From: Candidatus Dojkabacteria bacterium HGW-Dojkabacteria-1
Lineage (GTDB): Bacteria > Patescibacteriota > Dojkabacteria > SC72
Assembly (NCBI GenBank): GCA_002840365.1
Contig: PHAO01000001.1
Span: 15,594-79,593 of the forward strand
Length of the DNA: 64,000 bases
Direction of reading: 5' to 3'
Part shown: positions 1-64,000 of the stretch, in pieces
Layout: every line of letters starts with the position of its first letter
How positions within the stretch are numbered: the first letter of the stretch is position 1
The notes under the pieces: model-generated
Seen by the model: only the letters and a program-made list of their open reading frames with translations
Told to the model about the DNA's origin: nothing
The model's database searches: none
Made by a program: the position numbers and the translations under genes

Positions 1-393
1 ATAGCTTGGACCATCATACTGTACCAGCATCTCAGGAGGGAAATATACATCTAAAAGTTTACACGCCTTTACTTCACTTACTCCAAATATATTACCCGCA
101 ATAAAGGTAAGTATGTTTTGAACATTTCCATCACTATCAAATATATCCCATGGGTACGCTATCCATACAAGATTTTTATCCTCATCTATCTTATAAACCT
201 TCGCATTATTACTATTCGAAAACTCAGTAGAGGAACCAATAGAGATACTGGAACCCGTCGATGACTCTGCAGCTATTTCTGTTGCAACATCGGCTAACTT
301 TAATCCTTCAACAGGCATAATATGAAAGACAGCTAGTAGATACCTTCCATTATTTACAGATTCGTCTCCTAAAAATAGATATTCTTTCTGCAT
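1..393 (-). CDS. rbcL: Ribulose-1,5-bisphosphate carboxylase large subunit, form II/III type. Only the N-terminal ~131 aa are present; the gene runs off the window start.
   Basis: The minus-strand reading from ATG (393..391) gives MQKEYLFLGDESVNNGRYLLAVFHIMPVEG...EIAAESSTGS...WIAYPWDIFDSDGNVQNILTFIAGNIFGVSEVKACKLLDVYFPPEMLVQYDGPS. The AAESSTG motif and the IAGNIFG...YFP..DGP block match archaeal/CPR form III RuBisCO. This reading frame is absent from the ORF track because no stop codon lies inside the window. Confidence 0.75.
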   Translation of the reverse strand, partial: MQKEYLFLGDESVNNGRYLLAVFHIMPVEGLKLADVATEIAAESSTGSSISIGSSTEFSNSNNAKVYKIDEDKNLVWIAYPWDIFDSDGNVQNILTFIAGNIFGVSEVKACKLLDVYFPPEMLVQYDGPSY

Positions 394-467
394 ACTAAAA
401 ATTTTTCAAATTATGTATAACATAAATCCTATCATACAGAAGATTCACAAACAAGGGGAAAACTGGT

Positions 468-537
468 TGCGGGGGTTGGATTCGAACCAACGACCTTCAG
501 GTTATGAGCCTGACGAGCTGCCACTGCTCTACCCCGC
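468..537 (-). tRNA. tRNA-Met with a CAU anticodon (initiator-like sequence). A lysidine-modified tRNA-Ile2 cannot be excluded.
   Basis: The reverse complement folds as a cloverleaf: GCGGGGTAGAGCAGTGGCAGCTCGTCAGGCTCATAACCTGAAGGTCGTTGGTTCGAATCCAACCCCCGCA, with anticodon loop CTCATAA. It closely resembles bacterial tRNA-fMet. Boundaries are within about 2 nt. Confidence 0.7.
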
Positions 538-578
538 GATATCAGCAGTTGAGATTATACCTTAACAAACAATGTATT

Positions 579-1034
579 TCAAATTCCCTTTAGAAGGAAA
601 TCCAACCAAGAATTAAGAGTAAATGTAGGTTCAAAGATATTACTTTGTTTTGATTCAAGTATTTTTTCTACATCACTAGATGCTTGATCCATAACATTTT
701 CAGGTATAACAAACACAATTTCTCCCGTATCTCCAAAATTAAGCCTATTTCTAGCCTCCCTTTCTAAATATTTATCCGTAGACATATCTTTCATACTAAT
801 TGAGAGATATAGATTTTGAATTCTCAAATCCTCCACTTCCCTTTCTGCTCTCTTAAGAATATCTAACTTTTGAAAAGTAATATTTACGGAATTATATACA
901 GACCAAAGAATGAATGCAGAAATACCAATAAGAAAAATCTTCACAAAGACAGAATCGAATATCTGAGGTAACTCCGAATTCCCTTTGTTAGATATACCTT
1001 CCCTATTTTTTCTAACTCTTATTACTTTCCCCAT
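579..1034 (-). CDS. Septum formation initiator family protein, FtsB/DivIC-like. It is a bitopic coiled-coil protein.
   Basis: It has a single N-terminal transmembrane segment and a coiled-coil region, plus a DKYLEREARNRLNFGDTGEIVF segment resembling the FtsB/DivIC conserved block (…EEIAR.ELG…KPGE). Confidence 0.45.
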   Translation of the reverse strand: MGKVIRVRKNREGISNKGNSELPQIFDSVFVKIFLIGISAFILWSVYNSVNITFQKLDILKRAEREVEDLRIQNLYLSISMKDMSTDKYLEREARNRLNFGDTGEIVFVIPENVMDQASSDVEKILESKQSNIFEPTFTLNSWLDFLLKGI

Positions 1035-1093
1035 ATATAGAAATATTATCAGAACAGGAAAAATACATCAAAATTAATCCATAGTTTTTATTA

Positions 1094-1123
1094 TTGATAT
1101 TATTTACGAGAGGGTGCTATAAT
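1094..1123 (+). promoter_or_regulatory. Sigma70-type promoter upstream of the recombinase gene.
   Basis: TTGATA at 1094-1099 is followed by an 18-nt spacer and an extended -10 TGcTATAAT at 1115-1123. This lies about 35 nt upstream of the 1158 start. Confidence 0.5.
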
Positions 1124-1157
1124 CTCATAGTTTATACACTAGGCTACTTTAAATTGA

Positions 1158-2057
1158 TTGTTTGATACATTGGAGAAGATAACAAACCCAGATTTTGCCA
1201 AACAACAAAATAACTTTATAGATGAATTAAGAAGTAAAGGTAGGTCAGAAGCAACAGTTATTGCATATGCAAAAGATATTGAACAATTGCTAAATTTTTT
1301 CTCATCAAGAGGCACCCTTAGACTTCAACAAACTTCTATTGAAGACTTAGAGTCATATAAGAAACATCTACAGGACAATAACTACACACCCAAGAGTATT
1401 TCTAGAAAAATTAATAGTACAAGAACCTTCTATAGATACCTCTTAGAAAACACCCATATCAAGGACAATCCTGCAGAAAAGCTTGCACATCCTAAATTCG
1501 AAACAAAACCACCCAGAGTACTCTCAGAGATGGAGTATAGAGCTCTTAGAGATGTCAGTAGAGTAGATATTAGACTCTACTCTATTGTAGAACTACTTTT
1601 ACAAACAGGTATAAGGATTGGGGAATTAGCAACTCTTACACTAGACGATGTAAGAAATACCAAAGATGGCATCAACTATATATACATAAAAGCATCAGGG
1701 AGTCACCCTGCAAGAAAAGTTCCTATTAACAAATCAGCAAAGAAAGCTATAGATGAATATCTTGCAATAAGGCCTGAGACAGAAGAAGATACATTGTATG
1801 TAACCAAAAATGGTAGACCTCTTTTAGTAAGAAATATTAGAACAACAATAGATAAGGCATTTGAGAGAGCTGGCATCAAGAACGCAAAGGTCAATGATTT
1901 AAGAAATACATTCATAGCACATCATCTCTCTAATGGTGTAAGTCTAGTTACAGTATCCAAGCTTGTTGGCCACAAGAGACTTTCTACAACAGAAAAATAT
2001 CTAGGATTAGTAGACAACAACAAGCCAGAAGCAGAGAAAAGCCTCAAAGATCTGTAG
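1158..2057 (+). CDS. Tyrosine site-specific recombinase of the XerC/XerD or phage-integrase family.
   Basis: The N-terminal SAM-like domain and the C-terminal catalytic region (...LRNTFIAHHLSNGVSLVTVSKLVGHKRLSTTEKYLGL) show the R..H..R..Y signature. The listed start is TTG at 1158; the first in-frame ATG is near 1216. Confidence 0.75.
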   Translation: MFDTLEKITNPDFAKQQNNFIDELRSKGRSEATVIAYAKDIEQLLNFFSSRGTLRLQQTSIEDLESYKKHLQDNNYTPKSISRKINSTRTFYRYLLENTHIKDNPAEKLAHPKFETKPPRVLSEMEYRALRDVSRVDIRLYSIVELLLQTGIRIGELATLTLDDVRNTKDGINYIYIKASGSHPARKVPINKSAKKAIDEYLAIRPETEEDTLYVTKNGRPLLVRNIRTTIDKAFERAGIKNAKVNDLRNTFIAHHLSNGVSLVTVSKLVGHKRLSTTEKYLGLVDNNKPEAEKSLKDL

Positions 2058-2089
2058 TTTCAACAATGATTTAAATGGGAATATTCAAT

Positions 2090-2163
2090 GGGAGTAGATG
2101 GAATCGAACCATCGACCACGGCTTTATAAGAACCGCGCTCTAACCAACTGAGCTATACTCCCA
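2090..2163 (-). tRNA. tRNA with a UAU anticodon, predicted to be a tRNA-Ile that decodes AUA.
   Basis: The reverse complement is GGGAGTATAGCTCAGTTGGTTAGAGCGCGGTTCTTATAAAGCCGTGGTCGATGGTTCGATTCCATCTACTCCC. It has a 7-bp acceptor stem, D-arm GCTC/GAGC, anticodon stem CGGTT/AGCCG with loop CTTATAA (anticodon TAT), and T-arm GATGG/CCATC. No CCA is encoded. Confidence 0.6.
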
Positions 2164-2215
2164 TAATTAATACATGCGATTTTACCAGAAACTATTACTT
2201 TTGTGCAGTACCTAG

Positions 2216-4738
2216 CTAAAAATTAATAGGTGGGAATGGACTTGGTGACTGAGGTTTCTCTTCTACTTTTTTATCCAAATCAGACCTTCTGTTTATATCA
2301 AGGTTTACGATATTTACATCCCTACCATATTTAAGTCTAGACATCTGTTTAATAATTCTTGCAACCTCAGTATTCGATTTCATATCAAATCCACTCTCAG
2401 GGAATTTAGGACCATACCTAGTATCCAACGAAAACGGACTTGGATACGAACCATTATTAAGCATCTTTACATAGTAATGACCCATTCCTTGATTTATTAA
2501 ATCTGTTGCTTTTACATATGATTCAAACTGAGGCTCTAAGAAATTTCCATCATCAGTACCACATCTTGCGATAAAGAGAGATCCAACGTTACCAAAAACA
2601 GCCCCTTTTATATTCTCAGGTAGCTGACCTATATATTGATGTGCAAGTGTGAGATTGAGTTTGTATTTTCTTGCTTCTGAAAGAATAGAGGTAAACTCAT
2701 CTGTAGCAAAATTTTGGAACTCATCTGCATAAAAGAAGAAGTCTTTTCTCTGATCTTCAGATATATTTTCTCTACTCAACGCAGCAGCTAGCATTTTTTG
2801 TACCAAGAGCAACCCCAAAAAGGACATATTCTCTTCACCTAAAAGACCCTTTGCTAGATTTACAATTAATATCTTACCTCCATCCATAACCTCTCTAAAA
2901 TCAAAGGATGATTGAGATTGCCCTATTACATTCCTAATCGCTAGGTTCGTAGTAAATTTATCAAACTTAGAGATAAAGTAACCCAAACTCTCAGATTTGG
3001 TCTTTTGATCTGTCTTTGCAACCTGGTCTACCCAATATCTTCTAACTAACTCATCTTTAATTATTGGAAGCCACTTTTCTTGTACCCATTTTTCATCCTG
3101 TAATATTCTAACTACCTCTATTAATGTCGAACCTTTTTCACTCATAGCAGTTAACATTGCATTTCTTACTGCCTGCTGCATCATAGGACCAACATATCCT
3201 TGATTATGAGGATCAAATAATCGTATAAGTAAGGCGATAAAGCTATTTACTATCTGATGCATATGCTGCTCATTGTAATATTCCATAATGTTTAAACCAA
3301 AAGGTCTTTCAAAATCTGCAGCATTGAAATATATAACATCCTCTACTCTCTCTGGTGGTATTCTTTCTAATATCATTTCAGCAGTTTGACCATGGGGATC
3401 TATGAAACAAACACCATCACCATTATAGATGTCTTGTATTATCATTCTTGTCATAAGCCAAGATTTACCAGTACCTGTTTGACCTAAAATATAACTATGC
3501 CTTCTTCTATCCTCCCTTTGGAAACATATCGCTTTTACCTTATCTCTAAACACATTGTTACCAACCCACACGGTATCTTTTGATTTAATATCAGAACTAA
3601 TGACATTGTCTGCAGGAATTTCCCTTGCAAGTAGCCAGTTAATATTAGGAGTTGTTATTTCTTTGTTAGGGAAGTGATATATAGTTGCCAACTCTTCGAC
3701 ATTCAGGATACTTACTTGTTCAATAGAACTTCTCCTATATACAACATCCAACATAAATTCCTTCTCTTGCTCCTTACCTTTTATTGATATTTTCTTAAAC
3801 CTATTTATCCCTGGGTTACTGAATTGGTCAAAGGCACCCACTATATTGTCCAAATGCATATTAGCAAGGGATTCATCAGATGCTGTTGTAACAATTCTAA
3901 TATCTGTATTAAAACCATTTTTAGAAACCTTTTTACTAATACCTTGTAATTTCTCCTGGCTTACATTTATTTTTTTCTTTTCAGGGTCTGAGTTGTTGTT
4001 CTCAACCTTTTTTACAAAAGAAGCACCATTCTTTTGCCACTTACTATCACTTGGAGAAATAACTACTTGAATCATAGCACCCTCCCCTTCAGACATTTTG
4101 CTTAGTGTACTAAGGATATTGGCAAGAGGATCTCCTGTAAAATCTTCAGATACTTTTATTGGATTATAGCTATCATCATCAAGTGCTAAACGTGTGAATG
4201 CAACTTTCGAATTATCTCCAAAGATGTTGTAATCATCTACCTTTTTAACATCTGCATCTTGATATGAACCTAGTATTTGTTTTTCAACTAAATCTCCTAA
4301 CTTCTTAGGGCTATATACATAGAATTTAATCTCTCCTGGTAATGCCATTATCTCAAAACTAATTGAATTACTAACTGTGAATTTCTCTGCAAAGCCCTTT
4401 CCTTTACCACCAATACCAACAAGATTAGCAAACATTTTTTCGGCCACTCCTACTTCTGTTTCGTTCCCTCTTGGTACACGAACCTCATACAAGGTCCAAT
4501 CTTTTGCTTTGTCGTTTCTATCCTTCTTTTGTAGTTTTTTTCTTATCCTAAAGAATGCAAAGGCTCCTAGTCCTGCAATCAAAACAAGAAGTACAAGTAT
4601 ACCCCATGGAAAAGTAAAACCAGAGCCTGTCATTTCGCCATATGTATCTTTTGGATATTGCTTTGGGTCCGCTATTATTACTTCATCATCTCTGTTTGAT
4701 GGCATTGGACCTATTTGAGCAAGAGTATATGATTTCAT
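2216..4738 (-). CDS. Type IV secretion-type P-loop ATPase (VirB4/TrbE or VirD4/TraG-like; FtsK-HerA superfamily) with an N-terminal transmembrane segment.
   Basis: Walker A GQTGTGKSWLM lies near residue 420 and Walker B FFYADEFQNF near residue 670, with a downstream LTLAHQYIGQL motif. A single transmembrane helix (FTFPWGILVLLVLIAGLGAFAFF) lies near the N-terminus. The layout (Walker A about 420 aa in) resembles VirB4, while the DEFxNF box resembles T4SS coupling proteins. Confidence 0.55.
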   Translation of the reverse strand: MKSYTLAQIGPMPSNRDDEVIIADPKQYPKDTYGEMTGSGFTFPWGILVLLVLIAGLGAFAFFRIRKKLQKKDRNDKAKDWTLYEVRVPRGNETEVGVAEKMFANLVGIGGKGKGFAEKFTVSNSISFEIMALPGEIKFYVYSPKKLGDLVEKQILGSYQDADVKKVDDYNIFGDNSKVAFTRLALDDDSYNPIKVSEDFTGDPLANILSTLSKMSEGEGAMIQVVISPSDSKWQKNGASFVKKVENNNSDPEKKKINVSQEKLQGISKKVSKNGFNTDIRIVTTASDESLANMHLDNIVGAFDQFSNPGINRFKKISIKGKEQEKEFMLDVVYRRSSIEQVSILNVEELATIYHFPNKEITTPNINWLLAREIPADNVISSDIKSKDTVWVGNNVFRDKVKAICFQREDRRRHSYILGQTGTGKSWLMTRMIIQDIYNGDGVCFIDPHGQTAEMILERIPPERVEDVIYFNAADFERPFGLNIMEYYNEQHMHQIVNSFIALLIRLFDPHNQGYVGPMMQQAVRNAMLTAMSEKGSTLIEVVRILQDEKWVQEKWLPIIKDELVRRYWVDQVAKTDQKTKSESLGYFISKFDKFTTNLAIRNVIGQSQSSFDFREVMDGGKILIVNLAKGLLGEENMSFLGLLLVQKMLAAALSRENISEDQRKDFFFYADEFQNFATDEFTSILSEARKYKLNLTLAHQYIGQLPENIKGAVFGNVGSLFIARCGTDDGNFLEPQFESYVKATDLINQGMGHYYVKMLNNGSYPSPFSLDTRYGPKFPESGFDMKSNTEVARIIKQMSRLKYGRDVNIVNLDINRRSDLDKKVEEKPQSPSPFPPINF

Positions 4739-4806
4739 AAAAGAATGGACAGATTAAACATATCTATTATACAAAGAATATCACACTTGAGGATTGTAAT
4801 CGAGTA

Positions 4807-5103
4807 TTAAGAAGGAAGTTCAGCACCCCTTCTCTTGGAGTTTATGTAATTTTTCCAAACTAAAGAACTAGTTAAATCATTACCTAATTCGGGGAAATCT
4901 TTACCTACTTTTTCATCATTTAAAGCTGATTGAATTTGGGAACCTACTTTATGAGATTCTAAAGGTTGAATACCATTGGTTGGAGCTTGTGTCGCTGGTT
5001 GAATATTGTATTCACTTTCTACTCGTGGTAGTTCTGCAGTCAAAGGGGAAGCCCCTCCCTCTACTACTGGCAATTGTTGTATTAATTCTTTTTCGTTTAT
5101 CAT
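4807..5103 (-). CDS. Hypothetical protein of 98 aa with low-complexity, Pro/Gln-rich sequence.
   Basis: It is an open frame co-directional with its neighbours and has no recognisable motif. Confidence 0.3.
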   Translation of the reverse strand: MINEKELIQQLPVVEGGASPLTAELPRVESEYNIQPATQAPTNGIQPLESHKVGSQIQSALNDEKVGKDFPELGNDLTSSLVWKNYINSKRRGAELPS

Positions 5104-5115
5104 AACCTATAATAA

Positions 5116-5565
5116 TTATATCATAAATTCTCTCTTTTCCAAGTGTAACTCTCTTTCTAAATCTCTTTTCTTCTCCTGAAGTTTTTTCTCATACTTTTTC
5201 TTACCTCTTGCTAAACCAATTTCTACTTTAAGATTAGGACCTTTAGAATAGATACTCAAAGGAATCAAAGCTAAGTTTCCCTGCTTCACTTTACTCTCTA
5301 AGTATACCAATTCTCTCTTTTTTACCAAGAGCTTTTTAGATCTCGCAGAATCATAATCAGGGGATCCATCGTATTTGTACTTAGGGATATCTGCATTTAC
5401 AAGCCACAGCTCTCCCCCTACAACCTTTACATACGAATCTCCTAAATTACACCTTCCATCTCTTACAGATTTTACTTCTGCACCAGTAAGAGAAATTCCT
5501 GCTTCTAATTTTTCAAGCACTTCATAATTAAAAAGGGCTTTCTTGTTAACAATTTTCATGCCCAA
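5116..5565 (-). CDS. smpB: SsrA-binding protein SmpB.
   Basis: The N-terminus KIVNKKALFNYEVLEKLEAGISLTGAEVKSVRDGR matches the SmpB consensus (…IA.NKKA…Y.I.E..EAGI.L.G.EVKS.R). The length fits (149 aa) and the C-terminal tail is basic. Confidence 0.85.
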   Translation of the reverse strand: MGMKIVNKKALFNYEVLEKLEAGISLTGAEVKSVRDGRCNLGDSYVKVVGGELWLVNADIPKYKYDGSPDYDSARSKKLLVKKRELVYLESKVKQGNLALIPLSIYSKGPNLKVEIGLARGKKKYEKKLQEKKRDLERELHLEKREFMI

Positions 5566-5587
5566 TTATATCATCAAAAGGAGGGAA

Positions 5588-7867
5588 CTATAATCGAATC
5601 TTCCAAACAGTGGAAGAGTCTAACATATACAAAGTTTTTTGATCTCTGTTTACAACAAAGTCTCTTACATTTTCAAACACCTTTTCTCTACTACCCCTAT
5701 ACACATATTGATTTCTTAAAACAGCTTGATTAGGATGCCTTATCTCTCCTCCACCCTCTATTGGCTTAACCAATCTAACAATTCTCCTATCTTCACTATC
5801 AAAGACATACAAATCATAGTTTAGGTCTCCTCTTGTATATCCATATGTAAGATTTTTAAACTCTCCATCTAATCCTACAATGTCTAATCTTGCAGGAATT
5901 TGTTTACTTTCAAAATAGCTATAGATATACCTCTTTAATCCGTCTGCTCCTGAAGTAAGTATATATACACTCAAATCAGCCATAATGTCATTCGCTTGTT
6001 TTAAAGATTCTTCCTTAATATATCCAAAAGAAAGACCATATCCTGTTCCAAAATTGTTAGATTTCAACAAAACTCCTGCATCTCTATCTAGGATATATAC
6101 ATTGTCTGTATCAGTTAATACCGCAAATTCAGCAATATCATTTGCCCCAATATTATCAATCCCTAATCCTGTTAATTTTGCAAATGGTTTGAATCCTCCC
6201 TCACTATCATACTCTGCTCTTACTACACCAACTTTCAAATCTACAACAAAAATACCACTTCTACCCGTATATATCATTGTAGGTTCTTGGAGTATTCGAT
6301 CAGGGTCCGACAATCTTAGAACTTCTTTGTTGTAAAGTGAAACTCTAAATACTGCCTTAAGTCCAGAATCTACTACAAGAAGATACTCGTTTGCTCTTGA
6401 ATCTTGATAAATTGCAATATCTTGAGGTTTAGAACCCTCACCAAAAGCAAGCCTAGTATCTATGAATGATTCAATAGATCCATCGGAATCTACAAGACCG
6501 ACTCTCTTGTAAAGGTTATCTTGAATACCCAAGACTCTTCCTTCAAGCTGTTTTAATTTTTCAGAATCTTTCTCTCCTAGTTTTTCAGGTATATTTCCAA
6601 GTTCTGACTGTGCTTTAAAAAGTAGCATTTCAGCACCACTCCTATCTGTTCTCGCTTTCTCTTCAGCAGATGTAACAGACGTTTCTACACTACTAAATAT
6701 TTCATTTGCTTGTTTACTAATAGCCCGTGCTTCTTTCTGATCTATTGTAAATTTTGCACCACCAACGATAACTACAATACCTAAGAATACTAGTCCAGCA
6801 ATCTTAAATCTCTCTATCTTCTTGTTCTTTATCTTGTATCCATCTACTTTAAAACCTTTGAATTCATTCTTTCTTGCGAGATTTATATCTGACTGAGAAA
6901 ATTTTGCAGATACTTTTTTGTACCACCTCTGCTTTGCAAATTTCTCATTTAGATTAAGAAGTATGCCTTTGCTAATTCTCTTTATCGAGTACCATACCTT
7001 TCTAAAAATTTCTTTAACTCCTTCAAACAGAGGTTTTAATTTAGCAAGCATTGGAGATACTTTTTCTCCAATTCTAAGCAAAAATGTTTTTAATGGTAGA
7101 AACCAATTCTTCAAATCAAATCTCCTTTCTTGCCTTACAGCCTTAGCTTCAACCTCTTTTTTTTCAACAACTATCTCACCTTTTTCATCTATTTTCACAT
7201 CAGACTCAATTAGCGCTACTTCCTGTTCATCTAATTCCTCTCCCTTTGTGAATATTAATATGCCTTCCCCATCTCCTAATTCGTGAGCCATATCATCCAA
7301 TCTTTCTAGTATAGATTTTGAATTTGGAAGACCAGTTAAACTACTCATACTGTTTTTAACAAAACCCTTGGTAGAAGCAAGAAGTATATCCTCTTCCTCA
7401 AGTAGTAAACCTGCTGTTTTAGCACCTTTTTTGGAGAGCATCTCATGTATATCAACTATCTTTCCCTTTTTGTAAATATATATGTCACAATCACCCAAAT
7501 ATCCTACATACAGACCAGATGAGCCTGAAACAAATACAGAAAAATTAATGTCTACACCATGATCAGAAATATTTTTGTCATTTGTAATTAATTGCTTTAT
7601 CCTTCTTGTTGCTTCATTTAGAGCTATCTTCAATGCTTCATTTGTAGAATCAGCTTTCGAATATTCAAAACCATCAACTAAACCATCCCATGCAAATTTG
7701 GCAATGTTAGCCCCTGGAATATCAACTTCGCTTTTAACCGAGAGAAGTCCATACATTTCGATATTTTTGTCGTGCTTACTTCTAACAGGTCTAGTATAGT
7801 GGAATACTCCTGTATAAAGCTTCTTTTTGTCTGAATTGTTTAAGTATTGAGAGGCAGTAATATACAT
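5588..7867 (-). CDS. Large bitopic membrane protein, hypothetical. It has a possible degenerate PP2C-like N-terminal domain and a repeat-rich extracytoplasmic C-terminal region.
   Basis: The cytoplasmic N-terminal ~200 aa contain ...VFVSGSSGLYVGYLGDCDIYIYKKGKIVDI..., reminiscent of the PP2C GDSR block. A transmembrane helix (IAGLVFLGIVVIVGG) follows at about residue 350, and the C-terminal 400 aa are rich in G/D/Y repeats. Confidence 0.45.
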   Translation of the reverse strand: MYITASQYLNNSDKKKLYTGVFHYTRPVRSKHDKNIEMYGLLSVKSEVDIPGANIAKFAWDGLVDGFEYSKADSTNEALKIALNEATRRIKQLITNDKNISDHGVDINFSVFVSGSSGLYVGYLGDCDIYIYKKGKIVDIHEMLSKKGAKTAGLLLEEEDILLASTKGFVKNSMSSLTGLPNSKSILERLDDMAHELGDGEGILIFTKGEELDEQEVALIESDVKIDEKGEIVVEKKEVEAKAVRQERRFDLKNWFLPLKTFLLRIGEKVSPMLAKLKPLFEGVKEIFRKVWYSIKRISKGILLNLNEKFAKQRWYKKVSAKFSQSDINLARKNEFKGFKVDGYKIKNKKIERFKIAGLVFLGIVVIVGGAKFTIDQKEARAISKQANEIFSSVETSVTSAEEKARTDRSGAEMLLFKAQSELGNIPEKLGEKDSEKLKQLEGRVLGIQDNLYKRVGLVDSDGSIESFIDTRLAFGEGSKPQDIAIYQDSRANEYLLVVDSGLKAVFRVSLYNKEVLRLSDPDRILQEPTMIYTGRSGIFVVDLKVGVVRAEYDSEGGFKPFAKLTGLGIDNIGANDIAEFAVLTDTDNVYILDRDAGVLLKSNNFGTGYGLSFGYIKEESLKQANDIMADLSVYILTSGADGLKRYIYSYFESKQIPARLDIVGLDGEFKNLTYGYTRGDLNYDLYVFDSEDRRIVRLVKPIEGGGEIRHPNQAVLRNQYVYRGSREKVFENVRDFVVNRDQKTLYMLDSSTVWKIRL

Positions 7868-7872
7868 GTATA

Positions 7873-8130
7873 TTAACCTAAAAGAATTATAAAGGTTGCT
7901 AACAAAGCAACAACCAAGGATACCAATAAATTAATATATACCAAAGCCTTTATCTTCCCAGCATTTTCCGATTCTACAGTATCTACCAATATCTTAACCT
8001 TTAATACGAGCATCAGTGAGTAAAAGATATTCCCTATCAAGATCACAATCAAAGGTAACTTAAGGACATCACCAAGATTAATAGTGAATCTCATCGTATC
8101 CTCAAAAAGTTTTTCATATATTCCATCCAT
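7873..8130 (-). CDS. Small two-transmembrane membrane protein.
   Basis: It is 85 aa with two hydrophobic helices, and its stop is adjacent to the start of the upstream bPH gene. Confidence 0.4.
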   Translation of the reverse strand: MDGIYEKLFEDTMRFTINLGDVLKLPLIVILIGNIFYSLMLVLKVKILVDTVESENAGKIKALVYINLLVSLVVALLATFIILLG

Positions 8131-8131
8131 C

Positions 8132-8764
8132 TTAGATACCTCCTTTTTGTTTAATTTCTAATAAATCGTTCAAGATATCCTGCATGTCTCTTGGTTTAGG
8201 TAGCATTGTTAATACAAAATCTACTCCATGACCTGCAGTATCAATATCCAAATTACCAACATCAAAGAATGTTCCTATAAAACCTACATGCTGATGTGTA
8301 ATATCCTCTATCTTTTCTAATTGAGCTTCAGAGTATGAGTGGAAAAATGCGTTGTTCATCTTAACAATTACAATTCTCTGATCAGTCACAATATGAATAG
8401 TGTAATACCATTTAAGAAAGGTTGTAAGGAGAAGGGTGGAAGCAACCCCTATCGAAAGAACGAACATGCCTGTATACAATATTGGTGTACCAAGGATTGG
8501 GAAAGAAGAAGACAGTAAAAGCAAAATCAAAGGCAAAAGAAGAACTAGTAATGATATGAATAAATCGGGGACATAAGCAATCCAATGCCTTCTAACCATT
8601 AATACTATCTCTTCATCCTTGTCTCTTCCGTAGAAACTGATTTTTTTAGGAAATGCAGAAAAACCTGACAGACGAATTTTTTTCTCTTCCTCATACACCC
8701 TATCAACGAAAGATTTGTTTGATTTAAGGAACTTTTTGGGGATATCTTTTCTAAGCTGTTTCAT
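8132..8764 (-). CDS. Membrane protein with a bacterial PH-like (bPH_2/DUF304, YdbS-like) domain.
   Basis: A basic N-terminus is followed by two transmembrane helices and then ...YTIHIVTDQRIVIVKMNNAFFHSYSEAQLEKIEDI..., typical of membrane-flanked bPH domains. Confidence 0.45.
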   Translation of the reverse strand: MKQLRKDIPKKFLKSNKSFVDRVYEEEKKIRLSGFSAFPKKISFYGRDKDEEIVLMVRRHWIAYVPDLFISLLVLLLPLILLLLSSSFPILGTPILYTGMFVLSIGVASTLLLTTFLKWYYTIHIVTDQRIVIVKMNNAFFHSYSEAQLEKIEDITHQHVGFIGTFFDVGNLDIDTAGHGVDFVLTMLPKPRDMQDILNDLLEIKQKGGI

Positions 8765-8804
8765 ACCAAAAGGATATCAAAAAACTCCCTATTTAACAAT
8801 ATAT

Positions 8805-10628
8805 TTACTTCTTATGAATATTTATATGTACGAACCCACTCTGAGGTATTCTTAAGTGGCCTGGTGCACGTAGGTTAAATATTGTTTTAAAGTCATTCCC
8901 ACTCATGGTTATAACTCCAGCATTAGTTGTAAATACAACGGAAGTAGAGCTACCATTACTACTGGATACTATAGCAGAGGATACGGAAGTTACTGGTTTT
9001 GCTGCTAAAGATCTTAATTCTGCATGAGTATATGGGTTACCTGTTGAGTGACATGCATCAAATATTGGCACTATCCTACTATCATTTCTATTCTTTGCCA
9101 CCCATACTTGATACGCATTAATTAAATCTGACATTTCTGCCTGGGAAAGCCATGGATTTCTACCACACGTTGAACTTGTCTCGCTATATGTTTGCCTGTA
9201 CCACGCTTTGTAGAACCAAGATACATTAGAGAGTCTGTCCCATGCCCTACTCATCCAATCACCATTTCCAGTGCCATCTGTAGTATCCCAACCTATTTGA
9301 TTACCCCAACCTCCATGAACGGCTGCATACTGCGCAGAGAATACTGCACCTGCAGCATCGGTAAGAACAATACCTCTAGTTGCTTCAACAGCTGTTTTCC
9401 ATGCCCCAGTTTTAGGCGAAGGACCAGCTACCTGACAACTTTCTGTTGTACATATTGCTTTACGACCATTCTGTGTATAGTTAATAGCATATGTTCTTGC
9501 AGCTATTGCCTGGGCTTTTAATACCTCCATAGGCCATGACTCAGGAACTTCTTGAATTCTCAAAAGATAATCATCTTCAAAATTGAGGGTACCATATGTT
9601 GTAGTTGGTATATTGACCATAATATTTTCGATAGCACCACTTACAACAACAGTGCCTGTTCTAAAGACCCTTCCTGGATAGTATGCACCAAGAATTTGCT
9701 GATAGTTTTGTCCTGCATTTGCCCTAGCTCTTGCCCCCCACTGACTCATTCCATTCCTGTGTGTGTAAGCACCAATTGAGAAAACCCCAAAGGAACCAAC
9801 GGGTGCGTTTGCGTTAAATCCCGCTAATGTTGAGTTGTAATCTCCACTAATAGGGACAGAATCAGGATTTACATGTGTACCTCCCTGCCTTACGATTATT
9901 AATTGATATTGTAAATCTGATAGTTCAGCAGAGAGACCATTAATCGTTTTTACGACATTTTTCTTATTAGCCAATTCACTATTCAATTCTTTCTGAAGCT
10001 TGTTTCTCTCAGCTAAAACCAATGCATATGAATCATCTAAATCTTTCTTCTGCTCATCAAGTTCTTTCTTCTCAAGCTCTAGACCTTCTTTCATTTCACT
10101 AAGCGATGTAAACTCCCCATTTATCTTCTCAATATCAGCTCTTAATATTGATATTGCACTCTTTTTAACAAAAAGATTCTGTAAAAGATTGTCTAAATTA
10201 CTAAAGGAAAATATTAGCTGTGCACTATCATGCCTTGATTGCATATATAACTCTGTAGAAACCATATCAAAAAGTTCCTTTTTAACATTTAGTAACTCCT
10301 GTTTTTCATCTATTAGTTTTAATTTCTCTTCAATAGCTACATTTTTAACATCAATCTCTTGTTGTAATTTGGTTATTTCAGCATTCAAAAGATTAACCTT
10401 TTCACTTAGAGTGTAATTACTCCCACTTATCTCAGCTATTCTTTTCTCGATATTAGAAAGAGAAGATTTGTTTTTGTTCAATTCTTCTGTCTTCTTGTTT
10501 ATCTCATTCTCTAACTCCTCTATCGTATTCGAATATACAGGAGAAGACCAAGAAAGCACGAACAGTGCTACAAAAGATGAAAGGAGGGAAAGTATTAAAA
10601 ATTGTTGAGCAGATCTATACCTGGACAT
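8805..10628 (-). CDS. Secreted SpoIID/LytB-domain protein (putative peptidoglycan lytic transglycosylase) with an N-terminal coiled coil.
   Basis: A signal peptide MSRYRSAQQFLILSLLSSFVALFVLSWSSPVYS is followed by about 200 aa of heptad-rich coiled coil. The C-terminus carries ...LKAQAIAARTYAINYTQNGRKAICTTESCQVAG...AVHGGW, matching the SpoIID/LytB amidase-enhancer domain. The start was trimmed to the ATG at 10628. Confidence 0.65.
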   Translation of the reverse strand: MSRYRSAQQFLILSLLSSFVALFVLSWSSPVYSNTIEELENEINKKTEELNKNKSSLSNIEKRIAEISGSNYTLSEKVNLLNAEITKLQQEIDVKNVAIEEKLKLIDEKQELLNVKKELFDMVSTELYMQSRHDSAQLIFSFSNLDNLLQNLFVKKSAISILRADIEKINGEFTSLSEMKEGLELEKKELDEQKKDLDDSYALVLAERNKLQKELNSELANKKNVVKTINGLSAELSDLQYQLIIVRQGGTHVNPDSVPISGDYNSTLAGFNANAPVGSFGVFSIGAYTHRNGMSQWGARARANAGQNYQQILGAYYPGRVFRTGTVVVSGAIENIMVNIPTTTYGTLNFEDDYLLRIQEVPESWPMEVLKAQAIAARTYAINYTQNGRKAICTTESCQVAGPSPKTGAWKTAVEATRGIVLTDAAGAVFSAQYAAVHGGWGNQIGWDTTDGTGNGDWMSRAWDRLSNVSWFYKAWYRQTYSETSSTCGRNPWLSQAEMSDLINAYQVWVAKNRNDSRIVPIFDACHSTGNPYTHAELRSLAAKPVTSVSSAIVSSSNGSSTSVVFTTNAGVITMSGNDFKTIFNLRAPGHLRIPQSGFVHINIHKK

Positions 10629-10664
10629 TAAAGAAATTATACCATGAACACACAAAAGGCAAAG

Positions 10665-10982
10665 TTAGGCTCCGACAAACTCAAGAATTGCTACAAGTAT
10701 TGCTCTAATTAGAAAAAGAAATACCAACCCTATTACTGCCCATGTTAGAGTTCCTTGTGCTTGCTGTTTCTTTGCAGGATCTCCACCGGAGATAATCCAC
10801 ATGTATCCACCATAGATTAGCATTGCGACTGCAATTAGAGCACCAATAGGCATAATTAAATCAAAAAGATTTTCAATAGGTCCAAATATCTCCTCTATTC
10901 TTGGAGGAGCAGCATTTGAATATTGAGCATGTACAGGAGAGACAAAAAGCTTACTAATTCCTAATACTATACTTTCTATCAC
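10665..10982 (-). CDS. VirB2/TrbC-like (T4SS-type) pilin-family small membrane protein, paralog 5.
   Basis: A signal-like N-terminus (…VSPVHAQ) is followed by two transmembrane helices separated by the conserved loop YGGYMWIISGGDPAKK. It shares the core motif A.A..IY.G(Y/F).(Y/F)I.(S/A).GD(P/E).K…A(V/I)(V/I)G(L/F) with its four neighbours. Confidence 0.5.
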   Translation of the reverse strand: MIESIVLGISKLFVSPVHAQYSNAAPPRIEEIFGPIENLFDLIMPIGALIAVAMLIYGGYMWIISGGDPAKKQQAQGTLTWAVIGLVFLFLIRAILVAILEFVGA

Positions 10983-10984
10983 AG

Positions 10985-11260
10985 TTATATTCCCAAAAAA
11001 TTATCTAATATGAATTGTATAACAGATGGTGCTAAAAATACCAGTATCATTCCTAAGAGAGAAAATATCAATGACCTGTTTGCTGCAGCAATCTTTTTTT
11101 CATCACCCATAGACACTATATACTGAAAACCAGCTACAACAATCATAATGACAGCAAAAAGAGCTGCAAAATTAATTGCCCAGTTAAGAAGCTCAACAAT
11201 GAAGCCTGCTAAATCTGTATGTGTTACTGTCTCAATTTTAGTTATATCTATCACTTCCAT
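10985..11260 (-). CDS. VirB2/TrbC-like pilin-family small membrane protein, paralog 4.
   Basis: It is 91 aa with two transmembrane helices and the loop AGFQYIVSMGDEKK, matching the same paralog motif. Confidence 0.5.
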   Translation of the reverse strand: MEVIDITKIETVTHTDLAGFIVELLNWAINFAALFAVIMIVVAGFQYIVSMGDEKKIAAANRSLIFSLLGMILVFLAPSVIQFILDNFLGI

Positions 11261-11267
11261 AGTTAAT

Positions 11268-11298
11268 AAAAAAAGAAGGCCCCAAAAGGGGCCTTTTT
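11268..11298. terminator. Intrinsic bidirectional terminator hairpin between pilin paralogs.
   Basis: AAAAAAAG, then GGCCCC-AAAA-GGGGCC, then TTTTT: a perfect 6-bp GC stem flanked by an A-tract and a T-tract. It lies directly 3' of the 119-aa pilin gene on the minus strand. Confidence 0.6.
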
Positions 11299-11311
11299 CA
11301 AATTCTAAGAA

Positions 11312-11671
11312 TTACTTCAAAATGTTTGTTAATACAAACTGAACAAGCATTACTGCAATAAAACATACAACTAGACCTACAATTGCGAATGTCAATGTTT
11401 TTGTTGCTTTCTCTACTTTTCCTTCATCTCCACTAGCTGAAATGTACATGTATCCAGAGTAGATTAACATACCTACTGCTGCTAATGCTGCCAAACCGAT
11501 TGCCCAGTTAAGCATTGTGATAATCCATGAGTCGAGTGTAGACCCTACCCCATCTATACCACCCAACCAATCAGAGGCTCTCTTTTGTGCAAAAGCTTCT
11601 GTTAAAAGGCCTGAGAATGCAACATATGTTGCAACAACACCACTTGATATCTTTGCTAAAGTATTCTTCAT
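11312..11671 (-). CDS. VirB2/TrbC-like pilin-family protein, paralog 3. This is the candidate major subunit.
   Basis: It has a clear Sec signal peptide (MKNTLAKISSGVVATYVAFSGLLTEAFA|Q), then two transmembrane helices with the loop YSGYMYISASGDEGK. It has its own upstream AT-rich region (11672-11738) and a strong terminator immediately downstream. Confidence 0.55.
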   Translation of the reverse strand: MKNTLAKISSGVVATYVAFSGLLTEAFAQKRASDWLGGIDGVGSTLDSWIITMLNWAIGLAALAAVGMLIYSGYMYISASGDEGKVEKATKTLTFAIVGLVVCFIAVMLVQFVLTNILK

Positions 11672-11738
11672 TTTGTATTTATATAATATTATATTTAGCT
11701 ACCAGATTATATTATAGCTAGAGCACAAATTGCAACAC

Positions 11739-12080
11739 CTAGCTTAGAATATTATCCAAAAGAAATAGTACGATCGTTCTTGCTAAAAAAACTATTACCA
11801 AGCCAACGACTGCTGCTGTTAGTGCACCACTACCCTTTTGTATCTTCTCTGGATCACCACTTGCTGTGATAAACAAAAAGCCAGCATAAACAATCATAGC
11901 AACCGCAACTAGCGCAGATAAACCTACCAATGCATTTAAACCAAAAATTACAATATCCATAAATCCCTCGAAAGTTGTAAATCCATCTTTAACGACTGGA
12001 GCATTGAAGGTATATCCACCAATAGTAATTCCTAAAGGTATTACGTTTTTCTTTCTATCTTCCACCGATATTAATACCAA
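11739..12080 (-). CDS. VirB2/TrbC-like pilin-family protein, paralog 2.
   Basis: It has two transmembrane helices with the loop YAGFLFITASGDPEK. It overlaps the upstream paralog by 26 nt, so the true start may lie downstream. Confidence 0.45.
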   Translation of the reverse strand: MVLISVEDRKKNVIPLGITIGGYTFNAPVVKDGFTTFEGFMDIVIFGLNALVGLSALVAVAMIVYAGFLFITASGDPEKIQKGSGALTAAVVGLVIVFLARTIVLFLLDNILS

Positions 12081-12387
12081 ACAAATTACTTATTAAAAGC
12101 AATATAGCTACAGACATAAGAATAAATAGAAAACCTATTATTGCATTTGTGATAACCTCTTTTCCCTGCTTAAGCTTATCCGGGTCTCCCTGGCTTGTCA
12201 TAAGCTGATACGCTGCAAAAGCAAGTAATGCAAATACAGAAAATACTGCCAATGGGATAGCTAAAGATATTACTGAATCCATAAAACTACCGACATCAGA
12301 TGATTCTGAAAGGTTATTTACTTCTTTTAATGCATCACTAAGTGAGTTCGCGTATATTTTTGTACTGTTAATCATAAACACTCGCAT
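12055..12387 (-). CDS. VirB2/TrbC-like pilin-family protein, paralog 1.
   Basis: It has two transmembrane helices with the loop YQLMTSQGDPDK and the same downstream A(I/V)IG(F/L) block. Confidence 0.45.
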   Translation of the reverse strand: MRVFMINSTKIYANSLSDALKEVNNLSESSDVGSFMDSVISLAIPLAVFSVFALLAFAAYQLMTSQGDPDKLKQGKEVITNAIIGFLFILMSVAILLLISNLFGINIGGR

Positions 12388-12419
12388 TATACTAAAAAAA
12401 TGATATATAGAAAACTAGG

Positions 12420-15400
12420 TTATAAAATAGCATCTTTACATATGTGCCTGTAATCACAATATTTACATTTAAACATATCTGGAGTAGCTTCAAAATCCTT
12501 TTCTTTAATACTATTAATTACTTCATATACATTTTCTGAGGCTCTTTCCTTTCTTTTTTCAGAAATATCTACCTCAATTTCACTACCATGCTCTACGAAT
12601 ACATACTTAGCGCTTACTACTTTTACTCCAAGACTTTGTTCTGCAAATATTGCATACAGAGGTAGTTGCAAATCCTTCTTTATATCAGTTTTACTCTTTT
12701 CTTTACCTGTTTTGTAATCAATTATCTCAACATGGGCAACCCCATTAACAGTATCTACCAAATCCATCCTATCTATCTTTCCTACAAATGAACTGTCCTT
12801 GAGATTAACTGTAAATGATTCCTCTAATCTGTATGGTACCTGTTTCTTTTTATAAACTTTCTTGTAAAACTCCTTCATCATTTTTTCTCCACTCTCTTTT
12901 CTTTTTTCTTCGTGACTCTTACTTTCATAACCAAAAGATACCCAATGCTTGTTAAACAGGGTTACCAAATCTTCCTCAGTTGGCAAATCTGACAATCCAA
13001 GACCTTCCTTTGCAATCCTAATCATATTGTAAAAATCTCTTAAAGCATTATGTACCGTTGTACCGAAAGATAAAGAAGCACTAGGTTTAGAAGGGAGTTG
13101 TAATACATACGCATACTCATACTTTTTTGGACACTCCTGGTATATATTTATCTGAGAGTAACTAACTCTTTTACCTACAGATAATTTCATATCCCTAGGT
13201 AGAATACTATCTTCTTTTGCTTCATACATACTTCCAACTTTATCATTTTTTTGAACCTTTGGATTATTAAATTCTTCAGAAATATCTCTATCAAGTAATT
13301 CATAAAGGAAGAGGCTACCCTTTTTCTTCCTTTTAGCACCTCCATAGAAGTTCGCAGCTGTTAAGAATAGCTTCTCTTTTGCACGAGTAGAACCGACATA
13401 GAAAAGTCTTCTTTCCTCTTGTAGATGTTCTTCTTTTTCATCTAATCCGGATAGTGATTCTTGTATAAGGCCATCTGGTATTGGAATAGTATCTCTCCTA
13501 GTTTGTGATGGGAACCTATCTGAAACAAGGTTAACAAGGAATACGCAAGGAAATTCTAATCCCTTTGCACTGTGAACAGTCAATATATTAACAGCATCAT
13601 AATCAGACATTTCCATTTGATCTACAAGCGGTGACTCCCCTATCTCTATACTGTAATTAAGATAGTCTACATATTCATATATGTTTGAATCTGCATTGTT
13701 TTTTTCATATTCTTGTAGATAATTAAAGAATTTCGAAATATTGGTAACTTTAAATTGTGTTTGTTGCGAATCCTCCTCTAAAAGACTATCTATATATCCA
13801 CTCTCTTTTGCGAAGTCATATAAAATTTCTCCCGTACTTTTACCCTCTTTTATTTTCTTAAAGCTATCATTTAATATCGTCAAAAGGAGAGATAAGCCTG
13901 CCCTTGCATTTTCAGAAAGTATTTTATTAAGGATATTACTTGAATTTATATCAATAGATTCAGAATCAACCTCTCCTAATCTAATCTCTAGCAAATTTTC
14001 TACTTCCTCTAATACACAAACCCTATTCTCTCTAGCTAACCTATTTATCTCTATAAACTCTCTTGCAGAGATATTCCATATTGGGAGTGTAAGCAGTTTG
14101 TAAACAGAGATTTCATCCTTGTAGTCTACAAGAACTTTTAAAAAAGCAATTAAGAATTTAATCTCATCTCTTGAGTATAATCCTCTTGAACCACCAACTT
14201 TATATGGTATACCAACATATCTAAGATTTTTGATTATTGTATCTGCATGAGCATTAGCTCTTACTAAAATTGCAATATCTGAAAATTTATATTTTCTATC
14301 AGGTATTAACTCTACAAAGCTAGCCTGCCCTTCCTTGTCAAATTTCTGAACCCTATCTGAAACATTTCCCTCACCATACCCTGTTAGTTCTAAGATTTCC
14401 TTTGCTACCCACTCTGCCTCACTATCCTCATCTTGTGCTACAACCAAAGATACAACATCATCATCTTCTTCAAATGCGATTTTAGATATTAATCTCTTCT
14501 CTATCTTTTCGGTTACTTCTAATCTATATGGATTGTTGTGTGATATTAAAGAATATGAAGCATCTAATATCTCTTGACGAGAACGATAGTTTTCGGTTAA
14601 TACAACCTCTTTAGCCTTAGGATATAGCTGTTTAAATTGTAGAATATTTGAAATAGCTGCTCCTCTGAATTTGTATATTGCTTGATCATCATCCCCTACT
14701 ACAGTTAAATTAGGATTTATCTTTCCTATCTTTTCTGTATCATTTTTAGGGTCTAACCCACAAAGTATATTAACAAGTACATTTTGTGTATGATTTGTAT
14801 CTTGGAATTCATCAACTAGTATGTATTTAAATCTTTCCTTATACTTCTTAAGAACATTTGGTTTCTCTCTAAAAAGACGTATGGTAAGAATTATTAAATC
14901 TCCGAAATCTATCTTAGAATTCTCTATCTTTAATTTTGTATATTCATCGTATACAGTAGCTAATTCTAAAATGTCAGCATATTCCTCTTTTTGTTCCTTT
15001 GTTCTTTTAGGAAGTTTCTTTGCAAAAGAAATATAGTCTGTGGGAGAGACATCTTCATCTTGTAATCTAGAGAAGTGTTTAAGGATATCATCAATGAATT
15101 TTGTAGGGTTACCATGAGGTCTAAATTTGTTGAGTGAGAATTTAAAAAGATTCTTTCTAAAGAATATATAGCTTTGAGCAGAAGACATCATAGAGTAGTT
15201 TGTATCTAACCCTATATATTGTCCCTCCTGTCTTAATATTCGATCACAAAAAGAATGAAAAGTTGATATCCATATATCTCCATAGCTTAAAGGAAGATTC
15301 TCATCTACTCTGCTGAGCATTTCTTCCGCTGCTTTGTCTGTGAAAGTTAGGGCAAGTATTTCGTTTGGTTTTGCCCACTTGCTATTTATTATATGCAATA

Positions 15401-15512
15401 TTCTTTGTGTAATTACTGCAGTTTTTCCAGTTCCCGCACCAGCAATTATTAAAAGTGAACCTCTCTTGTGTTGTACTGCAATTTTTTGTTTCTCATTCAG
15501 ATTTATATTCAT
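12420..15512 (-). CDS. ATP-dependent helicase/nuclease: a UvrD/PcrA-type superfamily 1 helicase fused to a C-terminal RecB-like PD-(D/E)xK nuclease with a Cys cluster (AddA-like).
   Basis: An N-terminal UvrD Walker A (LIIAGAGTGKTAVITQRI) is followed by the helicase motifs. The C-terminus carries ...IIDYKTGKEK... and CKYCDYRHICK, matching the Cas4/AddB-type Fe-S nuclease signature. Confidence 0.75.
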   Translation of the reverse strand: MNINLNEKQKIAVQHKRGSLLIIAGAGTGKTAVITQRILHIINSKWAKPNEILALTFTDKAAEEMLSRVDENLPLSYGDIWISTFHSFCDRILRQEGQYIGLDTNYSMMSSAQSYIFFRKNLFKFSLNKFRPHGNPTKFIDDILKHFSRLQDEDVSPTDYISFAKKLPKRTKEQKEEYADILELATVYDEYTKLKIENSKIDFGDLIILTIRLFREKPNVLKKYKERFKYILVDEFQDTNHTQNVLVNILCGLDPKNDTEKIGKINPNLTVVGDDDQAIYKFRGAAISNILQFKQLYPKAKEVVLTENYRSRQEILDASYSLISHNNPYRLEVTEKIEKRLISKIAFEEDDDVVSLVVAQDEDSEAEWVAKEILELTGYGEGNVSDRVQKFDKEGQASFVELIPDRKYKFSDIAILVRANAHADTIIKNLRYVGIPYKVGGSRGLYSRDEIKFLIAFLKVLVDYKDEISVYKLLTLPIWNISAREFIEINRLARENRVCVLEEVENLLEIRLGEVDSESIDINSSNILNKILSENARAGLSLLLTILNDSFKKIKEGKSTGEILYDFAKESGYIDSLLEEDSQQTQFKVTNISKFFNYLQEYEKNNADSNIYEYVDYLNYSIEIGESPLVDQMEMSDYDAVNILTVHSAKGLEFPCVFLVNLVSDRFPSQTRRDTIPIPDGLIQESLSGLDEKEEHLQEERRLFYVGSTRAKEKLFLTAANFYGGAKRKKKGSLFLYELLDRDISEEFNNPKVQKNDKVGSMYEAKEDSILPRDMKLSVGKRVSYSQINIYQECPKKYEYAYVLQLPSKPSASLSFGTTVHNALRDFYNMIRIAKEGLGLSDLPTEEDLVTLFNKHWVSFGYESKSHEEKRKESGEKMMKEFYKKVYKKKQVPYRLEESFTVNLKDSSFVGKIDRMDLVDTVNGVAHVEIIDYKTGKEKSKTDIKKDLQLPLYAIFAEQSLGVKVVSAKYVFVEHGSEIEVDISEKRKERASENVYEVINSIKEKDFEATPDMFKCKYCDYRHICKDAIL

Positions 15513-16381
15513 TGCTTAGCAAGTTCTTTTAATTTTTCTATTTCCTCACTCATTGTTGATGCACTCTTTAAAGCTGGTGTTTCAAGTATGAATGGGATAT
15601 TAGTAAACTCTTTTCTGTGGAGAATTTTTCGAATAGTATCACTACCTAATTTCCCATCTCCCAAATTTGCATGCCTGTCTTTGTTAGAACCATGAAGCAT
15701 CATAGAGTCGTTTAGATGAATAGCCTTTACCCTCTCAAAAGTTAGTGTCTCACCTATTTCCTCTACAATACTATCCATATCATTGTTCCAATCATATCCT
15801 GCAGCATATGTATGCTGAGTATCTAATACAAACCCAACTCTCTCTCTCCCTTTGGAACCATCTCTCATTTGAAAAAGCTCTGTAAAACTTCTACCCATAT
15901 TTCCACCAGTTCCTGCTGTAGATTCGATAAGTAACCACTGTTTTCCTCCCACTTCATCTAATACCCAATCAATACCGTAAGAGATTCTTTCCAGGCTGTC
16001 TTCATAATTGAGCTCCTTTTGAGAACCTGGGTGAAAACAAACTCCCAATATTTCTACATCCAAACCTTCCTTCTCTATTAATTCCCCCACTCTATTTGCA
16101 AAATCTAAGTATACTGCTAATCCCATTTTTCCTAGATGAAATAGCTGCTTATCTTTTCTAGCAAGATTTGTAAGATATATTCCATGTATTAAAATCTTTT
16201 TTACGATACTACCTTTCAGTGTTTTCACAAACATATTAATATCTTCCTCGGATATCTTCTTGGTTACCCATCTCATAGGGGCAGTAGGCATCATTTGAAT
16301 ACTGTTTATCTGATACTTATCACCCTCTTTTATTGCATTTTCAATTCCCCCACTTGAGGATACGTGTGCTCCTAGATACAT
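15509..16381 (-). CDS. nfo: Endonuclease IV (AP endonuclease family 2).
   Basis: The N-terminus MYLGAHVSSSGGIENAIKEGDKYQINSIQMMPTAP and the downstream H/D/E metal-ligand pattern (HGIYLTNL…HLNDS) fit Nfo. The ATGA at its stop overlaps the start of the helicase gene. Confidence 0.8.
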   Translation of the reverse strand: MYLGAHVSSSGGIENAIKEGDKYQINSIQMMPTAPMRWVTKKISEEDINMFVKTLKGSIVKKILIHGIYLTNLARKDKQLFHLGKMGLAVYLDFANRVGELIEKEGLDVEILGVCFHPGSQKELNYEDSLERISYGIDWVLDEVGGKQWLLIESTAGTGGNMGRSFTELFQMRDGSKGRERVGFVLDTQHTYAAGYDWNNDMDSIVEEIGETLTFERVKAIHLNDSMMLHGSNKDRHANLGDGKLGSDTIRKILHRKEFTNIPFILETPALKSASTMSEEIEKLKELAKQ

Positions 16382-16424
16382 AGTATATTGTACCCAAAAA
16401 GTTAGTATATATACATATACTTTG

Positions 16425-16433
16425 TGATATAAT
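16425..16433 (+). promoter_or_regulatory. Extended -10 promoter element for the tRNA-Ser gene.
   Basis: TGaTATAAT at 16425-16433 lies about 13 nt upstream of the tRNA 5' end. Confidence 0.45.
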
Positions 16434-16446
16434 CTTGCTGTTATAT

Positions 16447-16538
<92 letters not shown>

Positions 16539-16548
16539 GAATGGTATA

Positions 16549-16803
16549 ATGTCTGTTATGAACAAGAAGCCCCAATTACCCCACAAAATTACTAAAGACA
16601 TTTCTTTCGCTTTATCTTTAAATCCCAAAACTAAAGACCTTTGGGATAGTATCACTCCCCTAGCTCGTAATGAATTCATTTGTTGGATTACATCCGCGAA
16701 AAAAGACGAAACTAGAAAAAAGAGAATTAGAAGATTGTGTGAAGAATTGTTAGAAGGAAAAAGAAGACCATGCTGTTGGCCAGGCTGTCCTCATAGGAAG
16801 TAA
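16549..16803 (+). CDS. YdeI/OmpD-associated (OmdA) family small protein with a Cys-rich C-terminal tail.
   Basis: ...ARNEFICWITSAKKDETRKKRIRRLCEELLEGKRR matches the OmdA domain consensus (..efi.Wi.sAKk.eTR.kRi....L..Gk). It is followed by PCCWPGCPHRK. Confidence 0.45.
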   Translation: MSVMNKKPQLPHKITKDISFALSLNPKTKDLWDSITPLARNEFICWITSAKKDETRKKRIRRLCEELLEGKRRPCCWPGCPHRK

Positions 16804-16840
16804 TATCCGCAGATATCTAACCTTTTGGCTTACTAGAGAT

Positions 16841-18757
16841 TTGAAATTACTAAAATACAAGAAAATTAAATTTTTCCTACTCTCAACTATTGGTATACTA
16901 ATACTTCCTTTTCTTTTGCTCTTTGCAATAACAGAGTACAACATATACAAATACCCCGCAGAAATAAATCCTTCTGAAGAATTTTGTATTGAGGGATATT
17001 TTCTCTTTCCCAAATTTTACCGTATAGATTCTTCTTTACCTGCAGAAATAGAGATTAACAAAGATGTAAAAATCTTTGAAAAATACAGAATACTAGCAAG
17101 AGAGATATGCCTTCTTCCAACAGAGATACTTGGAGAATCCAATACATATACAATCAGCTTCACATATCTTTCAAATCCTCCGTTGGACATATTTCAAAAA
17201 CAAATAGAAGTAACTACACATGAATATCCAAAGATTGAAGAAATTCAGATTGAAGAAAATGTAAATATAGATCAAGTACTAGAATATGAATTAACATATG
17301 AAAGCTCTTTACTTGAATATTATATATTCTCAGATGAAAAGAGCGTTCAGTGTGAAAAAGAAAGTCTCCTACTCAAATGTAGTATTGGGGAGCTAAATCT
17401 AAACTACGAAGACACTTATGAATTACAACTTGTAAGCATATATGAAGGAAAAGTAGTGAAAATCCTAGATACAAGAATTGTAAATACCCTCTCCTCTCTA
17501 AAGATTGAAAGCTCAAACATTCCATCTAATGGCATATTTCAATCTACTAGCATACAAGAGTTACAACTCTCTCTTAACAAAGAAATTGAGAGTTCCTTTA
17601 GAACAGAAATAACGGATGAAAGTGGGAATGAAATAAGTCATACATCTTCTTTGAATACTAATACCCTCTCTATTTCCCCATCTCAACAATTTCTACAGAA
17701 TACAAAATATTTTTTGAGAATATATGAAATAAAAGCATTAGATGGAAGTCGTCCGGAAGGGGGAGAATTTTTGATTGAATTCTCTATCGATGATGGGCCT
17801 AGTATAAAAAGTACAAACTTAAAAACAGGTTTTAGTAGTACAGGCGATATCGTACTCACCTTCAACCAGGATATAAGTGGTTCACAGGATATAAAGAGAT
17901 ATATTAAATTAAACTCTAGTACTGATTACAATTTCAGTATTAAGGGAAAACAAGTCACACTTAAACCGAATGCAAACTTAATTACATGTGCTAATCAAAG
18001 AGTTGATATTTCAAAAGGAATCATCAGTACAACAGGACTAATCTCCTCGAAAGGCTCTAGTTATACATTCAAAACTAAGTGTGAAAGAGTTGCTAGAATT
18101 GGGACTTCAGTACAAGGTAGAGGAATATTTGCTTCATATTTTGGTAACGGAAGTAAGAAGATCTTACTCTTTGGAGCAATGCACGGCTCAGAAGCAAATA
18201 CCAGAACTACTATGTCAAAGTTAATCGCAGAATTAGAAGTAAACAGCTCTAGAATACCAGAAGATAAGACCGTAATTGTGGTTACAACTTTCAATCCAGA
18301 TGGTATTGCTAATAGAAGTAGATTTAATGCAAATGGGGTTGATTTAAATAGGAACTTTAATTCTTCTAATTGGACACAGGGAACATATTTTAAGGAAAAT
18401 TTCTATCCAACAGGGGGCGGGCAATATCCTTTCTCTGAGCCAGAAAGTATTGCAATCAGAGATTTAGTTATCAGAGAAAATCCATATATCTCAATCTCTT
18501 TTCACTCAGCAGCAGCATATGTAGTACCCTCTAACACATCAAGAAGTGTTGAACTTGGCATACTCTATGCACAGCTCTCAGGTTATAAATATATTGCCCC
18601 TGGTACACAAGGGGCTTTTACATATGATATTACAGGAACATTTGAAGGTTGGGCTGGGCAGAATGGTTACAATGCAATGGTTATTGAATTAGCAAGTGCG
18701 TACAATGATGAGTTCAGTAGAAACAGAAATGCTATTTGGAAAATGATAGAGCAATAA
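16841..18757 (+). CDS. Membrane-anchored M14-family zinc carboxypeptidase (gamma-D-glutamyl-diamino-acid peptidase-like).
   Basis: The C-terminal domain carries the M14 signatures FGAMHGSEANT, TFNPDGIA, VDLNRNF and SFHSAAAYV. An N-terminal transmembrane anchor and about 350 aa of beta-rich spacer precede it. The start codon is TTG. Confidence 0.6.
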   Translation: MKLLKYKKIKFFLLSTIGILILPFLLLFAITEYNIYKYPAEINPSEEFCIEGYFLFPKFYRIDSSLPAEIEINKDVKIFEKYRILAREICLLPTEILGESNTYTISFTYLSNPPLDIFQKQIEVTTHEYPKIEEIQIEENVNIDQVLEYELTYESSLLEYYIFSDEKSVQCEKESLLLKCSIGELNLNYEDTYELQLVSIYEGKVVKILDTRIVNTLSSLKIESSNIPSNGIFQSTSIQELQLSLNKEIESSFRTEITDESGNEISHTSSLNTNTLSISPSQQFLQNTKYFLRIYEIKALDGSRPEGGEFLIEFSIDDGPSIKSTNLKTGFSSTGDIVLTFNQDISGSQDIKRYIKLNSSTDYNFSIKGKQVTLKPNANLITCANQRVDISKGIISTTGLISSKGSSYTFKTKCERVARIGTSVQGRGIFASYFGNGSKKILLFGAMHGSEANTRTTMSKLIAELEVNSSRIPEDKTVIVVTTFNPDGIANRSRFNANGVDLNRNFNSSNWTQGTYFKENFYPTGGGQYPFSEPESIAIRDLVIRENPYISISFHSAAAYVVPSNTSRSVELGILYAQLSGYKYIAPGTQGAFTYDITGTFEGWAGQNGYNAMVIELASAYNDEFSRNRNAIWKMIEQ

Positions 18758-18969
18758 ACAAACTATTGACATCTCAAACTATTAGTATGAGAATATAAAT
18801 AGGTAATTGCCCAAGATCCCCTCTACCTGTTCTTCAATAAAAATAATTTATAGTATAAAAGTTTGTTTGAAGCTTGGACTCTCCTTTTTATTTAATTTGT
18901 TAATTGATATATAAGCATAATAAGGAATATATGCATAAAGGTCTTTGCTAATTTTAATAAAAATTAAAT

Positions 18970-19560
18970 ATGAAACAGATCTTAGCTAGTGCTATGATCA
19001 TCGCCGCTTTAGGAGCTTTAGTGGTGAGTTCAACAGTAGCACTTTTTAGTGATCAGGGTGTCATATCTGGTAATACAGTAGCGACGGGTACACTTGAGTT
19101 GACTTTAAATAAGTCTGCAGGTAAACCATTCACTATTACCGATGGATATCCTGGGTATGAGACCGGTTGGGAATATATGGATATTTACAACACCGGTACA
19201 ATGCCTTTCGAAGCACATGTCTCCTTTGAAAAGACTGCAGGGGATGATGATCTTTACGATGCTTTAATGATTGATATGCACGCTTCGGGTGGAGATGGAC
19301 TTTGTAACACTTCAGATTTTGGTGAGAACCTAATCTATAGTGGATACCTTAAGGACTTTCCATTCCAGAAGTTAGTGAGTGTATATTGGCATTTAGCAAA
19401 TGAAGATGATGCTTCAGGTTCACCAGCAGACAACATTAGAGCTGGATGGACAATGAGAGTTTGTCAGAAGTTAAGTATTGATAGCGGTGCAGGAAATGAG
19501 ATTATGGGTAAATCCGTAACCTTTTCTGAAATCGTAGATGCAATGCAAGACAATGATTAA
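18970..19560 (+). CDS. TasA/camelysin-like secreted protein carrying a SipW-cognate class signal peptide.
   Basis: The N-terminus MKQILASAMIIAALGALVVSSTVALFSDQGVISGNTVATGTLELTL matches the SipW-cognate signal motif (…A.FSD.…N.…GTL.L). It is 196 aa, the same size as CalY/TasA. Confidence 0.6.
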   Translation: MKQILASAMIIAALGALVVSSTVALFSDQGVISGNTVATGTLELTLNKSAGKPFTITDGYPGYETGWEYMDIYNTGTMPFEAHVSFEKTAGDDDLYDALMIDMHASGGDGLCNTSDFGENLIYSGYLKDFPFQKLVSVYWHLANEDDASGSPADNIRAGWTMRVCQKLSIDSGAGNEIMGKSVTFSEIVDAMQDND

Positions 19561-19571
19561 TTCTTAACAGG

Positions 19572-19600
19572 GGCTGCATCGAAAGGTGCAGCCTTTCTTT
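19572..19600 (+). terminator. Intrinsic terminator or attenuator between the TasA-like gene and sipW.
   Basis: GGCTGCA-tcgaaagg-TGCAGCC is followed by TTTCTTT. Confidence 0.55.
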
Positions 19601-19604
19601 AAAG

Positions 19605-20120
19605 ATGAAAAACAATATATTAAATACAATCTATTGGATATTGATTCTTTTTGTCGTACTAGTTGCAATCATTCCAGCAATATCTGCCTTCAATCTTAAA
19701 CTACCTTTTAGTTTGTATTCTGTAGAAACAGGCTCTATGGAACCAGTAATTAAACCTGGTGATTTGATTTTTGTAAAAGAAGAAGAAAGATATCAGGTTG
19801 GAGATATAATCTCTTTTACAGATCAACGAGGCGGAGGAATTACGACAATAACTCACAGAATAGCTAGTATAAATGAAGATGGAACCTTTATGACAAAAGG
19901 AGATGCAAACAGTGGAGTTGATGCAGATTCTGTGAGAAGCGAAGATATCGTAGGTAAGTATTTCTTTAGAATTCCACTACTAGGATATATTATTAGTTTT
20001 GTAAAAACACCCTTAGGATTTTTAATACTAATTGCAATACCAGCAATAATAATTGCGTATGAAGAATTTAGAAAGATTGTTAAACATGTTTCTAGCAAAA
20101 AGGAAAACTACCAGAAGTGA
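19605..20120 (+). CDS. sipW: Signal peptidase I of the SipW (archaeal/eukaryotic, S26B) type.
   Basis: It carries the catalytic Ser box VETGSMEPVIKPGDL, the His box ITHRIASI and KGDANSG. It has an N-terminal transmembrane helix and a C-terminal transmembrane helix. Confidence 0.75.
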   Translation: MKNNILNTIYWILILFVVLVAIIPAISAFNLKLPFSLYSVETGSMEPVIKPGDLIFVKEEERYQVGDIISFTDQRGGGITTITHRIASINEDGTFMTKGDANSGVDADSVRSEDIVGKYFFRIPLLGYIISFVKTPLGFLILIAIPAIIIAYEEFRKIVKHVSSKKENYQK

Positions 20121-20140
20121 AGAGCTTTTCTCACTTCTGG
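20111..20140 (+). terminator. Perfect 10-bp stem-loop overlapping the sipW stop codon. It is a possible terminator but lacks a clear U-tract.
   Basis: CCAGAAGTGA-agagcttttc-TCACTTCTGG. Confidence 0.3.
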
Positions 20141-20204
20141 TGACATGATTTTACCCAATATTATCCCCTAGTACAATACAAGCGAATATTGTATATTGAA
20201 AAAT

Positions 20205-20507
20205 ATGGATGAAAAAACTGAGAAGAAGATAAATTTCCTGTATGGAATATTAATAACCTTAGGAACTATCGTAGTTGGTCTTGTTAGTTACATCTTCTAT
20301 ACCGAAAATACAACCCTATTTAAAGAACCTAATAGATGCGAATACAATGGTTGGGCATATGCAGACAAAGAGGTGTACGATTCTGTAGATGGTTGTAATA
20401 CTTGTTTTTGTTACGATGGGGAGGCAATCTGTACTGAAAAGGCATGTACAAATACCAATGAAGTTAAATATTGTGATGATGGTACAGTTTGCCCCGTAGA
20501 GCTTTAA
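20205..20507 (+). CDS. Small membrane-anchored Cys-rich protein (8 Cys), hypothetical.
   Basis: A single transmembrane helix is followed by ...RCEYNGWAYADKEVYDSVDGCNTCFCYDGEAICTEKACTNTNEVKYCDDGTVCPVEL. The ATG at 20205 is preferred over the upstream TTG. Confidence 0.4.
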   Translation: MDEKTEKKINFLYGILITLGTIVVGLVSYIFYTENTTLFKEPNRCEYNGWAYADKEVYDSVDGCNTCFCYDGEAICTEKACTNTNEVKYCDDGTVCPVEL

Positions 20508-20570
20508 ACTTGCTTTCCCTACTACACTAATGTACCTTTAATGTATATATAAACTTTATTAAAGGAATGT

Positions 20571-21377
20571 ATGGAAAATATAAATGAAAGTATTTCCACC
20601 CCTCCTGAGCAAGTAATTCCACAAGAAGTTAAACCCAAAACAGACAAGAAATCTCTAATACTAGTATTAATAATTGTAGTTCTTTTTGTATTATTGCTAA
20701 TTACTGGTGGGCTTTTTGCATATAAGAGTGGATTACTGAACAATATTTTGAATATACAACAGCAGGAAGATGAAGATATTGAAGAAGAGCAACTAGAAGA
20801 TGAAACTTCCATTATGAAAACAACTTTTGAAGGAGAAACCATAAGTGCTTTGGTACCAGATGGCTGGACAGTAGAAGAATACTACGACGGTGAAGGGACA
20901 GAATCTCTCGTAGCGGGTGTTACATATGAAGGTTTTACTGGTCTGAAGATAAAGAATGGTACAAAGGAAGTCTTTTCTGTTAGGGCCGTTTCTGGAATAG
21001 GCGTTATTGGTTGTCCAATGTATGCAAAATTTGCTGATTACAATCCTACACATTTAGCAGATAATCAAGCAATGGCAAATGAAATTGATGAAACGATGAA
21101 TATCACTGACTACACAACTGCCCAATACGTAGAATTTAAATGGCTAGACAAAACCTTTAGAAGGATTGGCACAGGATATTTTTACGATGACGTACCAAAC
21201 AATGCCTTCTTTGAGGCACCATGTATGCAAGGAATTGTTACATTTACTGGTTTTAAATTTGTTGATTCTTTCGGTTACGAAAGTAATGCATACTTCTTTG
21301 GAGCAGTAGAGAATGTTACTGAGGATGAATTACTAATGGTAGATGAAATACTTGAAAGTATGAAATTAGTTAACTAA
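20571..21377 (+). CDS. Membrane-anchored hypothetical protein with an acidic linker.
   Basis: The N-terminal transmembrane helix is followed by Q/E/D-rich low complexity and then a globular domain. No motif was recognised. Confidence 0.45.
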   Translation: MENINESISTPPEQVIPQEVKPKTDKKSLILVLIIVVLFVLLLITGGLFAYKSGLLNNILNIQQQEDEDIEEEQLEDETSIMKTTFEGETISALVPDGWTVEEYYDGEGTESLVAGVTYEGFTGLKIKNGTKEVFSVRAVSGIGVIGCPMYAKFADYNPTHLADNQAMANEIDETMNITDYTTAQYVEFKWLDKTFRRIGTGYFYDDVPNNAFFEAPCMQGIVTFTGFKFVDSFGYESNAYFFGAVENVTEDELLMVDEILESMKLVN

Positions 21378-21907
21378 TTAAATACCTCTACGAGATCTAC
21401 TTTTACATCAACAGAGGAAGATATTAAATTATCTCCTTTCTCTCTGTCTCTGTACTCATACCATATACCATCTATACAAAGAGCTATATATTTAGCCTCT
21501 ATGAGCATTCCATCAACAACTACCTGATTGTTACTAAGCATATTGTTTGTACGACTATCAGAGCTACCTTTTAGAAAAGTTCTTGAATAACCATCAAGTG
21601 GTCTTTCATATATCCTCGCGAGTACGGAAAGAGGTATTCCCCCTTCTCTTGATACATTAAAGTATGCATATGTAAGACCAGGAATATCCGTCCCTATCTC
21701 TGCAGAGATGTATGAACTAGAATCCTCATATACAGTACCTCTTTTAAGGAAAAAATTGTGTTTAGAGAGTCTTTCAATAGAAAGAAGGACTTCTAATAAT
21801 CTTTGATAGTCTTGGGGGATGTCAGAATCTCTACTCTCTGCATTTTCTAAATATGCATATCTATCTGAGTTTTCATTCTTACTGAAGAAGTTCTCTACAA
21901 GATTCAT
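21374..21907 (-). CDS. Hypothetical protein of 177 aa.
   Basis: It is an open frame convergent with the preceding gene and has no motif. Confidence 0.4.
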   Translation of the reverse strand: MNLVENFFSKNENSDRYAYLENAESRDSDIPQDYQRLLEVLLSIERLSKHNFFLKRGTVYEDSSSYISAEIGTDIPGLTYAYFNVSREGGIPLSVLARIYERPLDGYSRTFLKGSSDSRTNNMLSNNQVVVDGMLIEAKYIALCIDGIWYEYRDREKGDNLISSSVDVKVDLVEVFN

Positions 21908-21930
21908 AATGTTCTAAGAATACCATAAAA

Positions 21931-22340
21931 TGGTGGAGACGGTGGGATTCGAACCCACGTCCAAAAGTTAAGAACTGTGCCATATACAAATGTATTTAGA
22001 TTTATATAGCCAAACAAAGCTAAAAATCTAACAAAAAACTCTGTTTGCTCAGTAATTGTATTCAACTAATATCCCCTACTGACAAGAGATAGTAGCTATA
22101 CCCTAGTAACGACTATCTAACACACTAACTAGAGATAGAAGTGTTAGACACTAACCGAACTTAATCAGCTAGACTTAAGCAAAATTGTAAGCATATAAAG
22201 GTGCAGTGAATGCAGCCCTTAGCTTACTTGCAAAAGCGTTAAGTTTGTTTTCTACACTTATCTGTGCTTTAGTTTTACGAACTAAAAAACGATTTGTGAC
22301 AAACAGCCCCTATGACTTCTGTCGAAAGCCTTACGTCCCC
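21931..22340 (-). ncRNA. ssrA: Transfer-messenger RNA (tmRNA, ssrA).
   Basis: The minus-strand 5' end GGGGACGTAAGGCTTTCGAC and 3' end GTGGGTTCGAATCCCACCGTCTCCACCA match the tmRNA tRNA-like domain consensus. An internal open frame ...ASKLRAAFTAPLYAYNFA-TAA (stop at 22177..22175) gives a Mycoplasma-like ...NFA tag ending. The length is about 410 nt. Confidence 0.85.
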
Positions 22341-22360
22341 ATATTCTTAAAGAACGCTAC

Positions 22361-22369
22361 ATTATACCA
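22361..22369 (-). promoter_or_regulatory. Extended -10 promoter element for ssrA.
   Basis: The minus strand reads TGGTATAAT about 20 nt upstream of the mature tmRNA 5' end, overlapping the 3' end of the upstream methyltransferase gene. Confidence 0.4.
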
Positions 22370-22374
22370 TTTTC

Positions 22375-23100
22375 TTAAGATTTTTTGGATACCTCCCAAA
22401 GGGATATTGCTGTTGCAACAGAAAGATTTAAAGAATCAATATTGTCCGAATGAGGAATATACACACTCTGTCCCAATTCCATATACCTATCCTCTAATCC
22501 CTTAGATTCATTGCCGTGGATAATAGTTAGGGGTTTTTTAAATTGTACCTCCCCTATTTCCTTTGCTCCCTTAAGCATAAAAGGGTATATATTTTGATTT
22601 GGATATTTCTTTAAATATTCCTCTATGGAATCAAACATCTCGAAGTTAATATGAAAGAGAGCACCCATTGTGGATCTAACAACCATTGGATCGAAGATAT
22701 CTCCTGCTGGTTTTACTATACCTAAGTTCTTAAAGTCAAACCCTAGCATTGTCCGAATAACTGTCCCTATATTTCCTAGATTCATAGGATTAACTAATAC
22801 TAGATGATTTTCATCCTTTGTTAATTCGGATTCATACTTCTTAAAGACCCCTACTACATAGGTATTTTCTTTAACTGCAATCTTCTCTATTGCCCTGTTA
22901 GAGTACTCAAAAGGTATGCTCTTTTGCATACATAGATCCATAATCTCCTTTATACCTTCACTCTCCTGCGTATCTGTCTTAAAAAGAACCTGATATACCT
23001 TTTCAGGATGCAACTTGAGCAACTCTATCACAGGGAAAGCTCCAAAAGCATATGAGTAATCGAATTTCTTTTGATACTTCTTAACTTTAGGTAAAAACAT
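22375..23100 (-). CDS. SpoU/TrmH-family RNA 2'-O-methyltransferase.
   Basis: The SPOUT motifs LVLVNPMNLGNIGTVIRTM, IIHGNESKGL and IPHSDNIDSLNLSVATAISLWE are present. Confidence 0.7.
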   Translation of the reverse strand: MFLPKVKKYQKKFDYSYAFGAFPVIELLKLHPEKVYQVLFKTDTQESEGIKEIMDLCMQKSIPFEYSNRAIEKIAVKENTYVVGVFKKYESELTKDENHLVLVNPMNLGNIGTVIRTMLGFDFKNLGIVKPAGDIFDPMVVRSTMGALFHINFEMFDSIEEYLKKYPNQNIYPFMLKGAKEIGEVQFKKPLTIIHGNESKGLEDRYMELGQSVYIPHSDNIDSLNLSVATAISLWEVSKKS

Positions 23101-23101
23101 A

Positions 23102-24055
23102 CTATTTCTTGTTTAAAATATCTTTCAATATATCATCTGCACAGGCCTTACCCTTGCTCATTTCCCATTTTTCTTTTCTAAGTATCAAATATGCCTCTTC
23201 GACCTTTTTCTTTGTTTCTGAGAGTATCAGGTTCTTTCTGAGAAGCTCCTTTTGAGCCTCTTCTTCACTCTTGTATATTTCATATATGCTGTACATAAAG
23301 CCATGGAGTAACACTAAGTAACTTAAGAACTTTGCTAATGTTGAAAGATTAAGCATTAGGTAATACTCAATATTTAAGAATGGTAAGAAAAATATCTGTG
23401 AAAGAATCGCAAATGTTAAGGAGAGTATGAGCCAGAACTCAAAGTTTCTGTAGTACATTCCCTGACTTCTTACATATCCAACAAGTGTTAAGATATATAC
23501 TCCAAGTGCAATCATTTGCATTACAATAGCGAAGATATATTCACTGTACCCACTAAAGATGTTTGAAAATACGGAAATTAATATTACGAATATTGAAAAT
23601 ACAAAAAATATTCCTAAAAATACAAATCTTTCGTTAATATTTTTCTCCTTATGTTCTTCTCTAGCAAATATCCAACTTAAGAAGAATATGAAGGAGAGGA
23701 ACACTCTAGAAAGAACTACGCTACTTGGAAATATTTCCGTGTTTTTTATTACAAACAAATCAGAGAAAACATCTAAAGAAATCAATATATGTAAAACATC
23801 AAGCAAGGATACAGCAAAGAAACCTATCGCTAAAAGCAGGAAGTTAAAAGAATTTCTTTTTGTAATAAAACGAAGTAATGCAAGCGACCCAATAAAGAAG
23901 GCAAAGATTCCTGCAAACAAATCAAGTATTAACTGAAAGTCTGTAATCCATTTTAAATTCCCAGCTACATATCCAAATGTAAGAAATGCGATTACACTTA
24001 GAAGTATAAAGATTTCTCTTTTCTTTACATCATTTTTTGTAAATTTTTGTATCAT
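23102..24055 (-). CDS. Polytopic membrane protein (about 8 transmembrane helices) with a C-terminal coiled-coil tail, hypothetical sensor-like.
   Basis: Hydrophobic helices run throughout, and the C-terminus EEAQKELLRKNLILSETKKKVEEAYLILRKEKWEM is coiled-coil-like. Confidence 0.45.
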   Translation of the reverse strand: MIQKFTKNDVKKREIFILLSVIAFLTFGYVAGNLKWITDFQLILDLFAGIFAFFIGSLALLRFITKRNSFNFLLLAIGFFAVSLLDVLHILISLDVFSDLFVIKNTEIFPSSVVLSRVFLSFIFFLSWIFAREEHKEKNINERFVFLGIFFVFSIFVILISVFSNIFSGYSEYIFAIVMQMIALGVYILTLVGYVRSQGMYYRNFEFWLILSLTFAILSQIFFLPFLNIEYYLMLNLSTLAKFLSYLVLLHGFMYSIYEIYKSEEEAQKELLRKNLILSETKKKVEEAYLILRKEKWEMSKGKACADDILKDILNKK

Positions 24056-24064
24056 ATGTATATT

Positions 24065-24607
24065 TTAATACATGAGTTTAGAAAAAGATATTTTTTCATT
24101 CCTCTCTGCGTGAGGAGCACAAACAGTAACTACCCCTTTTTCACTTTGAGATATGTAGTAGCCAGTACCATTTATGGATATGTACAAAGGATCTTGGGGC
24201 ATTACTATTAATTCTTCAGACTCTCCTGAAAGAAATGACATATCTACTAGATCGGAACAATCATATGGACCACTTTTGCAAATCTCATTACCAAAGTTCA
24301 CACACGCATTATCTTTTGGTATTTGTTCTGGTATTTCTCCAAAAGTATTGTTGTATGCACTTACATGGGTAAGTATGGCTGATATATCTGCTGTTCTTTT
24401 CATATTCCTAGCTTCAGCAGCCTCCTTACTTGGATTAATCGCTAGAAGGGCTAAGAGCCCCATTACAACGAAGGCAGAGAGAACTACTAGTATTTCTAGG
24501 ATATTAAATCTCTCATTCTTTGGTGTCTTTTCTTTTTCCTTTTTTACAGGAACAAAGTTTATTGTCTCTACATTTCGGGCAGCTTGATCCATAGCTACAT
24601 AATACAC
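24065..24607 (-). CDS. Type IV pilin-like protein (prepilin-type N-terminal domain) with an atypical leader.
   Basis: ...KNER-FNILEILVVLSAFVVMGLLALLAINPSKEAAEARNMKRTADISAI resembles the class III signal/N-methylation domain (GFTLIELLVV...), with Glu at +5. The leader is long (33 aa) and has R rather than G at -1. Confidence 0.5.
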   Translation of the reverse strand: MYYVAMDQAARNVETINFVPVKKEKEKTPKNERFNILEILVVLSAFVVMGLLALLAINPSKEAAEARNMKRTADISAILTHVSAYNNTFGEIPEQIPKDNACVNFGNEICKSGPYDCSDLVDMSFLSGESEELIVMPQDPLYISINGTGYYISQSEKGVVTVCAPHAERNEKISFSKLMY

Positions 24608-24759
24608 ATTTAGGAATCTTTTTTACATAGTTTTAACTATCTCCTATAGAGTGATAATTAAAAGGATATAGTAATCATACAGCTAAAAAGGTTGTTATAA
24701 CAACATTTAAATTGTTGTCCACATAAAAGGTTTTTGGGTGAATAAGTTGGAGTAACTAC

Positions 24760-24844
24760 GGAGAGGGTGGGATTCGAACCCACGGTACGGAAACCGTACA
24801 GCACTTTTCGAGAGTACCCTATTCGACCACTCTAGCACCTCTCC
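24760..24844 (-). tRNA. tRNA-Ser (CGA anticodon), type II.
   Basis: The reverse complement is GGAGAGGTGCTAGAGTGGTCGAATAGG-GTACT-CTCGAAA-AGTGC-TGTACGGTTTCCGTACC-GTGGGTTCGAATCCCAC-CCTCTCC-G. It has a long variable arm, and no CCA is encoded. Confidence 0.8.
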
Positions 24845-24880
24845 AGTGCATAATTATATCAAAAATAGTGAAATAACAAG

Positions 24881-25570
24881 CTATATCTCCTCGAAAGGAA
24901 TATAGTCACCATAGGTTAGACGGTCTATCCTACCCTGCTTTCTAACATCTTTGTACAAAACCTTGTCTTGAAGTAATACAAAAATAGCATCCTTATCTGC
25001 CTCTCCAAGAAGCAATATCAAAGCTTTTGGATATCTAAGTCTAGTTTCAATTATTAAAAAATACTGCCCATTCTTAATTGAAAACCAAAAGTTATCAAGC
25101 ATAAACCACTCATAGAGTCTATTTCCTGTGTCTACTCCCCTTGTAGTAATTTTGTGCTTAACAGTATTTGGCTTGTTAGTACCAGCTACATATACAAAAA
25201 ATAGAAGAGCAATTATACATGCCATTAGGAAATAGTTTCCTAATATTGCCAAAAACAGTACAAAAAAAAGAGATATGGCCAAGACAATCATGAAAGATCT
25301 ATTTTCAAACTTGATTTCATACCTATCAGGAGCCTCCCATTCGAAAAGCTTTACATTTTGTATAACCTTCTTGGTAGGAATATCACTCTCTTCTAATACA
25401 ATCTCCTTTTCTACAATCTTTTTTCTCTTCTCCGCTTTTTTCTTTTTAATCGCTTCTTCTTTTAATTTTTGTATCTCCTCTTCCCTTTCTCTAAGAGACA
25501 TTTCTCCAGAGATTATCTTAAAAATATCTGATATTTCAGTTTCAAATCTATTCTTTTTCTTCATACGCAT
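24881..25570 (-). CDS. Hypothetical membrane protein with a Lys/Glu-rich N-terminus and two transmembrane helices.
   Basis: It is an open frame with a charged coiled N-terminal 70 aa followed by two transmembrane helices. Confidence 0.4.
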   Translation of the reverse strand: MRMKKKNRFETEISDIFKIISGEMSLREREEEIQKLKEEAIKKKKAEKRKKIVEKEIVLEESDIPTKKVIQNVKLFEWEAPDRYEIKFENRSFMIVLAISLFFVLFLAILGNYFLMACIIALLFFVYVAGTNKPNTVKHKITTRGVDTGNRLYEWFMLDNFWFSIKNGQYFLIIETRLRYPKALILLLGEADKDAIFVLLQDKVLYKDVRKQGRIDRLTYGDYIPFEEI

Positions 25571-25588
25571 ATTATATGTATTTATGAG

Positions 25589-25987
25589 TTAGATAACAAA
25601 TGAAGCTATAACAAGTACTAACAATATCCCTACTCCCCAAAAGATATCTAATATATGGAAAAAGTTCAAAAGGACAACAAGAAATATCCCTATGGTTAGT
25701 AAAATTCCGAATTTAACACAATTTGTTTTTACAATATCTGTATTTTCTTTTTTTAGTATTAGTAGTGAAAATGCATATGCAATTAAAGATAGAGCAGATG
25801 AAAGAAAAATAAAGGATCCCATTGTAAATACGGAAATATTTAATAAATCGTAATCCCCTTCTACATTAAAAGGTAAGAATGTTCCAAGTGAGAGTAAATA
25901 CAACAAAATCACAACAGAGAAAACAAGAAGAAAAACTAATGATAAAAGGAATTTAATATTTCTTTCTCTATAAGTTTTCTCTTCCAC
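25589..25987 (-). CDS. Small polytopic membrane protein (about 4 transmembrane helices), hypothetical.
   Basis: It is hydrophobic throughout and co-directional with the upstream gene. Confidence 0.35.
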   Translation of the reverse strand: MEEKTYRERNIKFLLSLVFLLVFSVVILLYLLSLGTFLPFNVEGDYDLLNISVFTMGSFIFLSSALSLIAYAFSLLILKKENTDIVKTNCVKFGILLTIGIFLVVLLNFFHILDIFWGVGILLVLVIASFVI

Positions 25988-26032
25988 TTTGAAAAGTAAT
26001 AATCTAAGAAATTAATTTTAAAGGATATCAAT

Positions 26033-26761
26033 ATGAATATCTTAATTATAGAGAAATCTAAAACTATTTCATACATTTTAAAAAAGAGTTTAATTGCATA
26101 TGGATATAACGTTACAGAAGATAGTGGAAGTTTTAATGTAGAGAATATTGTAAGAAGGAATATATTTGAAATATTAATTTTAGATACAAATATAACAGGT
26201 ACTTTTAATACAATAGATATACTTAAGAAAGTAAAAAGATTTAAAGATATTGAATGTAAGATACTTGGCATATGTAGTACAGGTGGATGGAGGGATAAGG
26301 TAAATTTCTTAAATAATGGTGGAGACGATGTCTTGTCTTACCCATTCCCTATGCAAGAATTAATAGCTAGAATACAATCTCTTCTTAGAAGACCAAAAAG
26401 CTATATTGATAATCAAATATATATTGGAGATGTTGTTTTGGATACTAGAAGTAAAACTGTATCTGAAAAAGAAAAAGATGTTGATTTAAGGAGAAAAGAG
26501 TATGAACTTTTTGAGTATCTTGTTAGGAACAAAAATAGGACTGTAAGTAGATGCGAATTACTAGATCATGTGTGGGACTATAGAAGCTATACTGGTTCAA
26601 ACACTGTTGATGTACATATAAAAAGAATAAGGGATAAAATATCCAATAAAGGAATAATTGAAACTGTACATGGACAGGGTTACAGAATTAAGGATAGAAA
26701 AAATCCTAAAGCATCATTGGCATTACAAGATGTACAAAATCAGGATCATCAGCTATCTTAA
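26033..26761 (+). CDS. OmpR/PhoB-family winged-helix transcriptional regulator with a degenerate (atypical) receiver domain.
   Basis: The C-terminal trans_reg_C domain is present (RKEYELFEYLVRNKNRTVSRCELLDHVWD...TVDVHIKRIRDKI...TVHGQGYRI). In the N-terminal receiver-like domain the acidic pair is replaced (IIEKS), the Asp in ILILDTN is retained, and the conserved Lys is replaced (SYPFP). No histidine kinase is adjacent. Confidence 0.7.
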   Translation: MNILIIEKSKTISYILKKSLIAYGYNVTEDSGSFNVENIVRRNIFEILILDTNITGTFNTIDILKKVKRFKDIECKILGICSTGGWRDKVNFLNNGGDDVLSYPFPMQELIARIQSLLRRPKSYIDNQIYIGDVVLDTRSKTVSEKEKDVDLRRKEYELFEYLVRNKNRTVSRCELLDHVWDYRSYTGSNTVDVHIKRIRDKISNKGIIETVHGQGYRIKDRKNPKASLALQDVQNQDHQLS

Positions 26762-27827
26762 ATACCCCTGGTTTTACTGTTTCACTACATTCAAAGATAA
26801 TATCTTCACTATCTAAATGGTTTAATACATCAGAAAGCAATCTAGAGCTAAATGCTATTTTAAGGGAATCTCCCTCTATATTCCCTTTAAAAGTACTTTT
26901 GTTACTACCTAAATCTGTTTGTGTTGCAGAAAGAGTAACAGAATCACCTTTAGAATCAATATCTAGTATTAACTTATTTCCTAATACACTCTTTGCGATA
27001 ATGTTAGTAATCTTTAAAGAATTAAGAAAATCATTCTTACTTAATTTTGTAAGTGTTTTATAACCAGTAGGAATGATTTGTCTATATTCAGGAAATTGTC
27101 CATCTATCAATCTTGATACTAAATCAATATCTCCATATTTAAACAGTATTTGATTCCTATCTTCAATTAAATATACTTCTATCATATTATCTTCACCTAT
27201 CTCAGTTACAATATGAGCCAATTCTAAAAGAGCTTTAACAGGTACTAAGACATTAACATCCTTTTCAGAATTTACATCCAACTTTACTATTTGTCTTGAA
27301 AGTCTTAATCCATCAGTTCCAACAAAAGAGATACTATCTCCTGAAATTTCTAACAGAATACCTGTTAATACGGGTTTTATATCATCACTAGCTGCAGCAA
27401 ATGCAACCCTATTTACAGCCTTTACTAATAGATCTTTAGGTAGTTTTAATAAAGGTTTATTATCAGTAACAGTAGCTACAGCAGGAAAATCATCTGCAGG
27501 CATGGTGTTTAAACTTGCAAAATTTCCTGTACTTGAGATATTAAAGTTTTGATTATCCAAAGTAACATCAATAACCTCACTTGGAACACTATTTACAAAT
27601 TCTGTTAGCTGTTTTGCAGGTACAGTTATCTTTCCTTCAGATTTAACATCTGCTCCAATCCAAGTATTTAAACCTATCTCTAAATCTGTAGCTGTGATAA
27701 TTAATTTACCTTTACTGCTTTCAAATTGAACATTATTAAGTATTGGTAAACCAGGTTTACTACTTACTACCCTACTAACAATATTTAGATACTTTGCAAA
27801 GGTATCTTGATTACATGTAAATTGCAT
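26706..27827 (-). CDS. dnaN: DNA polymerase III beta subunit (sliding clamp).
   Basis: The N-terminus MQFTCNQDTFAKYLNIVSRVVSSKPGLPILNNVQFES is classic DnaN. It is 373 aa and lies immediately downstream of dnaA. Confidence 0.85.
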   Translation of the reverse strand: MQFTCNQDTFAKYLNIVSRVVSSKPGLPILNNVQFESSKGKLIITATDLEIGLNTWIGADVKSEGKITVPAKQLTEFVNSVPSEVIDVTLDNQNFNISSTGNFASLNTMPADDFPAVATVTDNKPLLKLPKDLLVKAVNRVAFAAASDDIKPVLTGILLEISGDSISFVGTDGLRLSRQIVKLDVNSEKDVNVLVPVKALLELAHIVTEIGEDNMIEVYLIEDRNQILFKYGDIDLVSRLIDGQFPEYRQIIPTGYKTLTKLSKNDFLNSLKITNIIAKSVLGNKLILDIDSKGDSVTLSATQTDLGSNKSTFKGNIEGDSLKIAFSSRLLSDVLNHLDSEDIIFECSETVKPGVFKIADDPDFVHLVMPMML

Positions 27828-28263
27828 TTTATGTCTTTAAAACAAATATTATATATAGGCAGTAGTAACTAGTATATTCTACTTAATCTTAATGTAGTTT
27901 TCTACTCTTTTATTTAATTAATATATTAAGTTGTAATAGTAGTAGAGAGTGTGTATATGTTTATAACCTTCCTATCTTACCTCGATATTACTCCTTGTAA
28001 TAATAGTTTATAACGCCTACTCTATCTGTCGAAAACTTTTAACTACCTTTTTATTAAATATTCTTTAACTGTATTCTTTCTCTTATCTTTTCTCTGTGGA
28101 TTCAAATTGTGTATTCCTAAGGATAACAGGCTATTTATTGTGAATATTAAAAACCTTTAACAAAAGCATTTCTAATTAAAAGGTAGTATCTAAAACAAAT
28201 CTTATTTTGTGGAATACACCCCTGTTATTCGTAAGATACCCACACCTATCCACCACATATACA
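27828..28263. other. dnaA-dnaN intergenic region with several degenerate DnaA boxes. It is a candidate oriC or DnaA-regulatory region.
   Basis: This 436-bp AT-rich spacer contains near-consensus boxes: TGTGGATTC (28096-28104), TGTGGAATA (28209-28217) and cTATCCACc (28247-28255). Confidence 0.45.
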
Positions 28264-29736
28264 CTATTGTTGTGTAATTTCTCTCATACAAAGATCTATT
28301 TTTTCTGCAAAACGACTATCTTTTTCCATTCTTTTGGATATTTGTTTGTAAGCATGTATTACGGTTGTATGATCTTTTCTATTTACCTCTTTTGCCACTC
28401 TCTCAAGAGGTAAATCCAATTCTTTTCTAAGTAGGTACATTGCTACTTGTCTTGCAAGCGCCATATACGAGGTTCTTCTTCCTCCTTTAATATCTGCAAT
28501 AGGAACATCAAAAACATTAGATACAGATTTAATTATCTTTTGAGGAGTAATCTTTATCCTTTTACTTTCAATATCTACATCTAAAATTTTTAAGACATCT
28601 TCTGAGGTTATCTTTTCTCCAAGGAGCATTAATGTAATAACTTTGTTTAAGGATCCTTCTAACTCTCTTACACTACTATCAATATTTTTTGCTATTAAAT
28701 CGATAAACTCCTCTGGCACTTTCGCTCTCTTTTCGAGAACACCCTGTTTCAATATTGCTATTCTTGTTTCATAATCAGGCATTTGTATATCTGCTACCAT
28801 ACCTCCTTCAAATCTAGACCTTAACCTATCAGTTATATTACGTATCTCTTTCGGTGGCCTGTCTGATGCTAGCAAAATCTGTTTGTTTGCATGATATAGA
28901 GTGTTAAATGTATGGAAAAGCTCCTCTTGTGTTTTAGGTAGTGTTTCTACAAACTGAACATCATCAATCATTAATAGGTCTACTTCTCTATACTTTGATC
29001 TAAAATCTTCATTTCTTTTTGTTCTAATAGCTTCAATCATTTCATTAAGGAATTGCTCTATCGAAACATATACAACTTTTTTATCTGGAGATTCTTTTAA
29101 CAATTGATTACCAATTGCTTGCATAAGGTGTGTCTTTCCAACACCAGTATTTCCATAGAAAAAGACGGGATTATATGCTCTACCCAAATCTTTAACTACC
29201 GCATGTGCAACTGCCTCTGCAAGCCTATTATGTGAACCAACTACAAAGGTTTCAAATGTATATTTAGGATTAAGCTTCGAATATGTAAGTGCATCTTGAT
29301 ATTTTTTCTTTTCATTCTCAGAAGCAGAGAAAAGATCTATATTCTGACTACCAGTATTCAGAAACTGATATCTACTCTCTTTCCCCTTTTCCTCTATTGA
29401 AGATTTAATAAAAAAATCGATCTGTAAATTCTGTCCAGTAGCTTTAAGAAGACACCTTTGTAAGAGATTTTTGTAATCGTTTTGTATTAACCCTCTTTTG
29501 AATTCGCTCGTACATGAGAAAGTTGCAACTCCGTTATCTATTCTTTCTAAATATGTATCTGCAAACAAAGATTTATACTCCACCTTATCAAGAACCATTC
29601 TTAGGTTCTCAGAAACAATTTTCCATATATCATCATTATCCATCCTTTCGAAAGACTCTACTCTACCCTCTTCAATATTTGGTTTTGGAATATTCTCCAT
29701 ATATTTTTCAAAGTCTATTTTATCCATACTTAACAA
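28264..29736 (-). CDS. dnaA: Chromosomal replication initiator protein DnaA.
   Basis: It carries the AAA+ Walker A GNTGVGKTHLMQAIGN, the sensor motifs, and a C-terminal DNA-binding domain (…ALARQVAMYLLRKELDLPLERVAKEVNRKDHTTVIHAYKQI). Confidence 0.9.
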   Translation of the reverse strand: MLSMDKIDFEKYMENIPKPNIEEGRVESFERMDNDDIWKIVSENLRMVLDKVEYKSLFADTYLERIDNGVATFSCTSEFKRGLIQNDYKNLLQRCLLKATGQNLQIDFFIKSSIEEKGKESRYQFLNTGSQNIDLFSASENEKKKYQDALTYSKLNPKYTFETFVVGSHNRLAEAVAHAVVKDLGRAYNPVFFYGNTGVGKTHLMQAIGNQLLKESPDKKVVYVSIEQFLNEMIEAIRTKRNEDFRSKYREVDLLMIDDVQFVETLPKTQEELFHTFNTLYHANKQILLASDRPPKEIRNITDRLRSRFEGGMVADIQMPDYETRIAILKQGVLEKRAKVPEEFIDLIAKNIDSSVRELEGSLNKVITLMLLGEKITSEDVLKILDVDIESKRIKITPQKIIKSVSNVFDVPIADIKGGRRTSYMALARQVAMYLLRKELDLPLERVAKEVNRKDHTTVIHAYKQISKRMEKDSRFAEKIDLCMREITQQ

Positions 29737-29821
29737 AGTATATACAATATATAAAGGCAGTTAGGGGGCAGTGCTATGGTCGATTGGGACTGATATTCCA
29801 TTATATTGATTTTCAAAAAAA

Positions 29822-29830
29822 TGTGGATAA
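29822..29830 (+). promoter_or_regulatory. Perfect consensus DnaA box in the dnaA-rpmH intergenic region.
   Basis: TGTGGATAA at 29822-29830 lies within a 242-bp AT-rich spacer. Other partial boxes are nearby. Confidence 0.5.
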
Positions 29831-29978
29831 AGGAATAGGAATATATATTTTAACCTTTCTAAAAGAGACTTTTTTCTGTTACACTTTTTATCTAAGTTAC
29901 TTAGAGCTATTTTTGTCATCTCATGATAATACAAATATTTGCCATATGTATAGATGTTAATATATAATAGGCTCGTTT

Positions 29979-30161
29979 ATGAAAAGAACATATCAACCAA
30001 AAAATTTGAAGAGGATCAAGAAGTTCGGTTTTATGTCAAGAAACAAAACTTCTGCAGGAAAAGCTGTACTCAAAAGAAGAATCAAAAAAGGTAGGAAAAA
30101 TCTTTCTGTAAGTGATGAATACAAAACTTTAAGAAAGAAGCCTACTTCAAGAATTAGGTAG
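29979..30161 (+). CDS. rpmH: 50S ribosomal protein L34 with a short C-terminal extension.
   Basis: MKRTYQPKNLKRIKKFGFMSRNKTSAGKAVLKRRIKKGRKNLSV matches the L34 consensus. About 16 extra C-terminal residues follow. Confidence 0.8.
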   Translation: MKRTYQPKNLKRIKKFGFMSRNKTSAGKAVLKRRIKKGRKNLSVSDEYKTLRKKPTSRIR

Positions 30162-30176
30162 TGTATACTTAAACAT

Positions 30177-30509
30177 ATGCTTCCAAAGAAATACCGATTA
30201 GAACCAAAGAATCTCCAAAAGATTTACAAAGAAGGTAAGAAGTTCCGTGGCGAATATGGAATGCTTGTTGTAAAAGAATTAAATATTAACAATCCCCAAT
30301 TTGCTTTTGTAGTTAGCAAAAAGATTGGAAATGCTGTTCAAAGGCACAAAATGACTAGACTACTAAGACAGATAACTACAGAATTTTTAACAAAGGTCGA
30401 AGATAGTAAATTAGCATCTCAGTATATAGCATTTAAGTATAGTGATAACTATGAAGAACTTAAAAAAGAGTACCTTAAACAGCTTAAGGATGCTTTTAGA
30501 ATTGCCTAA
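30177..30509 (+). CDS. rnpA: Ribonuclease P protein component.
   Basis: It is basic and 110 aa, with an RnpA-like FAFVVSKKIGNAVQRHKMTRLLRQ motif. It lies between rpmH and yidD. Confidence 0.8.
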   Translation: MLPKKYRLEPKNLQKIYKEGKKFRGEYGMLVVKELNINNPQFAFVVSKKIGNAVQRHKMTRLLRQITTEFLTKVEDSKLASQYIAFKYSDNYEELKKEYLKQLKDAFRIA

Positions 30510-30750
30510 AGGATTTGAACTTCTCCTTATTCGTATTTACCAGAAAACTCTCTCACTTGATCACGGATACTTAGGAAAGGTTTATCCTAATCTAAGGGCA
30601 TGTAAATTTTCCCCTACTTGTTCTGAGTATGGGTATGAATCAGTAAAAAGGTTTGGTTTAATTAAGGGTAATTATTTGGCTCTAAAAAGATTCCTAAGAT
30701 GCAATCCTTGGAGCAAACCAGGACAATATGATCCTGTACCTGAAAAATAA
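30490..30750 (+). CDS. yidD: Membrane protein insertion efficiency factor YidD.
   Basis: LLIRIYQKTLSLDHGYLGKVYPNLRACKFSPTCSEYGYESVKRFG matches YidD. The start was moved to the internal Met at 30490 to give the usual ~85-aa length. Confidence 0.75.
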   Translation: MLLELPKGFELLLIRIYQKTLSLDHGYLGKVYPNLRACKFSPTCSEYGYESVKRFGLIKGNYLALKRFLRCNPWSKPGQYDPVPEK

Positions 30751-30759
30751 TTAAGTTTA

Positions 30760-31650
30760 ATGTATAATGCATCAGATTTTTATTATTATTCTTTTATTCG
30801 TATGTTAGCAACCATTTGGAATACTGTTCTTTTTAACCCCGTACTTAATGTAGTAATACTTTTGTATCATTACTTGGGTGATAACCTAGGTTTAGCAATA
30901 TTAGCGATTGCCGTCATTGTAAGAATACTTCTTACACCCTTAGTCAAAAAACAAACAGAGATGACTAAGAAGATGGCAAACCTAAAGCCCGAGTTGGATA
31001 AGCTACAGAAAAAATATGCAAACAACAAAGAGAAGCTTTCTCAAGAGCAGATGAAACTTTACAAAAGAGTTGGGTATAACCCACTTGGTTGTATCGGTAC
31101 TTTTATCCCCCAACTTATTATACTTTCTGTTCTAATCGGGGTTATTAGAGCTGTAACAGATAGCAATCTTGATGGTCTGTATACCTGGGTTAGAGAGTTA
31201 ATAGGTATTAACAATGGGTATATAGTTAACCCTCAATTCCTTTTCTGGGACTTAACGAAATCATACAATGGTATGTCTTCAGAATTTGGTAGATTTGCAG
31301 CAGAGAGCCTACCATATGTTGTGTTAGCTGTTTTGGTAGGTATTGTTCAATATGCTACAACAGCATTTACACAAAAAATGAATGCACCTACTACACCTTC
31401 TAAAAAAGAGAAGAAGAAAGGAGAAACAACCCCAGAAGATATGCAAGCTCAAATGCAAAAATCTATGATGTTTATGTTCCCTCTTATGACAGTATTCTTT
31501 ACTATTAGTATGCCAGCAGCTCTTGGTTGGTATTGGATGATTCAATCTGTTATGTTAGTTGTACAGTATTTCACCTTAGATTTTGATAAGACTAAAAGGG
31601 GAGTACAAAATCTTTGGGATGTTATATTCACTAAAAAGAAAATAAATTAA
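30760..31650 (+). CDS. yidC: Membrane protein insertase YidC (short, Gram-positive-type).
   Basis: LAILAIAVIVRILLTPLVKKQTEMTKKMANLKPELDKLQKKY... matches the YidC/Oxa1 core, with five transmembrane helices. The start may be the Met at 30802. Confidence 0.8.
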   Translation: MYNASDFYYYSFIRMLATIWNTVLFNPVLNVVILLYHYLGDNLGLAILAIAVIVRILLTPLVKKQTEMTKKMANLKPELDKLQKKYANNKEKLSQEQMKLYKRVGYNPLGCIGTFIPQLIILSVLIGVIRAVTDSNLDGLYTWVRELIGINNGYIVNPQFLFWDLTKSYNGMSSEFGRFAAESLPYVVLAVLVGIVQYATTAFTQKMNAPTTPSKKEKKKGETTPEDMQAQMQKSMMFMFPLMTVFFTISMPAALGWYWMIQSVMLVVQYFTLDFDKTKRGVQNLWDVIFTKKKIN

Positions 31651-31664
31651 GGAAAATATTTAAT

Positions 31665-32183
31665 ATGAAAGATATTGTAAAAAAAGAACTAGATACTCTT
31701 CTCGAGCTAATGGGAATAGATGCTCAGTATGAGATAGAGGTTGAGAAAGTTGGAGAAACTTCATACATAAAGATTCTTTTTGATGGAGAGAATTTAGGCT
31801 ACCTTATCGGCGGTCATGGAAAGCACTTAGATTCTTTGCAGTATGTGCTTAGCCTTCTTACTAGGAAGAAATTAGGAGAGGATGATGATTACAGAATAAT
31901 ATTGGATGTTTGTGGGTACAGGAAAGAAAGAGATGAAAAACTAGAGAAGTTTGCTATGCAAAAAGCAGATGATGCAAGAATTCTAGGAGAACCAGTAGAT
32001 CTTCCCCCTATGAAAGCATCAGATAGGAGAGTTGTACATATGGCATTACAGGTATTTGATGATATTAAAACAGAAAGTATAGGAGAAGATAGAGATAGGC
32101 ATATTAGAATTATTCCTACATCTGAAGCAGAAATGGATATTATATCCGAATCTGAAGAAGCAGAAGAAGAAAGTGAGGAATAA
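31665..32183 (+). CDS. jag: Jag/KhpB-like RNA-binding protein with KH and R3H domains.
   Basis: It carries a KH-like GYLIGGHGKHLDSLQYVL and an R3H-like PMKASDRRVVHMALQ. It sits in the conserved position after yidC. Confidence 0.7.
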   Translation: MKDIVKKELDTLLELMGIDAQYEIEVEKVGETSYIKILFDGENLGYLIGGHGKHLDSLQYVLSLLTRKKLGEDDDYRIILDVCGYRKERDEKLEKFAMQKADDARILGEPVDLPPMKASDRRVVHMALQVFDDIKTESIGEDRDRHIRIIPTSEAEMDIISESEEAEEESEE

Positions 32184-32207
32184 AGCATTCTTTGTTAAAA
32201 TGTATTA

Positions 32208-33575
32208 ATGAATACATTTTTAAAAAAGTATTATCTGTATATCCTCTACATACTTCTTGTCTCTATATCAATATTTCTTTGCTTTGAAAATCTCCCTAAG
32301 GGAATCTTTTTAATTATCCTTTTTACTTTTTGGTTTCTGTTTTCCTTAAGAAAGAAGGGGTATTTACCTACCCTACTAACACTGTTTATCCTATTACCAT
32401 TTAATATAACCTTTCAAATACCAGAGAGTATAATACACTCTCAACCATATATTGCAGGCTTTTGGGTTAATTACCTAGTTCCCACCCTCTCTATACTTGA
32501 TGTATTTGTATTACTTCTACTAATACAGCTCTATGTACATAGGAAAAAGATATTTAAAAAGGTACTTTTTGATAAATATATATTAATATTTTTTGCACTT
32601 TTATTAATTCAAAACCTTTTTGTTCAAAATTTTCTAACATTACTACTTTCAATTAGAATCTCTGTCTATTTATTTACCTCTATCATTTTACTTCTATCTA
32701 TAAAACAAGAATTTAAATTGAAAGACCTGTTACAAAATAGATATATAAAATTCACTTTAATATCATCTATTCTTATTCAGGGAAGTATTGGTCTCTACCA
32801 ATTTTTAAAGGGTACATCTGTTGGGCTATACCTCCTTGGAGAATCAAAAATTGTAAGTGGAATGTATGGATCTAGTTATATTGATATTCAAGGAGAAGCA
32901 TTTTTAAGAGCTTATGGTACCTTTCCTCACCCCAATATTTTAGTGGGTTGGTATTTGCTTCTATTTTTCATTTGTATGTACATATATTCAAAAACGAAAG
33001 AAAAAGGTTACCTTTTTTCTATACTATTAATTCTCCTTTTCTCTATCTTCACTTTCTCTCGTTTAACTATTCTTCTTCTCCTTCTTTTTACAATTATTTT
33101 TGTTGTTAAATTAATATCTGAAAGAAAATATATATTCTCAGTATCTTCTCTACTCTTCTATCGATTTTTAAATATCTTTAGTGGGGATGATAACAGTTGG
33201 AGTGATAGGGTTAAACTTCTTAAATTAAATTTAGATATTTTAAAAGAGAACTTTCTTTTGGGTACAGGACTAGGTAGGTCTCTACTCTTCTATGAAAAAG
33301 ATATACCTTTTACTAGTGGAGGGAAGTTGCTACTTCAACCTGTTCATAATATATGGTTACTCAATTTGATTGAGTTTGGGATATTAATTGGTACATACTA
33401 TCTTTTTCTTCTTTACAGATACTTTTTGAGAGGTATTAAAATCAATCTGTTCAAAGTATTAATATTAGTTTCAATATTGGTAATTGGAATGTTTGATCAC
33501 TATCTTTTTACTTTACCTCAGGGCAATCTGCTTTTCTTTTCTTTCTTGATATTACTAACTGACTTAAGACGATAG
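32208..33575 (+). CDS. O-antigen ligase (Wzy_C/WaaL) family polytopic membrane protein.
   Basis: It has about 12 transmembrane helices and a central periplasmic loop ...GEAFLRAYGTFPHPNILVGWYLLLFF resembling the Wzy_C signature (…R..G.F..PN.LA.YL). Confidence 0.55.
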   Translation: MNTFLKKYYLYILYILLVSISIFLCFENLPKGIFLIILFTFWFLFSLRKKGYLPTLLTLFILLPFNITFQIPESIIHSQPYIAGFWVNYLVPTLSILDVFVLLLLIQLYVHRKKIFKKVLFDKYILIFFALLLIQNLFVQNFLTLLLSIRISVYLFTSIILLLSIKQEFKLKDLLQNRYIKFTLISSILIQGSIGLYQFLKGTSVGLYLLGESKIVSGMYGSSYIDIQGEAFLRAYGTFPHPNILVGWYLLLFFICMYIYSKTKEKGYLFSILLILLFSIFTFSRLTILLLLLFTIIFVVKLISERKYIFSVSSLLFYRFLNIFSGDDNSWSDRVKLLKLNLDILKENFLLGTGLGRSLLFYEKDIPFTSGGKLLLQPVHNIWLLNLIEFGILIGTYYLFLLYRYFLRGIKINLFKVLILVSILVIGMFDHYLFTLPQGNLLFFSFLILLTDLRR

Positions 33576-34101
33576 TGGAAAGAAGTGCTAGCCACATTAG
33601 ATACTCTGGATATGCTACATATGAAAGAGAGGTATATATAGAGACAGCAAGAGCGGAAAGATTGAGAATTAAGTATAGGGCAAGTAGTCTCTTAAAGTAT
33701 TTTCTACTGAATGAACGAAGAATTAATAACCTGGTCAAAGGGTATATTAGGATGAAGATTATTGCAAAAATCCAGTGTAGTACTCTATTAAAATCCATTT
33801 CATTTCCTGTTAAAGGGTATATCCCTACCCCTATTAGAGCAAATGCGGAAATAGCATGAAAGTTGTAATATGTTTTTCTTACTTTTTTGTACTTAGGATT
33901 AGTAATTGCATCAAGTCCGCATAGTAATCCTGTTATAATTGCAGATATATTGAAATATGTTCCTGTTCCAAATATCAAAGCATAGTCACTTACGGCATAC
34001 CCTGTTCTTAAATCAAGAAATTCGAAAATGTGAACAGGAAAAGTACCAAGTAAGTAAAGGTTTGAAAGGGTAAAATATATTATTCCAACTATGTCTAACA
34101 T
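33508..34101 (-). CDS. Polytopic membrane protein, hypothetical.
   Basis: The open frame was trimmed to the Met at 34101 because the longer ORF would read through the tRNA-Ser gene. It has about six transmembrane helices. Confidence 0.4.
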   Translation of the reverse strand: MLDIVGIIYFTLSNLYLLGTFPVHIFEFLDLRTGYAVSDYALIFGTGTYFNISAIITGLLCGLDAITNPKYKKVRKTYYNFHAISAFALIGVGIYPLTGNEMDFNRVLHWIFAIIFILIYPLTRLLILRSFSRKYFKRLLALYLILNLSALAVSIYTSLSYVAYPEYLMWLALLSTIVLSQLVISRKKRKADCPEVK

Positions 34102-34141
34102 TGGTATAAAGATATCATTTGACGAAAGAAAATGTAAGTAT

Positions 34142-34229
34142 TGGCGGAGAGAATGGGATTCGAACCCATGGTACATTGCTGTACGCACGCTTTCCAAGCG
34201 TGTCCTTTCGGCCACTCAGGCATCTCTCC
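34142..34229 (-). tRNA. tRNA-Ser (GGA anticodon), type II, with an encoded CCA.
   Basis: The reverse complement is GGAGAGATGCCTGAGTGGCCGAAAGGA-CACGC-TTGGAAA-GCGTG-CGTACAGCAATGTACC-ATGGGTTCGAATCCCAT-TCTCTCC-G-CCA. Confidence 0.8.
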
Positions 34230-34240
34230 CAATCAAAAAC

Positions 34241-34317
34241 TGGCGTACCCGGCCGGAATCGAACCGACAACCTACTGCTTAGAAGGCAATTGCTCTATCC
34301 TATTGAGCTACGGGTAC
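34241..34317 (-). tRNA. tRNA-Arg (UCU anticodon), with an encoded CCA.
   Basis: The reverse complement is GTACCCGTAGCTCAATAGGATAGAGCA-ATTGC-CTTCTAA-GCAGT-AGGTT-GTCGGTTCGATTCCGGC-CGGGTAC-G-CCA. Confidence 0.8.
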
Positions 34318-34361
34318 ATAAAACATGCAATTTTATCAATAAATTGATTGAATTGAAAGCT

Positions 34362-36197
34362 TTATTCCGTAATTTTCAACTCAACAATAGTTACTAATAC
34401 CCCTCCCCTTCTATTTGGGAACCTCTTAAGGAACTCAGGATAGTTACTTGGTATAAATTGTATCTCTGTTTTTTGATCTGAATAGTCAAGAGTCGTAATA
34501 TATTCTAATCCTTCTGACCATCTCATCCCTTTCAATTTGTTCTCAATTTCTTCCTTACTTACCTTTGGCCTTATAGATGATTGAGCTTCGAGTTTAATTT
34601 GAACTGAATCCTTTACTGTATCGTCTACTGTAAGTTTTTTCTCAACCTTATCACCAAGTACTAACTCTATATCATTCTCACTCTCAAAGAGGTTGTTTTC
34701 TATTGCCTCTTGTCTTAGCAATTCAGTTAATCCCTCATTTAGATTCTTTGTTGAGTAGTAAGTAGCGGTACCCTTAATTGTTACATCTAAGTTAACAATA
34801 CTTGCTTCTTCCCCTACTTTTTTATCTGTCTTTATACTTTCTTTATCTACTTCACTCTTAATACTGTTCTCTATGATTTCCCAACTCTTCTCTTTGCCTC
34901 TTAATTCAGATTTTACCTCCTCTATTGCAGTAGTACTTAATCTCTCTATCGCTGTGTCTAGGTCTTGTTGAGAAAGAACTGTGTATTCCTGCTTGCTTCC
35001 ACCAGTAAATGCTGCTGAGTTAAGACCGTATACCTCGGAGACATTGTAACCAGCAACAGAGAATGGTCTACTTGCAGCTATGTTATACTCTTCCCCTATA
35101 TCTGCTGCTGTAACTTCAATAGTTGACATTGAATTACAGTTCATCTCTACGGCACTATTTGTTTTGTATGAATATTTATCAGTAGTTATTGTATGTCCAT
35201 TACTTATCACAACCTTTGGAGAGGTTTCGTTACAACCACCACCTTTCCAATATGTAATAGTGACAGAGCCTTTTGCTTTTTCTCCTTTGTATGCTTTCCC
35301 TGTTGGATTAATAGTGTCTGAAAGACTTTTAGTTGCCTCACCTGCTTTAATAGGGATTTTTAGATTATCGAAATCTATTTCTTCAATGTTTGCATCTCCA
35401 GTAAAAGTCTTCTCTATCTCTACACTTTTTGCTTCCACAAAAATCTTTACTTTAACAAGAGGAGCCATCTGATTATATATAGCGAAGGAGACTCCAGGAA
35501 CAACCAAGAGTAATCCAATTGCTACAAAAAGTATTCTTAAGAATTTTTTATCCTTAAAATCTATCTTAATACCTTTAAATTTAGAGAGTACACTCTCTCT
35601 ATTTACCAAAGGTTCTCTTCTTCTATCAATTGGAGGATTTTCAGTAATTGGTATTGAAGCAAAATCTTTTCCAGCAAGTGACTCTTCTTTCTCTGCTGGT
35701 AAATCGCTATCTATTGAAATAAAGGATTCGTTATTTTTTTCTTTCTTTGGAACATATCTTTCTTCTCTTGATTTATTAATAGCGTTGTTAACCCTCTCTT
35801 CGAAGGAAGATGCTTTTTTTAATGCTTCTTCTTCAATGGCTTCCTCTACTTTCTTTCGTGGTTTACTACTTTTAGATTGTAATTCGAGTTCTTGTTCAAC
35901 CTCTATCCAATCCTCTTCGGTTGGAAGTGATGGTGTTTCTATTACCTTAATTCCTGCTAAATTACTGTTTCTTACCCCTGTTGGATTCTGTATTATCTGA
36001 GCAATGAGTAGTTTACCCTCTTTTTGAGCAACTTCGTTAATAACTTTTAGGTTAATTGGACTTATTAAAAGATCTGTTTGATCTGTAAAAGTTAATACAA
36101 CTCTCTCTGCTTTACTCTGATGTATTTCTTTAACCACATCAGTAAGCTCATGTGTACCATTTATTATTATTTTCTTTATATTGCTCTTGTCTTCCAT
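34362..36197 (-). CDS. Large bitopic protein, hypothetical. A cytoplasmic N-terminal domain and one transmembrane helix are followed by a ~370-aa extracytoplasmic domain.
   Basis: The transmembrane helix FLRILFVAIGLLLVVPGVSFAIY lies at about residue 215. It lies immediately 3' of the actin-like ATPase gene. Confidence 0.45.
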   Translation of the reverse strand: MEDKSNIKKIIINGTHELTDVVKEIHQSKAERVVLTFTDQTDLLISPINLKVINEVAQKEGKLLIAQIIQNPTGVRNSNLAGIKVIETPSLPTEEDWIEVEQELELQSKSSKPRKKVEEAIEEEALKKASSFEERVNNAINKSREERYVPKKEKNNESFISIDSDLPAEKEESLAGKDFASIPITENPPIDRRREPLVNRESVLSKFKGIKIDFKDKKFLRILFVAIGLLLVVPGVSFAIYNQMAPLVKVKIFVEAKSVEIEKTFTGDANIEEIDFDNLKIPIKAGEATKSLSDTINPTGKAYKGEKAKGSVTITYWKGGGCNETSPKVVISNGHTITTDKYSYKTNSAVEMNCNSMSTIEVTAADIGEEYNIAASRPFSVAGYNVSEVYGLNSAAFTGGSKQEYTVLSQQDLDTAIERLSTTAIEEVKSELRGKEKSWEIIENSIKSEVDKESIKTDKKVGEEASIVNLDVTIKGTATYYSTKNLNEGLTELLRQEAIENNLFESENDIELVLGDKVEKKLTVDDTVKDSVQIKLEAQSSIRPKVSKEEIENKLKGMRWSEGLEYITTLDYSDQKTEIQFIPSNYPEFLKRFPNRRGGVLVTIVELKITE

Positions 36198-36201
36198 TTC
36201 A

Positions 36202-37455
36202 TTAGGCGTCCCAATTTATATCATACTTCTTTTTATCTATCTCCATATCGTATACAAACTTTGCTAAAGATGCTGGAGTTATATCATATATATTTTCGAG
36301 TTCCCCACTATTATCTCTTACACCTCTTAATTGATTTGGAGTGAACATTTCTATCTTTGGTACAACTGTAAAAGGTAAGTATTTTTTCCATGGGAATTCA
36401 AGCATTACCTCCTTAATATCTGGAAGTAGAGCTCCTCCTCCACATAAATATATTTGAGAAGGTAGTATATCCACATCCTCACAGCTTTCAAGGGCAACTT
36501 TAAGTGTTCTCATCCAAAGGTTTGCAGTTGAGTACATTACCTTTTGTACCTGCCTTGAGACTTCTTTTGGTAATTCTTTGTTTGAGTACTTTATCTTCCT
36601 TATCTCTGCATGTCTAAAATCTGTATCTGTTAATTTTGCCAATTCTTTAGTAAATACCCTACCTCCAAATGCAAACATCTGAGTTTCTGCAATATTTCCA
36701 TCTTTTACAATTGCAACATCTGTAGTACCTCCACCGATATCTATAAAAATGGCCGAAAAGGATGGATTCTCTACTCCTGAGTGAGCTCTTGCTACTGCAA
36801 AAGGTTGTGATACTATACTTAACACACTTAAGTTAAGGGTATTTGCTACTTTTCTTAAAGCTTCAGTGTATGTTTTTGGTGCAAATGATGCATAGAAATG
36901 AAGCCTTACATCCCTACCCTTGTAACCAATTAATGTATTTACAGGCATTCCTCCAATTTCCAAACCCGTCGGAGTTATATGTAATATTTCAATATCTTCA
37001 TTTCTTAAGCCTGTTCTTTGACTTAAATCCCCTTTCCCATCTGCTACAATTTGTGCTTTTATCTGTGCAATTATCTTCTCTTGTTCTTTCTTTGTAACTT
37101 CCTTCTCGTGACTTTCTTCTCGTTGATAGTTAACTACTATTGATACTCCCTGTATATATTCTCCTGCGATTCCCATTATTACATTCTTTGGGTATTCTTC
37201 CTCTTTTAATGTACTGAGTAATTCTCCAATGGAGAGATTGCAATTCTCAAGAACTGTATCTAGATTTGTAATGATTCCACTACGCATAGCATGCTGTTGT
37301 TGCAAAATCCTAGATACTCTATTTACATACACACCTCCTTCATCCATTGTGAAAAGTAAACTCTTCACACTTTCGGTACCGATATCTAGTGCTACTACAG
37401 AGTTTTTACCATCTAAAAGGTTTACTTTTGATGTTTTAAAAGGCAGCTTTATCAT
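36202..37455 (-). CDS. Actin-family ATPase of the FtsA/PilM type (cell-division protein FtsA-like).
   Basis: It carries the phosphate-1 motif VVALDIGTESVKSLLF, the phosphate-2 motif IFIDIGGGTTDVAIV and the adenosine motif YLCGGGALLPDIKEVM. At 417 aa its length favours FtsA. Confidence 0.6.
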   Translation of the reverse strand: MIKLPFKTSKVNLLDGKNSVVALDIGTESVKSLLFTMDEGGVYVNRVSRILQQQHAMRSGIITNLDTVLENCNLSIGELLSTLKEEEYPKNVIMGIAGEYIQGVSIVVNYQREESHEKEVTKKEQEKIIAQIKAQIVADGKGDLSQRTGLRNEDIEILHITPTGLEIGGMPVNTLIGYKGRDVRLHFYASFAPKTYTEALRKVANTLNLSVLSIVSQPFAVARAHSGVENPSFSAIFIDIGGGTTDVAIVKDGNIAETQMFAFGGRVFTKELAKLTDTDFRHAEIRKIKYSNKELPKEVSRQVQKVMYSTANLWMRTLKVALESCEDVDILPSQIYLCGGGALLPDIKEVMLEFPWKKYLPFTVVPKIEMFTPNQLRGVRDNSGELENIYDITPASLAKFVYDMEIDKKKYDINWDA

Positions 37456-37501
37456 CTTAAGGAATTATATCATATGACAATACAGAAAGAAGTTTATTTC
37501 T

Positions 37502-39199
37502 CTATATTGTTACAACAAGTATGATGGGTTCTCTTTCAGTTTTCTTGTATATATGTTTACTGAGTGTTTTCTCTATGTTTTCTTTAAGTTCTTTTATTTC
37601 AAACTTGTTCTTCTTCTTTGAGAATCTTATCCAATCTCTATGAATGTCATATATCATTGTTTGTATTTCATTGAGAAGTTCTTGGGAAGCTTTCATATAT
37701 ATGAAACCTCTTGATACAAACTGAGGTCTACTAATTATGGCTTTATTTTTCTTACTTAAATTCAAAACTACAACAAACATTCCATATTCTGCAAGTTGTT
37801 GCCTATCTTTTAATACAATATCTCCTGTGTCTCCTACTCCTAAGCCGTCGATTAATATTGGCTTTGACTCTATTGGCTTCGATTTAATCCAGTTTCTTCC
37901 ATTGAAAGTCCAAATTTGTCCATCTCCTGTAAGTAGAACATCTTCATCTCTCATACCCCACTCTACATAGTTTTTCTTGTTGAAATATCTAAATGTTAAA
38001 GGCCCGTGTATTGGCATTACCTCTTTCGGTTGAACAAGATCATACATGATTTTCATATCCTCTTGATTACCATGGCCTGTTGAATGTATTTTAGTTTCAA
38101 TACTGTCCTTTACTAAATCTGCCCCCAAACTTATTAATCTATCAGTCATTTTCTCTATGCTTGAGATATTTTCGGGTATCTCTGAAGAAGACATTATTAC
38201 TAAGTCTCCTTTCTTTATCTTTATATATTTATGCTCATTAAGTGATATCCTATTAAGTGCTGCGAATCTTTCACCTTGACTACCAGTTGAAAGAATCATT
38301 AGTTGGTTATCTTTGTATTTTGGAATATCCCTTTCCTTAATTATTAAACCTTCTGGGATTTTAATATACCTTTGGGCATGAGCAATAGATATGGATTGTT
38401 CTAAGCTCCTACCAGAGATTACAATCTTTCTGTTTGTTCTTTTTGCTATCTCAAAAAGAGAGTGTAATCTTGTTAACAGAGATGAGAATGCTGCAACGAT
38501 GACTCTACCCTCTACTCCATTTATTACTCTCTCCAAGTTCTTAAAAACCTCTGTTTCTGAGGGGGCTTTGCCAGGTTTACTTGCATTAGTACTTTCCATT
38601 AATGCAAGATCAATTTTCCCTCTAAGAGATTTTAATTTTGCATAGTCAGCTTCTAATTCACTTGTTGGTTGGGTATCTATTTTGTAATCTCCAGAGAAAA
38701 ACACATTACCCTTGGGGGTTTCTACAAAAATTGAGAATGCATCTGGAATACTATGGTTTATACCTATAAAGGTGGCTTTAAAATTTCTACCTAAGTTAAT
38801 TTTTGTATGTCTTGTAACACCGAAAACTTTAGTTTTACTCTTCAAGTTATGTTCCTCTAGCTTTGCTTCGATTAATGCTTTCGCAAAAGCTCCTGCATAT
38901 ATTGGGGGGAAATCTAGAGCTGGAAGTAACCATCTCAAAGCCCCTGTGTGATCTAGGTGGCCATGTGTTATAAAGATACCTTTTACCTTATGTTTGTTTT
39001 TCGTTAAGTATTTAAAGTTTGGTATTAGGTAATCTATTCCGTACATTTCTTGCCCTGGGAATGAATATCCTGCATCTACAACAACTATTTCATCTCCATA
39101 TTCTAAAAAATTACAGTTTCGTCCGACTTCTTCCGTTCCTGACAGTGTACAAAGTTTTAATTCTTTGTCTCTAAAAAATTTGTTTTTAATATTATTCAT
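37502..39199 (-). CDS. rnj: Ribonuclease J (metallo-beta-lactamase/beta-CASP family).
   Basis: It carries HGHLDHTG (the HxHxDH motif), beta-CASP motifs and a C-terminal domain. The start was trimmed to MNNIKNKFFRDKELKLCTLSG at 39199. Confidence 0.8.
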   Translation of the reverse strand: MNNIKNKFFRDKELKLCTLSGTEEVGRNCNFLEYGDEIVVVDAGYSFPGQEMYGIDYLIPNFKYLTKNKHKVKGIFITHGHLDHTGALRWLLPALDFPPIYAGAFAKALIEAKLEEHNLKSKTKVFGVTRHTKINLGRNFKATFIGINHSIPDAFSIFVETPKGNVFFSGDYKIDTQPTSELEADYAKLKSLRGKIDLALMESTNASKPGKAPSETEVFKNLERVINGVEGRVIVAAFSSLLTRLHSLFEIAKRTNRKIVISGRSLEQSISIAHAQRYIKIPEGLIIKERDIPKYKDNQLMILSTGSQGERFAALNRISLNEHKYIKIKKGDLVIMSSSEIPENISSIEKMTDRLISLGADLVKDSIETKIHSTGHGNQEDMKIMYDLVQPKEVMPIHGPLTFRYFNKKNYVEWGMRDEDVLLTGDGQIWTFNGRNWIKSKPIESKPILIDGLGVGDTGDIVLKDRQQLAEYGMFVVVLNLSKKNKAIISRPQFVSRGFIYMKASQELLNEIQTMIYDIHRDWIRFSKKKNKFEIKELKENIEKTLSKHIYKKTEREPIILVVTI

Positions 39200-39252
39200 G
39201 CCAATGATTATATCATACCATCTGAAAAACAGCTTTCTGAAAAGAAAAATTG

Positions 39253-39261
39253 TGGTATAAT
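39253..39261 (+). promoter_or_regulatory. Extended -10 promoter element for the valS leader.
   Basis: TGgTATAAT at 39253-39261 is followed by the GGGGGG transcription start region. Confidence 0.45.
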
Positions 39262-39267
39262 GGGGGG

Positions 39268-39465
39268 TCGTTAATACAAGAGTAGTCACCTTGGAGACAT
39301 TGGGAAGAAATCTTTAAGAAATTAGAACCCACAGAGACCTTACTGTAAAGAAGGTTAATGAGCTCAATATTAATATATTGAGGAAGTAAGGTGGTAACGC
39401 GATATTCGCCCTTACATTAGAGTGTATCTATGGTACGATATATTCTAGTGTGAGGGCCTTTTTAA
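39268..39465 (+). promoter_or_regulatory. T-box riboswitch leader (tRNA-Val responsive) upstream of valS.
   Basis: The conserved T-box sequence AAGGTGGTAACGCG lies at 39388-39402. The Stem I region has AGAGA/GA elements and a candidate specifier CT-GTA-A (the GTA Val codon at 39345-39347). A terminator hairpin GCCCTtACA…TGTgAGGGC plus CTTTTT (39405-39463) overlaps the alternative GTG start. Confidence 0.7.
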
Positions 39466-39482
39466 TATATATACTTAAGTGT

Positions 39483-41759
39483 ATGAAAAAAGAAATACCT
39501 AAAGCTTTTGATTCGAATTCAAAGGAAAAAGAAATATACAAAATTTGGGAAAATTCAGGCTTATGCAGACCAGAGGGAATAGAAGAGCTGCTTAAACAAA
39601 ATGGTTTGAAGATAAAGAGTCCTTTTACAATTGTTCTTCCTCCTCCCAATGCTAATGCTAATTTACATATAGGGCATATGTGTGGGTATTCTTTCCAAGA
39701 TGCTATGGGTAGATATCAAAGAATGACAGGCCATCCTACTCTACTCTTGCCGGGTAAAGATCACGCAGGTATTCAAACAGAGACTTCTTTTACAAAGGTC
39801 TTGAAAGAGAAAGGTATAGACAAGTGGGAAATGGGAAAAGAAGAGTTTTACAAACAGTGCTATGCATTCTCAATGGGAAATGCTTCAAACGCAAGAGAAC
39901 AGGAAAAGAATATCGGTTTAAGTGCAGATTATACAAGGGAATTGTTTACTCTAGATCCTAAATTAACAAAGATTGTCTATGATACCTTTTATAAAATGTA
40001 CAAAGAAGGGTTAATTTACAGAGACAAAAGGATAATAAATCAGTGCCCTAATTGTAAAACTGCCCTTGCAGATATCGATACAGAACATGAAGAAAGGAGA
40101 GGTATTTTTGCATATATTGTTTATCCCTTTGTTGAGGAGGAAGATAGGAAGAGAGCTAAAGAAAAGTTTGGAGTTGAAGGTATTACTGTTGCAACTACTA
40201 GACCAGAGACTATGCTTGGTGATAGTGCAGTTGCTGTTAATCCTCAAGATACAAGATACAAAGAGTTTGTTGGTAAGAAAGTCCTACTCCCTATCGCAAA
40301 TAGGGAAATACCAATAATTGCTGATTCTGATATAGATATTGAACTTGGAACAGGTGCTCTGAAAGTTACACCAGCCCATTCTCCTGTTGATTTTGAAATT
40401 GGTAAAAAGCATGGCCTTGAAATTATCAATGTTATTAATGAAGAGGGAAAAATGACTGGTAGTATACCTGAAAGATTCTTAGGTATGGAAACAGTAGAGT
40501 GCTCAAAAGCTTTAGTTAAGGAATTAAGTGAAAAGGGTTTGTTGATAAAGATTGAGAATATTAAACATGAGATAAGTATTTGTGAAAGATGCAGAACAGC
40601 TATAGAACCCATTATCTCCAACCAATGGTATGTTGATGTTAATCCTTTAGCTAAAAAGGCCTTAGAAGTACTAAAGCAAGGAGAAACGACAGTTATACCT
40701 TCTGGTCAGCAAAAGGCATTAGAACACTTCTTTAACAATATCCAACCATGGTGTATATCAAGACAGCTTTGGTGGGGTCAAAGAATACCTGTTTGGTATA
40801 GTGGTAGTAAAAAATTGCATGATTGGTTAAGAGAGAATGAAGGAAAGGATATTGCTGAATTTAAAAAGGAGACTGGTGAAGAAGCTCGGGGAACGGGGGA
40901 AATATATCTTGGAGAAAATGCCCCTGATGATTTTGGAATATGGGAAGCTGAAGAAGATATGTTTGATACTTGGTTTAGTTCTGGGCAATGGCCATACTCC
41001 ACTTTGGGAGGTATAGGGGGAGAGGATTACAAAAAATACTATCCTACTCAAGTTATGGAAACAGCTAGGGATATTCTTTTCTGGTGGGTTGCAAGAATGA
41101 TGATGATGGGTATATATACAACAGGAAAGACACCATTTTCTACAGTCTTTCTACATGGCTTAATTCTTGCTGCTGATGGTAGTAAGATGTCAAAGTCTAA
41201 AGGTAATGGTGTTGAACCTACCGAAGTTATTAACAAATATGGAGCAGATGCTCTACGTCTTTGGTACTTTAGTGATGCACTACCAGGGTCTAATGCACCT
41301 GTTAGAGAAGAAAAGATAAAGGGAAATAGGAATTTTGTTAACAAGATATGGAATGCTTCCAGATTTATCTTGATGAATATAGATGAATCAGAATTAGAAA
41401 AAATATCTAATCATGAATTAGATATGTCTTTGTCAAGAATTAAAGAAACTCAAGAGCATACTATAAAGGTATTAAAATATCTTGAGAAATTCCAATTTAA
41501 TCTAGGAGCGGAAGCTATTAGAGAATTCTTTTGGCATCAGCTATGTGATATATGGATAGAGGAAATTAAGGGAGAGATAAAGGATGAGGAAATAGGGTCT
41601 GAGGAAAGAGTTGAGAAACTAAGTGAATTACTTTGGATTCTTAAGAGTAACTTAAAGATTATGCACCCATTTGTTCCTTTCATTACGGAATCAGTCTGGC
41701 AAGAATTAGTAAATCTAGAGCTTGCAGAGGGGATATTAATGGGAGAGCAGATATCATAA
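39483..41759 (+). CDS. valS: Valine--tRNA ligase (short form).
   Basis: It carries the class I HIGH motif (PNANANLHIGH) and the KMSKS motif (GSKMSKSKGN), together with the editing domain. The ATG at 39483 is preferred over the GTG at 39450, which lies inside the T-box terminator. Confidence 0.85.
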   Translation: MKKEIPKAFDSNSKEKEIYKIWENSGLCRPEGIEELLKQNGLKIKSPFTIVLPPPNANANLHIGHMCGYSFQDAMGRYQRMTGHPTLLLPGKDHAGIQTETSFTKVLKEKGIDKWEMGKEEFYKQCYAFSMGNASNAREQEKNIGLSADYTRELFTLDPKLTKIVYDTFYKMYKEGLIYRDKRIINQCPNCKTALADIDTEHEERRGIFAYIVYPFVEEEDRKRAKEKFGVEGITVATTRPETMLGDSAVAVNPQDTRYKEFVGKKVLLPIANREIPIIADSDIDIELGTGALKVTPAHSPVDFEIGKKHGLEIINVINEEGKMTGSIPERFLGMETVECSKALVKELSEKGLLIKIENIKHEISICERCRTAIEPIISNQWYVDVNPLAKKALEVLKQGETTVIPSGQQKALEHFFNNIQPWCISRQLWWGQRIPVWYSGSKKLHDWLRENEGKDIAEFKKETGEEARGTGEIYLGENAPDDFGIWEAEEDMFDTWFSSGQWPYSTLGGIGGEDYKKYYPTQVMETARDILFWWVARMMMMGIYTTGKTPFSTVFLHGLILAADGSKMSKSKGNGVEPTEVINKYGADALRLWYFSDALPGSNAPVREEKIKGNRNFVNKIWNASRFILMNIDESELEKISNHELDMSLSRIKETQEHTIKVLKYLEKFQFNLGAEAIREFFWHQLCDIWIEEIKGEIKDEEIGSEERVEKLSELLWILKSNLKIMHPFVPFITESVWQELVNLELAEGILMGEQIS

Positions 41760-41769
41760 AGGGAATGAG

Positions 41770-41847
41770 GATGGAGAGAGTCCGCGATATTGAAATCGTG
41801 ATGTATGGACTCTCTCCATCAGGTTGAGAAGCTAAGCTTTTCAACCT
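41770..41847. terminator. Two adjacent stem-loops between convergent genes, forming a putative bidirectional terminator.
   Basis: The first is GATGGAGAGAGTCC…(23-nt loop)…GGACTCTCTCCATC (41770-41820). The second is AGGTTGA-GAAGCtaaGCTTtTC-TCAACCT (41821-41847). No clean U-tract follows either. Confidence 0.35.
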
Positions 41848-41865
41848 AGAGTGGATCACCTCCTC

Positions 41866-41985
41866 TCAGTGGCCTTTCTTGCCATTTGTCTCCCTTGTGG
41901 GTTTCTGTTTCTTCTTTTCCTCCTCTTTCGAGGCTAAAGAAGATAACTTTGCCTTACCCTTTTCAGGATACGAAGAACTGGACAT
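41866..41985 (-). CDS. Small Lys-rich protein of 39 aa with a strong ribosome-binding site, hypothetical.
   Basis: The minus strand reads AAAAGGAGGTGGATT-ATG, then MSSSSYPEKGKAKLSSLASKEEEKKKQKPTRETNGKKGH, then TGA. The coding strand is purine-rich. It is not in the ORF track because it is shorter than 60 aa. Confidence 0.4.
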   Translation of the reverse strand: MSSSSYPEKGKAKLSSLASKEEEKKKQKPTRETNGKKGH

Positions 41986-42122
41986 AATCCACCTCCTTTT
42001 CTACTTTTATCAAAAAGATTTTATTTTGAAAACTGACAATTAACACGTCTTATAGTTTTAGTTATAAACGTTCAAGTTATGGTTAGTTCTAATAACCACG
42101 ATTTAGTTATATAATACTCACT

Positions 42123-43568
42123 ATGAACAACAAAAAACTGTATATTACAACAACACTCCCCTATGTAAATGCTGAACCACATATCGGTCATGCCTTGGAA
42201 TTTGTTCAGGCAGACGCCATCTCAAGATATTTTAAATCCAAACTTGGAAAAGAAAATGTATTCTTCAATGTTGGTACCGATGAGCATGGTCAAAAAATGT
42301 TTAAAAAGGCACAAGAGGAGGGTTTAGAAATACAGGAGTTTGTTAATAAATACGCTCAAAGATTCAAAGATTTCTGTAAATTGTTCTTTGTTGATTATGA
42401 TTTCTTCTATAGAACTTCAGATGAAAATCATCATAAAGCAGCTCAAGAATTTTGGAAAAGATGTAAAGAAAAGGGAGATATATACAAAAAAAGATATAGT
42501 GGTAAATATTGTGTCGGTTGTGAAAGATATATTACAGAAAAAGAGCTAGTTGATGGAAAGTGTCCTGACCATGGAACTGAGCCAGAAGAGAAGGATGAAG
42601 AGAACTATTTCTTTAAGCTTACTAATTACAAAGACCATCTATTAAAGTGGTTGGATTCTAATCCAGAAGTTTTAAAACCTAAACAGAAGAGAGAGGAATT
42701 AAAAAGAATTATAGAGGAAATTGAGGATATAAGTATATCAAGATTAAGAGAGAATCTTCCTTGGGGAATTGAAGTTCCAGATGACCCTGAACAGGTTTTC
42801 TATGTATGGTTTGATGCATTAACTAACTATGTTAATGTTATTGGTTTTGGAACAGATGAAGAAAAATTAAATGAATGGTGGCCAGGAATACAGCTCTTTG
42901 GTCCTGATAACTTGAGATTTCAAGGAGTTATATGGCAAGGAATGTTGGCTTCTGTTGGATTAGATCACAGTCAGAAGCTTCTAGAGCATGGTATGGTACT
43001 TGGTCCTGATGGTACTAAGATGGCAAAAACAAAAGGTAATGTAATCTCTCCGTTTGATCAGGAAGAGAAGTTTGGAGCAGAAATTGTAAGATTCTATCTT
43101 CTTGTTGGTATCCCAACATTTTCAGATTCCGCTTACAAAGAAGATGATTTAATAAATATGTATAATTCAAGATTGGCTAATAATTTTGGTAATCTGCTTA
43201 ACAGGGTAATCCATTTAGCCCAAAGCAAGGGGGTAGAGATTAACAAAGAGGAATTGGTTGAACAAGATTTTAAGAGAAAGGTTGATTCTATGAGAGAAGA
43301 GATAGAATCATATTACAATGATTATGAGATAGCTTTAGCTGCAGGAAAGATAGATGAATTAGCTGATTGGGGGAATAAATATATAACTGAGAAGGAGCCA
43401 TGGAGTAAAGAATTAGATTTTGATACTTGTCAAAATATCCTTAACAATCTTGGCTATCTCCTAAAAACCGTAATAGAACTATATTCTCCTATTGTTCCAG
43501 AGAGTTGTAGTAAAGCTAAAATAGCTCTTGAGAGAAATGAAAAGATTATTCTTTTCAACAAGATATAG
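42123..43568 (+). CDS. metG: Methionine--tRNA ligase (short form).
   Basis: It carries the HIGH motif (NAEPHIGH), the KMSKS-like GTKMAKTKGN, and CxxC knuckles (CVGCERY…CPDHG). Confidence 0.85.
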   Translation: MNNKKLYITTTLPYVNAEPHIGHALEFVQADAISRYFKSKLGKENVFFNVGTDEHGQKMFKKAQEEGLEIQEFVNKYAQRFKDFCKLFFVDYDFFYRTSDENHHKAAQEFWKRCKEKGDIYKKRYSGKYCVGCERYITEKELVDGKCPDHGTEPEEKDEENYFFKLTNYKDHLLKWLDSNPEVLKPKQKREELKRIIEEIEDISISRLRENLPWGIEVPDDPEQVFYVWFDALTNYVNVIGFGTDEEKLNEWWPGIQLFGPDNLRFQGVIWQGMLASVGLDHSQKLLEHGMVLGPDGTKMAKTKGNVISPFDQEEKFGAEIVRFYLLVGIPTFSDSAYKEDDLINMYNSRLANNFGNLLNRVIHLAQSKGVEINKEELVEQDFKRKVDSMREEIESYYNDYEIALAAGKIDELADWGNKYITEKEPWSKELDFDTCQNILNNLGYLLKTVIELYSPIVPESCSKAKIALERNEKIILFNKI

Positions 43569-43607
43569 TTGCTATATACTATAGTTAGTAAAAGTAAACA
43601 CTGCCCA

Positions 43608-44165
43608 ATGTTTAAAAAATATGTAGAACCAAAATCTATTAACTTCCTAGAGCCTGTTAATCAGGAATCTGATATGCTTGCAGGTGCCTTTACTTGGGTT
43701 GCAACTGCAGGAAAGAACCTTCTCATTATAGTTGAAATTGTTGTTCTTGCTGCTTTCTTTGCAAGATTTATTATGGATGGTAGGAACAATGATTTAACTG
43801 ATAAGATAAATGAACAGGTAATTGTCTTGGAGAATGACACCTGGAGACAGAGTGCTATTAGGTATGATAATTTACAAAATTTGTTTTTTGATATTAATAA
43901 TCTGGAGAAAGGTCAACAACTCAACTCAAGTGCTATCTCAGAAATATTAAGTAATATTCCAATGACATTAAATGTACAGACTTTCTCTTTCAATGGTTCG
44001 AGAGTTAGTCTTGCTTTGACAACACCAAACTTTGCAGCTCTTAAGAGTTATGAGGATTCGTTGAAAAACAATACATACTACTCGGATGTAAGATTCAATA
44101 TTAATAAATCTGGAGATGAATTGGAGGTAAATGTAACCTTTATACTTAATGATACAAAATTATAA
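43608..44165 (+). CDS. PilN-like type IV pilus assembly protein.
   Basis: The N-terminal motif SINFLEP resembles the PilN INLLP PilM-binding motif. One transmembrane helix follows, and the remainder is extracytoplasmic. The ATG at 43608 is preferred over the TTG at 43569. Confidence 0.5.
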   Translation: MFKKYVEPKSINFLEPVNQESDMLAGAFTWVATAGKNLLIIVEIVVLAAFFARFIMDGRNNDLTDKINEQVIVLENDTWRQSAIRYDNLQNLFFDINNLEKGQQLNSSAISEILSNIPMTLNVQTFSFNGSRVSLALTTPNFAALKSYEDSLKNNTYYSDVRFNINKSGDELEVNVTFILNDTKL

Positions 44166-44167
44166 TT

Positions 44168-44776
44168 ATGGCAGATAGCAAGAGGGTAGAATTTGTAAGA
44201 TTAATTAAAGAGGCTCCATCTAAACAGGTGGAGAATGTTTTTATCGGTTTAACATATGTTCTTGCTATTTTACTTCTTGTTTTTGCAATAGTTCCAACTA
44301 TTAATACTATTTTTCAAATAAATAGGGAGATACAGGAAAAACAGACTGTGTACAATGCTTTGGAAAACAAAATAATAGCTCTTTCAAGTTTAGATGAGCA
44401 ATACAATGAAAATAGTGAAAAATTTAAAGATTTAACTCTACTCTATCCAACCTCTGGAAATTTTAGCCTATTCCTTTCGAATATTGATGCGGTTGTAGCT
44501 AGAAATAATTTTGTATTAGATGCTATTTCTTTTTCTGAATATGATAGGGATACTTTCCAGATAAACACTTCGGCTATTAAACCATGGTCTGTAAGAATAG
44601 CGGTCAGTGGTAAGAAGGTTTACCTTGTTACGTTCCTTAGAGAACTTGAAGCCATGCCGATGTTTCCTGTAATTGAGAGTTTAGCATACGGAACAGATGT
44701 AGATGATGAAGGAAATACGAAATATTCTATTACTTTGAGAATATATCATGTAGAAAATCCTAAGTTTTATGAATAG
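44168..44776 (+). CDS. PilO-like type IV pilus assembly protein.
   Basis: It is bitopic, with a coiled-coil segment followed by an alpha/beta domain. It lies immediately after the PilN-like gene. Confidence 0.45.
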   Translation: MADSKRVEFVRLIKEAPSKQVENVFIGLTYVLAILLLVFAIVPTINTIFQINREIQEKQTVYNALENKIIALSSLDEQYNENSEKFKDLTLLYPTSGNFSLFLSNIDAVVARNNFVLDAISFSEYDRDTFQINTSAIKPWSVRIAVSGKKVYLVTFLRELEAMPMFPVIESLAYGTDVDDEGNTKYSITLRIYHVENPKFYE

Positions 44777-44781
44777 ATAAT

Positions 44782-45024
44782 ATGGAAGTTGTAAAGAAAT
44801 ATATAGTAGGAATAGTGTTACTTTTGGTCATTGTAATAATATGGCTTGGTCTTCTTTTTCTCTCTGACACAATTTTTTCAACCGTTAATCCTAAGGCTGA
44901 CTCATATGTTAAACCAATAAATAAGGAATTTGATATGGAAATGTTAGAGAAAGTCTCTGAAAGAACAGAGAGTAGCTTCCCTGTAACCCCTTCGGAATTC
45001 TTTGATTTAACAAACGAAGATTAA
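44782..45024 (+). CDS. Small single-pass membrane protein of 80 aa (candidate PilP-like or accessory).
   Basis: It has one N-terminal transmembrane helix and is translationally adjacent to the PilO-like gene. Confidence 0.35.
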
Positions 45025-46109
45025 AGATTTATATAATCATCAAGTTTTTTCTCTGAAGATTTGTCTTTAAGTTTCTTTAAAGCTTTTGCTTCAATTTGTC
45101 TAATTCTTTCCCTTGTTACTCCAAATTCTCTTCCAACTTCTTCTAAAGTTCTTGTAACTCCATCATCTAGACCAAATCTCAAAGAAAGAACCCTTCTTTC
45201 TCTATCTTGCAAAGAATCTAATATATCTCTTAGTTGATTCTTAAGATATTCTGAAGTTGCAAAATCCTCTGGGCTTTGTGACCATTCATCTGGGAGGATA
45301 TCTTGTAATTTACTGTCCTTTTCGTCTCCTATTGGTGTTGCAAGAGAGGATGGATTCTGTTTAATCTTCCTAATCTCTGCGACCTTGTCTAGTTCAATAT
45401 CCATTTCTTTTGCAATTTCCTCATCACTTGGTTGTCTTCCCAGTTTAGTAGTTAAAATACTGTTTACTTTATTAAATTTGTTTATTGTCTCTATCATGTG
45501 TACTGGTACACGAATAGTTCTTGCTTGATCGGCTATTGCTCTTGTTATGGCCTGTCTAATCCACCATGTAGCATATGTAGAGAATTTAAAACCTTTGTGG
45601 TAATCAAATTTTTCAACAGCTCTCATTAAACCTATATTACCCTCTTGGATTAAGTCTAGAAGTTCTAAACCACTCTTGCTGTATTTTTTTGCAATACTTA
45701 CTACCAACCTTAAGTTTGCTGTAATGAGTAATTGGCCTGCTTCCTTATCTCCATTCTCAATTCTTTTAGCAAGTATAACTTCTTCTTCTCCTGTAAGAAG
45801 AGGAATCTTTCCTATTTCATACAGGTATGATCTAATTGCATCTGTTGAAATAGTGGATTGAATTGTCTTAAGTATTCTAATTTTCTTTTCTAATGTAAGT
45901 TCTTCTGCACTCTTCACTTGATCTTCTTCTGGTTCTAATACCTCAATATCATTCTCTTGTAGTTCTTTGAATATTTCATCTAGAAGAACAACATCTTCTT
46001 CTATTGTTGGAAATACTTCTAAAATATCTTCCTGACTGAGAAACCCCTGTTCCTTACCTTTAATAATTAATTCTTTTATATTGATAGCCTTTTGAGAAAG
46101 TTTTGCCAT
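45021..46109 (-). CDS. rpoD: RNA polymerase primary sigma factor (sigma-70 family).
   Basis: Region 1.2/2 is present ([27 protein letters not shown]…[29 protein letters not shown]), together with regions 3 and 4. Confidence 0.85.
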
Positions 46110-46134
46110 TTATATATATGGTATAATTTAATAT

Positions 46135-46479
46135 ATGAATAAAGGAATAAATAAAGAAAATTTAAATGAAAGAAAACAATTTTTTATAGACATAATCGCT
46201 AAATTTTGTGATAAGTGTGGTACCCCTTATACTGGAAGTAACTTAGAAATAATTCAAGACAACAATATCTCGAGTATTATACACTTCTCATGTAGTAATT
46301 GTAAATCTAATCATATTGCTACTTTTATTAAACCAATGGGTATAAGTAATAGGATGCCAATAAATACGGACTTAGATATTGAAGAAATTGGTAAATTTGC
46401 TTCTAAACAAGAGACTTCTCTTGAGGAAATATTAGATATATATATTTACCTAAAAGAAAAGGAAAAAATAGTTATCTAG
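46135..46479 (+). CDS. Small zinc-ribbon protein (CxxC…CxxC), hypothetical.
   Basis: It has CDKC and CSNC pairs 25 residues apart. It is the only plus-strand gene in a long minus-strand block. Confidence 0.4.
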   Translation: MNKGINKENLNERKQFFIDIIAKFCDKCGTPYTGSNLEIIQDNNISSIIHFSCSNCKSNHIATFIKPMGISNRMPINTDLDIEEIGKFASKQETSLEEILDIYIYLKEKEKIVI

Positions 46480-49479
46480 CTATCTTTGCCACAATATATT
46501 AAAACTTTCATCTGAAGCTAATTCGAATCTTCTACTTAATTGATATCCAATACTACTAAGGTTATCTCCTTTTTCTAATTCCCAACTGCTTGGATATATA
46601 ATATTTAGATTGTATGCATCTTTCCTACTTCCAGGTTGTTTATAGATATTAACATCCATACTGTAGTGAGTATCATTTCTCAATATAGGGAATGAACTAT
46701 CATTATTCTCATTGCTGATTCTATATGTAATCTCCAATGTCTTATTTTCTTTGATAGGAACATTAAACCATCCTCCAACTACTTTGTAGCCGCCCTCGTT
46801 ATATATGTCATATCGGTTATCCTTGATACCAGTGATTCCCATTAAGGTTGCATTAACAGGTAGGAAAATTCTTACATAGTTTATATATTCACCTTGTGGG
46901 TATGTGTTTATACTAGAATCATTTTGTATAGCTATTTGATACTTGTAGTCTATTGTTTTTTCATCCTTTATGTTTATATCCAGAGTATGATTTTTCTTTA
47001 TATACAAATTTGCCTTATTCCCTCCCCAGTTCCAATCAATATTAATAGGGGCAGATAGATACTTAGAATCCATATTCCCATCCCAGTTATTTTCATCAAA
47101 ATATGACTTAGCTAAAGTATTTTTAAATGTTGCTTGTAAATGTTTTTCTGTTAGAGACTCAGTAATTACATCTGAGATATCCTTGTATTGGGCAAAGTTC
47201 GATGAAAGGAGCTTTGTAACAGATTCATTTGCAAGATTTGCTAAGAAGGTTGCCTTTCTTGTTGAACCAGGGGTGAACTCTGTATGCATCTCGAAAATCT
47301 TTGAGTAAAGATTGGAAGAGGTTATTATCTCTGATTCTCCAGGTACTTCAATTCCTCCCCACTTATCTAAAAGCTTCTGTAAAAATACCGTATCTATGGT
47401 AATTATCCCATCAATATCGTTTCCTTTACCAAGATCATATACAAATTGCTCGGTACTGGTCATTACAGAATCTAAATTAGGATCCCAATTAACAAGAGAG
47501 AATGTATATGGAGTTTCTCCTAATGCCCTTATCATTGATACAGGAGCTCTGTAGGTATATCCCTTAACTCTTAGTGTACCCTCTGCGTTGTAAATATCAT
47601 CTACAAAAAGCTCTCTTATTTGTCCTCCCTCTATTGCTACTACTCCGTAGCTTGATATCCATCCTCCAGTTCCCCTTATCTCGCCATCATTTTGTAGTAA
47701 TATCACATATCTTTTTCTTTCATCTACTCCAAGTAAATCTGGTAAGAATTGTGATACCTTTTCTAAAGGTACAACCATATCATTTACTTGGGTTATCAAC
47801 TCCTTGTATCTAAGAACAGAATCTTGTAGGAATTTTGGAAAATCTCTTGTATTTACCGACTCTATCAAACTCTTCGCAAGAGTCATTTTATATATTCCTT
47901 CCTTTATATTGTATTGATTATCATCTATTGCTAAAAGATACTCCCTGTACTCCCTTGTCGTTGATGGTTGAGAGCTGTCAAAGGTTACAGCAGGCTCAAA
48001 ATCTTTTACATACTCACCAAGGGGTCTAAGTCCAATTACTAAGTCTTGTGCACTGTCTAGTGCATATCTAGTACCTTGTATGACCTGGCTTGTATTGTTG
48101 TAAAACTCCCTGTTATTAGTAAAAGAAAATAGCCAGAAGAGTCTTGAAAGATTGTTTTCAACCCTTGTTAGGTTTTTGGATATTTGTACAGTATCTTGTT
48201 GTATTGAATCAAAATCTAATTCAGCAAAGGATTTCTGTAGGTTATTAGTTTGAGAATATATTAAATATGAACCAAGTGAAATTCCTAGTACTGGAGAAAT
48301 TAAGTAATATATTGCTATGAAAGAAACAGCTAATACAGAGAGTAATTTGAATATTTTAGTATAGCTAATTTCTTTAAAAAGTCCTTCTGATTCTGAACCA
48401 CGGAATGGTTTTAGAAGTTTTTGTACAAAAAGACCTAATTTTGTGTTTGAAACATTAGAGACTTCTTCTGTTTTTCTCTTTTTAACATCCTCTGTTTTTC
48501 CAATTTCCCATTTTTTATCAGATTTGTCATAGTATGCTTTAACTTGTTCAACAACACTCTCTTCTAGTGGAACCTGTTGTTTCCATGAAAACTGTGTAGC
48601 ATTTGGAGCAGGAATATACAAATCTTGTAAAACATATTTGTTATCTTCTCTTTCTACAAACTTTATTGCCTTCGCTTCAACATCTAATTCTAATAGTTTG
48701 TAAGAAAGAGAAAGAGTAGTATAGTCGTTTTTGTTACAAAGAGATATTACTTCTCCTTTTGTATTATCCTCAAATGTTAATTTCAATATTCCATATACCG
48801 CATCACTCTCATGTATTATATTGTGTAATTCTAATCCTTCTCCTGAGATTTCAATTTGAGGTTTTTGTGTTGCATCCACAAAGAGGTGATCTAGAGTATT
48901 ATCAGTTAGCTGACTTATTCCTTTCCCAACCAAAGTTCCAAGTCTTAAAATTCTTACATTTGCTTTTGTTTTATCTACAAACTCTGCAACGAAGTTCTCT
49001 CCATACCTTTGTAATTCTAGTGGGGAATACGGTGTTGTTTTACCGGATTTTTCATCATTTAATCTATTAGAAAGCTCCCTATTTAATCTAAGTGAGGTTA
49101 CTAAAGATATTTTAGCTTTGTATTTCTGAGAAGCTGTTAAACTTGTACTAAGATAGTCAGATTCTGCTAAAAAGTCCTTACTATCAACATTTTTTGCTTT
49201 CTCAAGTGATTCCCCTAAGAGGTAGAAGAGATAGTCTATTCTAGCTATTTTCTCATAGAAATTCTTTAAACCTTTGAAATCTATAAAGCTAACTTTTCCA
49301 GTATTTCTTAATTCAGAGAAGTAGAGCTTTGATTGTGCAGTATATTTATCAATAATTACTACCTGACTTCCTTGTTCTAATAGTGTTTTGGAGAGTAGAT
49401 ATCCAAGATAGTTTCCTCCATGCACAATAATAGATACTGGAACTTGTCCCTTTATTTTTGTTAAATCTGTATTACTCAT
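46480..49479 (-). CDS. Large membrane protein: an N-terminal NAD-dependent epimerase/dehydratase-like Rossmann domain fused to a transmembrane helix and a large DUF4012-like extracytoplasmic domain.
   Basis: The N-terminus carries VSIIVHGGNYLGYLLSKTLLEQGSQVVIID (a GxxGxxG Rossmann motif). A transmembrane helix lies at about residue 385, followed by about 600 aa of extracytoplasmic domain. Confidence 0.55.
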   Translation of the reverse strand: MSNTDLTKIKGQVPVSIIVHGGNYLGYLLSKTLLEQGSQVVIIDKYTAQSKLYFSELRNTGKVSFIDFKGLKNFYEKIARIDYLFYLLGESLEKAKNVDSKDFLAESDYLSTSLTASQKYKAKISLVTSLRLNRELSNRLNDEKSGKTTPYSPLELQRYGENFVAEFVDKTKANVRILRLGTLVGKGISQLTDNTLDHLFVDATQKPQIEISGEGLELHNIIHESDAVYGILKLTFEDNTKGEVISLCNKNDYTTLSLSYKLLELDVEAKAIKFVEREDNKYVLQDLYIPAPNATQFSWKQQVPLEESVVEQVKAYYDKSDKKWEIGKTEDVKKRKTEEVSNVSNTKLGLFVQKLLKPFRGSESEGLFKEISYTKIFKLLSVLAVSFIAIYYLISPVLGISLGSYLIYSQTNNLQKSFAELDFDSIQQDTVQISKNLTRVENNLSRLFWLFSFTNNREFYNNTSQVIQGTRYALDSAQDLVIGLRPLGEYVKDFEPAVTFDSSQPSTTREYREYLLAIDDNQYNIKEGIYKMTLAKSLIESVNTRDFPKFLQDSVLRYKELITQVNDMVVPLEKVSQFLPDLLGVDERKRYVILLQNDGEIRGTGGWISSYGVVAIEGGQIRELFVDDIYNAEGTLRVKGYTYRAPVSMIRALGETPYTFSLVNWDPNLDSVMTSTEQFVYDLGKGNDIDGIITIDTVFLQKLLDKWGGIEVPGESEIITSSNLYSKIFEMHTEFTPGSTRKATFLANLANESVTKLLSSNFAQYKDISDVITESLTEKHLQATFKNTLAKSYFDENNWDGNMDSKYLSAPINIDWNWGGNKANLYIKKNHTLDINIKDEKTIDYKYQIAIQNDSSINTYPQGEYINYVRIFLPVNATLMGITGIKDNRYDIYNEGGYKVVGGWFNVPIKENKTLEITYRISNENNDSSFPILRNDTHYSMDVNIYKQPGSRKDAYNLNIIYPSSWELEKGDNLSSIGYQLSRRFELASDESFNILWQR

Positions 49480-50122
49480 CTATTTGTGCGCTATCAAAAA
49501 TTACTGATATTGGAAGGAGATATCCTTTAATATTCAATGTATACCCAGCTCTTATAACGATTGGTAAGGTTAAATTCTCATACTCTTCCGATTGTAATGA
49601 TATTTCATACTCACCTTCGTTTAATTCTAAGTTTGTTATTGGAGCAGACTTAAGAAATTCTGAGTTCATAAAGACACGCGCGTCTTGAGAATTTGTTGTT
49701 ATAGTAAGCTTTCCTTTGTTTGGAGTATAGGTTTTGTCTTCTTGGTAATAAAGAATAGTTCCATGCATTACATCATCTGGTCCAATTTCTAAATTGATTC
49801 TTGAGGTAGAATTTTTTGTTAGTATTACCTTGAATGTATGTGGTTTGTAATATCCTTCTTGTGTAGAAATTTTGTTTAATTCAACTTCGTACTCTCCAGC
49901 TACTAAGCTTTGTATGTTAAGAGGGGTTTCTCCATATTCCTTACCATTTATTTTTACATTTGCTTTTCCGTAAGGAACAGTAATTTCTAAGGTAGTATTT
50001 TGATAGAAGCTTTTAAGTATTGGTACGTGTTTTAAGATATCCTCTGGTTGGATAAAGAAGAGTAGAATTGAGACAAATACTACAATAGATGAAACTATCA
50101 GGGCAGATTTCCATTTTTTCAT
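49472..50122 (-). CDS. PEGA-domain protein (membrane-anchored, two PEGA repeats).
   Basis: An N-terminal transmembrane helix is followed by VKINGKEYGETPLNIQSLVAGEYEVEL and VFMNSEFLKSAPITNLELNEGEYEISL, matching the PEGA repeat. Confidence 0.6.
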   Translation of the reverse strand: MKKWKSALIVSSIVVFVSILLFFIQPEDILKHVPILKSFYQNTTLEITVPYGKANVKINGKEYGETPLNIQSLVAGEYEVELNKISTQEGYYKPHTFKVILTKNSTSRINLEIGPDDVMHGTILYYQEDKTYTPNKGKLTITTNSQDARVFMNSEFLKSAPITNLELNEGEYEISLQSEEYENLTLPIVIRAGYTLNIKGYLLPISVIFDSAQIDE

Positions 50123-50167
50123 ATGTATTCATTATATGAAAGCACTCTGCGTTTGTCTACAAAAGGA

Positions 50168-51376
50168 TTAGTAAGAATATTTAGATTCTGGAGACTCTTT
50201 CTTTTCCTCTTCCTTCCTGTTTGAGCGGTAGTGAATGAATACTATGAAGGCTAGAACAAAAGCAATACTAAAGATCAAGGCAAAATACCTATATGCCCCT
50301 GTTGTTAGAATCGCAAATGAGCCAATGACTAAAGATACAGAAGTCTCAAGTAGTAATACCTGTTTACTAGAAAGATTTAGCTTTAATAGTCTGTGATGTA
50401 AGTGAGATGTATCATTAATTCTCATCAATTCTATTGGGTTTTTAGGTTTGTAAGTAATTGCCCTATATGCAAGAACATAGATAGCGTCTAGTATTGGTAT
50501 TGCTAAAAGCATCAATGTTGCAGAGAATTTTAATCCAGCAATTAGAGCTAAAACACTTATTAAAAACCCATATACAGATTTACCACTTGATCCTGACATT
50601 ACCTTTGGAGAAGGATATGCAAAGTAAAGCAATGGGATTAATCCTCCAGCAATTAAAATACTAATACTTGATGAAAAGAGAGAAAAGGTTCTAACTCCAA
50701 CGATAAAGAGAAGAAGGAATATAACTAAGGAGTATGATTCTACAAGTCCAGGTGAGCCCCCCACCCATTTAACCGAATTAATACAGAGTAATATCCAAGC
50801 TATTAATATTAAATCTCCAGGAAATACAAAAGATATTGGTATAGAAAGAATATTTGCACTCCACGTGTATGCAGTTAGGTTTAATAAATCTTCTGAGAAG
50901 AAGCTAATATTTGCTAAATCTATAATTGAGAAAGCAATAATACTTGCAGCTACGAATTGGTAAAGAAGTTGAATTTTTGAAGAAAGGTTAAGTACATCAT
51001 CTAGTAAACTACCTACGATTAATATTGATAGAGCAAGGACAATTGGTATTGTCATAGCATCTAATCTAAAGAGAAGAAATATTGCTATTAATATTGGGAT
51101 TGTTATTGCTAACCCTCCTAGTGCTGGTGTTTCTACATCGTGTATAGCTTTCTCTGGATTATCAAAATCCTTACCATTACGCCCTTTCCCTGGTACATAT
51201 GTTATTTTATATTTTTTAGCAAAGTATCCAAATATGGGTGTTAAAAATAGGGAACCTAGAAACCCTATTAAGAAAATAGGCCAATAGTTAAGATATTTTT
51301 CGTACTCTGTTGCAGTAGCAAAATCATTTATTCTTAATATTTTTTCTAAGAAATTTGTTGCAATTGAGAAGTCCAT
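50168..51376 (-). CDS. Glycosyltransferase family 4 polyprenyl-phosphate HexNAc-1-phosphate transferase (MraY/WecA family).
   Basis: It has about 10 transmembrane helices and the motifs ETPALGGLAI, LLDDVLNLS, INSVKWVGGSPGL and a His-rich loop SHLHHRLL, resembling MraY/WecA cytoplasmic loops. Confidence 0.6.
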   Translation of the reverse strand: MDFSIATNFLEKILRINDFATATEYEKYLNYWPIFLIGFLGSLFLTPIFGYFAKKYKITYVPGKGRNGKDFDNPEKAIHDVETPALGGLAITIPILIAIFLLFRLDAMTIPIVLALSILIVGSLLDDVLNLSSKIQLLYQFVAASIIAFSIIDLANISFFSEDLLNLTAYTWSANILSIPISFVFPGDLILIAWILLCINSVKWVGGSPGLVESYSLVIFLLLFIVGVRTFSLFSSSISILIAGGLIPLLYFAYPSPKVMSGSSGKSVYGFLISVLALIAGLKFSATLMLLAIPILDAIYVLAYRAITYKPKNPIELMRINDTSHLHHRLLKLNLSSKQVLLLETSVSLVIGSFAILTTGAYRYFALIFSIAFVLAFIVFIHYRSNRKEEEKKESPESKYSY

Positions 51377-51378
51377 AT

Positions 51379-51834
51379 TTAGAATGAATAAACTAATTTG
51401 AAAAATATTACTGAAAGGGACATTGTAGAAAGTAATACTGCTACCAAAAGTAATTTTGACAGCTCCCTTTCACGATGGTAATACTTGTTTGCAAAAAGAA
51501 AACCCGATATTAGGATTAAAATACTTAAACTTGGTAGAAAATATATCCAGAATGAATCTACTAATCTTAAACTAAGTGAAAAGAAATAACCAAGTACTGG
51601 AATTCTAGAGGGGAGAATTTCAAGGTTTAATATAGAATATATCTGTGTAGATATTAAGGATATACTCATCACTAGTACAAACCACATAAGTAAATCTTTC
51701 ATAAAACGATGTGTTTCAAGCCCAGAAAGCCATAGCTCATATTGATCTTTGTATTTGTAATATATATTTTGAGGAGGATTTTTAAGTCCAAAATCTAATT
51801 GTTTTTCTTTTTTCTCCTTCTCTTTCTTTTTCAT
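51379..51834 (-). CDS. Hypothetical membrane protein of 151 aa.
   Basis: It has a Lys/Glu-rich N-terminus followed by four transmembrane helices. Confidence 0.4.
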   Translation of the reverse strand: MKKKEKEKKEKQLDFGLKNPPQNIYYKYKDQYELWLSGLETHRFMKDLLMWFVLVMSISLISTQIYSILNLEILPSRIPVLGYFFSLSLRLVDSFWIYFLPSLSILILISGFLFANKYYHRERELSKLLLVAVLLSTMSLSVIFFKLVYSF

Positions 51835-51872
51835 TGTCCTGATTATATCACCTAGAGAAGAGTAAAGGGATA

Positions 51873-52607
51873 TTAGTGAAGTCTATGATTATTAAGAATT
51901 TCAATGTATTCATTTAATGATAGCTCTGCTGGACGGAGATTGAAGAACTTTCCTATTGAATCAAAATATACACTGTTTCTTAAATTGTTTTTTAAATTTT
52001 TTCTAGGTTGTTTAAATGCATGATGTATTAATTGTTCTAAATTCTCAATATTTTTAATATTCATATCATTGGGTGTAAAAGAAACAAAAGAACTGTTTAC
52101 ATTTGGTTTTGGTCTAAATGAATCAGGAGAAATATCAAAATATTTATTAAAGTCTGCATAAATTGCAGTAGTAAGTGAGAGTATATTATATGGTTTTTTG
52201 TATATATACTTCTCAGCTACCTCTTTTTGGATAATGAAGAAAGCTTTGTTAGTAAAAGTCTTGTGTTCTATTATCTTCCTTATAATAGGCTTTGAAACAT
52301 TGTATGGTAGTGAACCAAAGTATGTGAAATCCTTTTCTTTGAAAATATTTAAGTCCAAATCTAGAAAATCTCCTGTTATAACCTCTATTTTAGGAAATCT
52401 AAGCTTTAAATCATTTGCTAATGCAATATCTTTTTCAACAACTATTACATGTTCAAAATTTGCAACAAGATCTTCGGTAAAAGAGCCTAACCCTGGTCCT
52501 ATCTCTACAACCGATTTCGTTTCGTTTTCTAATACTTTGTTAACAATATGGTTTTTTAGGTTTTTGTTTACGAAAAAATTTTGACCTAATGATTTTTTTG
52601 CTTTCAT
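51873..52607 (-). CDS. rsmA: 16S rRNA (adenine1518/1519-N6)-dimethyltransferase.
   Basis: SLGQNFFVNKNLKNHIV…VVEIGPGLGSFTEDL matches the KsgA/Dim1 motifs. Confidence 0.8.
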   Translation of the reverse strand: MKAKKSLGQNFFVNKNLKNHIVNKVLENETKSVVEIGPGLGSFTEDLVANFEHVIVVEKDIALANDLKLRFPKIEVITGDFLDLDLNIFKEKDFTYFGSLPYNVSKPIIRKIIEHKTFTNKAFFIIQKEVAEKYIYKKPYNILSLTTAIYADFNKYFDISPDSFRPKPNVNSSFVSFTPNDMNIKNIENLEQLIHHAFKQPRKNLKNNLRNSVYFDSIGKFFNLRPAELSLNEYIEILNNHRLH

Positions 52608-53534
52608 CTATACTCTAAAGTCCCAAATATTTTTACTTTTAGTAAATTTCTTACTGCATTCTTTACAATGGGCACTTTCTTTCTCAATTTTTAGAAAACC
52701 TTTGCAAAGAGGGCATACCAATATATCTTCTAAGGTAGAATTCTTTGATGTTTTAAAATCTCCCTTGTTAACTATACTTTTAACAAAAATACTTGGAGAA
52801 GTTTGACTCCAAGAAAAAGCCTTTTGAGAAATACGTTCTAGCAAAAGGAGTAACCTTACACCAAGTATCTTTTTAAGTAGATTTAATCTTAAAAAAGAGG
52901 CTCCTCTCTCCTGAATTACAATGTATCCACTTTCTCTTAGAGTTTCCTTCATCCATTTGGGGTGATAGTTGAGAAATGGTACATTAGAACCTTTTCTAGC
53001 CCCTTCGTAGTTTTCTTTTGTTGGTTGTTGATATGGTTCTTTGTTAAATATTGTAAAATCAAATTTTAAGAGAGCCTTTATCATTGCTTTTAGGTGCTTT
53101 TTGTTTGCATATTCCTGTATATATACAGAGTTGTTACTAAAGACTCTGTGAGCCTCTTTAAAATAGTCTGTAGGCCTGTCAATGTGGTGAAGTACCCTTA
53201 CCATTAAACCTCCATCGAAAGTATTATCTTTAAACGGAAGATTGTATGCATTTGCGGCAATTAATATTGTATTTGGGTAATTCTGTTTAATATATTCATA
53301 GTTGTTTTGAAGTGTTTTTAGAGAATAGTCGATAATGACGGGGTTTGAATATTTTTCATAATATGTTGGAGTTAATCTCCCATATGATCCTCCAATATCG
53401 ATGAACCAATTCCCCTCATTTCCCTTAAGTAGAGAATCTAAGGCAATATGCTCTGATTTGTTCTCGTATTCTCTATTCTTCCAATACTTTCTGTAATCGT
53501 AATTAAGAGTATCATAGTTTGCTATTTTGCTCAT
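52608..53534 (-). CDS. Class I SAM-dependent methyltransferase with a C-terminal Trm112-like zinc ribbon.
   Basis: Motif I is FIDIGGSYGRL, and the C-terminus carries CPLCKGFLKIEKESAHCKECSKKF. Confidence 0.6.
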   Translation of the reverse strand: MSKIANYDTLNYDYRKYWKNREYENKSEHIALDSLLKGNEGNWFIDIGGSYGRLTPTYYEKYSNPVIIDYSLKTLQNNYEYIKQNYPNTILIAANAYNLPFKDNTFDGGLMVRVLHHIDRPTDYFKEAHRVFSNNSVYIQEYANKKHLKAMIKALLKFDFTIFNKEPYQQPTKENYEGARKGSNVPFLNYHPKWMKETLRESGYIVIQERGASFLRLNLLKKILGVRLLLLLERISQKAFSWSQTSPSIFVKSIVNKGDFKTSKNSTLEDILVCPLCKGFLKIEKESAHCKECSKKFTKSKNIWDFRV

Positions 53535-55242
53535 ATTTTTGTTTTTCTTTAGTTAAATTTTGGTATTCAGAGAGAAGTTTTTCACTTTCTTTTTGTTCTC
53601 CTTTAGCTTCAGCTACCGCTATCTTAACATTATACTCTTTCTCTTTCTTTGAAAAGTAATCTTTAACAATATTATTGTAAAGATCGTCTAATTCCTTTAA
53701 ATCGGTTTCTTTTTCGGAGAAAGAAAAAATGGCATCTTCGATAATTTGTTTTAAGGTTGTACCTTCAAAATGTTCAAGTAGATCTGCTCTTGTTGTTGTA
53801 TCCTTTTTACTTATATACAAAAGGATTTTATATATATCAGAATAGTCTTTAAAGTATTTGATGTCGTGGTACTTCGGAAGTTTTATCTCATTGAAAAACA
53901 GCAATTGCCTTATGTAGACTGCTTCTCTTGATATTTTCCTCTTGGAATTTTCACTAAAGGGCAAAATCGCACGATTTGGTTGTTGTAGAGCCCTTTTGTT
54001 GGGCATTTGGATTTTGCCTATTTGACGGGCTTTTTCCACATAGAAATTTCGATTTGTGGATACTACTTCGTTTTTGAGCATCCTCTCTACCCATGAAACA
54101 GTCTTTTGATAATCTTGCAGATTGCTGAGGTTTTTATCTTTTATATACTCTGTAAACATGTAGGTAAAGGTGTCAATTCTCTTTTTAATAATTTTGAAAA
54201 ACAATTCGGGTTGTTTAGATATTAATTCATCTATATCCTTGTAAGGAGACGTGTTCGCTGCATATGTACTTAGGCCTAGCTCTTGGGAGAGTAGAAATCC
54301 CCTTTCTAGTGCTTGTTGACCTGCACTATCATTATCAAATAGAAAAAGGATGTTCTTAGAAAGTTTAGAAAGCTTCTCGAGTTGTTCTTTTGTAAGTGCT
54401 GTACCAAGTGGAGCGACGATATTTTTTACGCCTATTTGATGAGCAGAGATTACATCTGTTGTTCCCTCACAAACTATTGCTAAATCTAGCTTTCTAATCT
54501 CTTGTCTTGATTCATACTGTCCATAAAGATTATCCTTTTTGTGATATATTTCAGTTTCTGGAGAATTCATATATTTTGGACCGAAATCGTTACCTGGAAG
54601 TACTCTTCCTGTAAATGCAATTACTTTTCCAGAGCTTGATCTAATTGGAAACATTATTCTAAGAAAGAATTTTGATCTTATCTTTCCCTCCTTTTCAACA
54701 AAAATCCCAGATCGTAAAAGCTCCTCTTTAGAATATTTTGTTTCTTTCTGGATATAGTCTAAAAGGCCATTACTATCAGAAGAGAATCCAATACCAAAGG
54801 TTTTTATACTTTCATCTGTAATACCTCTTCCTTTTACATATTCCAAAGCTTTAATATTTTTGGGGTTATGAAGAGATTTGTAGAAAAAGATTGCAGCCCT
54901 TTTGTTAATCTCTTCTAATCTTGAGTATCTTGTATTATCTTTTGGTTTAACAAGTTCTACTCCAGCTTCTTTTGCTAATTTTTCTAAGGTTTCTGGAAAA
55001 TCTATATGTTCAATGTTCTGAACAAAATTAAAGATGTCACCAGATGCACCACAGCCAAAGCATTTATATCTTTGAAGTTCAGGACTAACTATAAAGGAGG
55101 GAGTCTTTTCAGAGTGAAAAGGACAAAGGCCAGAGAAGTTTTTACCAGCTTGTTTTAATTGAACATATTTTCCAACTATATCTACAACGTCTAAACGGCT
55201 TCTTATTTCTTCAATTTGATTCCTATTTGAATCCATATGCAA
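53512..55242 (-). CDS. dnaG: DNA primase.
   Basis: It has a zinc-binding domain (CPFHSEKTPSFIVSPELQRYKCFGCGASGD), a TOPRIM domain (IVCEGTTDVISAHQIG…LFDNDSAGQQA) and a C-terminal helicase-interaction region. Confidence 0.85.
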   Translation of the reverse strand: MHMDSNRNQIEEIRSRLDVVDIVGKYVQLKQAGKNFSGLCPFHSEKTPSFIVSPELQRYKCFGCGASGDIFNFVQNIEHIDFPETLEKLAKEAGVELVKPKDNTRYSRLEEINKRAAIFFYKSLHNPKNIKALEYVKGRGITDESIKTFGIGFSSDSNGLLDYIQKETKYSKEELLRSGIFVEKEGKIRSKFFLRIMFPIRSSSGKVIAFTGRVLPGNDFGPKYMNSPETEIYHKKDNLYGQYESRQEIRKLDLAIVCEGTTDVISAHQIGVKNIVAPLGTALTKEQLEKLSKLSKNILFLFDNDSAGQQALERGFLLSQELGLSTYAANTSPYKDIDELISKQPELFFKIIKKRIDTFTYMFTEYIKDKNLSNLQDYQKTVSWVERMLKNEVVSTNRNFYVEKARQIGKIQMPNKRALQQPNRAILPFSENSKRKISREAVYIRQLLFFNEIKLPKYHDIKYFKDYSDIYKILLYISKKDTTTRADLLEHFEGTTLKQIIEDAIFSFSEKETDLKELDDLYNNIVKDYFSKKEKEYNVKIAVAEAKGEQKESEKLLSEYQNLTKEKQKYEQNSKL

Positions 55243-55263
55243 ATTATACCAGTTTTATGCCCT

Positions 55264-56211
55264 TTATATGCACTCTAAGCCTGTATTTTGTATTTTGCAT
55301 GTAATTTGTCCAACCCCTGTGTTTTGGCTAGAGGATATTTTAATCTCTTCACCATTAATTAAAAGTTGTGTGCTTTGTACTTTTCCAGTAACTAATGTTA
55401 GTTCTCTTTCGAGTGTAAATTCTTGTTGAGTATTTGGATCCAGTATTTGAGAAACCTTGTTTACACCATCAATATCTAGTTTTATCCATGATGCTGCATT
55501 TGATATTTTCAATTCCACTTTATATTCATTTGTAGCTTCTTCCTGTTCAGTTATTTCATCATCTGCTTGAACTACATAGAGGACTTTGAGAGTCTTTGTG
55601 GTCTCAAGTTGATTGTTTGAATTTTTTTTTGATGTAATGCTAATTGTATTTACACCCTCTTTAAGTTCTATTTCTTTTTCAAAGTACCCTAGGGAGTCTG
55701 TTTCGACTGGTTCTCCATTTATTGTTACAGAGGAAGTTGATTCTGTATTTCCCTTAACAATGACGAAATTTTCTTCAGTCCTATGTTCATCAAGAGGCTC
55801 TACGATTGTTAATTGTGGAGGTGTTTGAAATTTGAATATTTGATAACCAATATATCCAACAACCGAAAGAAAGAATACTACTAGTAATACAATGGCAAAT
55901 ATTTGTGGGGTTATACCAATTTTAAAACTATTTTTTCTTTGAATTACATTTTTCTTCTCCTCTTCCCTTTTTCCGTTCTTTAAATTACTTCTTCTGTATA
56001 TTGCAAGAAGTTTCTCAACATCTAAACCAAGATACTTGGAATATATTTTGATAAAGCCGGAAACAAAAACCTCTGAATCAAATTTTTCATATTGATTGTT
56101 TTCTATGTATTCGAGAAATCTTTTTTGAATCTTTGTGTCTACAGATACTGTATTTAAATCCTTACCTAAAGATTCTCTCTTGTTTTTTAATACTTCTCCT
56201 GCTGTAATCAT
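55264..56211 (-). CDS. RodZ-like bitopic protein (HTH_XRE with an extracytoplasmic beta domain).
   Basis: The N-terminal HTH (ITAGEVLKNKRESLGKDLNTVSVDTKIQKRFLEYIEN) is followed by a transmembrane helix and then a periplasmic DUF4115-like beta domain. Confidence 0.55.
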   Translation of the reverse strand: MITAGEVLKNKRESLGKDLNTVSVDTKIQKRFLEYIENNQYEKFDSEVFVSGFIKIYSKYLGLDVEKLLAIYRRSNLKNGKREEEKKNVIQRKNSFKIGITPQIFAIVLLVVFFLSVVGYIGYQIFKFQTPPQLTIVEPLDEHRTEENFVIVKGNTESTSSVTINGEPVETDSLGYFEKEIELKEGVNTISITSKKNSNNQLETTKTLKVLYVVQADDEITEQEEATNEYKVELKISNAASWIKLDIDGVNKVSQILDPNTQQEFTLERELTLVTGKVQSTQLLINGEEIKISSSQNTGVGQITCKIQNTGLECI

Positions 56212-56233
56212 GGCTAAAAGAGTATATCAAACT

Positions 56234-58435
56234 CTAGTAATCTTGTGTTGATTCTTCACCTAATATTTCCTCTGGAGAGTTTACAAGAACATCTCTTGGC
56301 TTAGAACTGTTGTCATGTTGGGCTGCAATGGCTCCTGCCTCTTCAAGCTGCTCGATTAATCTAGAGGCTTTGTTGTAACCAATTTTAAGTCTTCTTTGAA
56401 GTAGTGATGCAGATGCTTTTCCTTCACCAATGACAATCTTAAGTGCTATTGCAAATTCTGGTTCCCTTTCTCCACTTGATGATCCAGGTTCTGCCTGTGG
56501 CCTTTCGATTGCACTCTTGAGCTCTTCTGAATATACAGGTGTTTCATCACTGATTTGAGCTTTAACCTGTTGAATGATATCTTCTGTGTCCTCTGTTGAG
56601 ATGAAGGTTCCTTGGATTCTGATAGATTTAGGCATTGTCTGATCTTTGAAAAGCATATCTCCACTTCCAAGCAGATTCTCTGCTCCTGTTTGGTCAAGGA
56701 TTACCCTTGAGTCCATAGAGGATGTTACTGCAAATGCCATTCTTCCAGGGATATTTGATTTTATTAATCCCGTAATTACCTCTACAATTGGTTTTTGAGT
56801 TGCAAGTATTAGGTGTACTCCAACAGCTCTACCCATTTGTGCAAGTCTTTGAATTTTAGGTTCAACCTCTTTTCCTGCAACGAGCATTAAATCTGCCATT
56901 TCATCTACCACAATTACAAGATATGGCATTGCTGTATATCCAATTTTCTTGTTGTATTCTGTTATCTTTCTTACTCTCGCTTGCTCAAGCATTCTGTACC
57001 TTCTCATCATTTCCTCTATGGACCAGTTAAGAGCATTCACCACTAGTTCCATATCGGTAATAATTGGGGTAAGAAGATGTGGAATTCCATTATATGGAGT
57101 CATTTCTACTCTCTTCGGGTCTACCATTATTAATTTCATTTCATCGGGAGTTTTTGTTAGAAGTAAACCTGCAAGAATGGCATTTATACCAACAGATTTA
57201 CCAGTGTTTGTCGCACCTGCTACTAGTAAATGAGGAATATTTACCAAGTCTTTAATAACTGTTTGACCTGCAATATCTTTTCCTAAAATCATTGGCAATT
57301 CGTATTTGTCAGCTTGAGAAAGAAGCTTTCTAGCCATTTCTTTTGCATATACAAAGTTTGGTGTTTTGTTAGGTATTTCTATACCTACATATGAAGTACC
57401 TGGAATTGGAGTCTCTATTCTAATGAGCTCCTTATTGATCATTAAAGATACGGCCAAATTATCAACTAAGCTCTTAATCTTTGCTACTCTAGTATCTGCA
57501 GCTAGACTTAATGCGTATCTTACTACTGTAGGTCCTATTTCTACTTTTACAGCTTTCGCAGCTATTCCGAAATTCTTTAAAACTCTTTCTATTACCTGAG
57601 AATCATTTTTGTATGCTTCTTGGTTCTGTGTTGCTTTTTGTGGTTCTTGTAAATTGTCAATCTTTGGATATACCCAGTTTGGATACCTTGGTTCTGAAGG
57701 GGAAACGTGTTCCGTATTTGTTGTATTGGTAGTGGTTGGTGTCTTGGAGCTAATATTTGAAAAATCAATATCATTTTCTACAGATCCTGAAATTACCGGC
57801 TCAGATCCCTGTTGGACGTTTTCTTCCTCTAACAATGGGATTTGTTCATCATCTTCTAGCCCACTTATTATCAATTTTTCTCCCTTTCCTTCACCACTAA
57901 ATTTGTCCTTCATGTCTCCTAACTTAATATTGCTAAACATTTGATGTAAGAATGCTGTAATTTCCTCTAATTTAACACCTGTAATAAAGGAGAAGGCCAC
58001 TATTAGGAGTATGAGTAGTATTACAAGCTCTATTATATTTCCAAATGCATTGTTAATTGTTAAATGAAGTAATCTACCAAATGTCCCACCAGCTCTTTCT
58101 AATCCTTCAGGATTCTCTAAAGCTTCTTTAGGTAGCCAGAATGTAAAAAGAGTATTAAGAGTTATTGCTAAGAGAGAGACACCTGCTATCCTCGATGGAT
58201 TTTTTGCACTCTTACCTTTAGTTAAGAGACTTATTGATATCAAAAGAACAGCTATACCCCAAATGCTTGATGGCCATCCTAGTAATCTTGATATATATAT
58301 GAATATATGTGCTTGCTGTCCAACTATGGGTGCAATGAGTAATGCTATACCTAATACAAAGAGTATTAATCCAAAGAATATCTTTGTTTCTGAGCTCTTA
58401 ATATTAATATTTTCTTTCTTTTTCTTGCGGGGCAT
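56234..58435 (-). CDS. ftsK: DNA translocase FtsK/SpoIIIE.
   Basis: N-terminal transmembrane helices are followed by a linker and a motor domain with Walker A VAGATNTGKSVGINA and Walker B VVDEMADL. The C-terminal gamma domain is ASASLLQRRLKIGYNKASRLIEQLEEAGAI. The start was trimmed to MPRKKKK at 58435. Confidence 0.8.
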   Translation of the reverse strand: MPRKKKKENINIKSSETKIFFGLILFVLGIALLIAPIVGQQAHIFIYISRLLGWPSSIWGIAVLLISISLLTKGKSAKNPSRIAGVSLLAITLNTLFTFWLPKEALENPEGLERAGGTFGRLLHLTINNAFGNIIELVILLILLIVAFSFITGVKLEEITAFLHQMFSNIKLGDMKDKFSGEGKGEKLIISGLEDDEQIPLLEEENVQQGSEPVISGSVENDIDFSNISSKTPTTTNTTNTEHVSPSEPRYPNWVYPKIDNLQEPQKATQNQEAYKNDSQVIERVLKNFGIAAKAVKVEIGPTVVRYALSLAADTRVAKIKSLVDNLAVSLMINKELIRIETPIPGTSYVGIEIPNKTPNFVYAKEMARKLLSQADKYELPMILGKDIAGQTVIKDLVNIPHLLVAGATNTGKSVGINAILAGLLLTKTPDEMKLIMVDPKRVEMTPYNGIPHLLTPIITDMELVVNALNWSIEEMMRRYRMLEQARVRKITEYNKKIGYTAMPYLVIVVDEMADLMLVAGKEVEPKIQRLAQMGRAVGVHLILATQKPIVEVITGLIKSNIPGRMAFAVTSSMDSRVILDQTGAENLLGSGDMLFKDQTMPKSIRIQGTFISTEDTEDIIQQVKAQISDETPVYSEELKSAIERPQAEPGSSSGEREPEFAIALKIVIGEGKASASLLQRRLKIGYNKASRLIEQLEEAGAIAAQHDNSSKPRDVLVNSPEEILGEESTQDY

Positions 58436-58612
58436 TGTAGTAAATTTTGAATATATATAATAATAGAGGAATATATACTTTTTGACAAAGGTTTTCCAGT
58501 GATATAATATCTTTAATATCCAGACAATGCAAAGTGTAAAAAACCTTTGACTATATTGCACAAATATGATAAACTCCCCAGAGTTACCTAATTTTGCTTT
58601 AATTGACGGGGT

Positions 58613-58646
58613 TATTGCTGTTTTTATAAACCATTTCTAGTATGGT
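58613..58646 (+). promoter_or_regulatory. Candidate promoter upstream of rpoB.
   Basis: TTGACG (58613-58618) is followed by a 17-nt spacer and then ATAAAC, a TATAAA-like -10. The match is weak. Confidence 0.3.
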
Positions 58647-58699
58647 TTGTGTACCCCCTCGTGCATGCATGTAATTTATAACCTATAAATAATTGTCCT

Positions 58700-61600
58700 A
58701 TGGTAGAACCCAAGCGTAACAGAGCTTCCAGAATAAACCTAGGGAAAGGATTCTCCTCAACATTTGAGATCCCTAGCCTGATAGAAGCTCAAAAGACCTC
58801 CTTTAAGGATTTCTATGAGAGTGGGTTCAAGAGACTATTCGATGAAATTAATCCTGTTAAGGATACTATGGAACGAATGTGGACTCTTGAATTTAAATCT
58901 TTTAGATATGGAGATCCATACAGAGGTATTGAGGAGGCGATTGCAAAAGGTCTTTCATACGAACTTCCAGTATATGCTACTGTACAACTTCTAAACAACA
59001 AGACAGGAGAGATAAAAGAGCAAGAAATATTCGTTGCTGATTTACCCATGATGACTGATGATGGGGCTTTTGTCGTAAATGGTGTTAGAAGAGTTGTTAC
59101 ACATCAGATTGTAAGAGCAGAGGGAGTTTTGTTTGAGGAAGCGGATGCTTTACCTTACAAATCTCTTTACAAGGCAAGGTTAATGCCTGGTAGAGGTCCA
59201 TGGTATGAGATAGAAGTAAACAAATACAACGTTATCTCTATGCGTATCCTTCCTAAGAGACCAAGAGTTTTAATTACTGAATTCTTGAGAGTATTAGGAT
59301 ATGAAAGTGACCAAGAGATATTAAAGCTTTTCAAAGATGTAGATACTAACGAAGAACATAAATATATTGAGGCAACATTGGCTAGAGATTTCACCAAGAG
59401 TAAGGAAGATGCAATTATAAGTATATATAACAAATTAAGACCAGATGAATCTGTTACTTTGGAAAGTGCAGAGAAATATATAAAGAGTAATTTCTTTAGT
59501 AAGAGAAAATTTGATTTAGGAAAGATTGGAAGATACCAATTAAATAGAAAATTAGGAACATCATATGATGTAAATAATCCCGATGAAGCAGTACTCTATC
59601 CAGATGACATTATCCAAATAGTTAGAAAGTTAATAAAGATAAATAATGGAGTTGAAGCTCCAGATGATATTGACCATCTTTGTAACAGAAGAATTAGAAG
59701 TGTTGGAGAAGTTTTGGAAAGGCAGTTGCTAGCAGGTATTAGAAGATTAGAAAAGAATATCAAAGATAAGATGAGTTTGTATGGTCAAGATGCAAAGGTT
59801 ACACCATCTATGCTAGTTGGTACAAAGCCTATTGCTGCATCCATTCAATCCTTCTTTGGTGCAAACCAACTTTCAACATTCATGGATCAGACAAATATTT
59901 TGGCAGAACTTGAGAACAAGAGAAAAGTTACCGCAGCTGGACCAGGAGGTATTGTAAAAGAGAGGGCAACATTCTCTATCCGTGAGGTTCATAACTCTCA
60001 ATATGCAAAATTCGACCCTGTTACAAGTCCTGAAAGTGCAAATATCGGTGTTGTTACACAATTATCAATACTTGCAAGGATAAATGAATATGGATTTTTA
60101 GAATCTCCTTACAGAAAAGTAATAAAGGAAGTTAAGAATACAAAAGCAGATTTGCTTAACAGAATATTAGACGAATCTATTGCAGGTATTGCAAAGAAAG
60201 GTAGTAGAATTACAAAAGAGGTGGCTGAGAAGATTTCAGCACAGAAGAATATTAAAGGTGTCAAAGTAGTACCATTTGTATCAGAAGAGATTGACTATCT
60301 TGATTCATTGGATGAAGAGGATAAATATATAAGTATTGCTACAATTCAAACTGATGAATACAACAATATTACAGAAGCTCTTGCTCCTGTAAGACATGAA
60401 GGTGATTTCCTTTTGGAAGATGTAAATCTTGTTACACATGTAGATGTTTTGACATATCAGCAAGCAGGACTCGGAATGGCACTCATTCCATTTGTATCAC
60501 ATGATGACGCTATGAGAGCCTTGGCTGGTGCAAATATGCAAAGACAGGGAGTACCTTTGATTAAGCAGCAAGCACCTCTTGTAGGAACAGGTGTTGAAGA
60601 AATTGTTGCAAGACAATCAAACTGGAGTGTCTTTGCACAGGAAGAAGGGGAAGTTGTATATGTTGATGCAGGAAGAGTATCTGTACAATACAAGAAGTCA
60701 GGATTACAAGATTACAAACTCGTTACCTTCTATAGATCAAATGATAATACCTGTTTTAGCCAAAAACCTGCAGTACAACCTGGTCAAAAACTTAAAAAAG
60801 GAGATGTAATAGTTGATGGACCAACATGTCTCAATGGAGAATTAGCAATTGGTACTAACCTTAGGGCAGCATTAATGTTCTATGAAGGTTACAACTATGA
60901 AGATGCTGTAGTTATCTCAGAAAGAGTTGTAAGAGATGATTTACTAACATCAGTTCACATTAGAGAACATAAGGTTGAAGTAAGAGATACAGAATTAGGT
61001 CCAGAAGTAATTACCGCAGATATTCCTCATGTAAATGACAGAATATTACAGAAATTAGATATGGCTGGAATAATTCGTGAAGGAATGAAAGTTAAAGCTG
61101 GGGATATATTAGTAGGTGTCATTGCTCCTCGTGGAGAGAAAGAATTAACTGCAGAAGAGAGATTGCTTAGAGCAATCTTTGGAGAATCTGCAAGTGATGT
61201 AAGAGATAACTCTCTAAGATTACCTCACGGAGAAGAGGGTATCGTTATCCATACACAAAGGCTGTCTACAGACAAGGGAGACAAGTTACCTCCTGGAGTA
61301 TTAGAAGAGGTTAAGGTATGGGTTGCAGATACTAAGACATTAGGATATGGAGACAAAATATCTGGAAGACACGGAGACAAGAATACTGTAGCAGCTATCA
61401 GACCAATTGAAGATATGCCTTTCACTGCAGATGGAGAACCTGTTGATATTGTATTAACTCCTACATTCCTTAAGCGTATGAATATGGGTCAGGCTGAGGA
61501 GGTACACTTTGGATTGTATGCAAAACTTCTCAAAGAGAAGTTCGCATTCCCTCTTTTTGAAGGTGTAAACATGGAATGGTTGGAAAAGGAGATGGCAAAG

Positions 61601-62047
61601 AATGGTTTCAAAGTTGAACAGAAAGTAGATCTTTATGATGGAAGAACAGGTAAGAAGTTCCCAAGAAAAGTTACTGTGGGTATAAAGTATACACTTAAGT
61701 TACACCACATTGCTGACGAAAAAGTACATGCAAGATCAACTGGACCATACACTGCAGTTACACAGCAACCTCTCGGAGGAAAAGCTCAAAGAGGTGGTCA
61801 GAGATTTGGAGAAATGGAAGTCTGGGCATTGGAAGCACATGGTGCACCATATGCACTACAAGAGATGCTTACCATTAAATCTGATGATGTAAAAGGTAGA
61901 TCAAGCGCTTACAAAGCCATTATCCATGGTGAAAAGATAGAGAGTGTAAATGTCCCTGAATCATTCAAGGTATTAATCAAAGAATTAAACGCTCTATGTC
62001 TTAATATGGAATTAATTTCTAAGAACTCAGAGGAGGTCGAAGAATAA
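58700..62047 (+). CDS. rpoB: DNA-directed RNA polymerase subunit beta.
   Basis: It is 1115 aa with conserved RpoB blocks throughout, including …GRHGDKNTVAAIRPIEDMPF… and …GGQRFGEMEVWALEAHGAPYALQEMLT…. Confidence 0.9.
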   Translation: MVEPKRNRASRINLGKGFSSTFEIPSLIEAQKTSFKDFYESGFKRLFDEINPVKDTMERMWTLEFKSFRYGDPYRGIEEAIAKGLSYELPVYATVQLLNNKTGEIKEQEIFVADLPMMTDDGAFVVNGVRRVVTHQIVRAEGVLFEEADALPYKSLYKARLMPGRGPWYEIEVNKYNVISMRILPKRPRVLITEFLRVLGYESDQEILKLFKDVDTNEEHKYIEATLARDFTKSKEDAIISIYNKLRPDESVTLESAEKYIKSNFFSKRKFDLGKIGRYQLNRKLGTSYDVNNPDEAVLYPDDIIQIVRKLIKINNGVEAPDDIDHLCNRRIRSVGEVLERQLLAGIRRLEKNIKDKMSLYGQDAKVTPSMLVGTKPIAASIQSFFGANQLSTFMDQTNILAELENKRKVTAAGPGGIVKERATFSIREVHNSQYAKFDPVTSPESANIGVVTQLSILARINEYGFLESPYRKVIKEVKNTKADLLNRILDESIAGIAKKGSRITKEVAEKISAQKNIKGVKVVPFVSEEIDYLDSLDEEDKYISIATIQTDEYNNITEALAPVRHEGDFLLEDVNLVTHVDVLTYQQAGLGMALIPFVSHDDAMRALAGANMQRQGVPLIKQQAPLVGTGVEEIVARQSNWSVFAQEEGEVVYVDAGRVSVQYKKSGLQDYKLVTFYRSNDNTCFSQKPAVQPGQKLKKGDVIVDGPTCLNGELAIGTNLRAALMFYEGYNYEDAVVISERVVRDDLLTSVHIREHKVEVRDTELGPEVITADIPHVNDRILQKLDMAGIIREGMKVKAGDILVGVIAPRGEKELTAEERLLRAIFGESASDVRDNSLRLPHGEEGIVIHTQRLSTDKGDKLPPGVLEEVKVWVADTKTLGYGDKISGRHGDKNTVAAIRPIEDMPFTADGEPVDIVLTPTFLKRMNMGQAEEVHFGLYAKLLKEKFAFPLFEGVNMEWLEKEMAKNGFKVEQKVDLYDGRTGKKFPRKVTVGIKYTLKLHHIADEKVHARSTGPYTAVTQQPLGGKAQRGGQRFGEMEVWALEAHGAPYALQEMLTIKSDDVKGRSSAYKAIIHGEKIESVNVPESFKVLIKELNALCLNMELISKNSEEVEE

Positions 62048-64000
62048 TGAATAACAAAAGAAATATATTTGAAAATTTTGAGGCTCTAAAATTAACTCTC
62101 GCTTCCCCCGAACAGGTATTAGACTGGTCATATGGAGAAGTAACAAAAGCTGAAACAATTAACTATAGAACATTTAGAGCAGAACCAGATGGTCTTTTCT
62201 GTGAAAAGATCTTTGGTCCTACAAAGAACTATGAATGTTACTGTGGTAAGTACAAGAAGATTAGATATAAGGGGATAGTATGTGATAAATGTGGAGTTGA
62301 GGTAACAACCAAGGACGTAAGAAGAGAAAGAATGGGTCATCTTAAGTTAGCAGTACCTGTTGCCCATGTTTGGTTTGCATATGGTATTCCAAACAAGATG
62401 TCTATTGTTCTTAATATGTCACACAAAAAGCTTCTCTCTGTCATATATTACACAAGATATATGGTTGTAAATGTTGAGACTGAGAAGAGAAAAGATATTC
62501 TTGTAAAGATAGAAGATTTAAGAAAGAGTGACATTGAAGGTTTACAAGCAGAACTTGATGAAGAGTTAAAAGTTACAGAAGAGATGTTCAACAAGGATTT
62601 GAAATCTTTGAAGAAAGAAAAAGAAGGTTCTGATTTTAAGGTAAGCCAACTTGATCACAAGAAAAAGCAAACTCTTGCAAAAACAAGAAGAGAATATGCA
62701 GAAAGGCAAGAGGAGTTAGATGCCTTCTATGTAAGACTCCAACAAATTGTTGAAAAGATTGAAACAGGATCAGTACTAACAGAAGACGAATATATAGACT
62801 TACAGGATAGAGACTTACTCTTCTTCGAGGCAATGATGGGTGCAGAAGCAGTTAAGAAACTTCTTGAAAGTTTAGACATTGAGAAAGAATTAAAGAGTTT
62901 AAGAAGATCAGCAAAAAAGGAGAAGGGAGACAAGAAGGCTGCAACTATAAGAAGAATTCAATATCTTGAAGGTTTTAAGAAGAATGGTATAGACCCAAGT
63001 TGGATGGTCATTGATATATTACCAGTACTTCCACCAGACCTAAGACCAATTATTCCTCTATCAGGAGGGAAATTTGCAACCTCTGACCTAAACGATTTAT
63101 ACAGAAGAATCATAAACAGAAACAATCGTTTAGCAAGATTAATAGAGATAGGTGCTCCAGATGTAATACTTAGAAACGAAAAGAGAATGCTTCAAGAATC
63201 TGTAGATGCAGTTATCGATAACTCACACAGACCTTCTAAGCCAATGATGAATAACAAGAGACTCCCTTACCAGTCATTAACAGATGATTTAAGAGGAAAA
63301 AAGGGTATCTTCAGAAAGAACTTACTCGGAAAACGTGTTGACTATTCAGGTCGTGCCGTTATCGTAGGAGACCCAAGTTTGAAATTAGACCAATGTGGTC
63401 TACCTAAATCAATCGCTTTAGAAATGTTTAAACCATTTGTAATTCACCAACTTTTAGAACAGGAAGCTGCACCAAATGTAAGAATTGCAAAAGATATGAT
63501 AGAAGAAGAGCAAGATATCATTTGGGACTTACTTGAAAAAGTTATAGACGGAAAACCTGTATTACTAAATCGTGCACCAACACTTCACAAGTATAGTATT
63601 CAAGGATTCTATCCAAGACTGGTAGAGGGTGAAGCTATTAGATTACACCCACTTGTATGTAAAGCGTTCAATGCAGACTTCGACGGAGACCAAATGTCAG
63701 TACACCTTCTTCTTACAAAGGAAGCTTTGGAAGAAGCAAAGAGAGAAATTATGGCATCAAAAAACATTGTAAATATTTCAAATGGACAGGTATTAGCAAC
63801 TCCCGCAAAGGATATGTTGATAGGGTTCTTCTTAATGACAGATATGAATGAAGTGGAAAATCCTAGAATGTTTGCATCTACAGACTTAGCAATTAAGGCA
63901 TACGAGAGAGACATTCTTGATATTAACGAGGCTATTCTTGTAAAGATTAATGGTGAAGTTGTAAAGACTTCTGCAGGAAGATGTATATTTAATACCGCAC
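62047..64000 (+). CDS. rpoC: DNA-directed RNA polymerase subunit beta-prime (5' portion; the gene runs off the window end).
   Basis: The ATG overlaps the rpoB TAA. The N-terminus is MNNKRNIFENFEALKLTLASPEQVLDWSYGEV…, with the zinc finger CYCGKYKK…CDKCGVEV, then …NADFDGDQMSVH (the catalytic DFDGD motif) near 63680. Confidence 0.9.
   Translation, partial: MNNKRNIFENFEALKLTLASPEQVLDWSYGEVTKAETINYRTFRAEPDGLFCEKIFGPTKNYECYCGKYKKIRYKGIVCDKCGVEVTTKDVRRERMGHLKLAVPVAHVWFAYGIPNKMSIVLNMSHKKLLSVIYYTRYMVVNVETEKRKDILVKIEDLRKSDIEGLQAELDEELKVTEEMFNKDLKSLKKEKEGSDFKVSQLDHKKKQTLAKTRREYAERQEELDAFYVRLQQIVEKIETGSVLTEDEYIDLQDRDLLFFEAMMGAEAVKKLLESLDIEKELKSLRRSAKKEKGDKKAATIRRIQYLEGFKKNGIDPSWMVIDILPVLPPDLRPIIPLSGGKFATSDLNDLYRRIINRNNRLARLIEIGAPDVILRNEKRMLQESVDAVIDNSHRPSKPMMNNKRLPYQSLTDDLRGKKGIFRKNLLGKRVDYSGRAVIVGDPSLKLDQCGLPKSIALEMFKPFVIHQLLEQEAAPNVRIAKDMIEEEQDIIWDLLEKVIDGKPVLLNRAPTLHKYSIQGFYPRLVEGEAIRLHPLVCKAFNADFDGDQMSVHLLLTKEALEEAKREIMASKNIVNISNGQVLATPAKDMLIGFFLMTDMNEVENPRMFASTDLAIKAYERDILDINEAILVKINGEVVKTSAGRCIFNTA

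Follow-up and report, generated by a model that had tools for sequence, protein, structure and literature searches.

A VirB2/TrbC-like pilin array in an origin-proximal gene block of a Dojkabacteria chromosome

The minus-strand gene block described here is best read as a leading-strand, origin-proximal piece of the tiny Dojkabacteria (WS6, CPR) chromosome that sets unrelated functions side by side (probability about 0.68). This reading draws on directly observed domain identities, on the absence of a T4SS core from the window (the whole 64-kb stretch of DNA analysed) and on the synteny pattern. The block is not a self-contained DNA-transfer machine. The sequence-only reading, which had proposed a single apparatus, was partly supported: its five small proteins can be assigned, on sequence evidence, to VirB2/TrbC-type T4SS pilins, a kind already described in Patescibacteria.

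Results

Gene content and orientation

The all-minus orientation claimed for positions 2216-16381 was reproduced, with 14 genes separated by 1-68 nt or overlapping (ORF listing). The features are as follows.

464-538: tRNA-Met (ARAGORN)
579-1034, minus: DivIC/FtsB-like septum-formation initiator (PF04977, 36.5 bits)
1158-2057, plus: XerC/D-like tyrosine recombinase (Phage_integrase, 95 bits, and a SAM-like N-terminal domain)
2088-2163, minus: tRNA-Ile (anticodon TAT; ARAGORN), directly 3' of the ATPase gene
2216-16381, minus: unbroken run of 14 genes
2216-4738, minus: membrane-anchored ATPase, 840 aa, DUF8128+DUF87 family (Pfam and NCBIfam matches)
4807-5103, minus: hydrophilic protein, 98 aa, no family match
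5116-5565, minus: SmpB, tmRNA-binding protein (PF01668, 156 bits)
5588-7867, minus: bitopic PP2C/NHL membrane protein, 759 aa (AlphaFold and Foldseek)
7873-8130, minus: small two-TM DUF5657 protein, 85 aa (PF18901, 44.1 bits; TM helices 15-33 and 66-84)
8132-8764, minus: two-TM protein with a bacterial PH (membrane-flanked) domain, 210 aa (bPH_2, 19.5 bits, below cutoff)
8805-10655, minus: SpoIID/LytB-type peptidoglycan enzyme, membrane-anchored or secreted (PF08486, 55 bits)
10665-10982, minus: pilin 1, VirB2/TrbC-like T4SS pilin, 105 aa (PF18895 T4SS_pilin, E 8.3e-15, 55.1 bits)
10985-11260, minus: pilin 2, 91 aa (PF18895, E 1.2e-9, 38.5 bits; two hydrophobic helices)
11276-11295, minus: terminator-like G+C-rich hairpin with a following T run, in the interval separating pilins 3 and 2
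11312-11671, minus: pilin 3, 119 aa (PF18895, E 3.7e-12)
11739-12080, minus: pilin 4, 113 aa as longest ORF (PF18895, E 2.4e-12; two hydrophobic helices)
12055-12387, minus: pilin 5, 110 aa, most divergent copy (PF18895, E 1.2e-5, 25.7 bits)
12420-15512, minus: UvrD/PcrA-type SF1 helicase fused to a Cas4/AddB-type 4-Cys PD-(D/E)xK nuclease (Pfam)
15509-16381, minus: endonuclease IV-like AP endonuclease, Nfo (PF01261 AP_endonuc_2, 104 bits)
21931-22340: tmRNA gene (ARAGORN)
26706-27827, minus: dnaN
28264-29736, minus: dnaA
56234-58561: complete FtsK (4TM, alpha, motor and gamma domains)

The tyrosine recombinase and two tRNA genes had been described as flanks and were found as stated; the DivIC gene, missing from that description, adjoins Xer in a conserved pairing. 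Xer, a conserved ATPase neighbour in Dojkabacteria and many Microgenomatia, is accordingly a chromosomal gene and no marker of a mobile element. RuBisCO, EF-P, FtsH, PolA and a ligase are encoded on the left flank of the window. The dnaA and dnaN genes lie 10-13 kb from the block on the minus strand, unlike rnpA, yidC and jag, which are on the plus strand; the minus strand is thus the leading strand for the block, and most of its co-orientation fits leading-strand bias. Published Patescibacterial T4SS genes are likewise close to dnaA.

The pilin array

All five small ORFs matched PF18895 (E 8e-15 to 1e-5), four of them above the curated cutoff of 26.6 bits and pilin 5 just below it. A G-D..K..G loop is invariant in all five, at a mutual identity of 24-35%, and TrbC/VirB2 was the second-best Pfam family for three (TrbC, 25.3 bits for pilin 1). 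Against NF045849, the NCBIfam Mycoplasma-ICE pilin-like conjugal transfer family, pilin 3 scored 42.7 bits (cutoff 40) and pilin 1 31.6 bits. Hydrophobic helices span residues 39-57 and 82-100 of pilin 1, and each of the other four pilins also has two. No holin, bacteriocin or other PHROG match was obtained for any of the five, and the earlier claim that they are VirB2/TrbC-type pilins was therefore borne out.

It is very unlikely that the resemblance to VirB2 is superficial and that these are two-helix membrane proteins with a role outside a pilus, for instance peptides of holin or bacteriocin type, or variable surface proteins. Composition alone can make short hydrophobic hairpins match profiles, the fifth copy falls under the Pfam cutoff, the core ATPase is not nearby and a Patescibacterial T4SS pilus has never yet been visualised in the literature; to be set against these points are the scores above the Pfam and NCBIfam cutoffs, the TrbC/VirB2 second matches, the lack of PHROG matches, and the homologous array of Southlakia epibionticum, which is essential and lies within a T4SS cluster (Wang et al. 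2023).

The canonical-looking Sec signal peptide of pilin 3 makes it a candidate major pilin. A promoter-like site (11735-11706) lies upstream of its gene and the terminator-like hairpin downstream (8-bp stem with 6 GC pairs, AAGGCCCCTTTTGGGGCCTT then CTTTTTTTAT). The hairpin has no equivalent in the Dojkabacteria loci L001 and L005 and so is lineage-specific. Given the 26-nt overlap with pilin 5, the true start of pilin 4 is probably downstream of that of the longest ORF.

VirB2-like arrays of 2-11 genes with an average identity of 25% are known in Patescibacteria (Wang 2023; Quinonero-Coronel 2025), and many published arrays are not near virB4. When the array was compared with S. epibionticum SEML1_0006-0019 (Wang et al. 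2023) and the phylum-wide survey (Quinonero-Coronel et al. 2025), the same pilin family (PF18895/PF04956) was found as tandem divergent paralogues, five here. Also common to both are a monoderm CPR host, a chromosomal location within ~15 kb of dnaA, the lack of a relaxase, and a T4CP homologue outside any VirB4 cluster. Unlike that of S. epibionticum, the present array does not adjoin VirB4, PrgI, TrsD or VirB6; it is flanked by the UvrD-Cas4 nuclease and the SpoIID-type enzyme, whereas S. epibionticum has peptidase and lysozyme homologues downstream of virB4. The arrangement had been thought possibly undescribed, a claim that did not hold: T4SS genes, pilin arrays, unlinked T4CPs, dnaA proximity and relaxase absence were all published in 2023 or 2025. 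The main text of the survey does not describe this particular Dojkabacteria arrangement.

Absence of a T4SS core

When every sizeable ORF of the 64-kb window was scanned with Pfam, no VirB4, PrgI/VirB3, TrsD, VirB6 or relaxase was detected; VirB8 is also absent here. VirB4 was absent from the 10 kb to the left of the window, and phmmer searches of the six-frame window and every compared locus, with an authentic CPR VirB4 as query, returned nothing at E<=10. One canonical Microgenomatia core, PrgI-TraC-like-VirB4, is surrounded by housekeeping genes and has no pilin gene closer than 10 kb; the system is thus dispersed in CPR. Two Dojkabacteria genomes are VirB4-positive in the published Table S1, and the class is named in the preprint; a VirB4 core, not located here, is therefore presumed in this genome.

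The ATPase

The 840-aa protein is, judged by its sequence, related to VirD4/TraG/TrwB coupling proteins (T4CPs). It has a Walker A motif at 419 (GQTGTGKS) and a Walker B motif at 667 (FFFYADEFQNF), and it matched DUF87 (29.9 bits) and TrwB_AAD_bind (22.3 bits, cutoff 20.5). The only PDB sequence matches with E <0.1 were DotL (3e-6) and TrwB, and never VirB4; the concern that only non-T4SS families would be matched thus proved unfounded. Relatives carry PF26449, PF01935, PF02534 and PF10412, and all named plasmid homologues are T4CP-type. The family profile matched a T4CP-like protein of the pLS20-like plasmid CP120602.1 at 1e-84, scored 1.4 bits against authentic CPR VirB4 and missed the plasmid VirB4 entirely. 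Of the earlier description, membership of the T4SS ATPase superfamily and the membrane anchor stood, and likeness to VirB4 by sequence did not; the protein is not a defence HerA.

The AlphaFold model was mediocre (pLDDT 66), and its fold resembles VirB4, HerA and TrwB (Foldseek). Its top full-length match was TrwK/VirB4 (E 4.5e-17, with a TM-score of only 0.29), so that the N-terminal domain may have a VirB4-like role. Like T4CPs (TrwB of R388, VirD4, TraG/TraD, DotL, Cag-beta), the ATPase is N-terminally membrane-anchored, has a P-loop domain with Walker A and B motifs and a helical insertion, passes the TrwB_AAD_bind cutoff and reaches a TM-score of 0.5-0.58 when normalised to TrwB or Cag-beta. 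Unlike them, it has an extra N-terminal domain of ~270 aa (DUF8128, residues ~80-350), which gives it a VirB4-like two-domain layout, one TM helix rather than two, and a TraG-D_C score below the cutoff (18.5 bits, cutoff 22). Its gene is chromosomal, with no relaxase or T4SS partner nearby, and the DUF8128+DUF87 family is very widespread in CPR (20,032 representative clusters in all). With VirB4 (TrwK of R388; a CPR VirB4, L032:11480-13234) it shares the FtsK/HerA superfamily and a C-terminal P-loop domain preceded by an N-terminal one, but it lacks PF03135, AAA_10 and P-loop_TraG signals, has DEFQNF instead of DEAW at Walker B, and adjoins neither PrgI nor TrsD. In the literature, 5,713 T4CP homologues were counted in 2,918 of 3,035 genomes, only 148 of them near virB4.

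The closest non-CPR homologues are encoded on conjugative-type plasmids beside TcpC/D/E-like genes, on haloarchaeal plasmids and in Bacillus phages. Homology to these DUF87/T4CP-like proteins (pLS20-like Bacillus plasmids, haloarchaeal plasmids, SPO1-like/G-like Bacillus phages) is full-length and takes in both domains (phrog_5156, 6e-82; tblastn query coverage ~75-81%), at only 21-28% identity. In CP120602.1, TcpC/TcpD/TcpE-like genes and a VirB4 gene lie downstream of the homologue. Mobile elements or phages carry these relatives, while in CPR the gene is a conserved part of the chromosome; no demonstrated function for the plasmid and phage proteins was found in the literature.

The SpoIID cluster and the helicase-nuclease

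The SpoIID, PP2C-like and bPH domains proposed earlier were all recovered by profile or fold searches. The SpoIID-like protein passed the Pfam cutoff for its SpoIID domain, scored 102.4 bits against TIGR02669 (cutoff 83.3) and has a hydrophobic helix (residues 19-37) followed by an SMC-like coiled coil of ~210 aa (43-251). SpoIID/LytB lytic transglycosylases were considered as functional analogues of VirB1: the protein is exported or membrane-anchored and, in Dojkabacteria, encoded directly 3' of the pilin array. VirB1 proteins, however, are SLT/CHAP-type, and the conserved partners of the SpoIID gene are bPH, DUF5657 and PP2C/NHL. The bPH protein (TM helices 68-86 and 99-117) matched phrog_3707, 'membrane-flanked domain', at 6.7e-5.

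For the PP2C/NHL protein, which had no Pfam match, the AlphaFold model (pLDDT 79.4) predicts a cytoplasmic N-terminal PP2C fold, a TM helix at 356-374 and an extracellular C-terminal six-bladed NHL propeller; Foldseek matches were PknD sensor, Pizza and Brat-NHL propellers and tPphA, PstP and STP PP2C phosphatases. It is 100% identical to CVU76_00110 of strain HGW-Dojkabacteria-1 and has 55 database homologues. Close full-length homologues occur in Dojkabacteria only; shorter, divergent ones were found in some Levybacteria with a custom HMM (589 aa in L024). SmpB is a housekeeping bystander.

The helicase-nuclease matched UvrD-helicase (259.6 bits), UvrD_C (185.5), PDDEXK_1 (131.5) and Cas_Cas4 (33.1), and its cysteines are at 794, 1016, 1019 and 1025 (C1016-x2-C-x5-C). 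Its UvrD and Cas4/AddB domains were confirmed; the suggested processing of transferred DNA was not, since the gene overlaps nfo, the first gene of the run, by 4 nt and the protein scores best as PcrA/UvrD (TIGR01073 PcrA, 450 bits). Its most likely role is in DNA repair.

Discussion

Within Dojkabacteria the whole region is syntenic, housekeeping genes included, and four independent loci (L001, L005, L018, L086) preserve the order, with ATPase identity down to 47%, the value of the divergent loci. Among all compared loci, pilins are near the ATPase in this class only. The ATPase gene has other neighbours (DnaX, ribonucleotide reductase, tRNA synthetases and others) in most Microgenomatia, as it does in ABY1, Paceibacteria and Saccharibacteria.

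That the entire block forms one DNA-transfer or uptake apparatus, with the ATPase as power, SpoIID opening the wall, the pilins as conduit and UvrD-Cas4 processing DNA, is unlikely. The parts sit side by side in one orientation, separated by tiny gaps, and their order persists in the four Dojkabacteria loci; these loci show equal synteny for SmpB, Xer, DivIC, EF-P, FtsH and PolA, however, and co-orientation is what leading-strand bias predicts on this side of oriC. Repair nucleases recur beside pilin-like genes (SbcCD lies between a pilin-like gene and SpoIID in the divergent Dojkabacteria locus L007), and the published survey noted genes for recombination and competence (comF, recG, radA) close to the T4SS genes of ABY1, but here the helicase-nuclease overlaps nfo. 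Published speculation on Saccharibacteria includes a T4SS that takes up nucleotides or DNA; this block has no VirB4, VirB3, VirB6, VirB8 or relaxase. Moreover, SpoIID-bPH-DUF5657-PP2C/NHL-SmpB is a separate conserved cluster that some Levybacteria have without pilins.

A module for division or septal remodelling and translocation, consisting of the ATPase, SpoIID, PP2C-like, bPH, DUF5657, Xer and DivIC, with the pilins as unrelated neighbours, is a quite improbable reading. It would parallel the SpoIIIE, SpoIID and SpoIIE proteins of the sporulation septum in Bacillus. The order ATPase-Xer-DivIC recurs in ~19 loci of Dojkabacteria and Microgenomatia, and in three Levybacteria loci the ATPase still adjoins the SpoIID cluster despite rearrangement, which hints at selection for that linkage; the remaining Levybacteria do not show the linkage, however, nor does any more distant class. 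The ATPase, a member of the FtsK/HerA superfamily, shows very strong conservation (identity of 69-96% over the best 120 database matches, all Dojkabacteria where the source names an organism, while PP2C/NHL falls to 39%), but the window already encodes a complete FtsK, and the closest non-CPR homologues are on plasmids and phages, not in division loci. Xer, a conserved ATPase neighbour in Dojkabacteria and many Microgenomatia, is accordingly a chromosomal gene and no marker of a mobile element.

If the block does set unrelated functions side by side, we infer the following for pilus assembly, the partner ATPase, the substrate and any role of SpoIID. Each pilin would be inserted Sec-dependently as a two-helix hairpin; a VirB4-PrgI-TrsD core from another part of the genome would then extract and polymerise the pilins into a surface filament or conduit for contact or exchange with a host cell, and the divergent paralogues would be variant or minor subunits. 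The ATPase would be a coupling-protein-like, probably hexameric, membrane-anchored translocase that may feed substrates to the pilin system or work alone, its linkage to the pilins being a class-specific accident of gene order. SpoIID-bPH-DUF5657-PP2C/NHL would form an envelope-remodelling and signalling cluster that could make an opening in the wall for the pilus, although its conservation does not depend on the pilins. The UvrD-Cas4-like nuclease and Nfo most likely serve DNA repair; SmpB serves trans-translation.

The 98-aa protein had no Pfam, NCBIfam, PHROG or PADLOC match, and its custom HMM gave zero matches in any compared locus; proteins of 94-97 aa at the equivalent position in L001 and L002 are alike in size and position only. 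The longest SpoIID-like ORF spans 8805-10655, and the previously given 10628 corresponds to an internal start.

Composition and orientation of the block

Fourteen protein-coding genes run unbroken on the minus strand from 16381 to 2216 (ORF listing), separated by 1-68 nt or slightly overlapping, and a tRNA-Ile(TAT) gene closes the run. Profile and fold searches reproduced each of the domain calls that the sequence-only reading had made in this block. The features needed to place it, with those around the replication origin, are as follows:

2088-2163, minus: tRNA-Ile(TAT)
2216-4738, minus: ATPase of 840 aa
10665-12387, minus: five small ORFs (pilins 1-5; pilin 3 at 11312-11671)
26706-27827, minus: dnaN
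28264-29736, minus: dnaA
30177-30509, plus: rnpA
30760-31650, plus: yidC
31665-32183, plus: jag/KhpB

With dnaN and dnaA on the minus strand and rnpA, yidC and jag on the plus strand, the origin falls near 30 kb, which makes minus the leading strand for the block; the intergenic region at approximately 29.7-30.2 kb is the likely candidate oriC. The co-orientation of the block fits ordinary leading-strand bias, which would explain most of it. An integrative mobile element bounded by tRNA and integrase genes was rejected because two classes share Xer, DivIC and the tRNA context as conserved chromosomal neighbors and because the GC content (approximately 34%) is uniform. A defense island was also rejected: PADLOC gave just generic HerA Walker A matches, mad8 (46.6 bits) and a GajB-type UvrD similarity weaker than that to PcrA, and no GajA, Sir2 or other defense-partner genes were found beside these matches, so membership in a HerA-based or Gabija system was not indicated.

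A coupling-protein-like ATPase

The ATPase had been read as VirB4-like in its spacing and TraG/VirD4-like in its Walker B motif, and the two affinities were weighed against each other. Its P-loop nucleotide-binding domain is of the TrwB/VirD4 type, as in type IV coupling proteins (T4CPs), with Walker A GQTGTGKS at 419 and Walker B YADEFQNF at 670. In Pfam, TrwB_AAD_bind scored 22.3 bits (cutoff 20.5) and DUF87 was also matched; TraG-D_C (PF12696) reached 18.5 bits, under the cutoff of 22, so a TraM-recognition domain was not called, and plasmid homologs are annotated as TraM-recognition-domain proteins. NCBIfam matches were TraD-type. The only PDB sequence matches with E < 0.1 were DotL and TrwB, and a family profile built from CPR relatives found the same two (DotL, 3e-6; TrwB, 6e-3). 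Relatives annotated as Dojkabacteria/WS6 carry, in precomputed Pfam annotations, DUF8128 and DUF87 together with T4SS-DNA_transf (PF02534) or TrwB_AAD_bind (PF10412); the assignment of DUF8128 (PF26449) comes from such annotations only, the Pfam scan of the ATPase itself having shown no PF26449 match. Among 523 plasmid records, all named homologs were T4CP-type, FtsK or DUF87 proteins, and none was VirB4.

The VirB4 signatures were weaker: AAA_10 scored 16.9 bits (cutoff 27.5), CagE_TrbE_VirB and P-loop_TraG were unmatched, and the Walker B motif is DEFQNF, not DEAW. Two VirB4 proteins were compared with the family profile. On a pLS20-like Bacillus plasmid, the profile matched a DUF87 protein over both domains (1e-84), encoded upstream of TcpC/TcpD/TcpE-like genes, and left the plasmid's own VirB4 (DEAW Walker B) unmatched. 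Against an authentic CPR VirB4, from comparison locus L032, in which P-loop_TraG, AAA_10, DUF87 and CagE_TrbE_VirB are all present, it scored 1.4 bits. The structural model (pLDDT 66) gave a less decisive picture: the top Foldseek match was full-length TrwK/VirB4 (approximately 900 columns, E 4.5e-17), with a TM-score of 0.29, an rmsd of approximately 19 Å and a query pLDDT of 66. HerA, Cag-beta and TrwB followed, also with low TM-scores. An extra N-terminal domain was confidently modeled, and the helices that separate Walker A from Walker B (approximately 490-605) had pLDDT below 50. Taken together, the sequence comparisons consistently favor the T4CP branch over VirB4, and the most fitting description is that of a T4CP-like ATPase whose two domains are arranged as in VirB4.

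With 20,032 representative clusters, the family is very large; haloarchaeal plasmids encode full-length relatives, as do SPO1-like and G-like Bacillus phages (phrog_5156, 6e-82). What is new here is the recognition that the DUF8128 N-terminal domain of the T4CP-like protein is common to plasmid and phage proteins, and this uncharacterized translocase family is worth study in its own right. The phage homologs include SPO1 gp27.4, phage G gp156 and a CP-51 protein. On plasmid CP120602.1, TcpC/D/E-like genes and a VirB4 gene lie downstream of a homolog; this VirB4 gene is apparently split by a frameshift at the junction of the record's start and end.

The pilin array

All five small ORFs matched the T4SS_pilin family (PF18895), four of them above the 26.6-bit cutoff (55.1, 38.5, 46.6 and 47.2 bits); the fifth, at 25.7 bits, fell 0.9 bit short and has the invariant loop. 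Pilin 3 also exceeded the cutoff of NCBIfam NF045849 (42.7 vs. 40). The proteins are 91-119 aa long, each with exactly two hydrophobic 19-mers, and share an invariant G-D..K..G loop at only 24-35% mutual identity. Holin or bacteriocin identity was without support in Pfam and PHROG searches, and the earlier proposal of VirB2/TrbC-type T4SS pilins thus holds. A tandem array of divergent VirB2-like pilins is a hallmark of Patescibacterial T4SS clusters; the array has five genes here and five to seven in relatives. A Sec-type leader, read from the sequence, was clear only in pilin 3, whose gene has a promoter-like site and is followed by a strong terminator-like hairpin that was not found in the two relatives compared. 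From its canonical signal peptide and these two sites, pilin 3 is a candidate for the major subunit.

Pilin-like domains also occur in longer proteins. A divergent Dojkabacteria locus (L007, 337-6633) encodes a secreted protein of 317 aa with a pilin-like two-helix domain at its C-terminus, then SbcD- and SbcC-like genes, then SpoIID. The seven-gene pilin array of locus L001 ends in a 332-aa protein bearing a pilin domain, akin to the 317-aa protein.

Conservation of gene order

Eighty loci with orthologs of the ATPase were taken from GTDB species representatives across CPR, and their flanks were annotated with profiles made from the window proteins. Only in Dojkabacteria (L001, L005, L018 and the near-identical L086) did the 10-kb flanks of the ATPase contain pilins, and in the same four loci the order of SmpB, Xer, DivIC, EF-P, FtsH, PolA and DNA ligase was kept as well. 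ATPase-Xer-DivIC was retained in approximately 19 loci of Dojkabacteria and Microgenomatia. In ABY1, Paceibacteria, Berkelbacteria and Saccharibacteria, the neighbors were DnaX, ribonucleotide reductase, NrdR, tRNA synthetases and small unknown proteins; weak pilin-like matches near the Paceibacteria orthologs proved to be ribosomal protein L21. Overall the flanks of the ATPase were mainly housekeeping genes, and VirB4 lay within 10 kb in one locus only (L032). No homolog of the 98-aa protein of the block was found in any other locus with its own HMM.

The exceptional locus (L032, 4449-14259) is the only one of the set in which a CPR VirB4 (584 aa) lies no more than 10 kb from the T4CP-like ATPase; a 218-aa TrsD-like gene adjoins VirB4, and genes for PBP2, a 1056-aa fn3 protein and a PilX_N-like protein lie between the two ATPases. 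Several contigs of the set (among L009-L084) whose proteins are clearly CPR-type bear the titles uncultured Gammaproteobacteria, Bathyarchaeia, Limisphaerales, Methylomirabilota or Bdellovibrionales, probably as mislabeled submissions or mis-binned contigs.

SpoIID, bPH, DUF5657, PP2C/NHL and SmpB form a conserved cluster in its own right. In three Levybacteria loci this cluster follows the ATPase directly, with pilins absent; these are the sole hint of a selected linkage between the ATPase and wall remodeling, and other Levybacteria lack it. The SpoIID/LytB protein (616 aa, with a long coiled coil) matched PF08486 (55 bits, cutoff 23) and TIGR02669 (102.4 bits, cutoff 83.3) and has an N-terminal hydrophobic helix at 19-37. 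The 759-aa protein, 100% identical to CVU76_00110 of HGW-Dojkabacteria-1, had no Pfam match, that to PP2C included, and only 16 bits to NCBIfam Stp1. Its AlphaFold model (pLDDT 79) shows an N-terminal PP2C fold, a single transmembrane helix and, at the C-terminus, a six-bladed NHL propeller resembling the PknD sensor. Foldseek aligned the N-terminal domain with tPphA, PstP, STP and PppA (E approximately 4e-7, target-normalized TM-score 0.52-0.59). The protein may be a pseudophosphatase.

The 1030-aa protein joins a UvrD/PcrA helicase to a PD-(D/E)xK nuclease with the four-cysteine arrangement of Cas4/AddB (Cys 794, 1016, 1019 and 1025), and PF00580, PF13361, PF12705 and PF01930 were all over cutoff. 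Its best score was to PcrA/UvrD, and its gene overlaps nfo by 4 nt. A role in DNA repair would be the economical reading. A DNA connection is still conceivable, since SbcCD lies between a pilin-like gene and SpoIID in a divergent Dojkabacteria locus and, in ABY1, recombination and competence genes occur near T4SS genes (Quinonero-Coronel et al. 2025).

The T4SS core

In Patescibacteria, a T4SS cluster is recognized by VirB4 within approximately 20 CDS of other components. No VirB4 (PF03135, AAA_10 or P-loop_TraG) was found among the window ORFs, and the authentic CPR VirB4 had no match at E ≤ 10 in the six-frame translation of the window or in any of the Dojkabacteria loci. PrgI, TraC-like and TrbL/VirB6 proteins had no Pfam matches in the scanned window ORFs, a search that very divergent homologs could escape; the TrsD-like protein of L032 was unmatched in the window, and neither relaxase nor channel genes, the partners of a T4CP, were present among its ORFs. 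Left of the window, the adjoining 10 kb held only housekeeping genes (RuBisCO, EF-P, FtsH, PolA and ligase). The RuBisCO large-subunit gene (489 aa) was seen directly beyond DivIC, i.e., just left of the window, on the contig of L086 (10642-12111), whose DivIC protein is identical to that of the window and whose gene order matches; in the more distant L001, EF-P comes directly after DivIC.

One canonical Microgenomatia core (PrgI-TraC-like-VirB4) is surrounded by RecA, RNase Y, HU and PBP2, and its 10-kb flanks contain no pilins; scattered T4SS parts are therefore the norm in CPR genomes. Two Dojkabacteria genomes are marked VirB4-positive, and the preprint names the class (Quinonero-Coronel et al. 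2025). A protein search named no Dojkabacteria VirB4 among the 120 matches listed (81-100% identical to the query), which, where an organism was given, came from Roizmanbacteria or other Microgenomates.

One apparatus or several

We establish the identities of the parts, a T4SS core missing from the window (VirB4 is missing from the adjoining left-hand 10 kb too) and a linkage restricted to one class. The observation made in the sequence-only reading is confirmed and its interpretation is partly supported. The block had been proposed as a single DNA-transfer or uptake apparatus: its parts are what they were taken to be, but their functional unity was not borne out, with pilin linkage confined to Dojkabacteria, housekeeping genes equally syntenic and the T4SS core absent. 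It had also been proposed as an undescribed arrangement, which stands for the Dojkabacteria gene order and not for the kind of machine, pilin arrays and unlinked T4CPs having already been published. No new type of machine emerges from the window locus.

In Saccharibacterium S. epibionticum, an essential T4SS cluster includes a pilin array, and a recognizable coupling protein and relaxase are absent (Wang et al. 2023). Across the phylum, VirB4 was found in 2,417 of 3,035 Patescibacteria genomes, only 1,135 of 1,948 assemblies had a pilin gene close to virB4, and 441 VirB2 arrays had 2-11 genes with 25% average identity; VirD4-like T4CP homologs numbered 5,713 (148 of them near virB4), relaxases were few, and T4SS genes were often close to dnaA (Quinonero-Coronel et al. 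2025). Among monoderm T4SSs, the Patescibacterial systems are the exception in possessing VirB2-like pilins (2025 review), and a pilus has so far been demonstrated for none of them (Wang et al. 2023; 2025 review). The window locus is consistent with the published repertoire on all these points; its own addition is a pilin array placed between a repair operon and the SpoIID cluster, approximately 6 kb from the T4CP-like gene.

In such a dispersed system, the pilins would be inserted by Sec as hairpins and polymerized into a surface filament by a VirB4-PrgI-TrsD core encoded elsewhere, and the filament might serve host contact or exchange. The ATPase would be a membrane-anchored, probably hexameric translocase, and SpoIID, judged by its domain, may open peptidoglycan locally. 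A bolder reading joins the ATPase, the coiled-coil SpoIID, bPH, DUF5657 and PP2C/NHL proteins into an envelope-spanning module of Dojkabacteria and, in part, Levybacteria, which would use the adjacent pilins with VirB4 acting in trans or dispensable; the module would import or export nucleic acid at host contact, and the UvrD-Cas4 protein would process DNA. If true, this previously unrecognized module would amount to an uptake system that bears pili and is driven by a T4CP; we consider it very improbable.

The Patescibacterial T4SS, essential in the sole species tested, is a leading candidate for the means by which CPR bacteria take up material from hosts. The Dojkabacteria example shows a pilin array physically apart from the VirB4 core, beside a SpoIID-type wall enzyme and near a very highly conserved T4CP-like ATPase. 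Because T4SS parts are dispersed in CPR genomes, locus-based detection would undercount them.

Additional observations

The tRNA-Ile gene that closes the block has the anticodon TAT (UAU), an uncommon one among bacteria, most of which read AUA by a lysidine-modified CAU tRNA. A tmRNA gene (21931-22340, minus), approximately 16 kb from its partner smpB inside the block, has an unusually long predicted tag peptide of 26 aa (VENKLNAFASKLRAAFTAPLYAYNFA). Secretion and envelope genes of the window include the following:

16841-18757, plus: M14 carboxypeptidase with a Big_5 Ig-like domain
18970-19560, plus: Peptidase_M73 camelysin/TasA-like protein (weak match)
19605-20120, plus: type I signal peptidase S26
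49472-50122, minus: PEGA-domain protein
50168-51376, minus: family-4 glycosyltransferase
within 46480-51376, minus: NAD-dependent epimerase/DUF4012 fusion, 999 aa

The M73-like and S26 genes (18970-20120) resemble the Bacillus SipW-TasA pairing, an analogy that suggests a secreted fiber or protease with a dedicated signal peptidase. The last three genes belong to an envelope-polysaccharide-type cluster (46480-51376, minus). Near the origin lie a MASE3-like membrane sensor (23102-24055, minus) and an OmpR-type response regulator (26033-26761, plus), and several proteins of 130-270 aa encoded at 20.5-26 kb had no family matches. At 34362-37455 (minus), a protein of 611 aa, weakly matched as Baseplate_J-like (26.5 bits), adjoins a 417-aa FtsA/PilM/MreB-like actin-fold protein, an odd pairing.

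Follow-up and report, generated by a model that had tools for sequence, protein, structure and literature searches.

A chromosomal array of five fixed types of putative VirB2-like pilins in Candidatus Dojkabacteria

A tandem array of five paralogous genes

Five adjacent small open reading frames (ORFs) occupy positions 10665-12387 on the minus strand of the window, the 64,000-nucleotide stretch of DNA analysed here. The array belongs to Candidatus Dojkabacteria (WS6) HGW-Dojkabacteria-1, one of the ultra-small Patescibacteria (Candidate Phyla Radiation), where it is chromosomal and origin-proximal, and all five ORFs exist where the preliminary description had placed them. Their products are referred to as types 1 to 5:

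12055..12387, minus strand: putative pilin type 1, 110-aa ORF, loop SQGDPDK
11739..12080, minus strand: putative pilin type 2, 113-aa ORF, TTG start as called
11312..11671, minus strand: putative pilin type 3, 119 aa, loop SGDEGK, matches PF18895 and NF045849
10985..11260, minus strand: putative pilin type 4, 91 aa, loop MGDEKK, matches PF18895
10665..10982, minus strand: putative pilin type 5, 105 aa, GTG start, loop GGDPAKK, matches PF18895

The proposed paralogy of the five ORFs is confirmed. Nine of the ten pairs match by BLASTP at E <= 1e-10 with 24-51% identity under composition-based statistics, so the copies still align significantly after correction for composition. The sole pair without a match is type 1 (110 aa) against type 4 (91 aa), and type 1 matches three of the other four copies at E <= 1e-10. 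In an alignment of the five copies, G67, D68, K71 and G85 are invariant, and the polar loop GD(P/E)xK, described earlier as part of a conserved core, lies between hydrophobic segments in every copy; it carries little net positive charge. Hydropathy reveals two hydrophobic segments of about 25-30 residues each in all five. Comparisons drew on a panel of 48 species-level loci and on a distinct set of seven loci, made up of the window and L001, L002 and L004-L007. A profile of the array pilins and their relatives from the seven loci detected no further pilin copies among the ORFs of the window.

The preliminary description had assigned a signal peptide and two helices to the whole family. The two helices are found in all five copies, and a Sec-like leader in types 3 and 5 only, as called by heuristics (K/R followed by a hydrophobic stretch and an A-x-A site) in place of SignalP. 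The leader of type 3 reads MKNTLAKISSGVVATYVAFSGLLTEAFA and precedes a Q, from which the two-helix mature part, about 91 aa long, would extend. This is the copy for which a Sec-like leader ending in TEAFA before Q had been proposed, and its A-x-A site followed by Q is kept in >90% of 25 orthologues. The AF2 model of the 119-aa protein, whose sequence is identical to CVU76_00140 of Ca. Dojkabacteria HGW-Dojkabacteria-1, contains helices at 3-29, 46-78 and 83-116, the latter two joined by a 4-residue turn, with pLDDT of about 80 in the core. Type 5 begins with a signal-peptide-like leader, MIESIVLGISKLFVSPVHA before Q (ending in PVHA), and a conserved PPRIE motif follows the site; among its orthologues, the commonest motif at the site is V-(F/Y/L)-A.

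The remaining types start differently. Type 4 is a leaderless two-helix hairpin with an acidic N-terminus of 18 residues; none of its 38 orthologues has a signal-peptide-like leader by the same heuristic calls, and their lengths range from 89 to 99 aa across the panel. The short N-terminus of type 1 ends in a conserved K-I-Y-A motif and has no normal hydrophobic leader. That of type 2 is rich in KK, followed by IPLGITIGG, with neither an A-x-A site nor a normal hydrophobic region.

Family membership and known pilin systems

The reading of these proteins as VirB2/TrbC-type pilins of a type IV secretion system (T4SS), put forward in the preliminary description, is supported by curated models (PF18895 and NF045849). 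More specifically, types 5, 4, 3 and 2 score 55.1, 38.5, 46.6 and 47.2 bits against Pfam PF18895, T4SS_pilin (cut-off 26.6 bits). Type 1 (110 aa) scores 25.7 bits, 0.9 bit under the cut-off, and its orthologues in L004, L005 and L006 are unmarked PF18895 hits. The layout of this family, two helices and a short polar loop within about 70 residues, is recovered by hydropathy in all five copies and in the AF2 model of type 3. PF18895 comprises 73,606 representative clusters at E <= 1e-3, and its name is itself a prediction. Type 3 also passes the NCBIfam model NF045849, 'pilin-like conjugal transfer protein', with 42.7 against 40 bits. This is the Mbov_0395 family of Mycoplasma integrative conjugative elements. 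All five copies match it, with helix 1, loop and helix 2 covered in type 3; however, four of the five stay below its cut-off, and the Mycoplasma proteins are single genes on their elements.

The relation to the classical TrbC/VirB2 family (PF04956) appears more distant. Type 5, which has the best PF18895 score, also gives the closest cross-hit, 25.3 bits (E 1.8e-5) under a cut-off of 27.9, and the remaining copies reach <= 16.9 bits or have no match. Some orthologues carry precomputed PF04956 hits. By these scores the array pilins are related to PF04956, yet non-members by its cut-off. Experimentally characterised pilins were not recovered: a profile of the five copies matched only a designed protein among PDB sequences (E 0.004), Foldseek of the 119-aa model against the PDB found no match at E <= 0.001, with unrelated helical proteins at the top, and hhalign with a 25-sequence pilin profile gave probabilities of 0.3% for R388 TrwL and 3% for pCF10 PrgF, sequence and fold tests of this kind having low power for helical hairpins of about 70 residues. 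JGI automatic annotations of the orthologues are inconsistent, including 'cytochrome bd subunit 2' and 'MASE1'. Holins and bacteriocins were sought in Pfam and PHROGs and gave no match at E < 0.01, the only PHROGs matches (E >= 0.03) being to families of unknown function. Together with the lack of phage genes flanking the array, this speaks against a holin or class II bacteriocin identity, and both readings were rejected.

Patescibacteria are already known to carry pilin arrays of this kind, described in 2023-2025 (PMC12102498, PMC10633639). A survey reported 441 arrays of 2-11 pilin genes, with mean identity of 25% and a maximum of 54%, near virB4 and dnaA (PMC12102498, Quinonero-Coronel et al. 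2025), and the pilin series is essential in the Saccharibacterium Southlakia epibionticum ML1 (PMC10633639, Wang et al. 2023; PMC12857230). The array described here resembles these in its five tandem PF18895-type genes of low mutual identity (24-51%) and in its chromosomal setting, <=20 genes from a VirB4-like ATPase, near dnaA, dnaN and ksgA and with no relaxase or coupling protein nearby. Where PMC12102498 interprets the arrays in terms of versatility and variation, however, the copies here are five fixed orthologous types, and the internal promoter and type-3-specific terminator found in this array are undescribed in PMC12102498 and PMC10633639. The saccharibacterial cluster furthermore has VirB3, VirB6 and VirB8, whereas none of these is recognisable in the Dojkabacteria block.

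Comparison with better-known pilins shows likeness in architecture and divergence in sequence. Like the VirB2/TrbC/TraA pilins (R388 TrwL, Ti VirB2, RP4 TrbC and F TraA), the array proteins are precursors of about 90-120 aa encoded near VirB4, with two hydrophobic helices, a short polar loop and, in some copies, an A-x-A leader. Unlike these Gram-negative proteins, they lie below the PF04956 cut-off and have no significant profile match to TrwL; they come from a monoderm-like organism, from five paralogues instead of one gene, and some are leaderless. With pCF10 PrgF and other Gram-positive VirB2-like proteins they share a monoderm setting, an out-in-out two-helix topology with or without a signal peptide, an equally placed 'D-D-P / G-D-P' loop and a proposed role as a conduit through the wall (bioRxiv 10.64898/2025.12.18.695078). 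The same work defines VirB2-like proteins as '(S)OMIMO, with or without signal peptide', a definition that admits leaderless members and that the two-helix topology of the array fits. PrgF differs in having no significant sequence relationship to the array (hhalign, as above) and itself matches neither PF18895 nor any other pilin family in Pfam. It is encoded by a single gene, beside that for the VirB6-like PrgH, on a conjugative plasmid that also carries a relaxase, whereas the five genes described here are chromosomal and have no relaxase.

Gene neighbourhood, fixed order and transcription signals

Downstream of the array on the same strand, a conserved set of genes leads to that of a VirB4-like ATPase about 6 kb away:

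8805..10655, minus strand: coiled-coil protein with a SpoIID/LytB domain (PF08486 55 bits; TIGR02669 102 bits)
8132-8764, minus strand: conserved small membrane protein of 210 aa with TM segments and a weak bacterial PH domain
7873-8130, minus strand: conserved small membrane protein of 85 aa, DUF5657, two TM
5588..7867, minus strand: 759-aa single-pass membrane protein, conserved between array and ATPase
2216..4738, minus strand: VirB4-like ATPase of 840 aa, with an N-terminal TM helix (47-65), DUF8128 and a P-loop domain

The 840-aa ATPase carries GQTGTGKS at 419-426 and a DEFQ Walker B motif at about 671, positions like those in VirB4. Its Pfam matches are DUF87 and TrwB_AAD_bind, and its orthologues carry PF26449, PF01935 and PF02534. 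Foldseek of its low-confidence AF2 model (mean pLDDT 54) against the PDB gave significant matches to 14 TrwK/VirB4 chains and to nothing else, with E from 5e-7 to 2e-4 over about 690-780 aligned columns. At the sequence level, phmmer found nothing in the PDB, a profile recovered only the Walker A region of the coupling proteins DotL and TrwB, and hhalign against TrwK and PrgJ aligned the Walker motifs only. This protein is presumed to be the motor of the system. It lies 7-11 genes from the pilins, and the pilin array is present in all 33 loci having >= 9 kb upstream of the ATPase gene; the genome scan with the ATPase returned Dojkabacteria-level relatives only (57-96% identity), so these linkage counts hold within the class. 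Housekeeping genes (smpB and a UvrD-type helicase) are interleaved, and the synteny within the class may therefore reflect slow rearrangement, not function.

The SpoIID/LytB gene comes next after the array in six loci out of the seven; in L005 a 128-aa DAGK_prokar gene stands between them. It probably starts at ATG 10628 and has its own TATAAT about 7 nt upstream; we infer that its product is a candidate peptidoglycan-remodelling partner, analogous to VirB1. The genes for the 210-aa and 85-aa membrane proteins keep the same place in all related loci, and the 759-aa protein has no significant family match in Pfam or NCBIfam. The same databases, which divergent homologues may escape, revealed no VirB3/PrgI-, VirB6/PrgH-, VirB8- or TrsD-like partner among the 98-, 85-, 210- and 759-aa neighbours. 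A VirB6-like polytopic protein was likewise not found in the conserved block by TM count, nor a relaxase or coupling protein among the scanned ORFs of the window. Further along are a signal peptidase I gene (19605-20120), dnaN (26706-27827) and dnaA (28264-29736), 16 kb from the array, yidC (30760-31650), a housekeeping sigma-70 gene (45021-46109) and ksgA. The GC skew tracks the orientation of the genes, with no clear signal of an origin.

Across the 48-locus panel, the order 1-2-3-4-5 is kept in 33 loci, and most other complete arrays deviate only by the copy number of type 3 or by loss of type 4, which is missing from some loci. Type 3 alone varies in copy number (1-4) and is amplified to 2-4 copies in 12 loci. 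In all but one pair of these duplicates, N-terminal identity is 22-48% against 61-92% in the cores, the exception being a pair in L016 (72% against 90%). In the six related loci, the best match of each window copy is the gene at the equal position, with the exception of types 2 and 4 in L007, a locus with only four pilin genes. Type 1 has positional orthologues in all of them, and each type has its own conserved signature of loop, helix and kind of N-terminus (leader, none or short). Within orthologue sets, column identity is 0.32-0.51 in the N-terminal parts and 0.61-0.74 in the cores, type 3 having the most conserved core of all (0.74). The divergence of the N-termini noted earlier is thus borne out. 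Its interpretation as ongoing diversification of a variable set was not upheld: judged by their sequences, the five copies are old, position-fixed, 1:1 orthologous types across the class and no recent variant set.

Three candidate signals mark transcription of the array:

12386..12391, minus strand: candidate -10 box of types 1-2, TATAAT within AGTATAAT, pattern-based
11706..11735, minus strand: candidate internal sigma-70-like promoter, in the 67-nt AT-rich spacer upstream of type 3
11266..11295, minus strand: intrinsic-terminator-like hairpin and T-run, AAGGCCCC-TTTT-GGGGCCTT, 16 nt past the type-3 stop, with the hairpin at 11295..11276

The first of these bears on the start codons. Because the ATG at 12387 and the conserved TATAAT box overlap, the 110-aa ORF of type 1 is probably over-extended, with its true start at ATG 12375, giving 106 aa. 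In most related loci, the AGTATAAT box lies 5-10 nt upstream of the type-1 ATG. Here it lies about 10 nt before ATG 12375, and the predicted mRNA would therefore be nearly leaderless. The 113-aa ORF of type 2 is probably over-extended as well, to be replaced by a 108-aa protein from GTG 12065, since the resulting 11-nt overlap with type 1 equals that in L001 and L002.

Both a promoter and a terminator had been proposed for the 119-aa copy, and both proposals stand. The promoter is a sigma-70-like TTGCAA-18-TATAAT (10/12) at 11735..11706. No other site in the region matches a promoter better, and about 35 nt of AT-rich untranslated leader come after it. The pattern TTGHHN-N16-19-TAnAAT occurs in 36 of 40 orthologous type-3 spacers, against a mean of 1.2 in shuffles. 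The terminator is an 8-bp hairpin with six G-C pairs and a T-run, with a folding energy of -16.6 kcal/mol. A strong hairpin follows the last type-3 gene in five of the seven loci, with differing stem sequences. In the 48-locus panel, terminator-like hairpins are exclusive to the 3' side of type-3 genes (12/63 vs 0/174, Fisher p = 5e-8) when surveyed in fixed windows with controls, a gap-restricted version having found few. The type-3 terminator is lineage-restricted and absent from most Dojkabacteria; lowered expression of types 4 and 5 is therefore no general rule.

Competing readings and proposed assembly

What the array shows is homology to PF18895, paralogy among its copies, fixed orthologous types, conservation of the promoter and terminator patterns, and a linked VirB4-like gene. 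In our judgement, the five ORFs are likely VirB2-like pilins of a chromosomal Patescibacteria T4SS, present as five fixed types with type 3 the likely major subunit. The earlier view of a highly expressed major subunit followed by minor subunits gains comparative support from promoter, hairpin and conservation, with the role of type 3 as the major one remaining probable. Going by sequence comparison, type 3 probably supplies the major subunit and the other types specialised ones, because type 3 has its own promoter, the only hairpins, the highest core conservation and a conserved leader site. It is also the only type that amplifies.

We infer cleavage, insertion route, stoichiometry, filament formation and biological role along the following lines. 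Types 1 and 2 would be made from a separate, nearly leaderless transcript, and the type-3 terminator of this lineage should lower transcription of types 4 and 5, which would probably depend on read-through. Each pilin would enter the membrane as a helical hairpin in out-in-out orientation; types 3 and 5 would use Sec and signal peptidase I, and the leaderless type 4 probably YidC. The VirB4-like ATPase may then extract the pilins and polymerise them, mainly type 3, into a pilus or wall-spanning conduit, with the other types as low-abundance specialised subunits of base, adaptor or tip, while the SpoIID/LytB enzyme encoded next to the array would make an opening in the cell wall. If Saccharibacteria are a guide, the assembly may serve contact or exchange with a host cell.

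A stricter version, which we regard as doubtful, holds that none of the five types is dispensable or redundant and that all belong to one hetero-oligomer, either with one subunit each in a five-fold layer or base under type 3, or split among base, shaft and tip. Covalently fused multi-pilin proteins with 2-17 hairpin modules and a single leader occur elsewhere and fit poorly with a simple filament built from separate protomers. If the hetero-oligomer reading were true, these polypeptides would represent the same architecture as one chain, and ultra-small bacteria would possess a pseudo-symmetric heteromeric conduit, unlike homopolymeric conjugation pili.

Somewhat less probable still is that the genes encode interchangeable alternative major pilins that widen host range or help to escape recognition, an idea put forward for Patescibacteria on the model of the VirB2 paralogues of Bartonella and Anaplasma (PMC12102498). 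The mutual identity of only 24-51%, the faster divergence of the N-terminal, presumably exposed, parts and the amplification of type 3 in 12 of the 48 loci, with duplicates whose N-termini are mostly far more diverged than their cores, would all suit such a repertoire. Yet the five types are 1:1 orthologues in fixed order, each with its own loop and helix signatures and kind of N-terminus. Variants should turn over, convert and reshuffle, and type 3 alone does so; the reading may therefore fit the type-3 duplicates, not the five-type set.

The pilins might also be membrane-resident channel parts or form a short wall-spanning stalk with a VirB6-like protein, with no long extracellular pilus, which seems improbable to us. 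PrgF has been proposed as a short wall conduit with the VirB6-like PrgH (bioRxiv 10.64898/2025.12.18.695078), chains of up to 17 fused modules with one leader point to a polytopic or ring-like assembly more than to free protomers, and the loop has little net positive charge, but the conserved block has no recognisable VirB6-like polytopic protein. Short and long polymers are indistinguishable here, and we treat this reading as a form of the favoured explanation, not as a genuine alternative. Finally, it is very improbable that unrelated small membrane proteins (holins, class II bacteriocins or immunity proteins, other two-TM proteins) were mislabelled through hydrophobic composition: although no solved pilin is matched significantly, short two-helix proteins are prone to spurious similarity and the JGI annotations disagree, the similarity survives composition-corrected statistics, conservation falls on specific polar residues (G-D-x-x-K, A-T-K-T-L-T) and not only on hydrophobic runs, and the VirB4-like linkage is constant in a chromosomal, origin-proximal setting without adjoining phage genes.

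Patescibacteria make up a large, mostly uncultivated share of bacterial diversity, and the function of their T4SS has been described as completely unknown (PMC11665869), while in the only species tested both the T4SS and the pilin series proved essential (PMC10633639). What is new here is no new kind of system. It is a fixed set of five old types, one of which has its own promoter and terminator. The fused multi-pilin proteins constrain models of subunit assembly. Five old types, with type 3 transcriptionally apart and prone to duplication, argue for a division of labour over an interchangeable pool, and the comparative picture points to the gene worth tagging or depleting first.

The pilin array and its family

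The preliminary description placed five tandem VirB2/TrbC-like pilin paralogues at 10665-12387, and all five open reading frames were found at those positions on the minus strand. Here they are called types 1 to 5, following the order of transcription.

Pilin genes of the array (coordinates, strand, product)
10665-10982, minus strand, type 5 pilin, 105 aa
10985-11260, minus strand, type 4 pilin, 91 aa
11312-11671, minus strand, type 3 pilin, 119 aa
11739-12080, minus strand, type 2 pilin, 113 aa
12055-12387, minus strand, type 1 pilin, 110 aa

Their paralogy was borne out by BLASTP with composition-based statistics, where 9 of the 10 pairs reached E <= 1e-10 at 24-51% identity. Invariant across the five copies are a G-D-x-x-K loop and a glycine near the start of helix 2, and the loop is flanked in each copy by two hydrophobic segments of 25-30 residues. 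A profile of the family matches no further ORF of the window. The exact 119-aa sequence is that of CVU76_00140 from Candidatus Dojkabacteria (WS6) bacterium HGW-Dojkabacteria-1.

To four of the copies, Pfam PF18895 (T4SS_pilin; cut-off 26.6 bits) assigns scores of 55.1 (type 5), 38.5 (type 4), 46.6 (type 3) and 47.2 bits (type 2), while type 1 falls below the cut-off at 25.7 bits. PF18895 is also present in all the many relatives of the 119-aa protein, and the family comprises 73,606 representative clusters at E <= 1e-3. All five copies are recognised by the NCBIfam model NF045849 ('pilin-like conjugal transfer protein'), the 119-aa copy above its cut-off, and PF04956 (TrbC/VirB2) gives sub-threshold matches only. 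Holins and bacteriocins, matches to which had been named as arguing against pilins, can be set aside, as the copies have no such matches in PHROGs or Pfam. The AF2 model of the 119-aa protein consists of a low-confidence leader helix (3-29) followed by a confident hairpin of helices 46-78 and 83-116. Neither the fold search nor profile searches, which have low power for so small a helical protein, linked it to solved or characterised pilins, so membership of the copies in the characterised VirB2 class is putative.

Arrays of this kind have been described. Using PF18895 and PF04956, Quinonero-Coronel et al. (2025) detected VirB2-like pilins close to virB4 in 1,135 assemblies and reported 441 Patescibacteria arrays of 2-11 genes with a mean identity of 25% and a maximum of 54%, often near dnaA and without a relaxase (PMC12102498). 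In Southlakia epibionticum, Wang et al. (2023) reported a predicted pilin series inside the T4SS cluster as essential (PMC10633639), and a 2025 review counts six VirB2-like pilins there, conserved in structure and divergent in sequence (PMC12857230). A 2025 preprint shows that a VirB2-like protein, PrgF, is at work in T4SSs of Gram-positive bacteria as well, and takes the out-in-out topology as what defines the VirB2-like class, whether a signal peptide is present or not (bioRxiv 10.64898/2025.12.18.695078). The PF18895 matches and the published arrays near virB4 support the VirB2/TrbC-type interpretation; because the published Patescibacteria picture agrees with it, that interpretation is right, and features of this kind are already known. 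The observation is confirmed, and the array is a Dojkabacteria example of the known Patescibacteria VirB2-like pilin arrays, to which our survey of loci adds modest but useful comparative details.

Fixed types and transcription signals

For this comparison we used six loci reached via the 119-aa protein and 80 species-level loci reached via an 840-aa ATPase encoded in the same block. Many records of the latter set (L008-L087) with 70-96% identical ATPases are titled 'uncultured Candidatus Saccharibacteria bacterium' and one 'Thermococci archaeon'; these titles are probably taxonomic mislabels, because the closest named relatives are Dojkabacteria. Of the loci whose upstream flank is 9 kb or longer, 33/33 contain the array. 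The best match of each copy in the window occupies the corresponding position in related loci, except for types 2 and 4 in one of them (L007). Within a species-level panel of 48 loci, the order 1-2-3-4-5 occurs in 33; other complete arrays mostly differ only by carrying 2-4 type-3 copies or by loss of type 4, and the few remaining ones are irregular in order or broken off at a contig end. A conserved signature of its own marks each type, with a within-type identity of 0.42-0.53. On these sequence comparisons, the five copies are old types that have been maintained, as opposed to a collection of recent variants.

This bears on the proposal that the copies diversify in their exposed parts, and on the analogy with antigenic variation. 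N-terminal regions do change faster than cores within each type, as first described, and in most type-3 duplicates the divergence of the N-termini far exceeds that of the cores. The five types themselves are old and kept in a fixed order, which argues against the antigenic-variation analogy when all five are considered together; for the type-3 duplicates the analogy may hold. The signal peptide originally ascribed to the family was recovered in part. Types 3 and 5 carry signal-peptide-like leaders, and the A-x-A|Q site of type 3 is kept in >90% of orthologues; type 4 never has such a leader, and the N-termini of types 1 and 2 are atypical.

The promoter and terminator attributed to the 119-aa copy were both located beside the gene. 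Of the promoter-like sites in the region, the best (TTGCAA, 18 nt, TATAAT; 10/12) lies ahead of type 3 at 11735..11706, and a hairpin of 8 bp with six G-C pairs and a T-run follows the gene at 11295..11276. A sigma-70-like pattern (TTGCA(A/T), 16-19 nt, TAnAAT), ~34 nt from the ATG, precedes type 3 in 36/40 spacers, where shuffled sequences give an expectation of 1.2. Terminator-like hairpins are confined to the junctions downstream of type-3 genes (12/63 versus 0/174 other junctions, Fisher p = 5e-8), mainly in closer relatives of the window and with differing stem sequences. In one relative (L002 8981-9943, L003 201-1163) a 320-aa gene without a Pfam match is inserted exactly in the promoter-bearing gap between types 2 and 3, in keeping with a transcription-unit boundary there.

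Furthermore, TATAAT boxes in this clade stand 5-10 nt ahead of the start codons of both the first pilin gene and the SpoIID gene (12386-12391 and 10626-10640, minus strand), at the same positions in the related loci L001-L007 and in the 48-locus panel. For type 1 the box is AGTATAAT; at 5-10 nt upstream of the ATG it implies that the mRNA is nearly leaderless, and the two boxes suggest that the mRNAs of type 1 and the SpoIID gene are leaderless or nearly so. Type 1 probably starts at ATG 12375, given the position of AGTATAAT, the annotated or longest-ORF ATG 12387 being probably wrong. By orthologue comparison type 2 probably starts at GTG 12065, and for the SpoIID gene ATG 10628 is more likely than the annotated or longest-ORF TTG 10655, which is probably wrong.

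The syntenic block and the rest of the window

The block around the array is syntenic in all related loci examined. Along transcription it comprises an AP endonuclease, a UvrD/PD-(D/E)XK helicase-nuclease, the pilins, a coiled-coil SpoIID/LytB protein, a 210-aa membrane protein, an 85-aa DUF5657 protein, a 759-aa single-pass protein, SmpB, a 98-aa protein, the 840-aa ATPase and a Xer recombinase. By sequence methods, the ATPase can be tied to coupling proteins in their Walker A region alone. The AF2 model obtained for it is of poor quality (mean pLDDT 54); the sole significant PDB matches of that model are 14 chains of R388 TrwK/VirB4 (E 5e-7 to 2e-4, ~690-780 aligned columns), with no coupling proteins among them, and the Walker A and B motifs lie at VirB4-like positions. 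On the strength of these matches and motif positions we consider the ATPase VirB4-like, with the caveat of a poor model.

Residues 1-77 of the ATPase (2216-4738, minus strand) contain a TM helix (47-65) and then a Lys/Arg-rich stretch, ahead of a DUF8128 domain. Canonical VirB4 is anchored via a separate VirB3, and the N-terminal segment might replace it; among Patescibacteria, the published survey records no fusion of VirB3 with VirB4 (PMC12102498). A Pfam/NCBIfam scan of the block neighbours and a TM count recognised no VirB3, VirB6 or VirB8 homologues, and no relaxase or coupling protein was found among the scanned window ORFs. The 759-aa protein (5588-7867, minus strand) has one TM helix (356-374) and only a faint PP2C-like match in its N-terminal part; by eye, its C-terminal half repeats strand-like 'hydrophobic-hydrophobic-hydrophobic-D' motifs and could be a beta-propeller.

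The window also encodes dnaN, dnaA, yidC, ksgA, signal peptidase I and a housekeeping sigma-70. Of these, dnaN, dnaA and yidC form an origin-type neighbourhood with a KH/R3H (Jag-like) protein and, farther on, ksgA (26706-31650 and 51873-52607); GC skew gives no clean switch in the window and tracks gene orientation. A tmRNA gene lies at 21931-22340 (tag peptide VENKLNAFASKLRAAFTAPLYAYNFA), and in all related loci smpB (5116-5565), which encodes its partner, falls within the conserved block, after the pilin array and before the VirB4-like ATPase. A 611-aa protein (34362-36197, minus strand) with one TM-like segment carries a Baseplate_J-like domain (26.5 bits), a phage-baseplate type unexpected in this chromosomal setting; its gene adjoins an FtsA/PilM-like gene (36202-37455).

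A possible assembly and fused pilins

We think it probable that a pilus or a conduit through the wall, powered by VirB4, is built with type 3 as its major subunit and types 1, 2, 4 and 5 as low-abundance specialised subunits. Types 3 and 5 would be inserted via Sec and signal peptidase I and type 4 probably via YidC, and the adjacent SpoIID/LytB protein is a candidate wall-opening enzyme. Every step beyond PF18895 proteins linked to a VirB4-like gene is one that we infer.

Each of the 150 top-scoring relatives of the five pilins in a library of 1.84 billion proteins (P0241-P0390) is one polypeptide chain carrying 2-17 pilin hairpin modules, for example P0241 (552 aa), P0247 (364 aa, NCBI MDP3997021.1) and P0252 (1775 aa). 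They are singletons from unclassified metagenome assemblies, and those read have one Sec-like leader, then modules joined by short Gly/Ser/Thr-rich linkers without internal leaders. Such poly-pilins go unmentioned in the Patescibacteria T4SS paper (PMC12102498). If they are real, pilin modules can work covalently linked, and this linkage would be easier to reconcile with an assembly that is ring-like or resides in the membrane than with a filament built from free protomers. It also motivates a less probable reading, in which the five types would be obligate parts of one hetero-oligomeric structure, for instance a layer.

Follow-up and report, generated by a model that had tools for sequence, protein, structure and literature searches.

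The window analyzed here is a 64-kb stretch of DNA, and its source is Candidatus Dojkabacteria (WS6, CPR). All four ORFs of a preliminary description of this DNA are present, with the same coordinates and on the + strand. The first (18970..19560, +) encodes a protein of 196 aa, which we regard as a putative fiber subunit precursor of the TasA superfamily based on its match to TIGR04088, its closest fold match, and motif counts across its family. The second (19605..20120, +) encodes a SipW-type (S26B) signal peptidase I of 171 aa, assigned by TIGR02228, by alignment with SEC11, and by synteny. Two neighbor genes follow, one for a membrane-anchored Cys-rich mini-protein of 100 aa (20205..20507, +) and one for a single-pass membrane protein of 268 aa with an acidic linker (20571..21377, +).

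The pair formed by the first two genes, and the hairpin that lies between them, are conserved throughout the family. In all the related loci that were long enough to tell (43/43), sipW is found directly 3' of the subunit gene and on the same strand. These 43 informative loci were collected from relatives of the subunit, and the order of the two genes is kept among them down to 46% identity. A promoter-like site (TTGACA-17-GAGAAT, 18766..18794, +) lies about 175 nt upstream of the subunit start codon. With 10 of 12 positions matched, it is the strongest promoter-like candidate of the region; its -35 box (CTATTGACA) and its spacing are kept in 8 related loci, and it could be the promoter of the pair. 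The M14 carboxypeptidase gene further upstream (16841-18757) was considered as a member of the module and rejected: among the loci compared, it is found in this position only in near-identical contigs and in L008, and the conserved promoter-like site stands between it and the subunit gene. Regular-expression scans of the 64-kb window picked out the subunit and no second ORF bearing a SipW-cognate-like motif, and, with the SMxP and GDN boxes, no other S26 peptidase.

How firmly can the 196-aa protein be placed in the TasA superfamily? The preliminary description had proposed that it carries a SipW-cognate signal peptide, and this is borne out by TIGR04088, the model of that signal, which matches residues 11-42 with 22.5 bits (cut-off of 19 bits). 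The same model matches 36/36 members of the subunit family. The predicted signal peptide covers residues 1-24 (18970-19041, +), with the predicted cleavage in T-V-A-L-F-S-D falling between A24 and L25. It is followed by a putative N-terminal donor strand at residues ~25-41 (19042-19092, +), and this strand after the predicted cleavage is the best-conserved part of the family. Numbered from the predicted cleavage site, position -1 is Ala in 36/36 members and -3 is Thr in 34/36, whereas on the other side +2 is Phe in 35/36 (Phe or Tyr in 36/36) and +4 is Asp or Glu in 34/36. The core has two invariant Cys (C112 and C165) and a conserved acidic C terminus (QDND). The mature subunit would be acidic, with a pI of 4.13 and 15.7% Asp+Glu.

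The sequence of the body is less telling. The Peptidase_M73 (TasA/camelysin) family, PF12389, gives 20.9 bits over residues 2-79 only, below its gathering threshold of 22.5 bits. The protein itself stays just short of it, and most of its relatives match the family: 32/36 do so at E<=0.01 (best 3.6e-12), and the remote relative P0151 reaches 30.9 bits over model positions 23-191 of 196, a nearly full-length transitive link. A search of PDB sequences with the family profile returned no TasA, CalY, or Abp chain, the one match being a chance hit to a Fic domain (E 0.62). This indicates that the body of the subunit is too diverged to be assigned to solved structures at the level of sequence.

The comparison of structures is more informative. 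The AlphaFold2 model of the 196-aa protein has a pLDDT of 81 and a core that is a jelly-roll, or beta-sandwich. Its top Foldseek match in the PDB is the TasA fiber, 8AUR_A (E 9.3e-8, probability 1.00, TMq 0.57), as the preliminary description had led one to expect. The next matches are FimG, the archaeal bundling pilus 7UEG, and the thread filament 7PNB, all of them donor-strand pilins. Residues 17-37, around the predicted new N terminus, are below 50 in pLDDT. They appear disordered in the monomer model, which fits a strand that becomes ordered only in the polymer. As judged from this model, the 196-aa protein has a TasA-like beta-sandwich fold in addition to its SipW-cognate signal.

The gene adjoining that of the subunit had been described as encoding an S26B peptidase with a Ser box, a His box, and a KGDAN motif, and the profile searches agree. 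The 171-aa protein scores 110 bits with TIGR02228, the archaeal-type signal peptidase (cut-off 51.85), and 33 bits with TIGR02227, the bacterial LepB-type of S26A, which is below the cut-off of 47. It thus groups with the TIGR02228/SEC11 enzymes and not with LepB. Its only PDB sequence matches are SEC11A and SEC11C (E 7e-6). In an alignment with human SEC11A, its GSMEP, THRI, and KGDAN segments fall on the Ser box (GSMEP), the His box (VHRV), and the GDNN box (KGDNN), with a His and not a Lys. Catalysis would rest on Ser44 (19734-19736, +) and His84 (19854-19856, +), the GDAN box covers residues 99-102, and there are two hydrophobic segments, one N-terminal and one C-terminal, as judged from the sequence. 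With NF046067, the equivalog model of Bacillus SipW, the score is 100.8 bits, below the cut-off of 190: the enzyme is of the same type, but it is no equivalog.

Together, these observations point to a minimal two-gene module for an extracellular fiber of the TasA superfamily in Candidatus Dojkabacteria, a member of the CPR, known here from its genes and from a monomer model; we give this reading a probability of about three in four. The precedents of Bacillus TasA and of the archaeal AbpA and AbpX suggest how it could operate. The subunit precursor would be exported by Sec, and SipW would cleave it after the invariant Ala24. The strand released at the N terminus would be amphipathic, aromatic at +2 and acidic at +4, and could insert by donor-strand complementation into the beta-sheet left open in the following subunit. 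The expected products would be acidic extracellular fibers (pI ~4.1), which may depend on calcium. The donor-strand features described for TasA (PMC9674648) and for AbpX (bioRxiv 10.64898/2026.01.04.697558) match the pattern of cleavage site and motif in the subunit.

Alternatively, the 196-aa protein could be processed by SipW and secreted or exposed at the surface without polymerizing, e.g., as a monomeric matrix, coat, or antimicrobial protein or as a camelysin-like protease. The name of the Pfam family, Peptidase_M73/camelysin, invites such a view, and the 64-kb window lacks a TapA-like nucleator. The two invariant Cys suggest a globular domain stabilized by a disulfide, and a stable monomeric form exists for TasA too (PMC9674648). 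However, the subunit has no HExxH or other metalloprotease motif, its best fold match is precisely the fiber form of TasA, and those that follow are donor-strand pilins without exception. Furthermore, the family is most conserved in the post-cleavage N-terminal strand, where it has the +2 aromatic/+4 acidic signature of donor strands. We find a non-polymerizing protein improbable for these reasons, and the locus is probably an extracellular fiber system in a small-genome organism.

The region between the two genes deserves attention in its own right. It contains a conserved RNA hairpin with a 12-bp stem and a GAAA loop (19569-19596, +), placed at 9 nt from both the subunit stop codon and the ATG of sipW. 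Its sequence is GGGGCTGCAUC-GAAA-GGUGCAGCCUU, followed by UUUCUUU; at the level of DNA, this TTTCTTT tract (19594-19600) overlaps the end of the hairpin. The computed folding energy is -20.1 kcal/mol (z = -3.9), and 0/200 shuffled sequences were as stable. A search for its inverted repeat, GGCTGCA..TGCAGCC, found a single copy in the 64-kb window, with 0 expected. The hairpin is present once per locus and in the same place in 15 related loci. Among nonredundant relatives, 31/31 show a strong hairpin (-13 to -34 kcal/mol) that starts 0-45 nt after the subunit stop, and a comparable structure is found at just 5/92 (about 5%) of other long ORFs. Compensatory changes affect 10/11 stem positions (42 cells versus 14.1 +/- 2.7 in shuffles, 0/500), although folding each sequence to pick the arms makes this count circular in part. 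About 20/24 distinct hairpins share the sequence of the arm core, G-Y-T-G-C / G-C-A-R-C, and the spacing between the arms ranges from 3 to 16 nt among relatives. An Rfam scan at gathering thresholds found no family at the hairpin, its matches being tmRNA and tRNAs only.

The conservation of the arm core could suggest that the inverted repeat acts at the level of DNA, as the operator site of a dimeric regulator or as a mobile, REP-like repeat. Yet the variable spacing is ill-suited to a dimeric DNA-binding protein, the repeat keeps to one copy per locus at a fixed position instead of being dispersed, and the flanking positions of the stem covary in ways that preserve pairing. A role as a DNA element is accordingly very unlikely in our view, and we rejected both a generic genomic repeat and an operator as the identity of the hairpin, on the same grounds of single copy per locus, variable arm spacing, and covarying stem.

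What, then, does the hairpin do? The preliminary description saw in it a terminator that could attenuate the expression of sipW relative to that of the structural gene. The hairpin itself is real and conserved, with a stem that covaries, but its identity as an intrinsic terminator is only partly supported, since the T-tract is mostly absent after the hairpins of the 31 nonredundant relatives and the tail is therefore not conserved. A simple scan of the window for the terminator consensus did not list the hairpin either, probably because a G-T extension of the stem takes up the T-tract. From its sequence and position, a role as a stoichiometric attenuator is plausible, and the most likely outcome would be an expression of the subunit above that of the peptidase. 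Three routes could lead to it: part of the transcription could be terminated between the subunit gene and sipW, the subunit mRNA could be protected at its 3' end, or the initiation of sipW translation, just 9 nt downstream, could be occluded.

The last two of these routes are post-transcriptional. The hairpin could stabilize the 3' end of a processed subunit mRNA and/or mask the ribosome-binding region of sipW, or it could be a tail-less terminator that falls outside the rule known from E. coli. Most relatives lack the T-tail and yet keep the stem by compensatory changes, and in the window the stem ends very close to the sipW start. Moreover, canonical terminators made of a hairpin plus a T-tract exist elsewhere in the genome (e.g., 11276-11295), so the absence of the tail in relatives looks meaningful. 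On the other side, the TTTCTTT that follows the hairpin in the window fits a classical intrinsic terminator. We consider a post-transcriptional or tail-less function a serious possibility, to which we would give somewhat less than an even chance.

The preliminary description also noted, on the same strand, a small protein with 8 Cys and a membrane protein with an acidic linker, and both are indeed there. The gene of the former opens as an ORF at TTG 20196; its start is more likely the ATG at 20205, because relatives and gene callers start there. Six of its 8 Cys are invariant across 24 family members. Its Pfam scores stay below threshold (Pacifastin_I, 26.6 bits versus 27.9; VWC, 19.5 bits versus 27.6; FnI also sub-threshold), and many of its relatives carry precomputed matches to Pacifastin/VWC-like families. 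In the 268-aa protein, one membrane helix and the acidic linker come with an alpha/beta domain of ~190 aa at the C terminus. It has no Pfam or NCBIfam family, and only 14 homologues were found; the few with a source name are all from Dojkabacteria. Its AlphaFold2 model (pLDDT 71.6) has no significant fold match in the PDB, where the best is PsbP (E 0.03, probability 0.33), and no match there to a TasA-, TapA-, or pilin-like fold.

Could these two proteins be part of the fiber system? The four genes could form one fiber operon, in which the Cys-rich and the acidic proteins would serve as anchor, tip, or nucleator in place of TapA. They are on the same strand with short gaps, both proteins are membrane-anchored with extracellular domains, both genes co-occur 3' of sipW in about 9 loci, and the window holds no other candidate for an anchor. 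But the linkage is confined to a subclade. The Cys-rich gene is linked to the subunit-sipW pair in only about 10/43 loci, and the acidic gene is linked to it only in the subclade and lies on the opposite strand in L018. Neither gene occurs in L009 or L023, where the subunit still shares 74% identity, or in any of the more distant loci. Neither protein matches TIGR04088, and the model of the acidic one is devoid of fiber-like folds.

The relatives provide a further argument against a four-gene operon. Extra proteins with a cognate-like motif near the N terminus are found in L010, L011, L024, L019, and L021. Scoring with TIGR04088 gave a match only in L021 and none in L010 and L019. The extra components of relatives bear either a cognate signal (by TIGR04088, only that of L021) or an LPXTG anchor. 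Finally, a palindromic hairpin and a promoter-like site stand between sipW and both downstream genes. This second hairpin (20110..20141), with a 12-bp stem, lies over the sipW stop codon and was picked up by the terminator-like scan on the minus strand; its sequence is palindromic, so that it can form on either strand. To judge by its position, the two-gene unit may end there. A four-gene fiber operon seems to us a poor prospect, and the two membrane proteins are probably neighbors rather than parts of the system. As for the earlier reading of the locus, its pairing of an S26B peptidase of the SipW type with a TasA-like cognate substrate can be kept; we set aside the role given to the downstream proteins and retain the terminator only in part.

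The two-gene module can be compared with several known systems. Like the tapA-sipW-tasA operon of Bacillus subtilis (8AUR; PMC9674648, PMC10151520), it includes an S26B peptidase of the SipW type that has two hydrophobic segments and whose gene adjoins that of the substrate. Its subunit shares with TasA the TIGR04088 signal, a putative donor strand that has Phe at +2 and Asp at +4, and the beta-sandwich. The differences are also clear. The order is subunit then sipW instead of tapA-sipW-tasA, there is no TapA in the window, the peptidase falls short of the equivalog cut-off for Bacillus SipW, and the locus has a conserved intergenic hairpin and a CPR bacterium as host. Compared with TasA, the subunit is shorter (172 aa when mature versus about 234), has two invariant Cys, and has a body without detectable sequence similarity.

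The layout is that of the "minimalistic locus" of AbpX in Pyrodictium abyssi (bioRxiv 10.64898/2026.01.04.697558), where a TIGR02228 peptidase gene comes immediately after the subunit gene, on the same strand. Both mature subunits are acidic, with a pI of about 4 and some 15% Asp+Glu, and in both the donor strand is aromatic at +2 and acidic at +4. However, the peptidase of AbpX systems is reported to have ten TM segments, whereas that of Dojkabacteria is a protein of 171 aa with two hydrophobic segments, as judged from sequence. The archaeal bundling pili of AbpA (7UEG; PMC9245690) and the Sulfolobus threads (7PNB) are likewise jelly-roll filaments of the TasA superfamily held by donor-strand complementation. 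They are among the fold matches of the subunit, with scores much weaker than that of 8AUR (E about 1e-3, TMq about 0.3). There is no dedicated peptidase gene in the vicinity of AbpA, whereas the Dojkabacteria subunit adjoins sipW. Homologues of PF12389/TasA have already been reported in Patescibacteria (PMC9245690), and loci made of a subunit and a peptidase have already been described for the TasA superfamily.

The subunit also resembles CalY (camelysin) of Bacillus cereus, the PF12389 protein: its 196 aa equal the length of the Pfam model, and residues 2-79 match that model. It differs in the sub-threshold score of that match and in lacking a metalloprotease motif. CalY of B. cereus acts as a matrix fiber protein.

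How novel is the module? It is real but fairly ordinary, a type of system that is already known and annotated: relatives of the subunit are labeled as "TasA family" in databases. Current concepts remain unchanged, because TasA homologues of Patescibacteria have been reported before and are named as such by annotation pipelines. We found no literature on SipW in CPR, nor on a signal peptidase of Dojkabacteria. The module carries the theme of a subunit with a dedicated S26B peptidase, known from the TasA superfamily, into another deep bacterial lineage, and this TasA-type module is probably highly expressed.

The CPR, or Patescibacteria, have very small genomes and, in the current view, a way of life that depends on attachment to other cells. 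To our knowledge, little is known of their surface structures beyond type IV pili. One could speculate that Dojkabacteria and neighboring CPR lineages build donor-strand fibers from a subunit and SipW alone, with no TapA-like nucleator and no anchor, that a covarying and lineage-specific hairpin sets the ratio of subunit to peptidase, and that these presumably host-dependent cells use the fibers for attachment to partners or for a matrix. We regard this broader scenario, taken as a whole, as rather unlikely. Still, the need for just two genes makes the module a concrete and easily tested candidate for an adhesion or matrix structure of CPR, and its hairpin provides a clean natural case for studying how two genes of an operon could be kept at unequal expression in organisms with little known regulation.

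All the elements listed in the preliminary description are present in the window, and its core reading, a SipW-type signal peptidase paired with a TasA-like substrate, is supported. The 171-aa peptidase (gene sipW, 19605-20120, + strand) scores 110 bits with the archaeal/eukaryotic-type (S26B) model TIGR02228, against a cut-off of 51.85, and 33 with the bacterial model, under the cut-off of 47, and is thus not LepB-type. The Bacillus SipW model gives 100.8 bits, which is under its equivalog cut-off of 190. Among all solved structures, its only sequence relatives are the human signal-peptidase-complex subunits SEC11A/C, and its GSMEP, THRI, and KGDAN boxes line up with the catalytic boxes of these proteins. 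Hence, the peptidase belongs to S26B, as originally proposed.

The 196-aa protein encoded upstream (18970-19560, + strand), hereafter the subunit, has the predicted SipW-cognate signal (TIGR04088, 22.5 bits; curated cut-off 19). It is 100% identical to CVU76_00180 of HGW-Dojkabacteria-1, annotated as “hypothetical protein.” Its score with PF12389, the Pfam TasA/camelysin family, is slightly below threshold (20.9 versus 22.5) and concerns residues 2 to 79 only. We gathered 77 homologues. The few with a source name are mostly from Dojkabacteria, the candidate phylum formerly called WS6. Database names already given to some of the homologues are “TasA family protein,” “SipW-dependent-type signal peptide-containing protein,” and “predicted ... 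peptide with SipW-like signal peptide.” When 36 of them were aligned, all matched TIGR04088 and 32 matched PF12389; conservation peaks at the end of the signal peptide and in the next 20 residues, two cysteines (C112 and C165) are invariant, and the acidic C terminus is conserved. An exhaustive profile search returned 17 clusters at E<=1e-30, 231 at E<=1e-10, and 2889 at E<=1e-3. These counts describe a small subfamily and a large superfamily. A remote relative, P0151, aligns full-length to the subunit profile and matches PF12389 above threshold at positions 23-191 of 196, which provides a transitive full-length link between the two families.

The predicted fold points in the same direction as the TasA comparison suggested at the outset. 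The AlphaFold model of the subunit is a beta-sandwich (pLDDT 81, pTM 0.74, residues 17-37 disordered), and the PDB entry that it matches best is 8AUR, the TasA fibre solved by cryo-EM (E 9.3e-8, probability 1.00, TMq 0.57). The next matches, namely FimG and other chaperone-usher pilins, the archaeal bundling pilus 7UEG, the Sulfolobus thread 7PNB, and CanA, are all donor-strand-complemented filaments. By sequence, the subunit family profile did not find a TasA chain in the PDB.

The pairing of the two genes is very stable. Among the related loci that we fetched, genome assemblies provided 15 and metagenomes 29. A sipW homologue follows the subunit gene on the same strand in all 43 loci reaching past the latter (the remaining one, L034, ends too early), down to 46% subunit identity. 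This addresses, from the substrate side, the third refuting condition of the preliminary description: none of the 43 has a cognate substrate lacking a peptidase. In loci L019 and L039, the two genes are separated by one for a 498-aa protein, which has no TIGR04088 match and whose N-terminal motif is similar. The occurrence of PF12389 homologues in Patescibacteria (CPR) was reported previously (Wang et al. 2022, PMC9245690). A 2026 preprint on AbpX described a “minimalistic” locus made of a subunit and a TIGR02228 peptidase, and reported that SPase I genes often adjoin those of TasA, AbpA, TafE, and AbpX (bioRxiv 10.64898/2026.01.04.697558). Hence, the pair in the window is new but of an established type, and uncharacterised. 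Our literature search found no paper linking SipW with CPR or Dojkabacteria. The distinctive features of this pair are its gene order, the lack of TapA, a short and perhaps disulfide-bonded subunit, a hairpin conserved between the two genes, and the CPR host.

How could such a subunit form fibres? In Bacillus subtilis, the 11 residues with which mature TasA begins (28-38) act as donor strand and complete the sheet of the following subunit; fibres are lost upon deletion of these residues (PMC9674648). Around the predicted cleavage site of the 36 aligned homologues, position -3 is Thr in 34 and -1 is always Ala, followed by Phe at +2 in 35 (Tyr once) and Asp/Glu at +4 in 34. The predicted mature subunit has 172 aa, a pI of 4.13, and 15.7% Asp+Glu; no HExxH motif was found in the protein. 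Given the TasA precedent, these conserved positions, and the acidic mature protein, we propose that the neighbouring SipW would cut the precursor between A24 and L25 (T-V-A24-L25-F-S-D), and that the cleaved subunits would polymerise by strand complementation, possibly assisted by calcium.

The sequence between the two genes raises a question of regulation. The hairpin following the subunit stop codon (19569-19596), initially described as a terminator, is very stable (-20.1 kcal/mol, z -3.9, 0/200 shuffles equally stable), and its arms, GGCTGCA/TGCAGCC, are found a single time in the window, against an expectation of none. In 31/31 non-redundant loci, a hairpin (-13 to -34 kcal/mol) begins 0-45 nt past the subunit stop codon. 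The loop varies in length (3-16 nt) and sequence, most loci retain the arm core G-Y-T-G-C, and the stem positions beside it change in a compensatory way, e.g., GGCTGTA/TACAGCC in L008 and GGCTGCG/CGCAGCC in L017. Using an arm-only alignment with loops swapped for a constant tetraloop, we observed both-sided changes at 10 of the 11 stem pairs, with 42 cells versus 14.1 +/- 2.7 in shuffles (0/500) and 0-9 cells in a slid-partner control. Since each sequence was folded to choose the arms, the percentage of paired positions is circular; this does not apply to the compensatory pattern seen at homologous stem positions. Hairpins of <= -12.9 kcal/mol lie within 50 nt of the stop codon in only 5 of 92 other long ORFs of the window and seven loci, which makes the element specific to the subunit gene. 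In this survey, the sole other window gene with a very strong hairpin past its stop codon (-25.8 kcal/mol) was at 39450-41759 (+). Termination itself is only partly supported: a UUUCUUU directly follows the hairpin in the window, but the T-rich tail is missing in most relatives and a simple terminator scan did not list the element. Canonical hairpin-plus-T terminators do occur in this genome. Our reading, based on these comparisons, is that the hairpin is a selected RNA element that would uncouple the expression of an abundant subunit from that of a catalytic peptidase. It may terminate transcription, protect the 3' end, or mask sipW initiation. In the window, the sipW ATG lies 9 nt past the end of the stem.

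Upstream of the subunit gene, in this AT-rich window (GC ~34%), a promoter-like site (TTGACA-17-GAGAAT, 18766-18794, + strand), whose -35 box is kept in eight loci, implies a 5' leader of ~175 nt with more conserved blocks. In close relatives, the blocks of this leader (18795-18969) include TATTTAAATTTTTTAATT and GCATAATAAGGAATATATGC, a short inverted repeat, and it may be a regulatory 5' UTR. The preceding gene (16841-18757, + strand, TTG start) encodes a membrane-anchored protein with Big_5 Ig-like domains and an M14/MpaA-like carboxypeptidase domain. Of the loci fetched, only the near-identical contigs and L008 have it directly ahead of the module.

The two genes downstream of sipW were regarded as coding for possible further fibre components, and this is not supported. 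Neither product matches TIGR04088, their linkage to the pair is patchy, and nothing ties them to the fibre. The small Cys-rich protein (20196/20205-20507, + strand) has a membrane anchor and six invariant cysteines in a CxxCxC-type mini-domain. Its 44 homologues include few with a source name, all Dojkabacteria, to which the family appears restricted. The domain (“CEYNGW...DGCNTCFC..G...CT..AC”), duplicated in some homologues, resembles eukaryotic VWC, pacifastin, and fibronectin-I modules, with all Pfam matches (Pacifastin/VWC/FnI) sub-threshold. The 268-aa acidic protein (20571-21377, + strand) has only 14 homologues; its model (pLDDT 71.6) consists of a single TM helix, an acidic linker that is disordered, and an alpha/beta domain for which the PDB gave no significant fold match. 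The two genes occur together downstream of sipW in ~9 loci, are missing in L009 and L023 (subunit 74% identical) and in all more distant loci, and L018 has the acidic gene on the other strand. Between them and the pair lie a promoter-like site and a palindromic hairpin, the latter spanning the sipW stop codon. They are surface proteins without a tie to the fibre. Just past them, on the opposite strand, are a tmRNA gene (21931-22340, 116 bits) and then a 177-aa ORF without known family, both within 21374-22340. About 3 kb from the module, the N terminus of a 180-aa ORF (24065-24607, - strand), RFNILEILVVLSAFVVMGLL, resembles the prepilin motif of type IV pilins/pseudopilins, and a second kind of surface filament may thus be encoded nearby.

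Finally, related CPR loci revealed a diversity of arrangements. In more distant relatives (L043:469-1728 (+), L048:4670-5851, and L043:4690-5487), the SipW-type peptidase is part of a fusion protein, in which its C-terminal membrane segment is followed by another hydrophobic stretch and by a SipW-cognate motif. The L043 fusion matches TIGR02228 (87 bits), TIGR04088 (25.3 bits, residues 214-241), and the Lamin Tail Domain (53.6 bits). In this architecture the substrate signal appears to be built into the enzyme itself, suggesting self-processing with release of a surface domain. Elsewhere, an ORF of 209-213 aa overlaps the 3' end of sipW (L010:6130-6771, L011:6116-6745, L024:1464-2105). Its product has a membrane segment at the N terminus, a cognate-like motif that is divergent (FSWYTYTAEIPNMRASTGTLDLGI), and no Pfam/NCBIfam match; it is absent from the window and could be a minor or TapA-like subunit. 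The window also lacks an equivalent of the beta-rich proteins found downstream of sipW at L048:5739-6521 and L035:1636-2301, which end in a sortase-type anchor (LPSTG, hydrophobic segment, basic tail). By analogy with those reported for bacterial AbpX loci, these could be fibre bases anchored in the cell wall. In L019 (5785-7281) and L021 (179-799 and 2513-3298), one sipW is surrounded by several proteins whose N terminus has a cognate-type motif. Among them are the 498-aa protein, whose C-terminal region is long and Cys-rich and whose motif was recognised only by eye, a second PF12389 paralogue, and a Laminin_G_3/concanavalin-like protein. The surface proteins served by SipW in CPR thus seem to vary.
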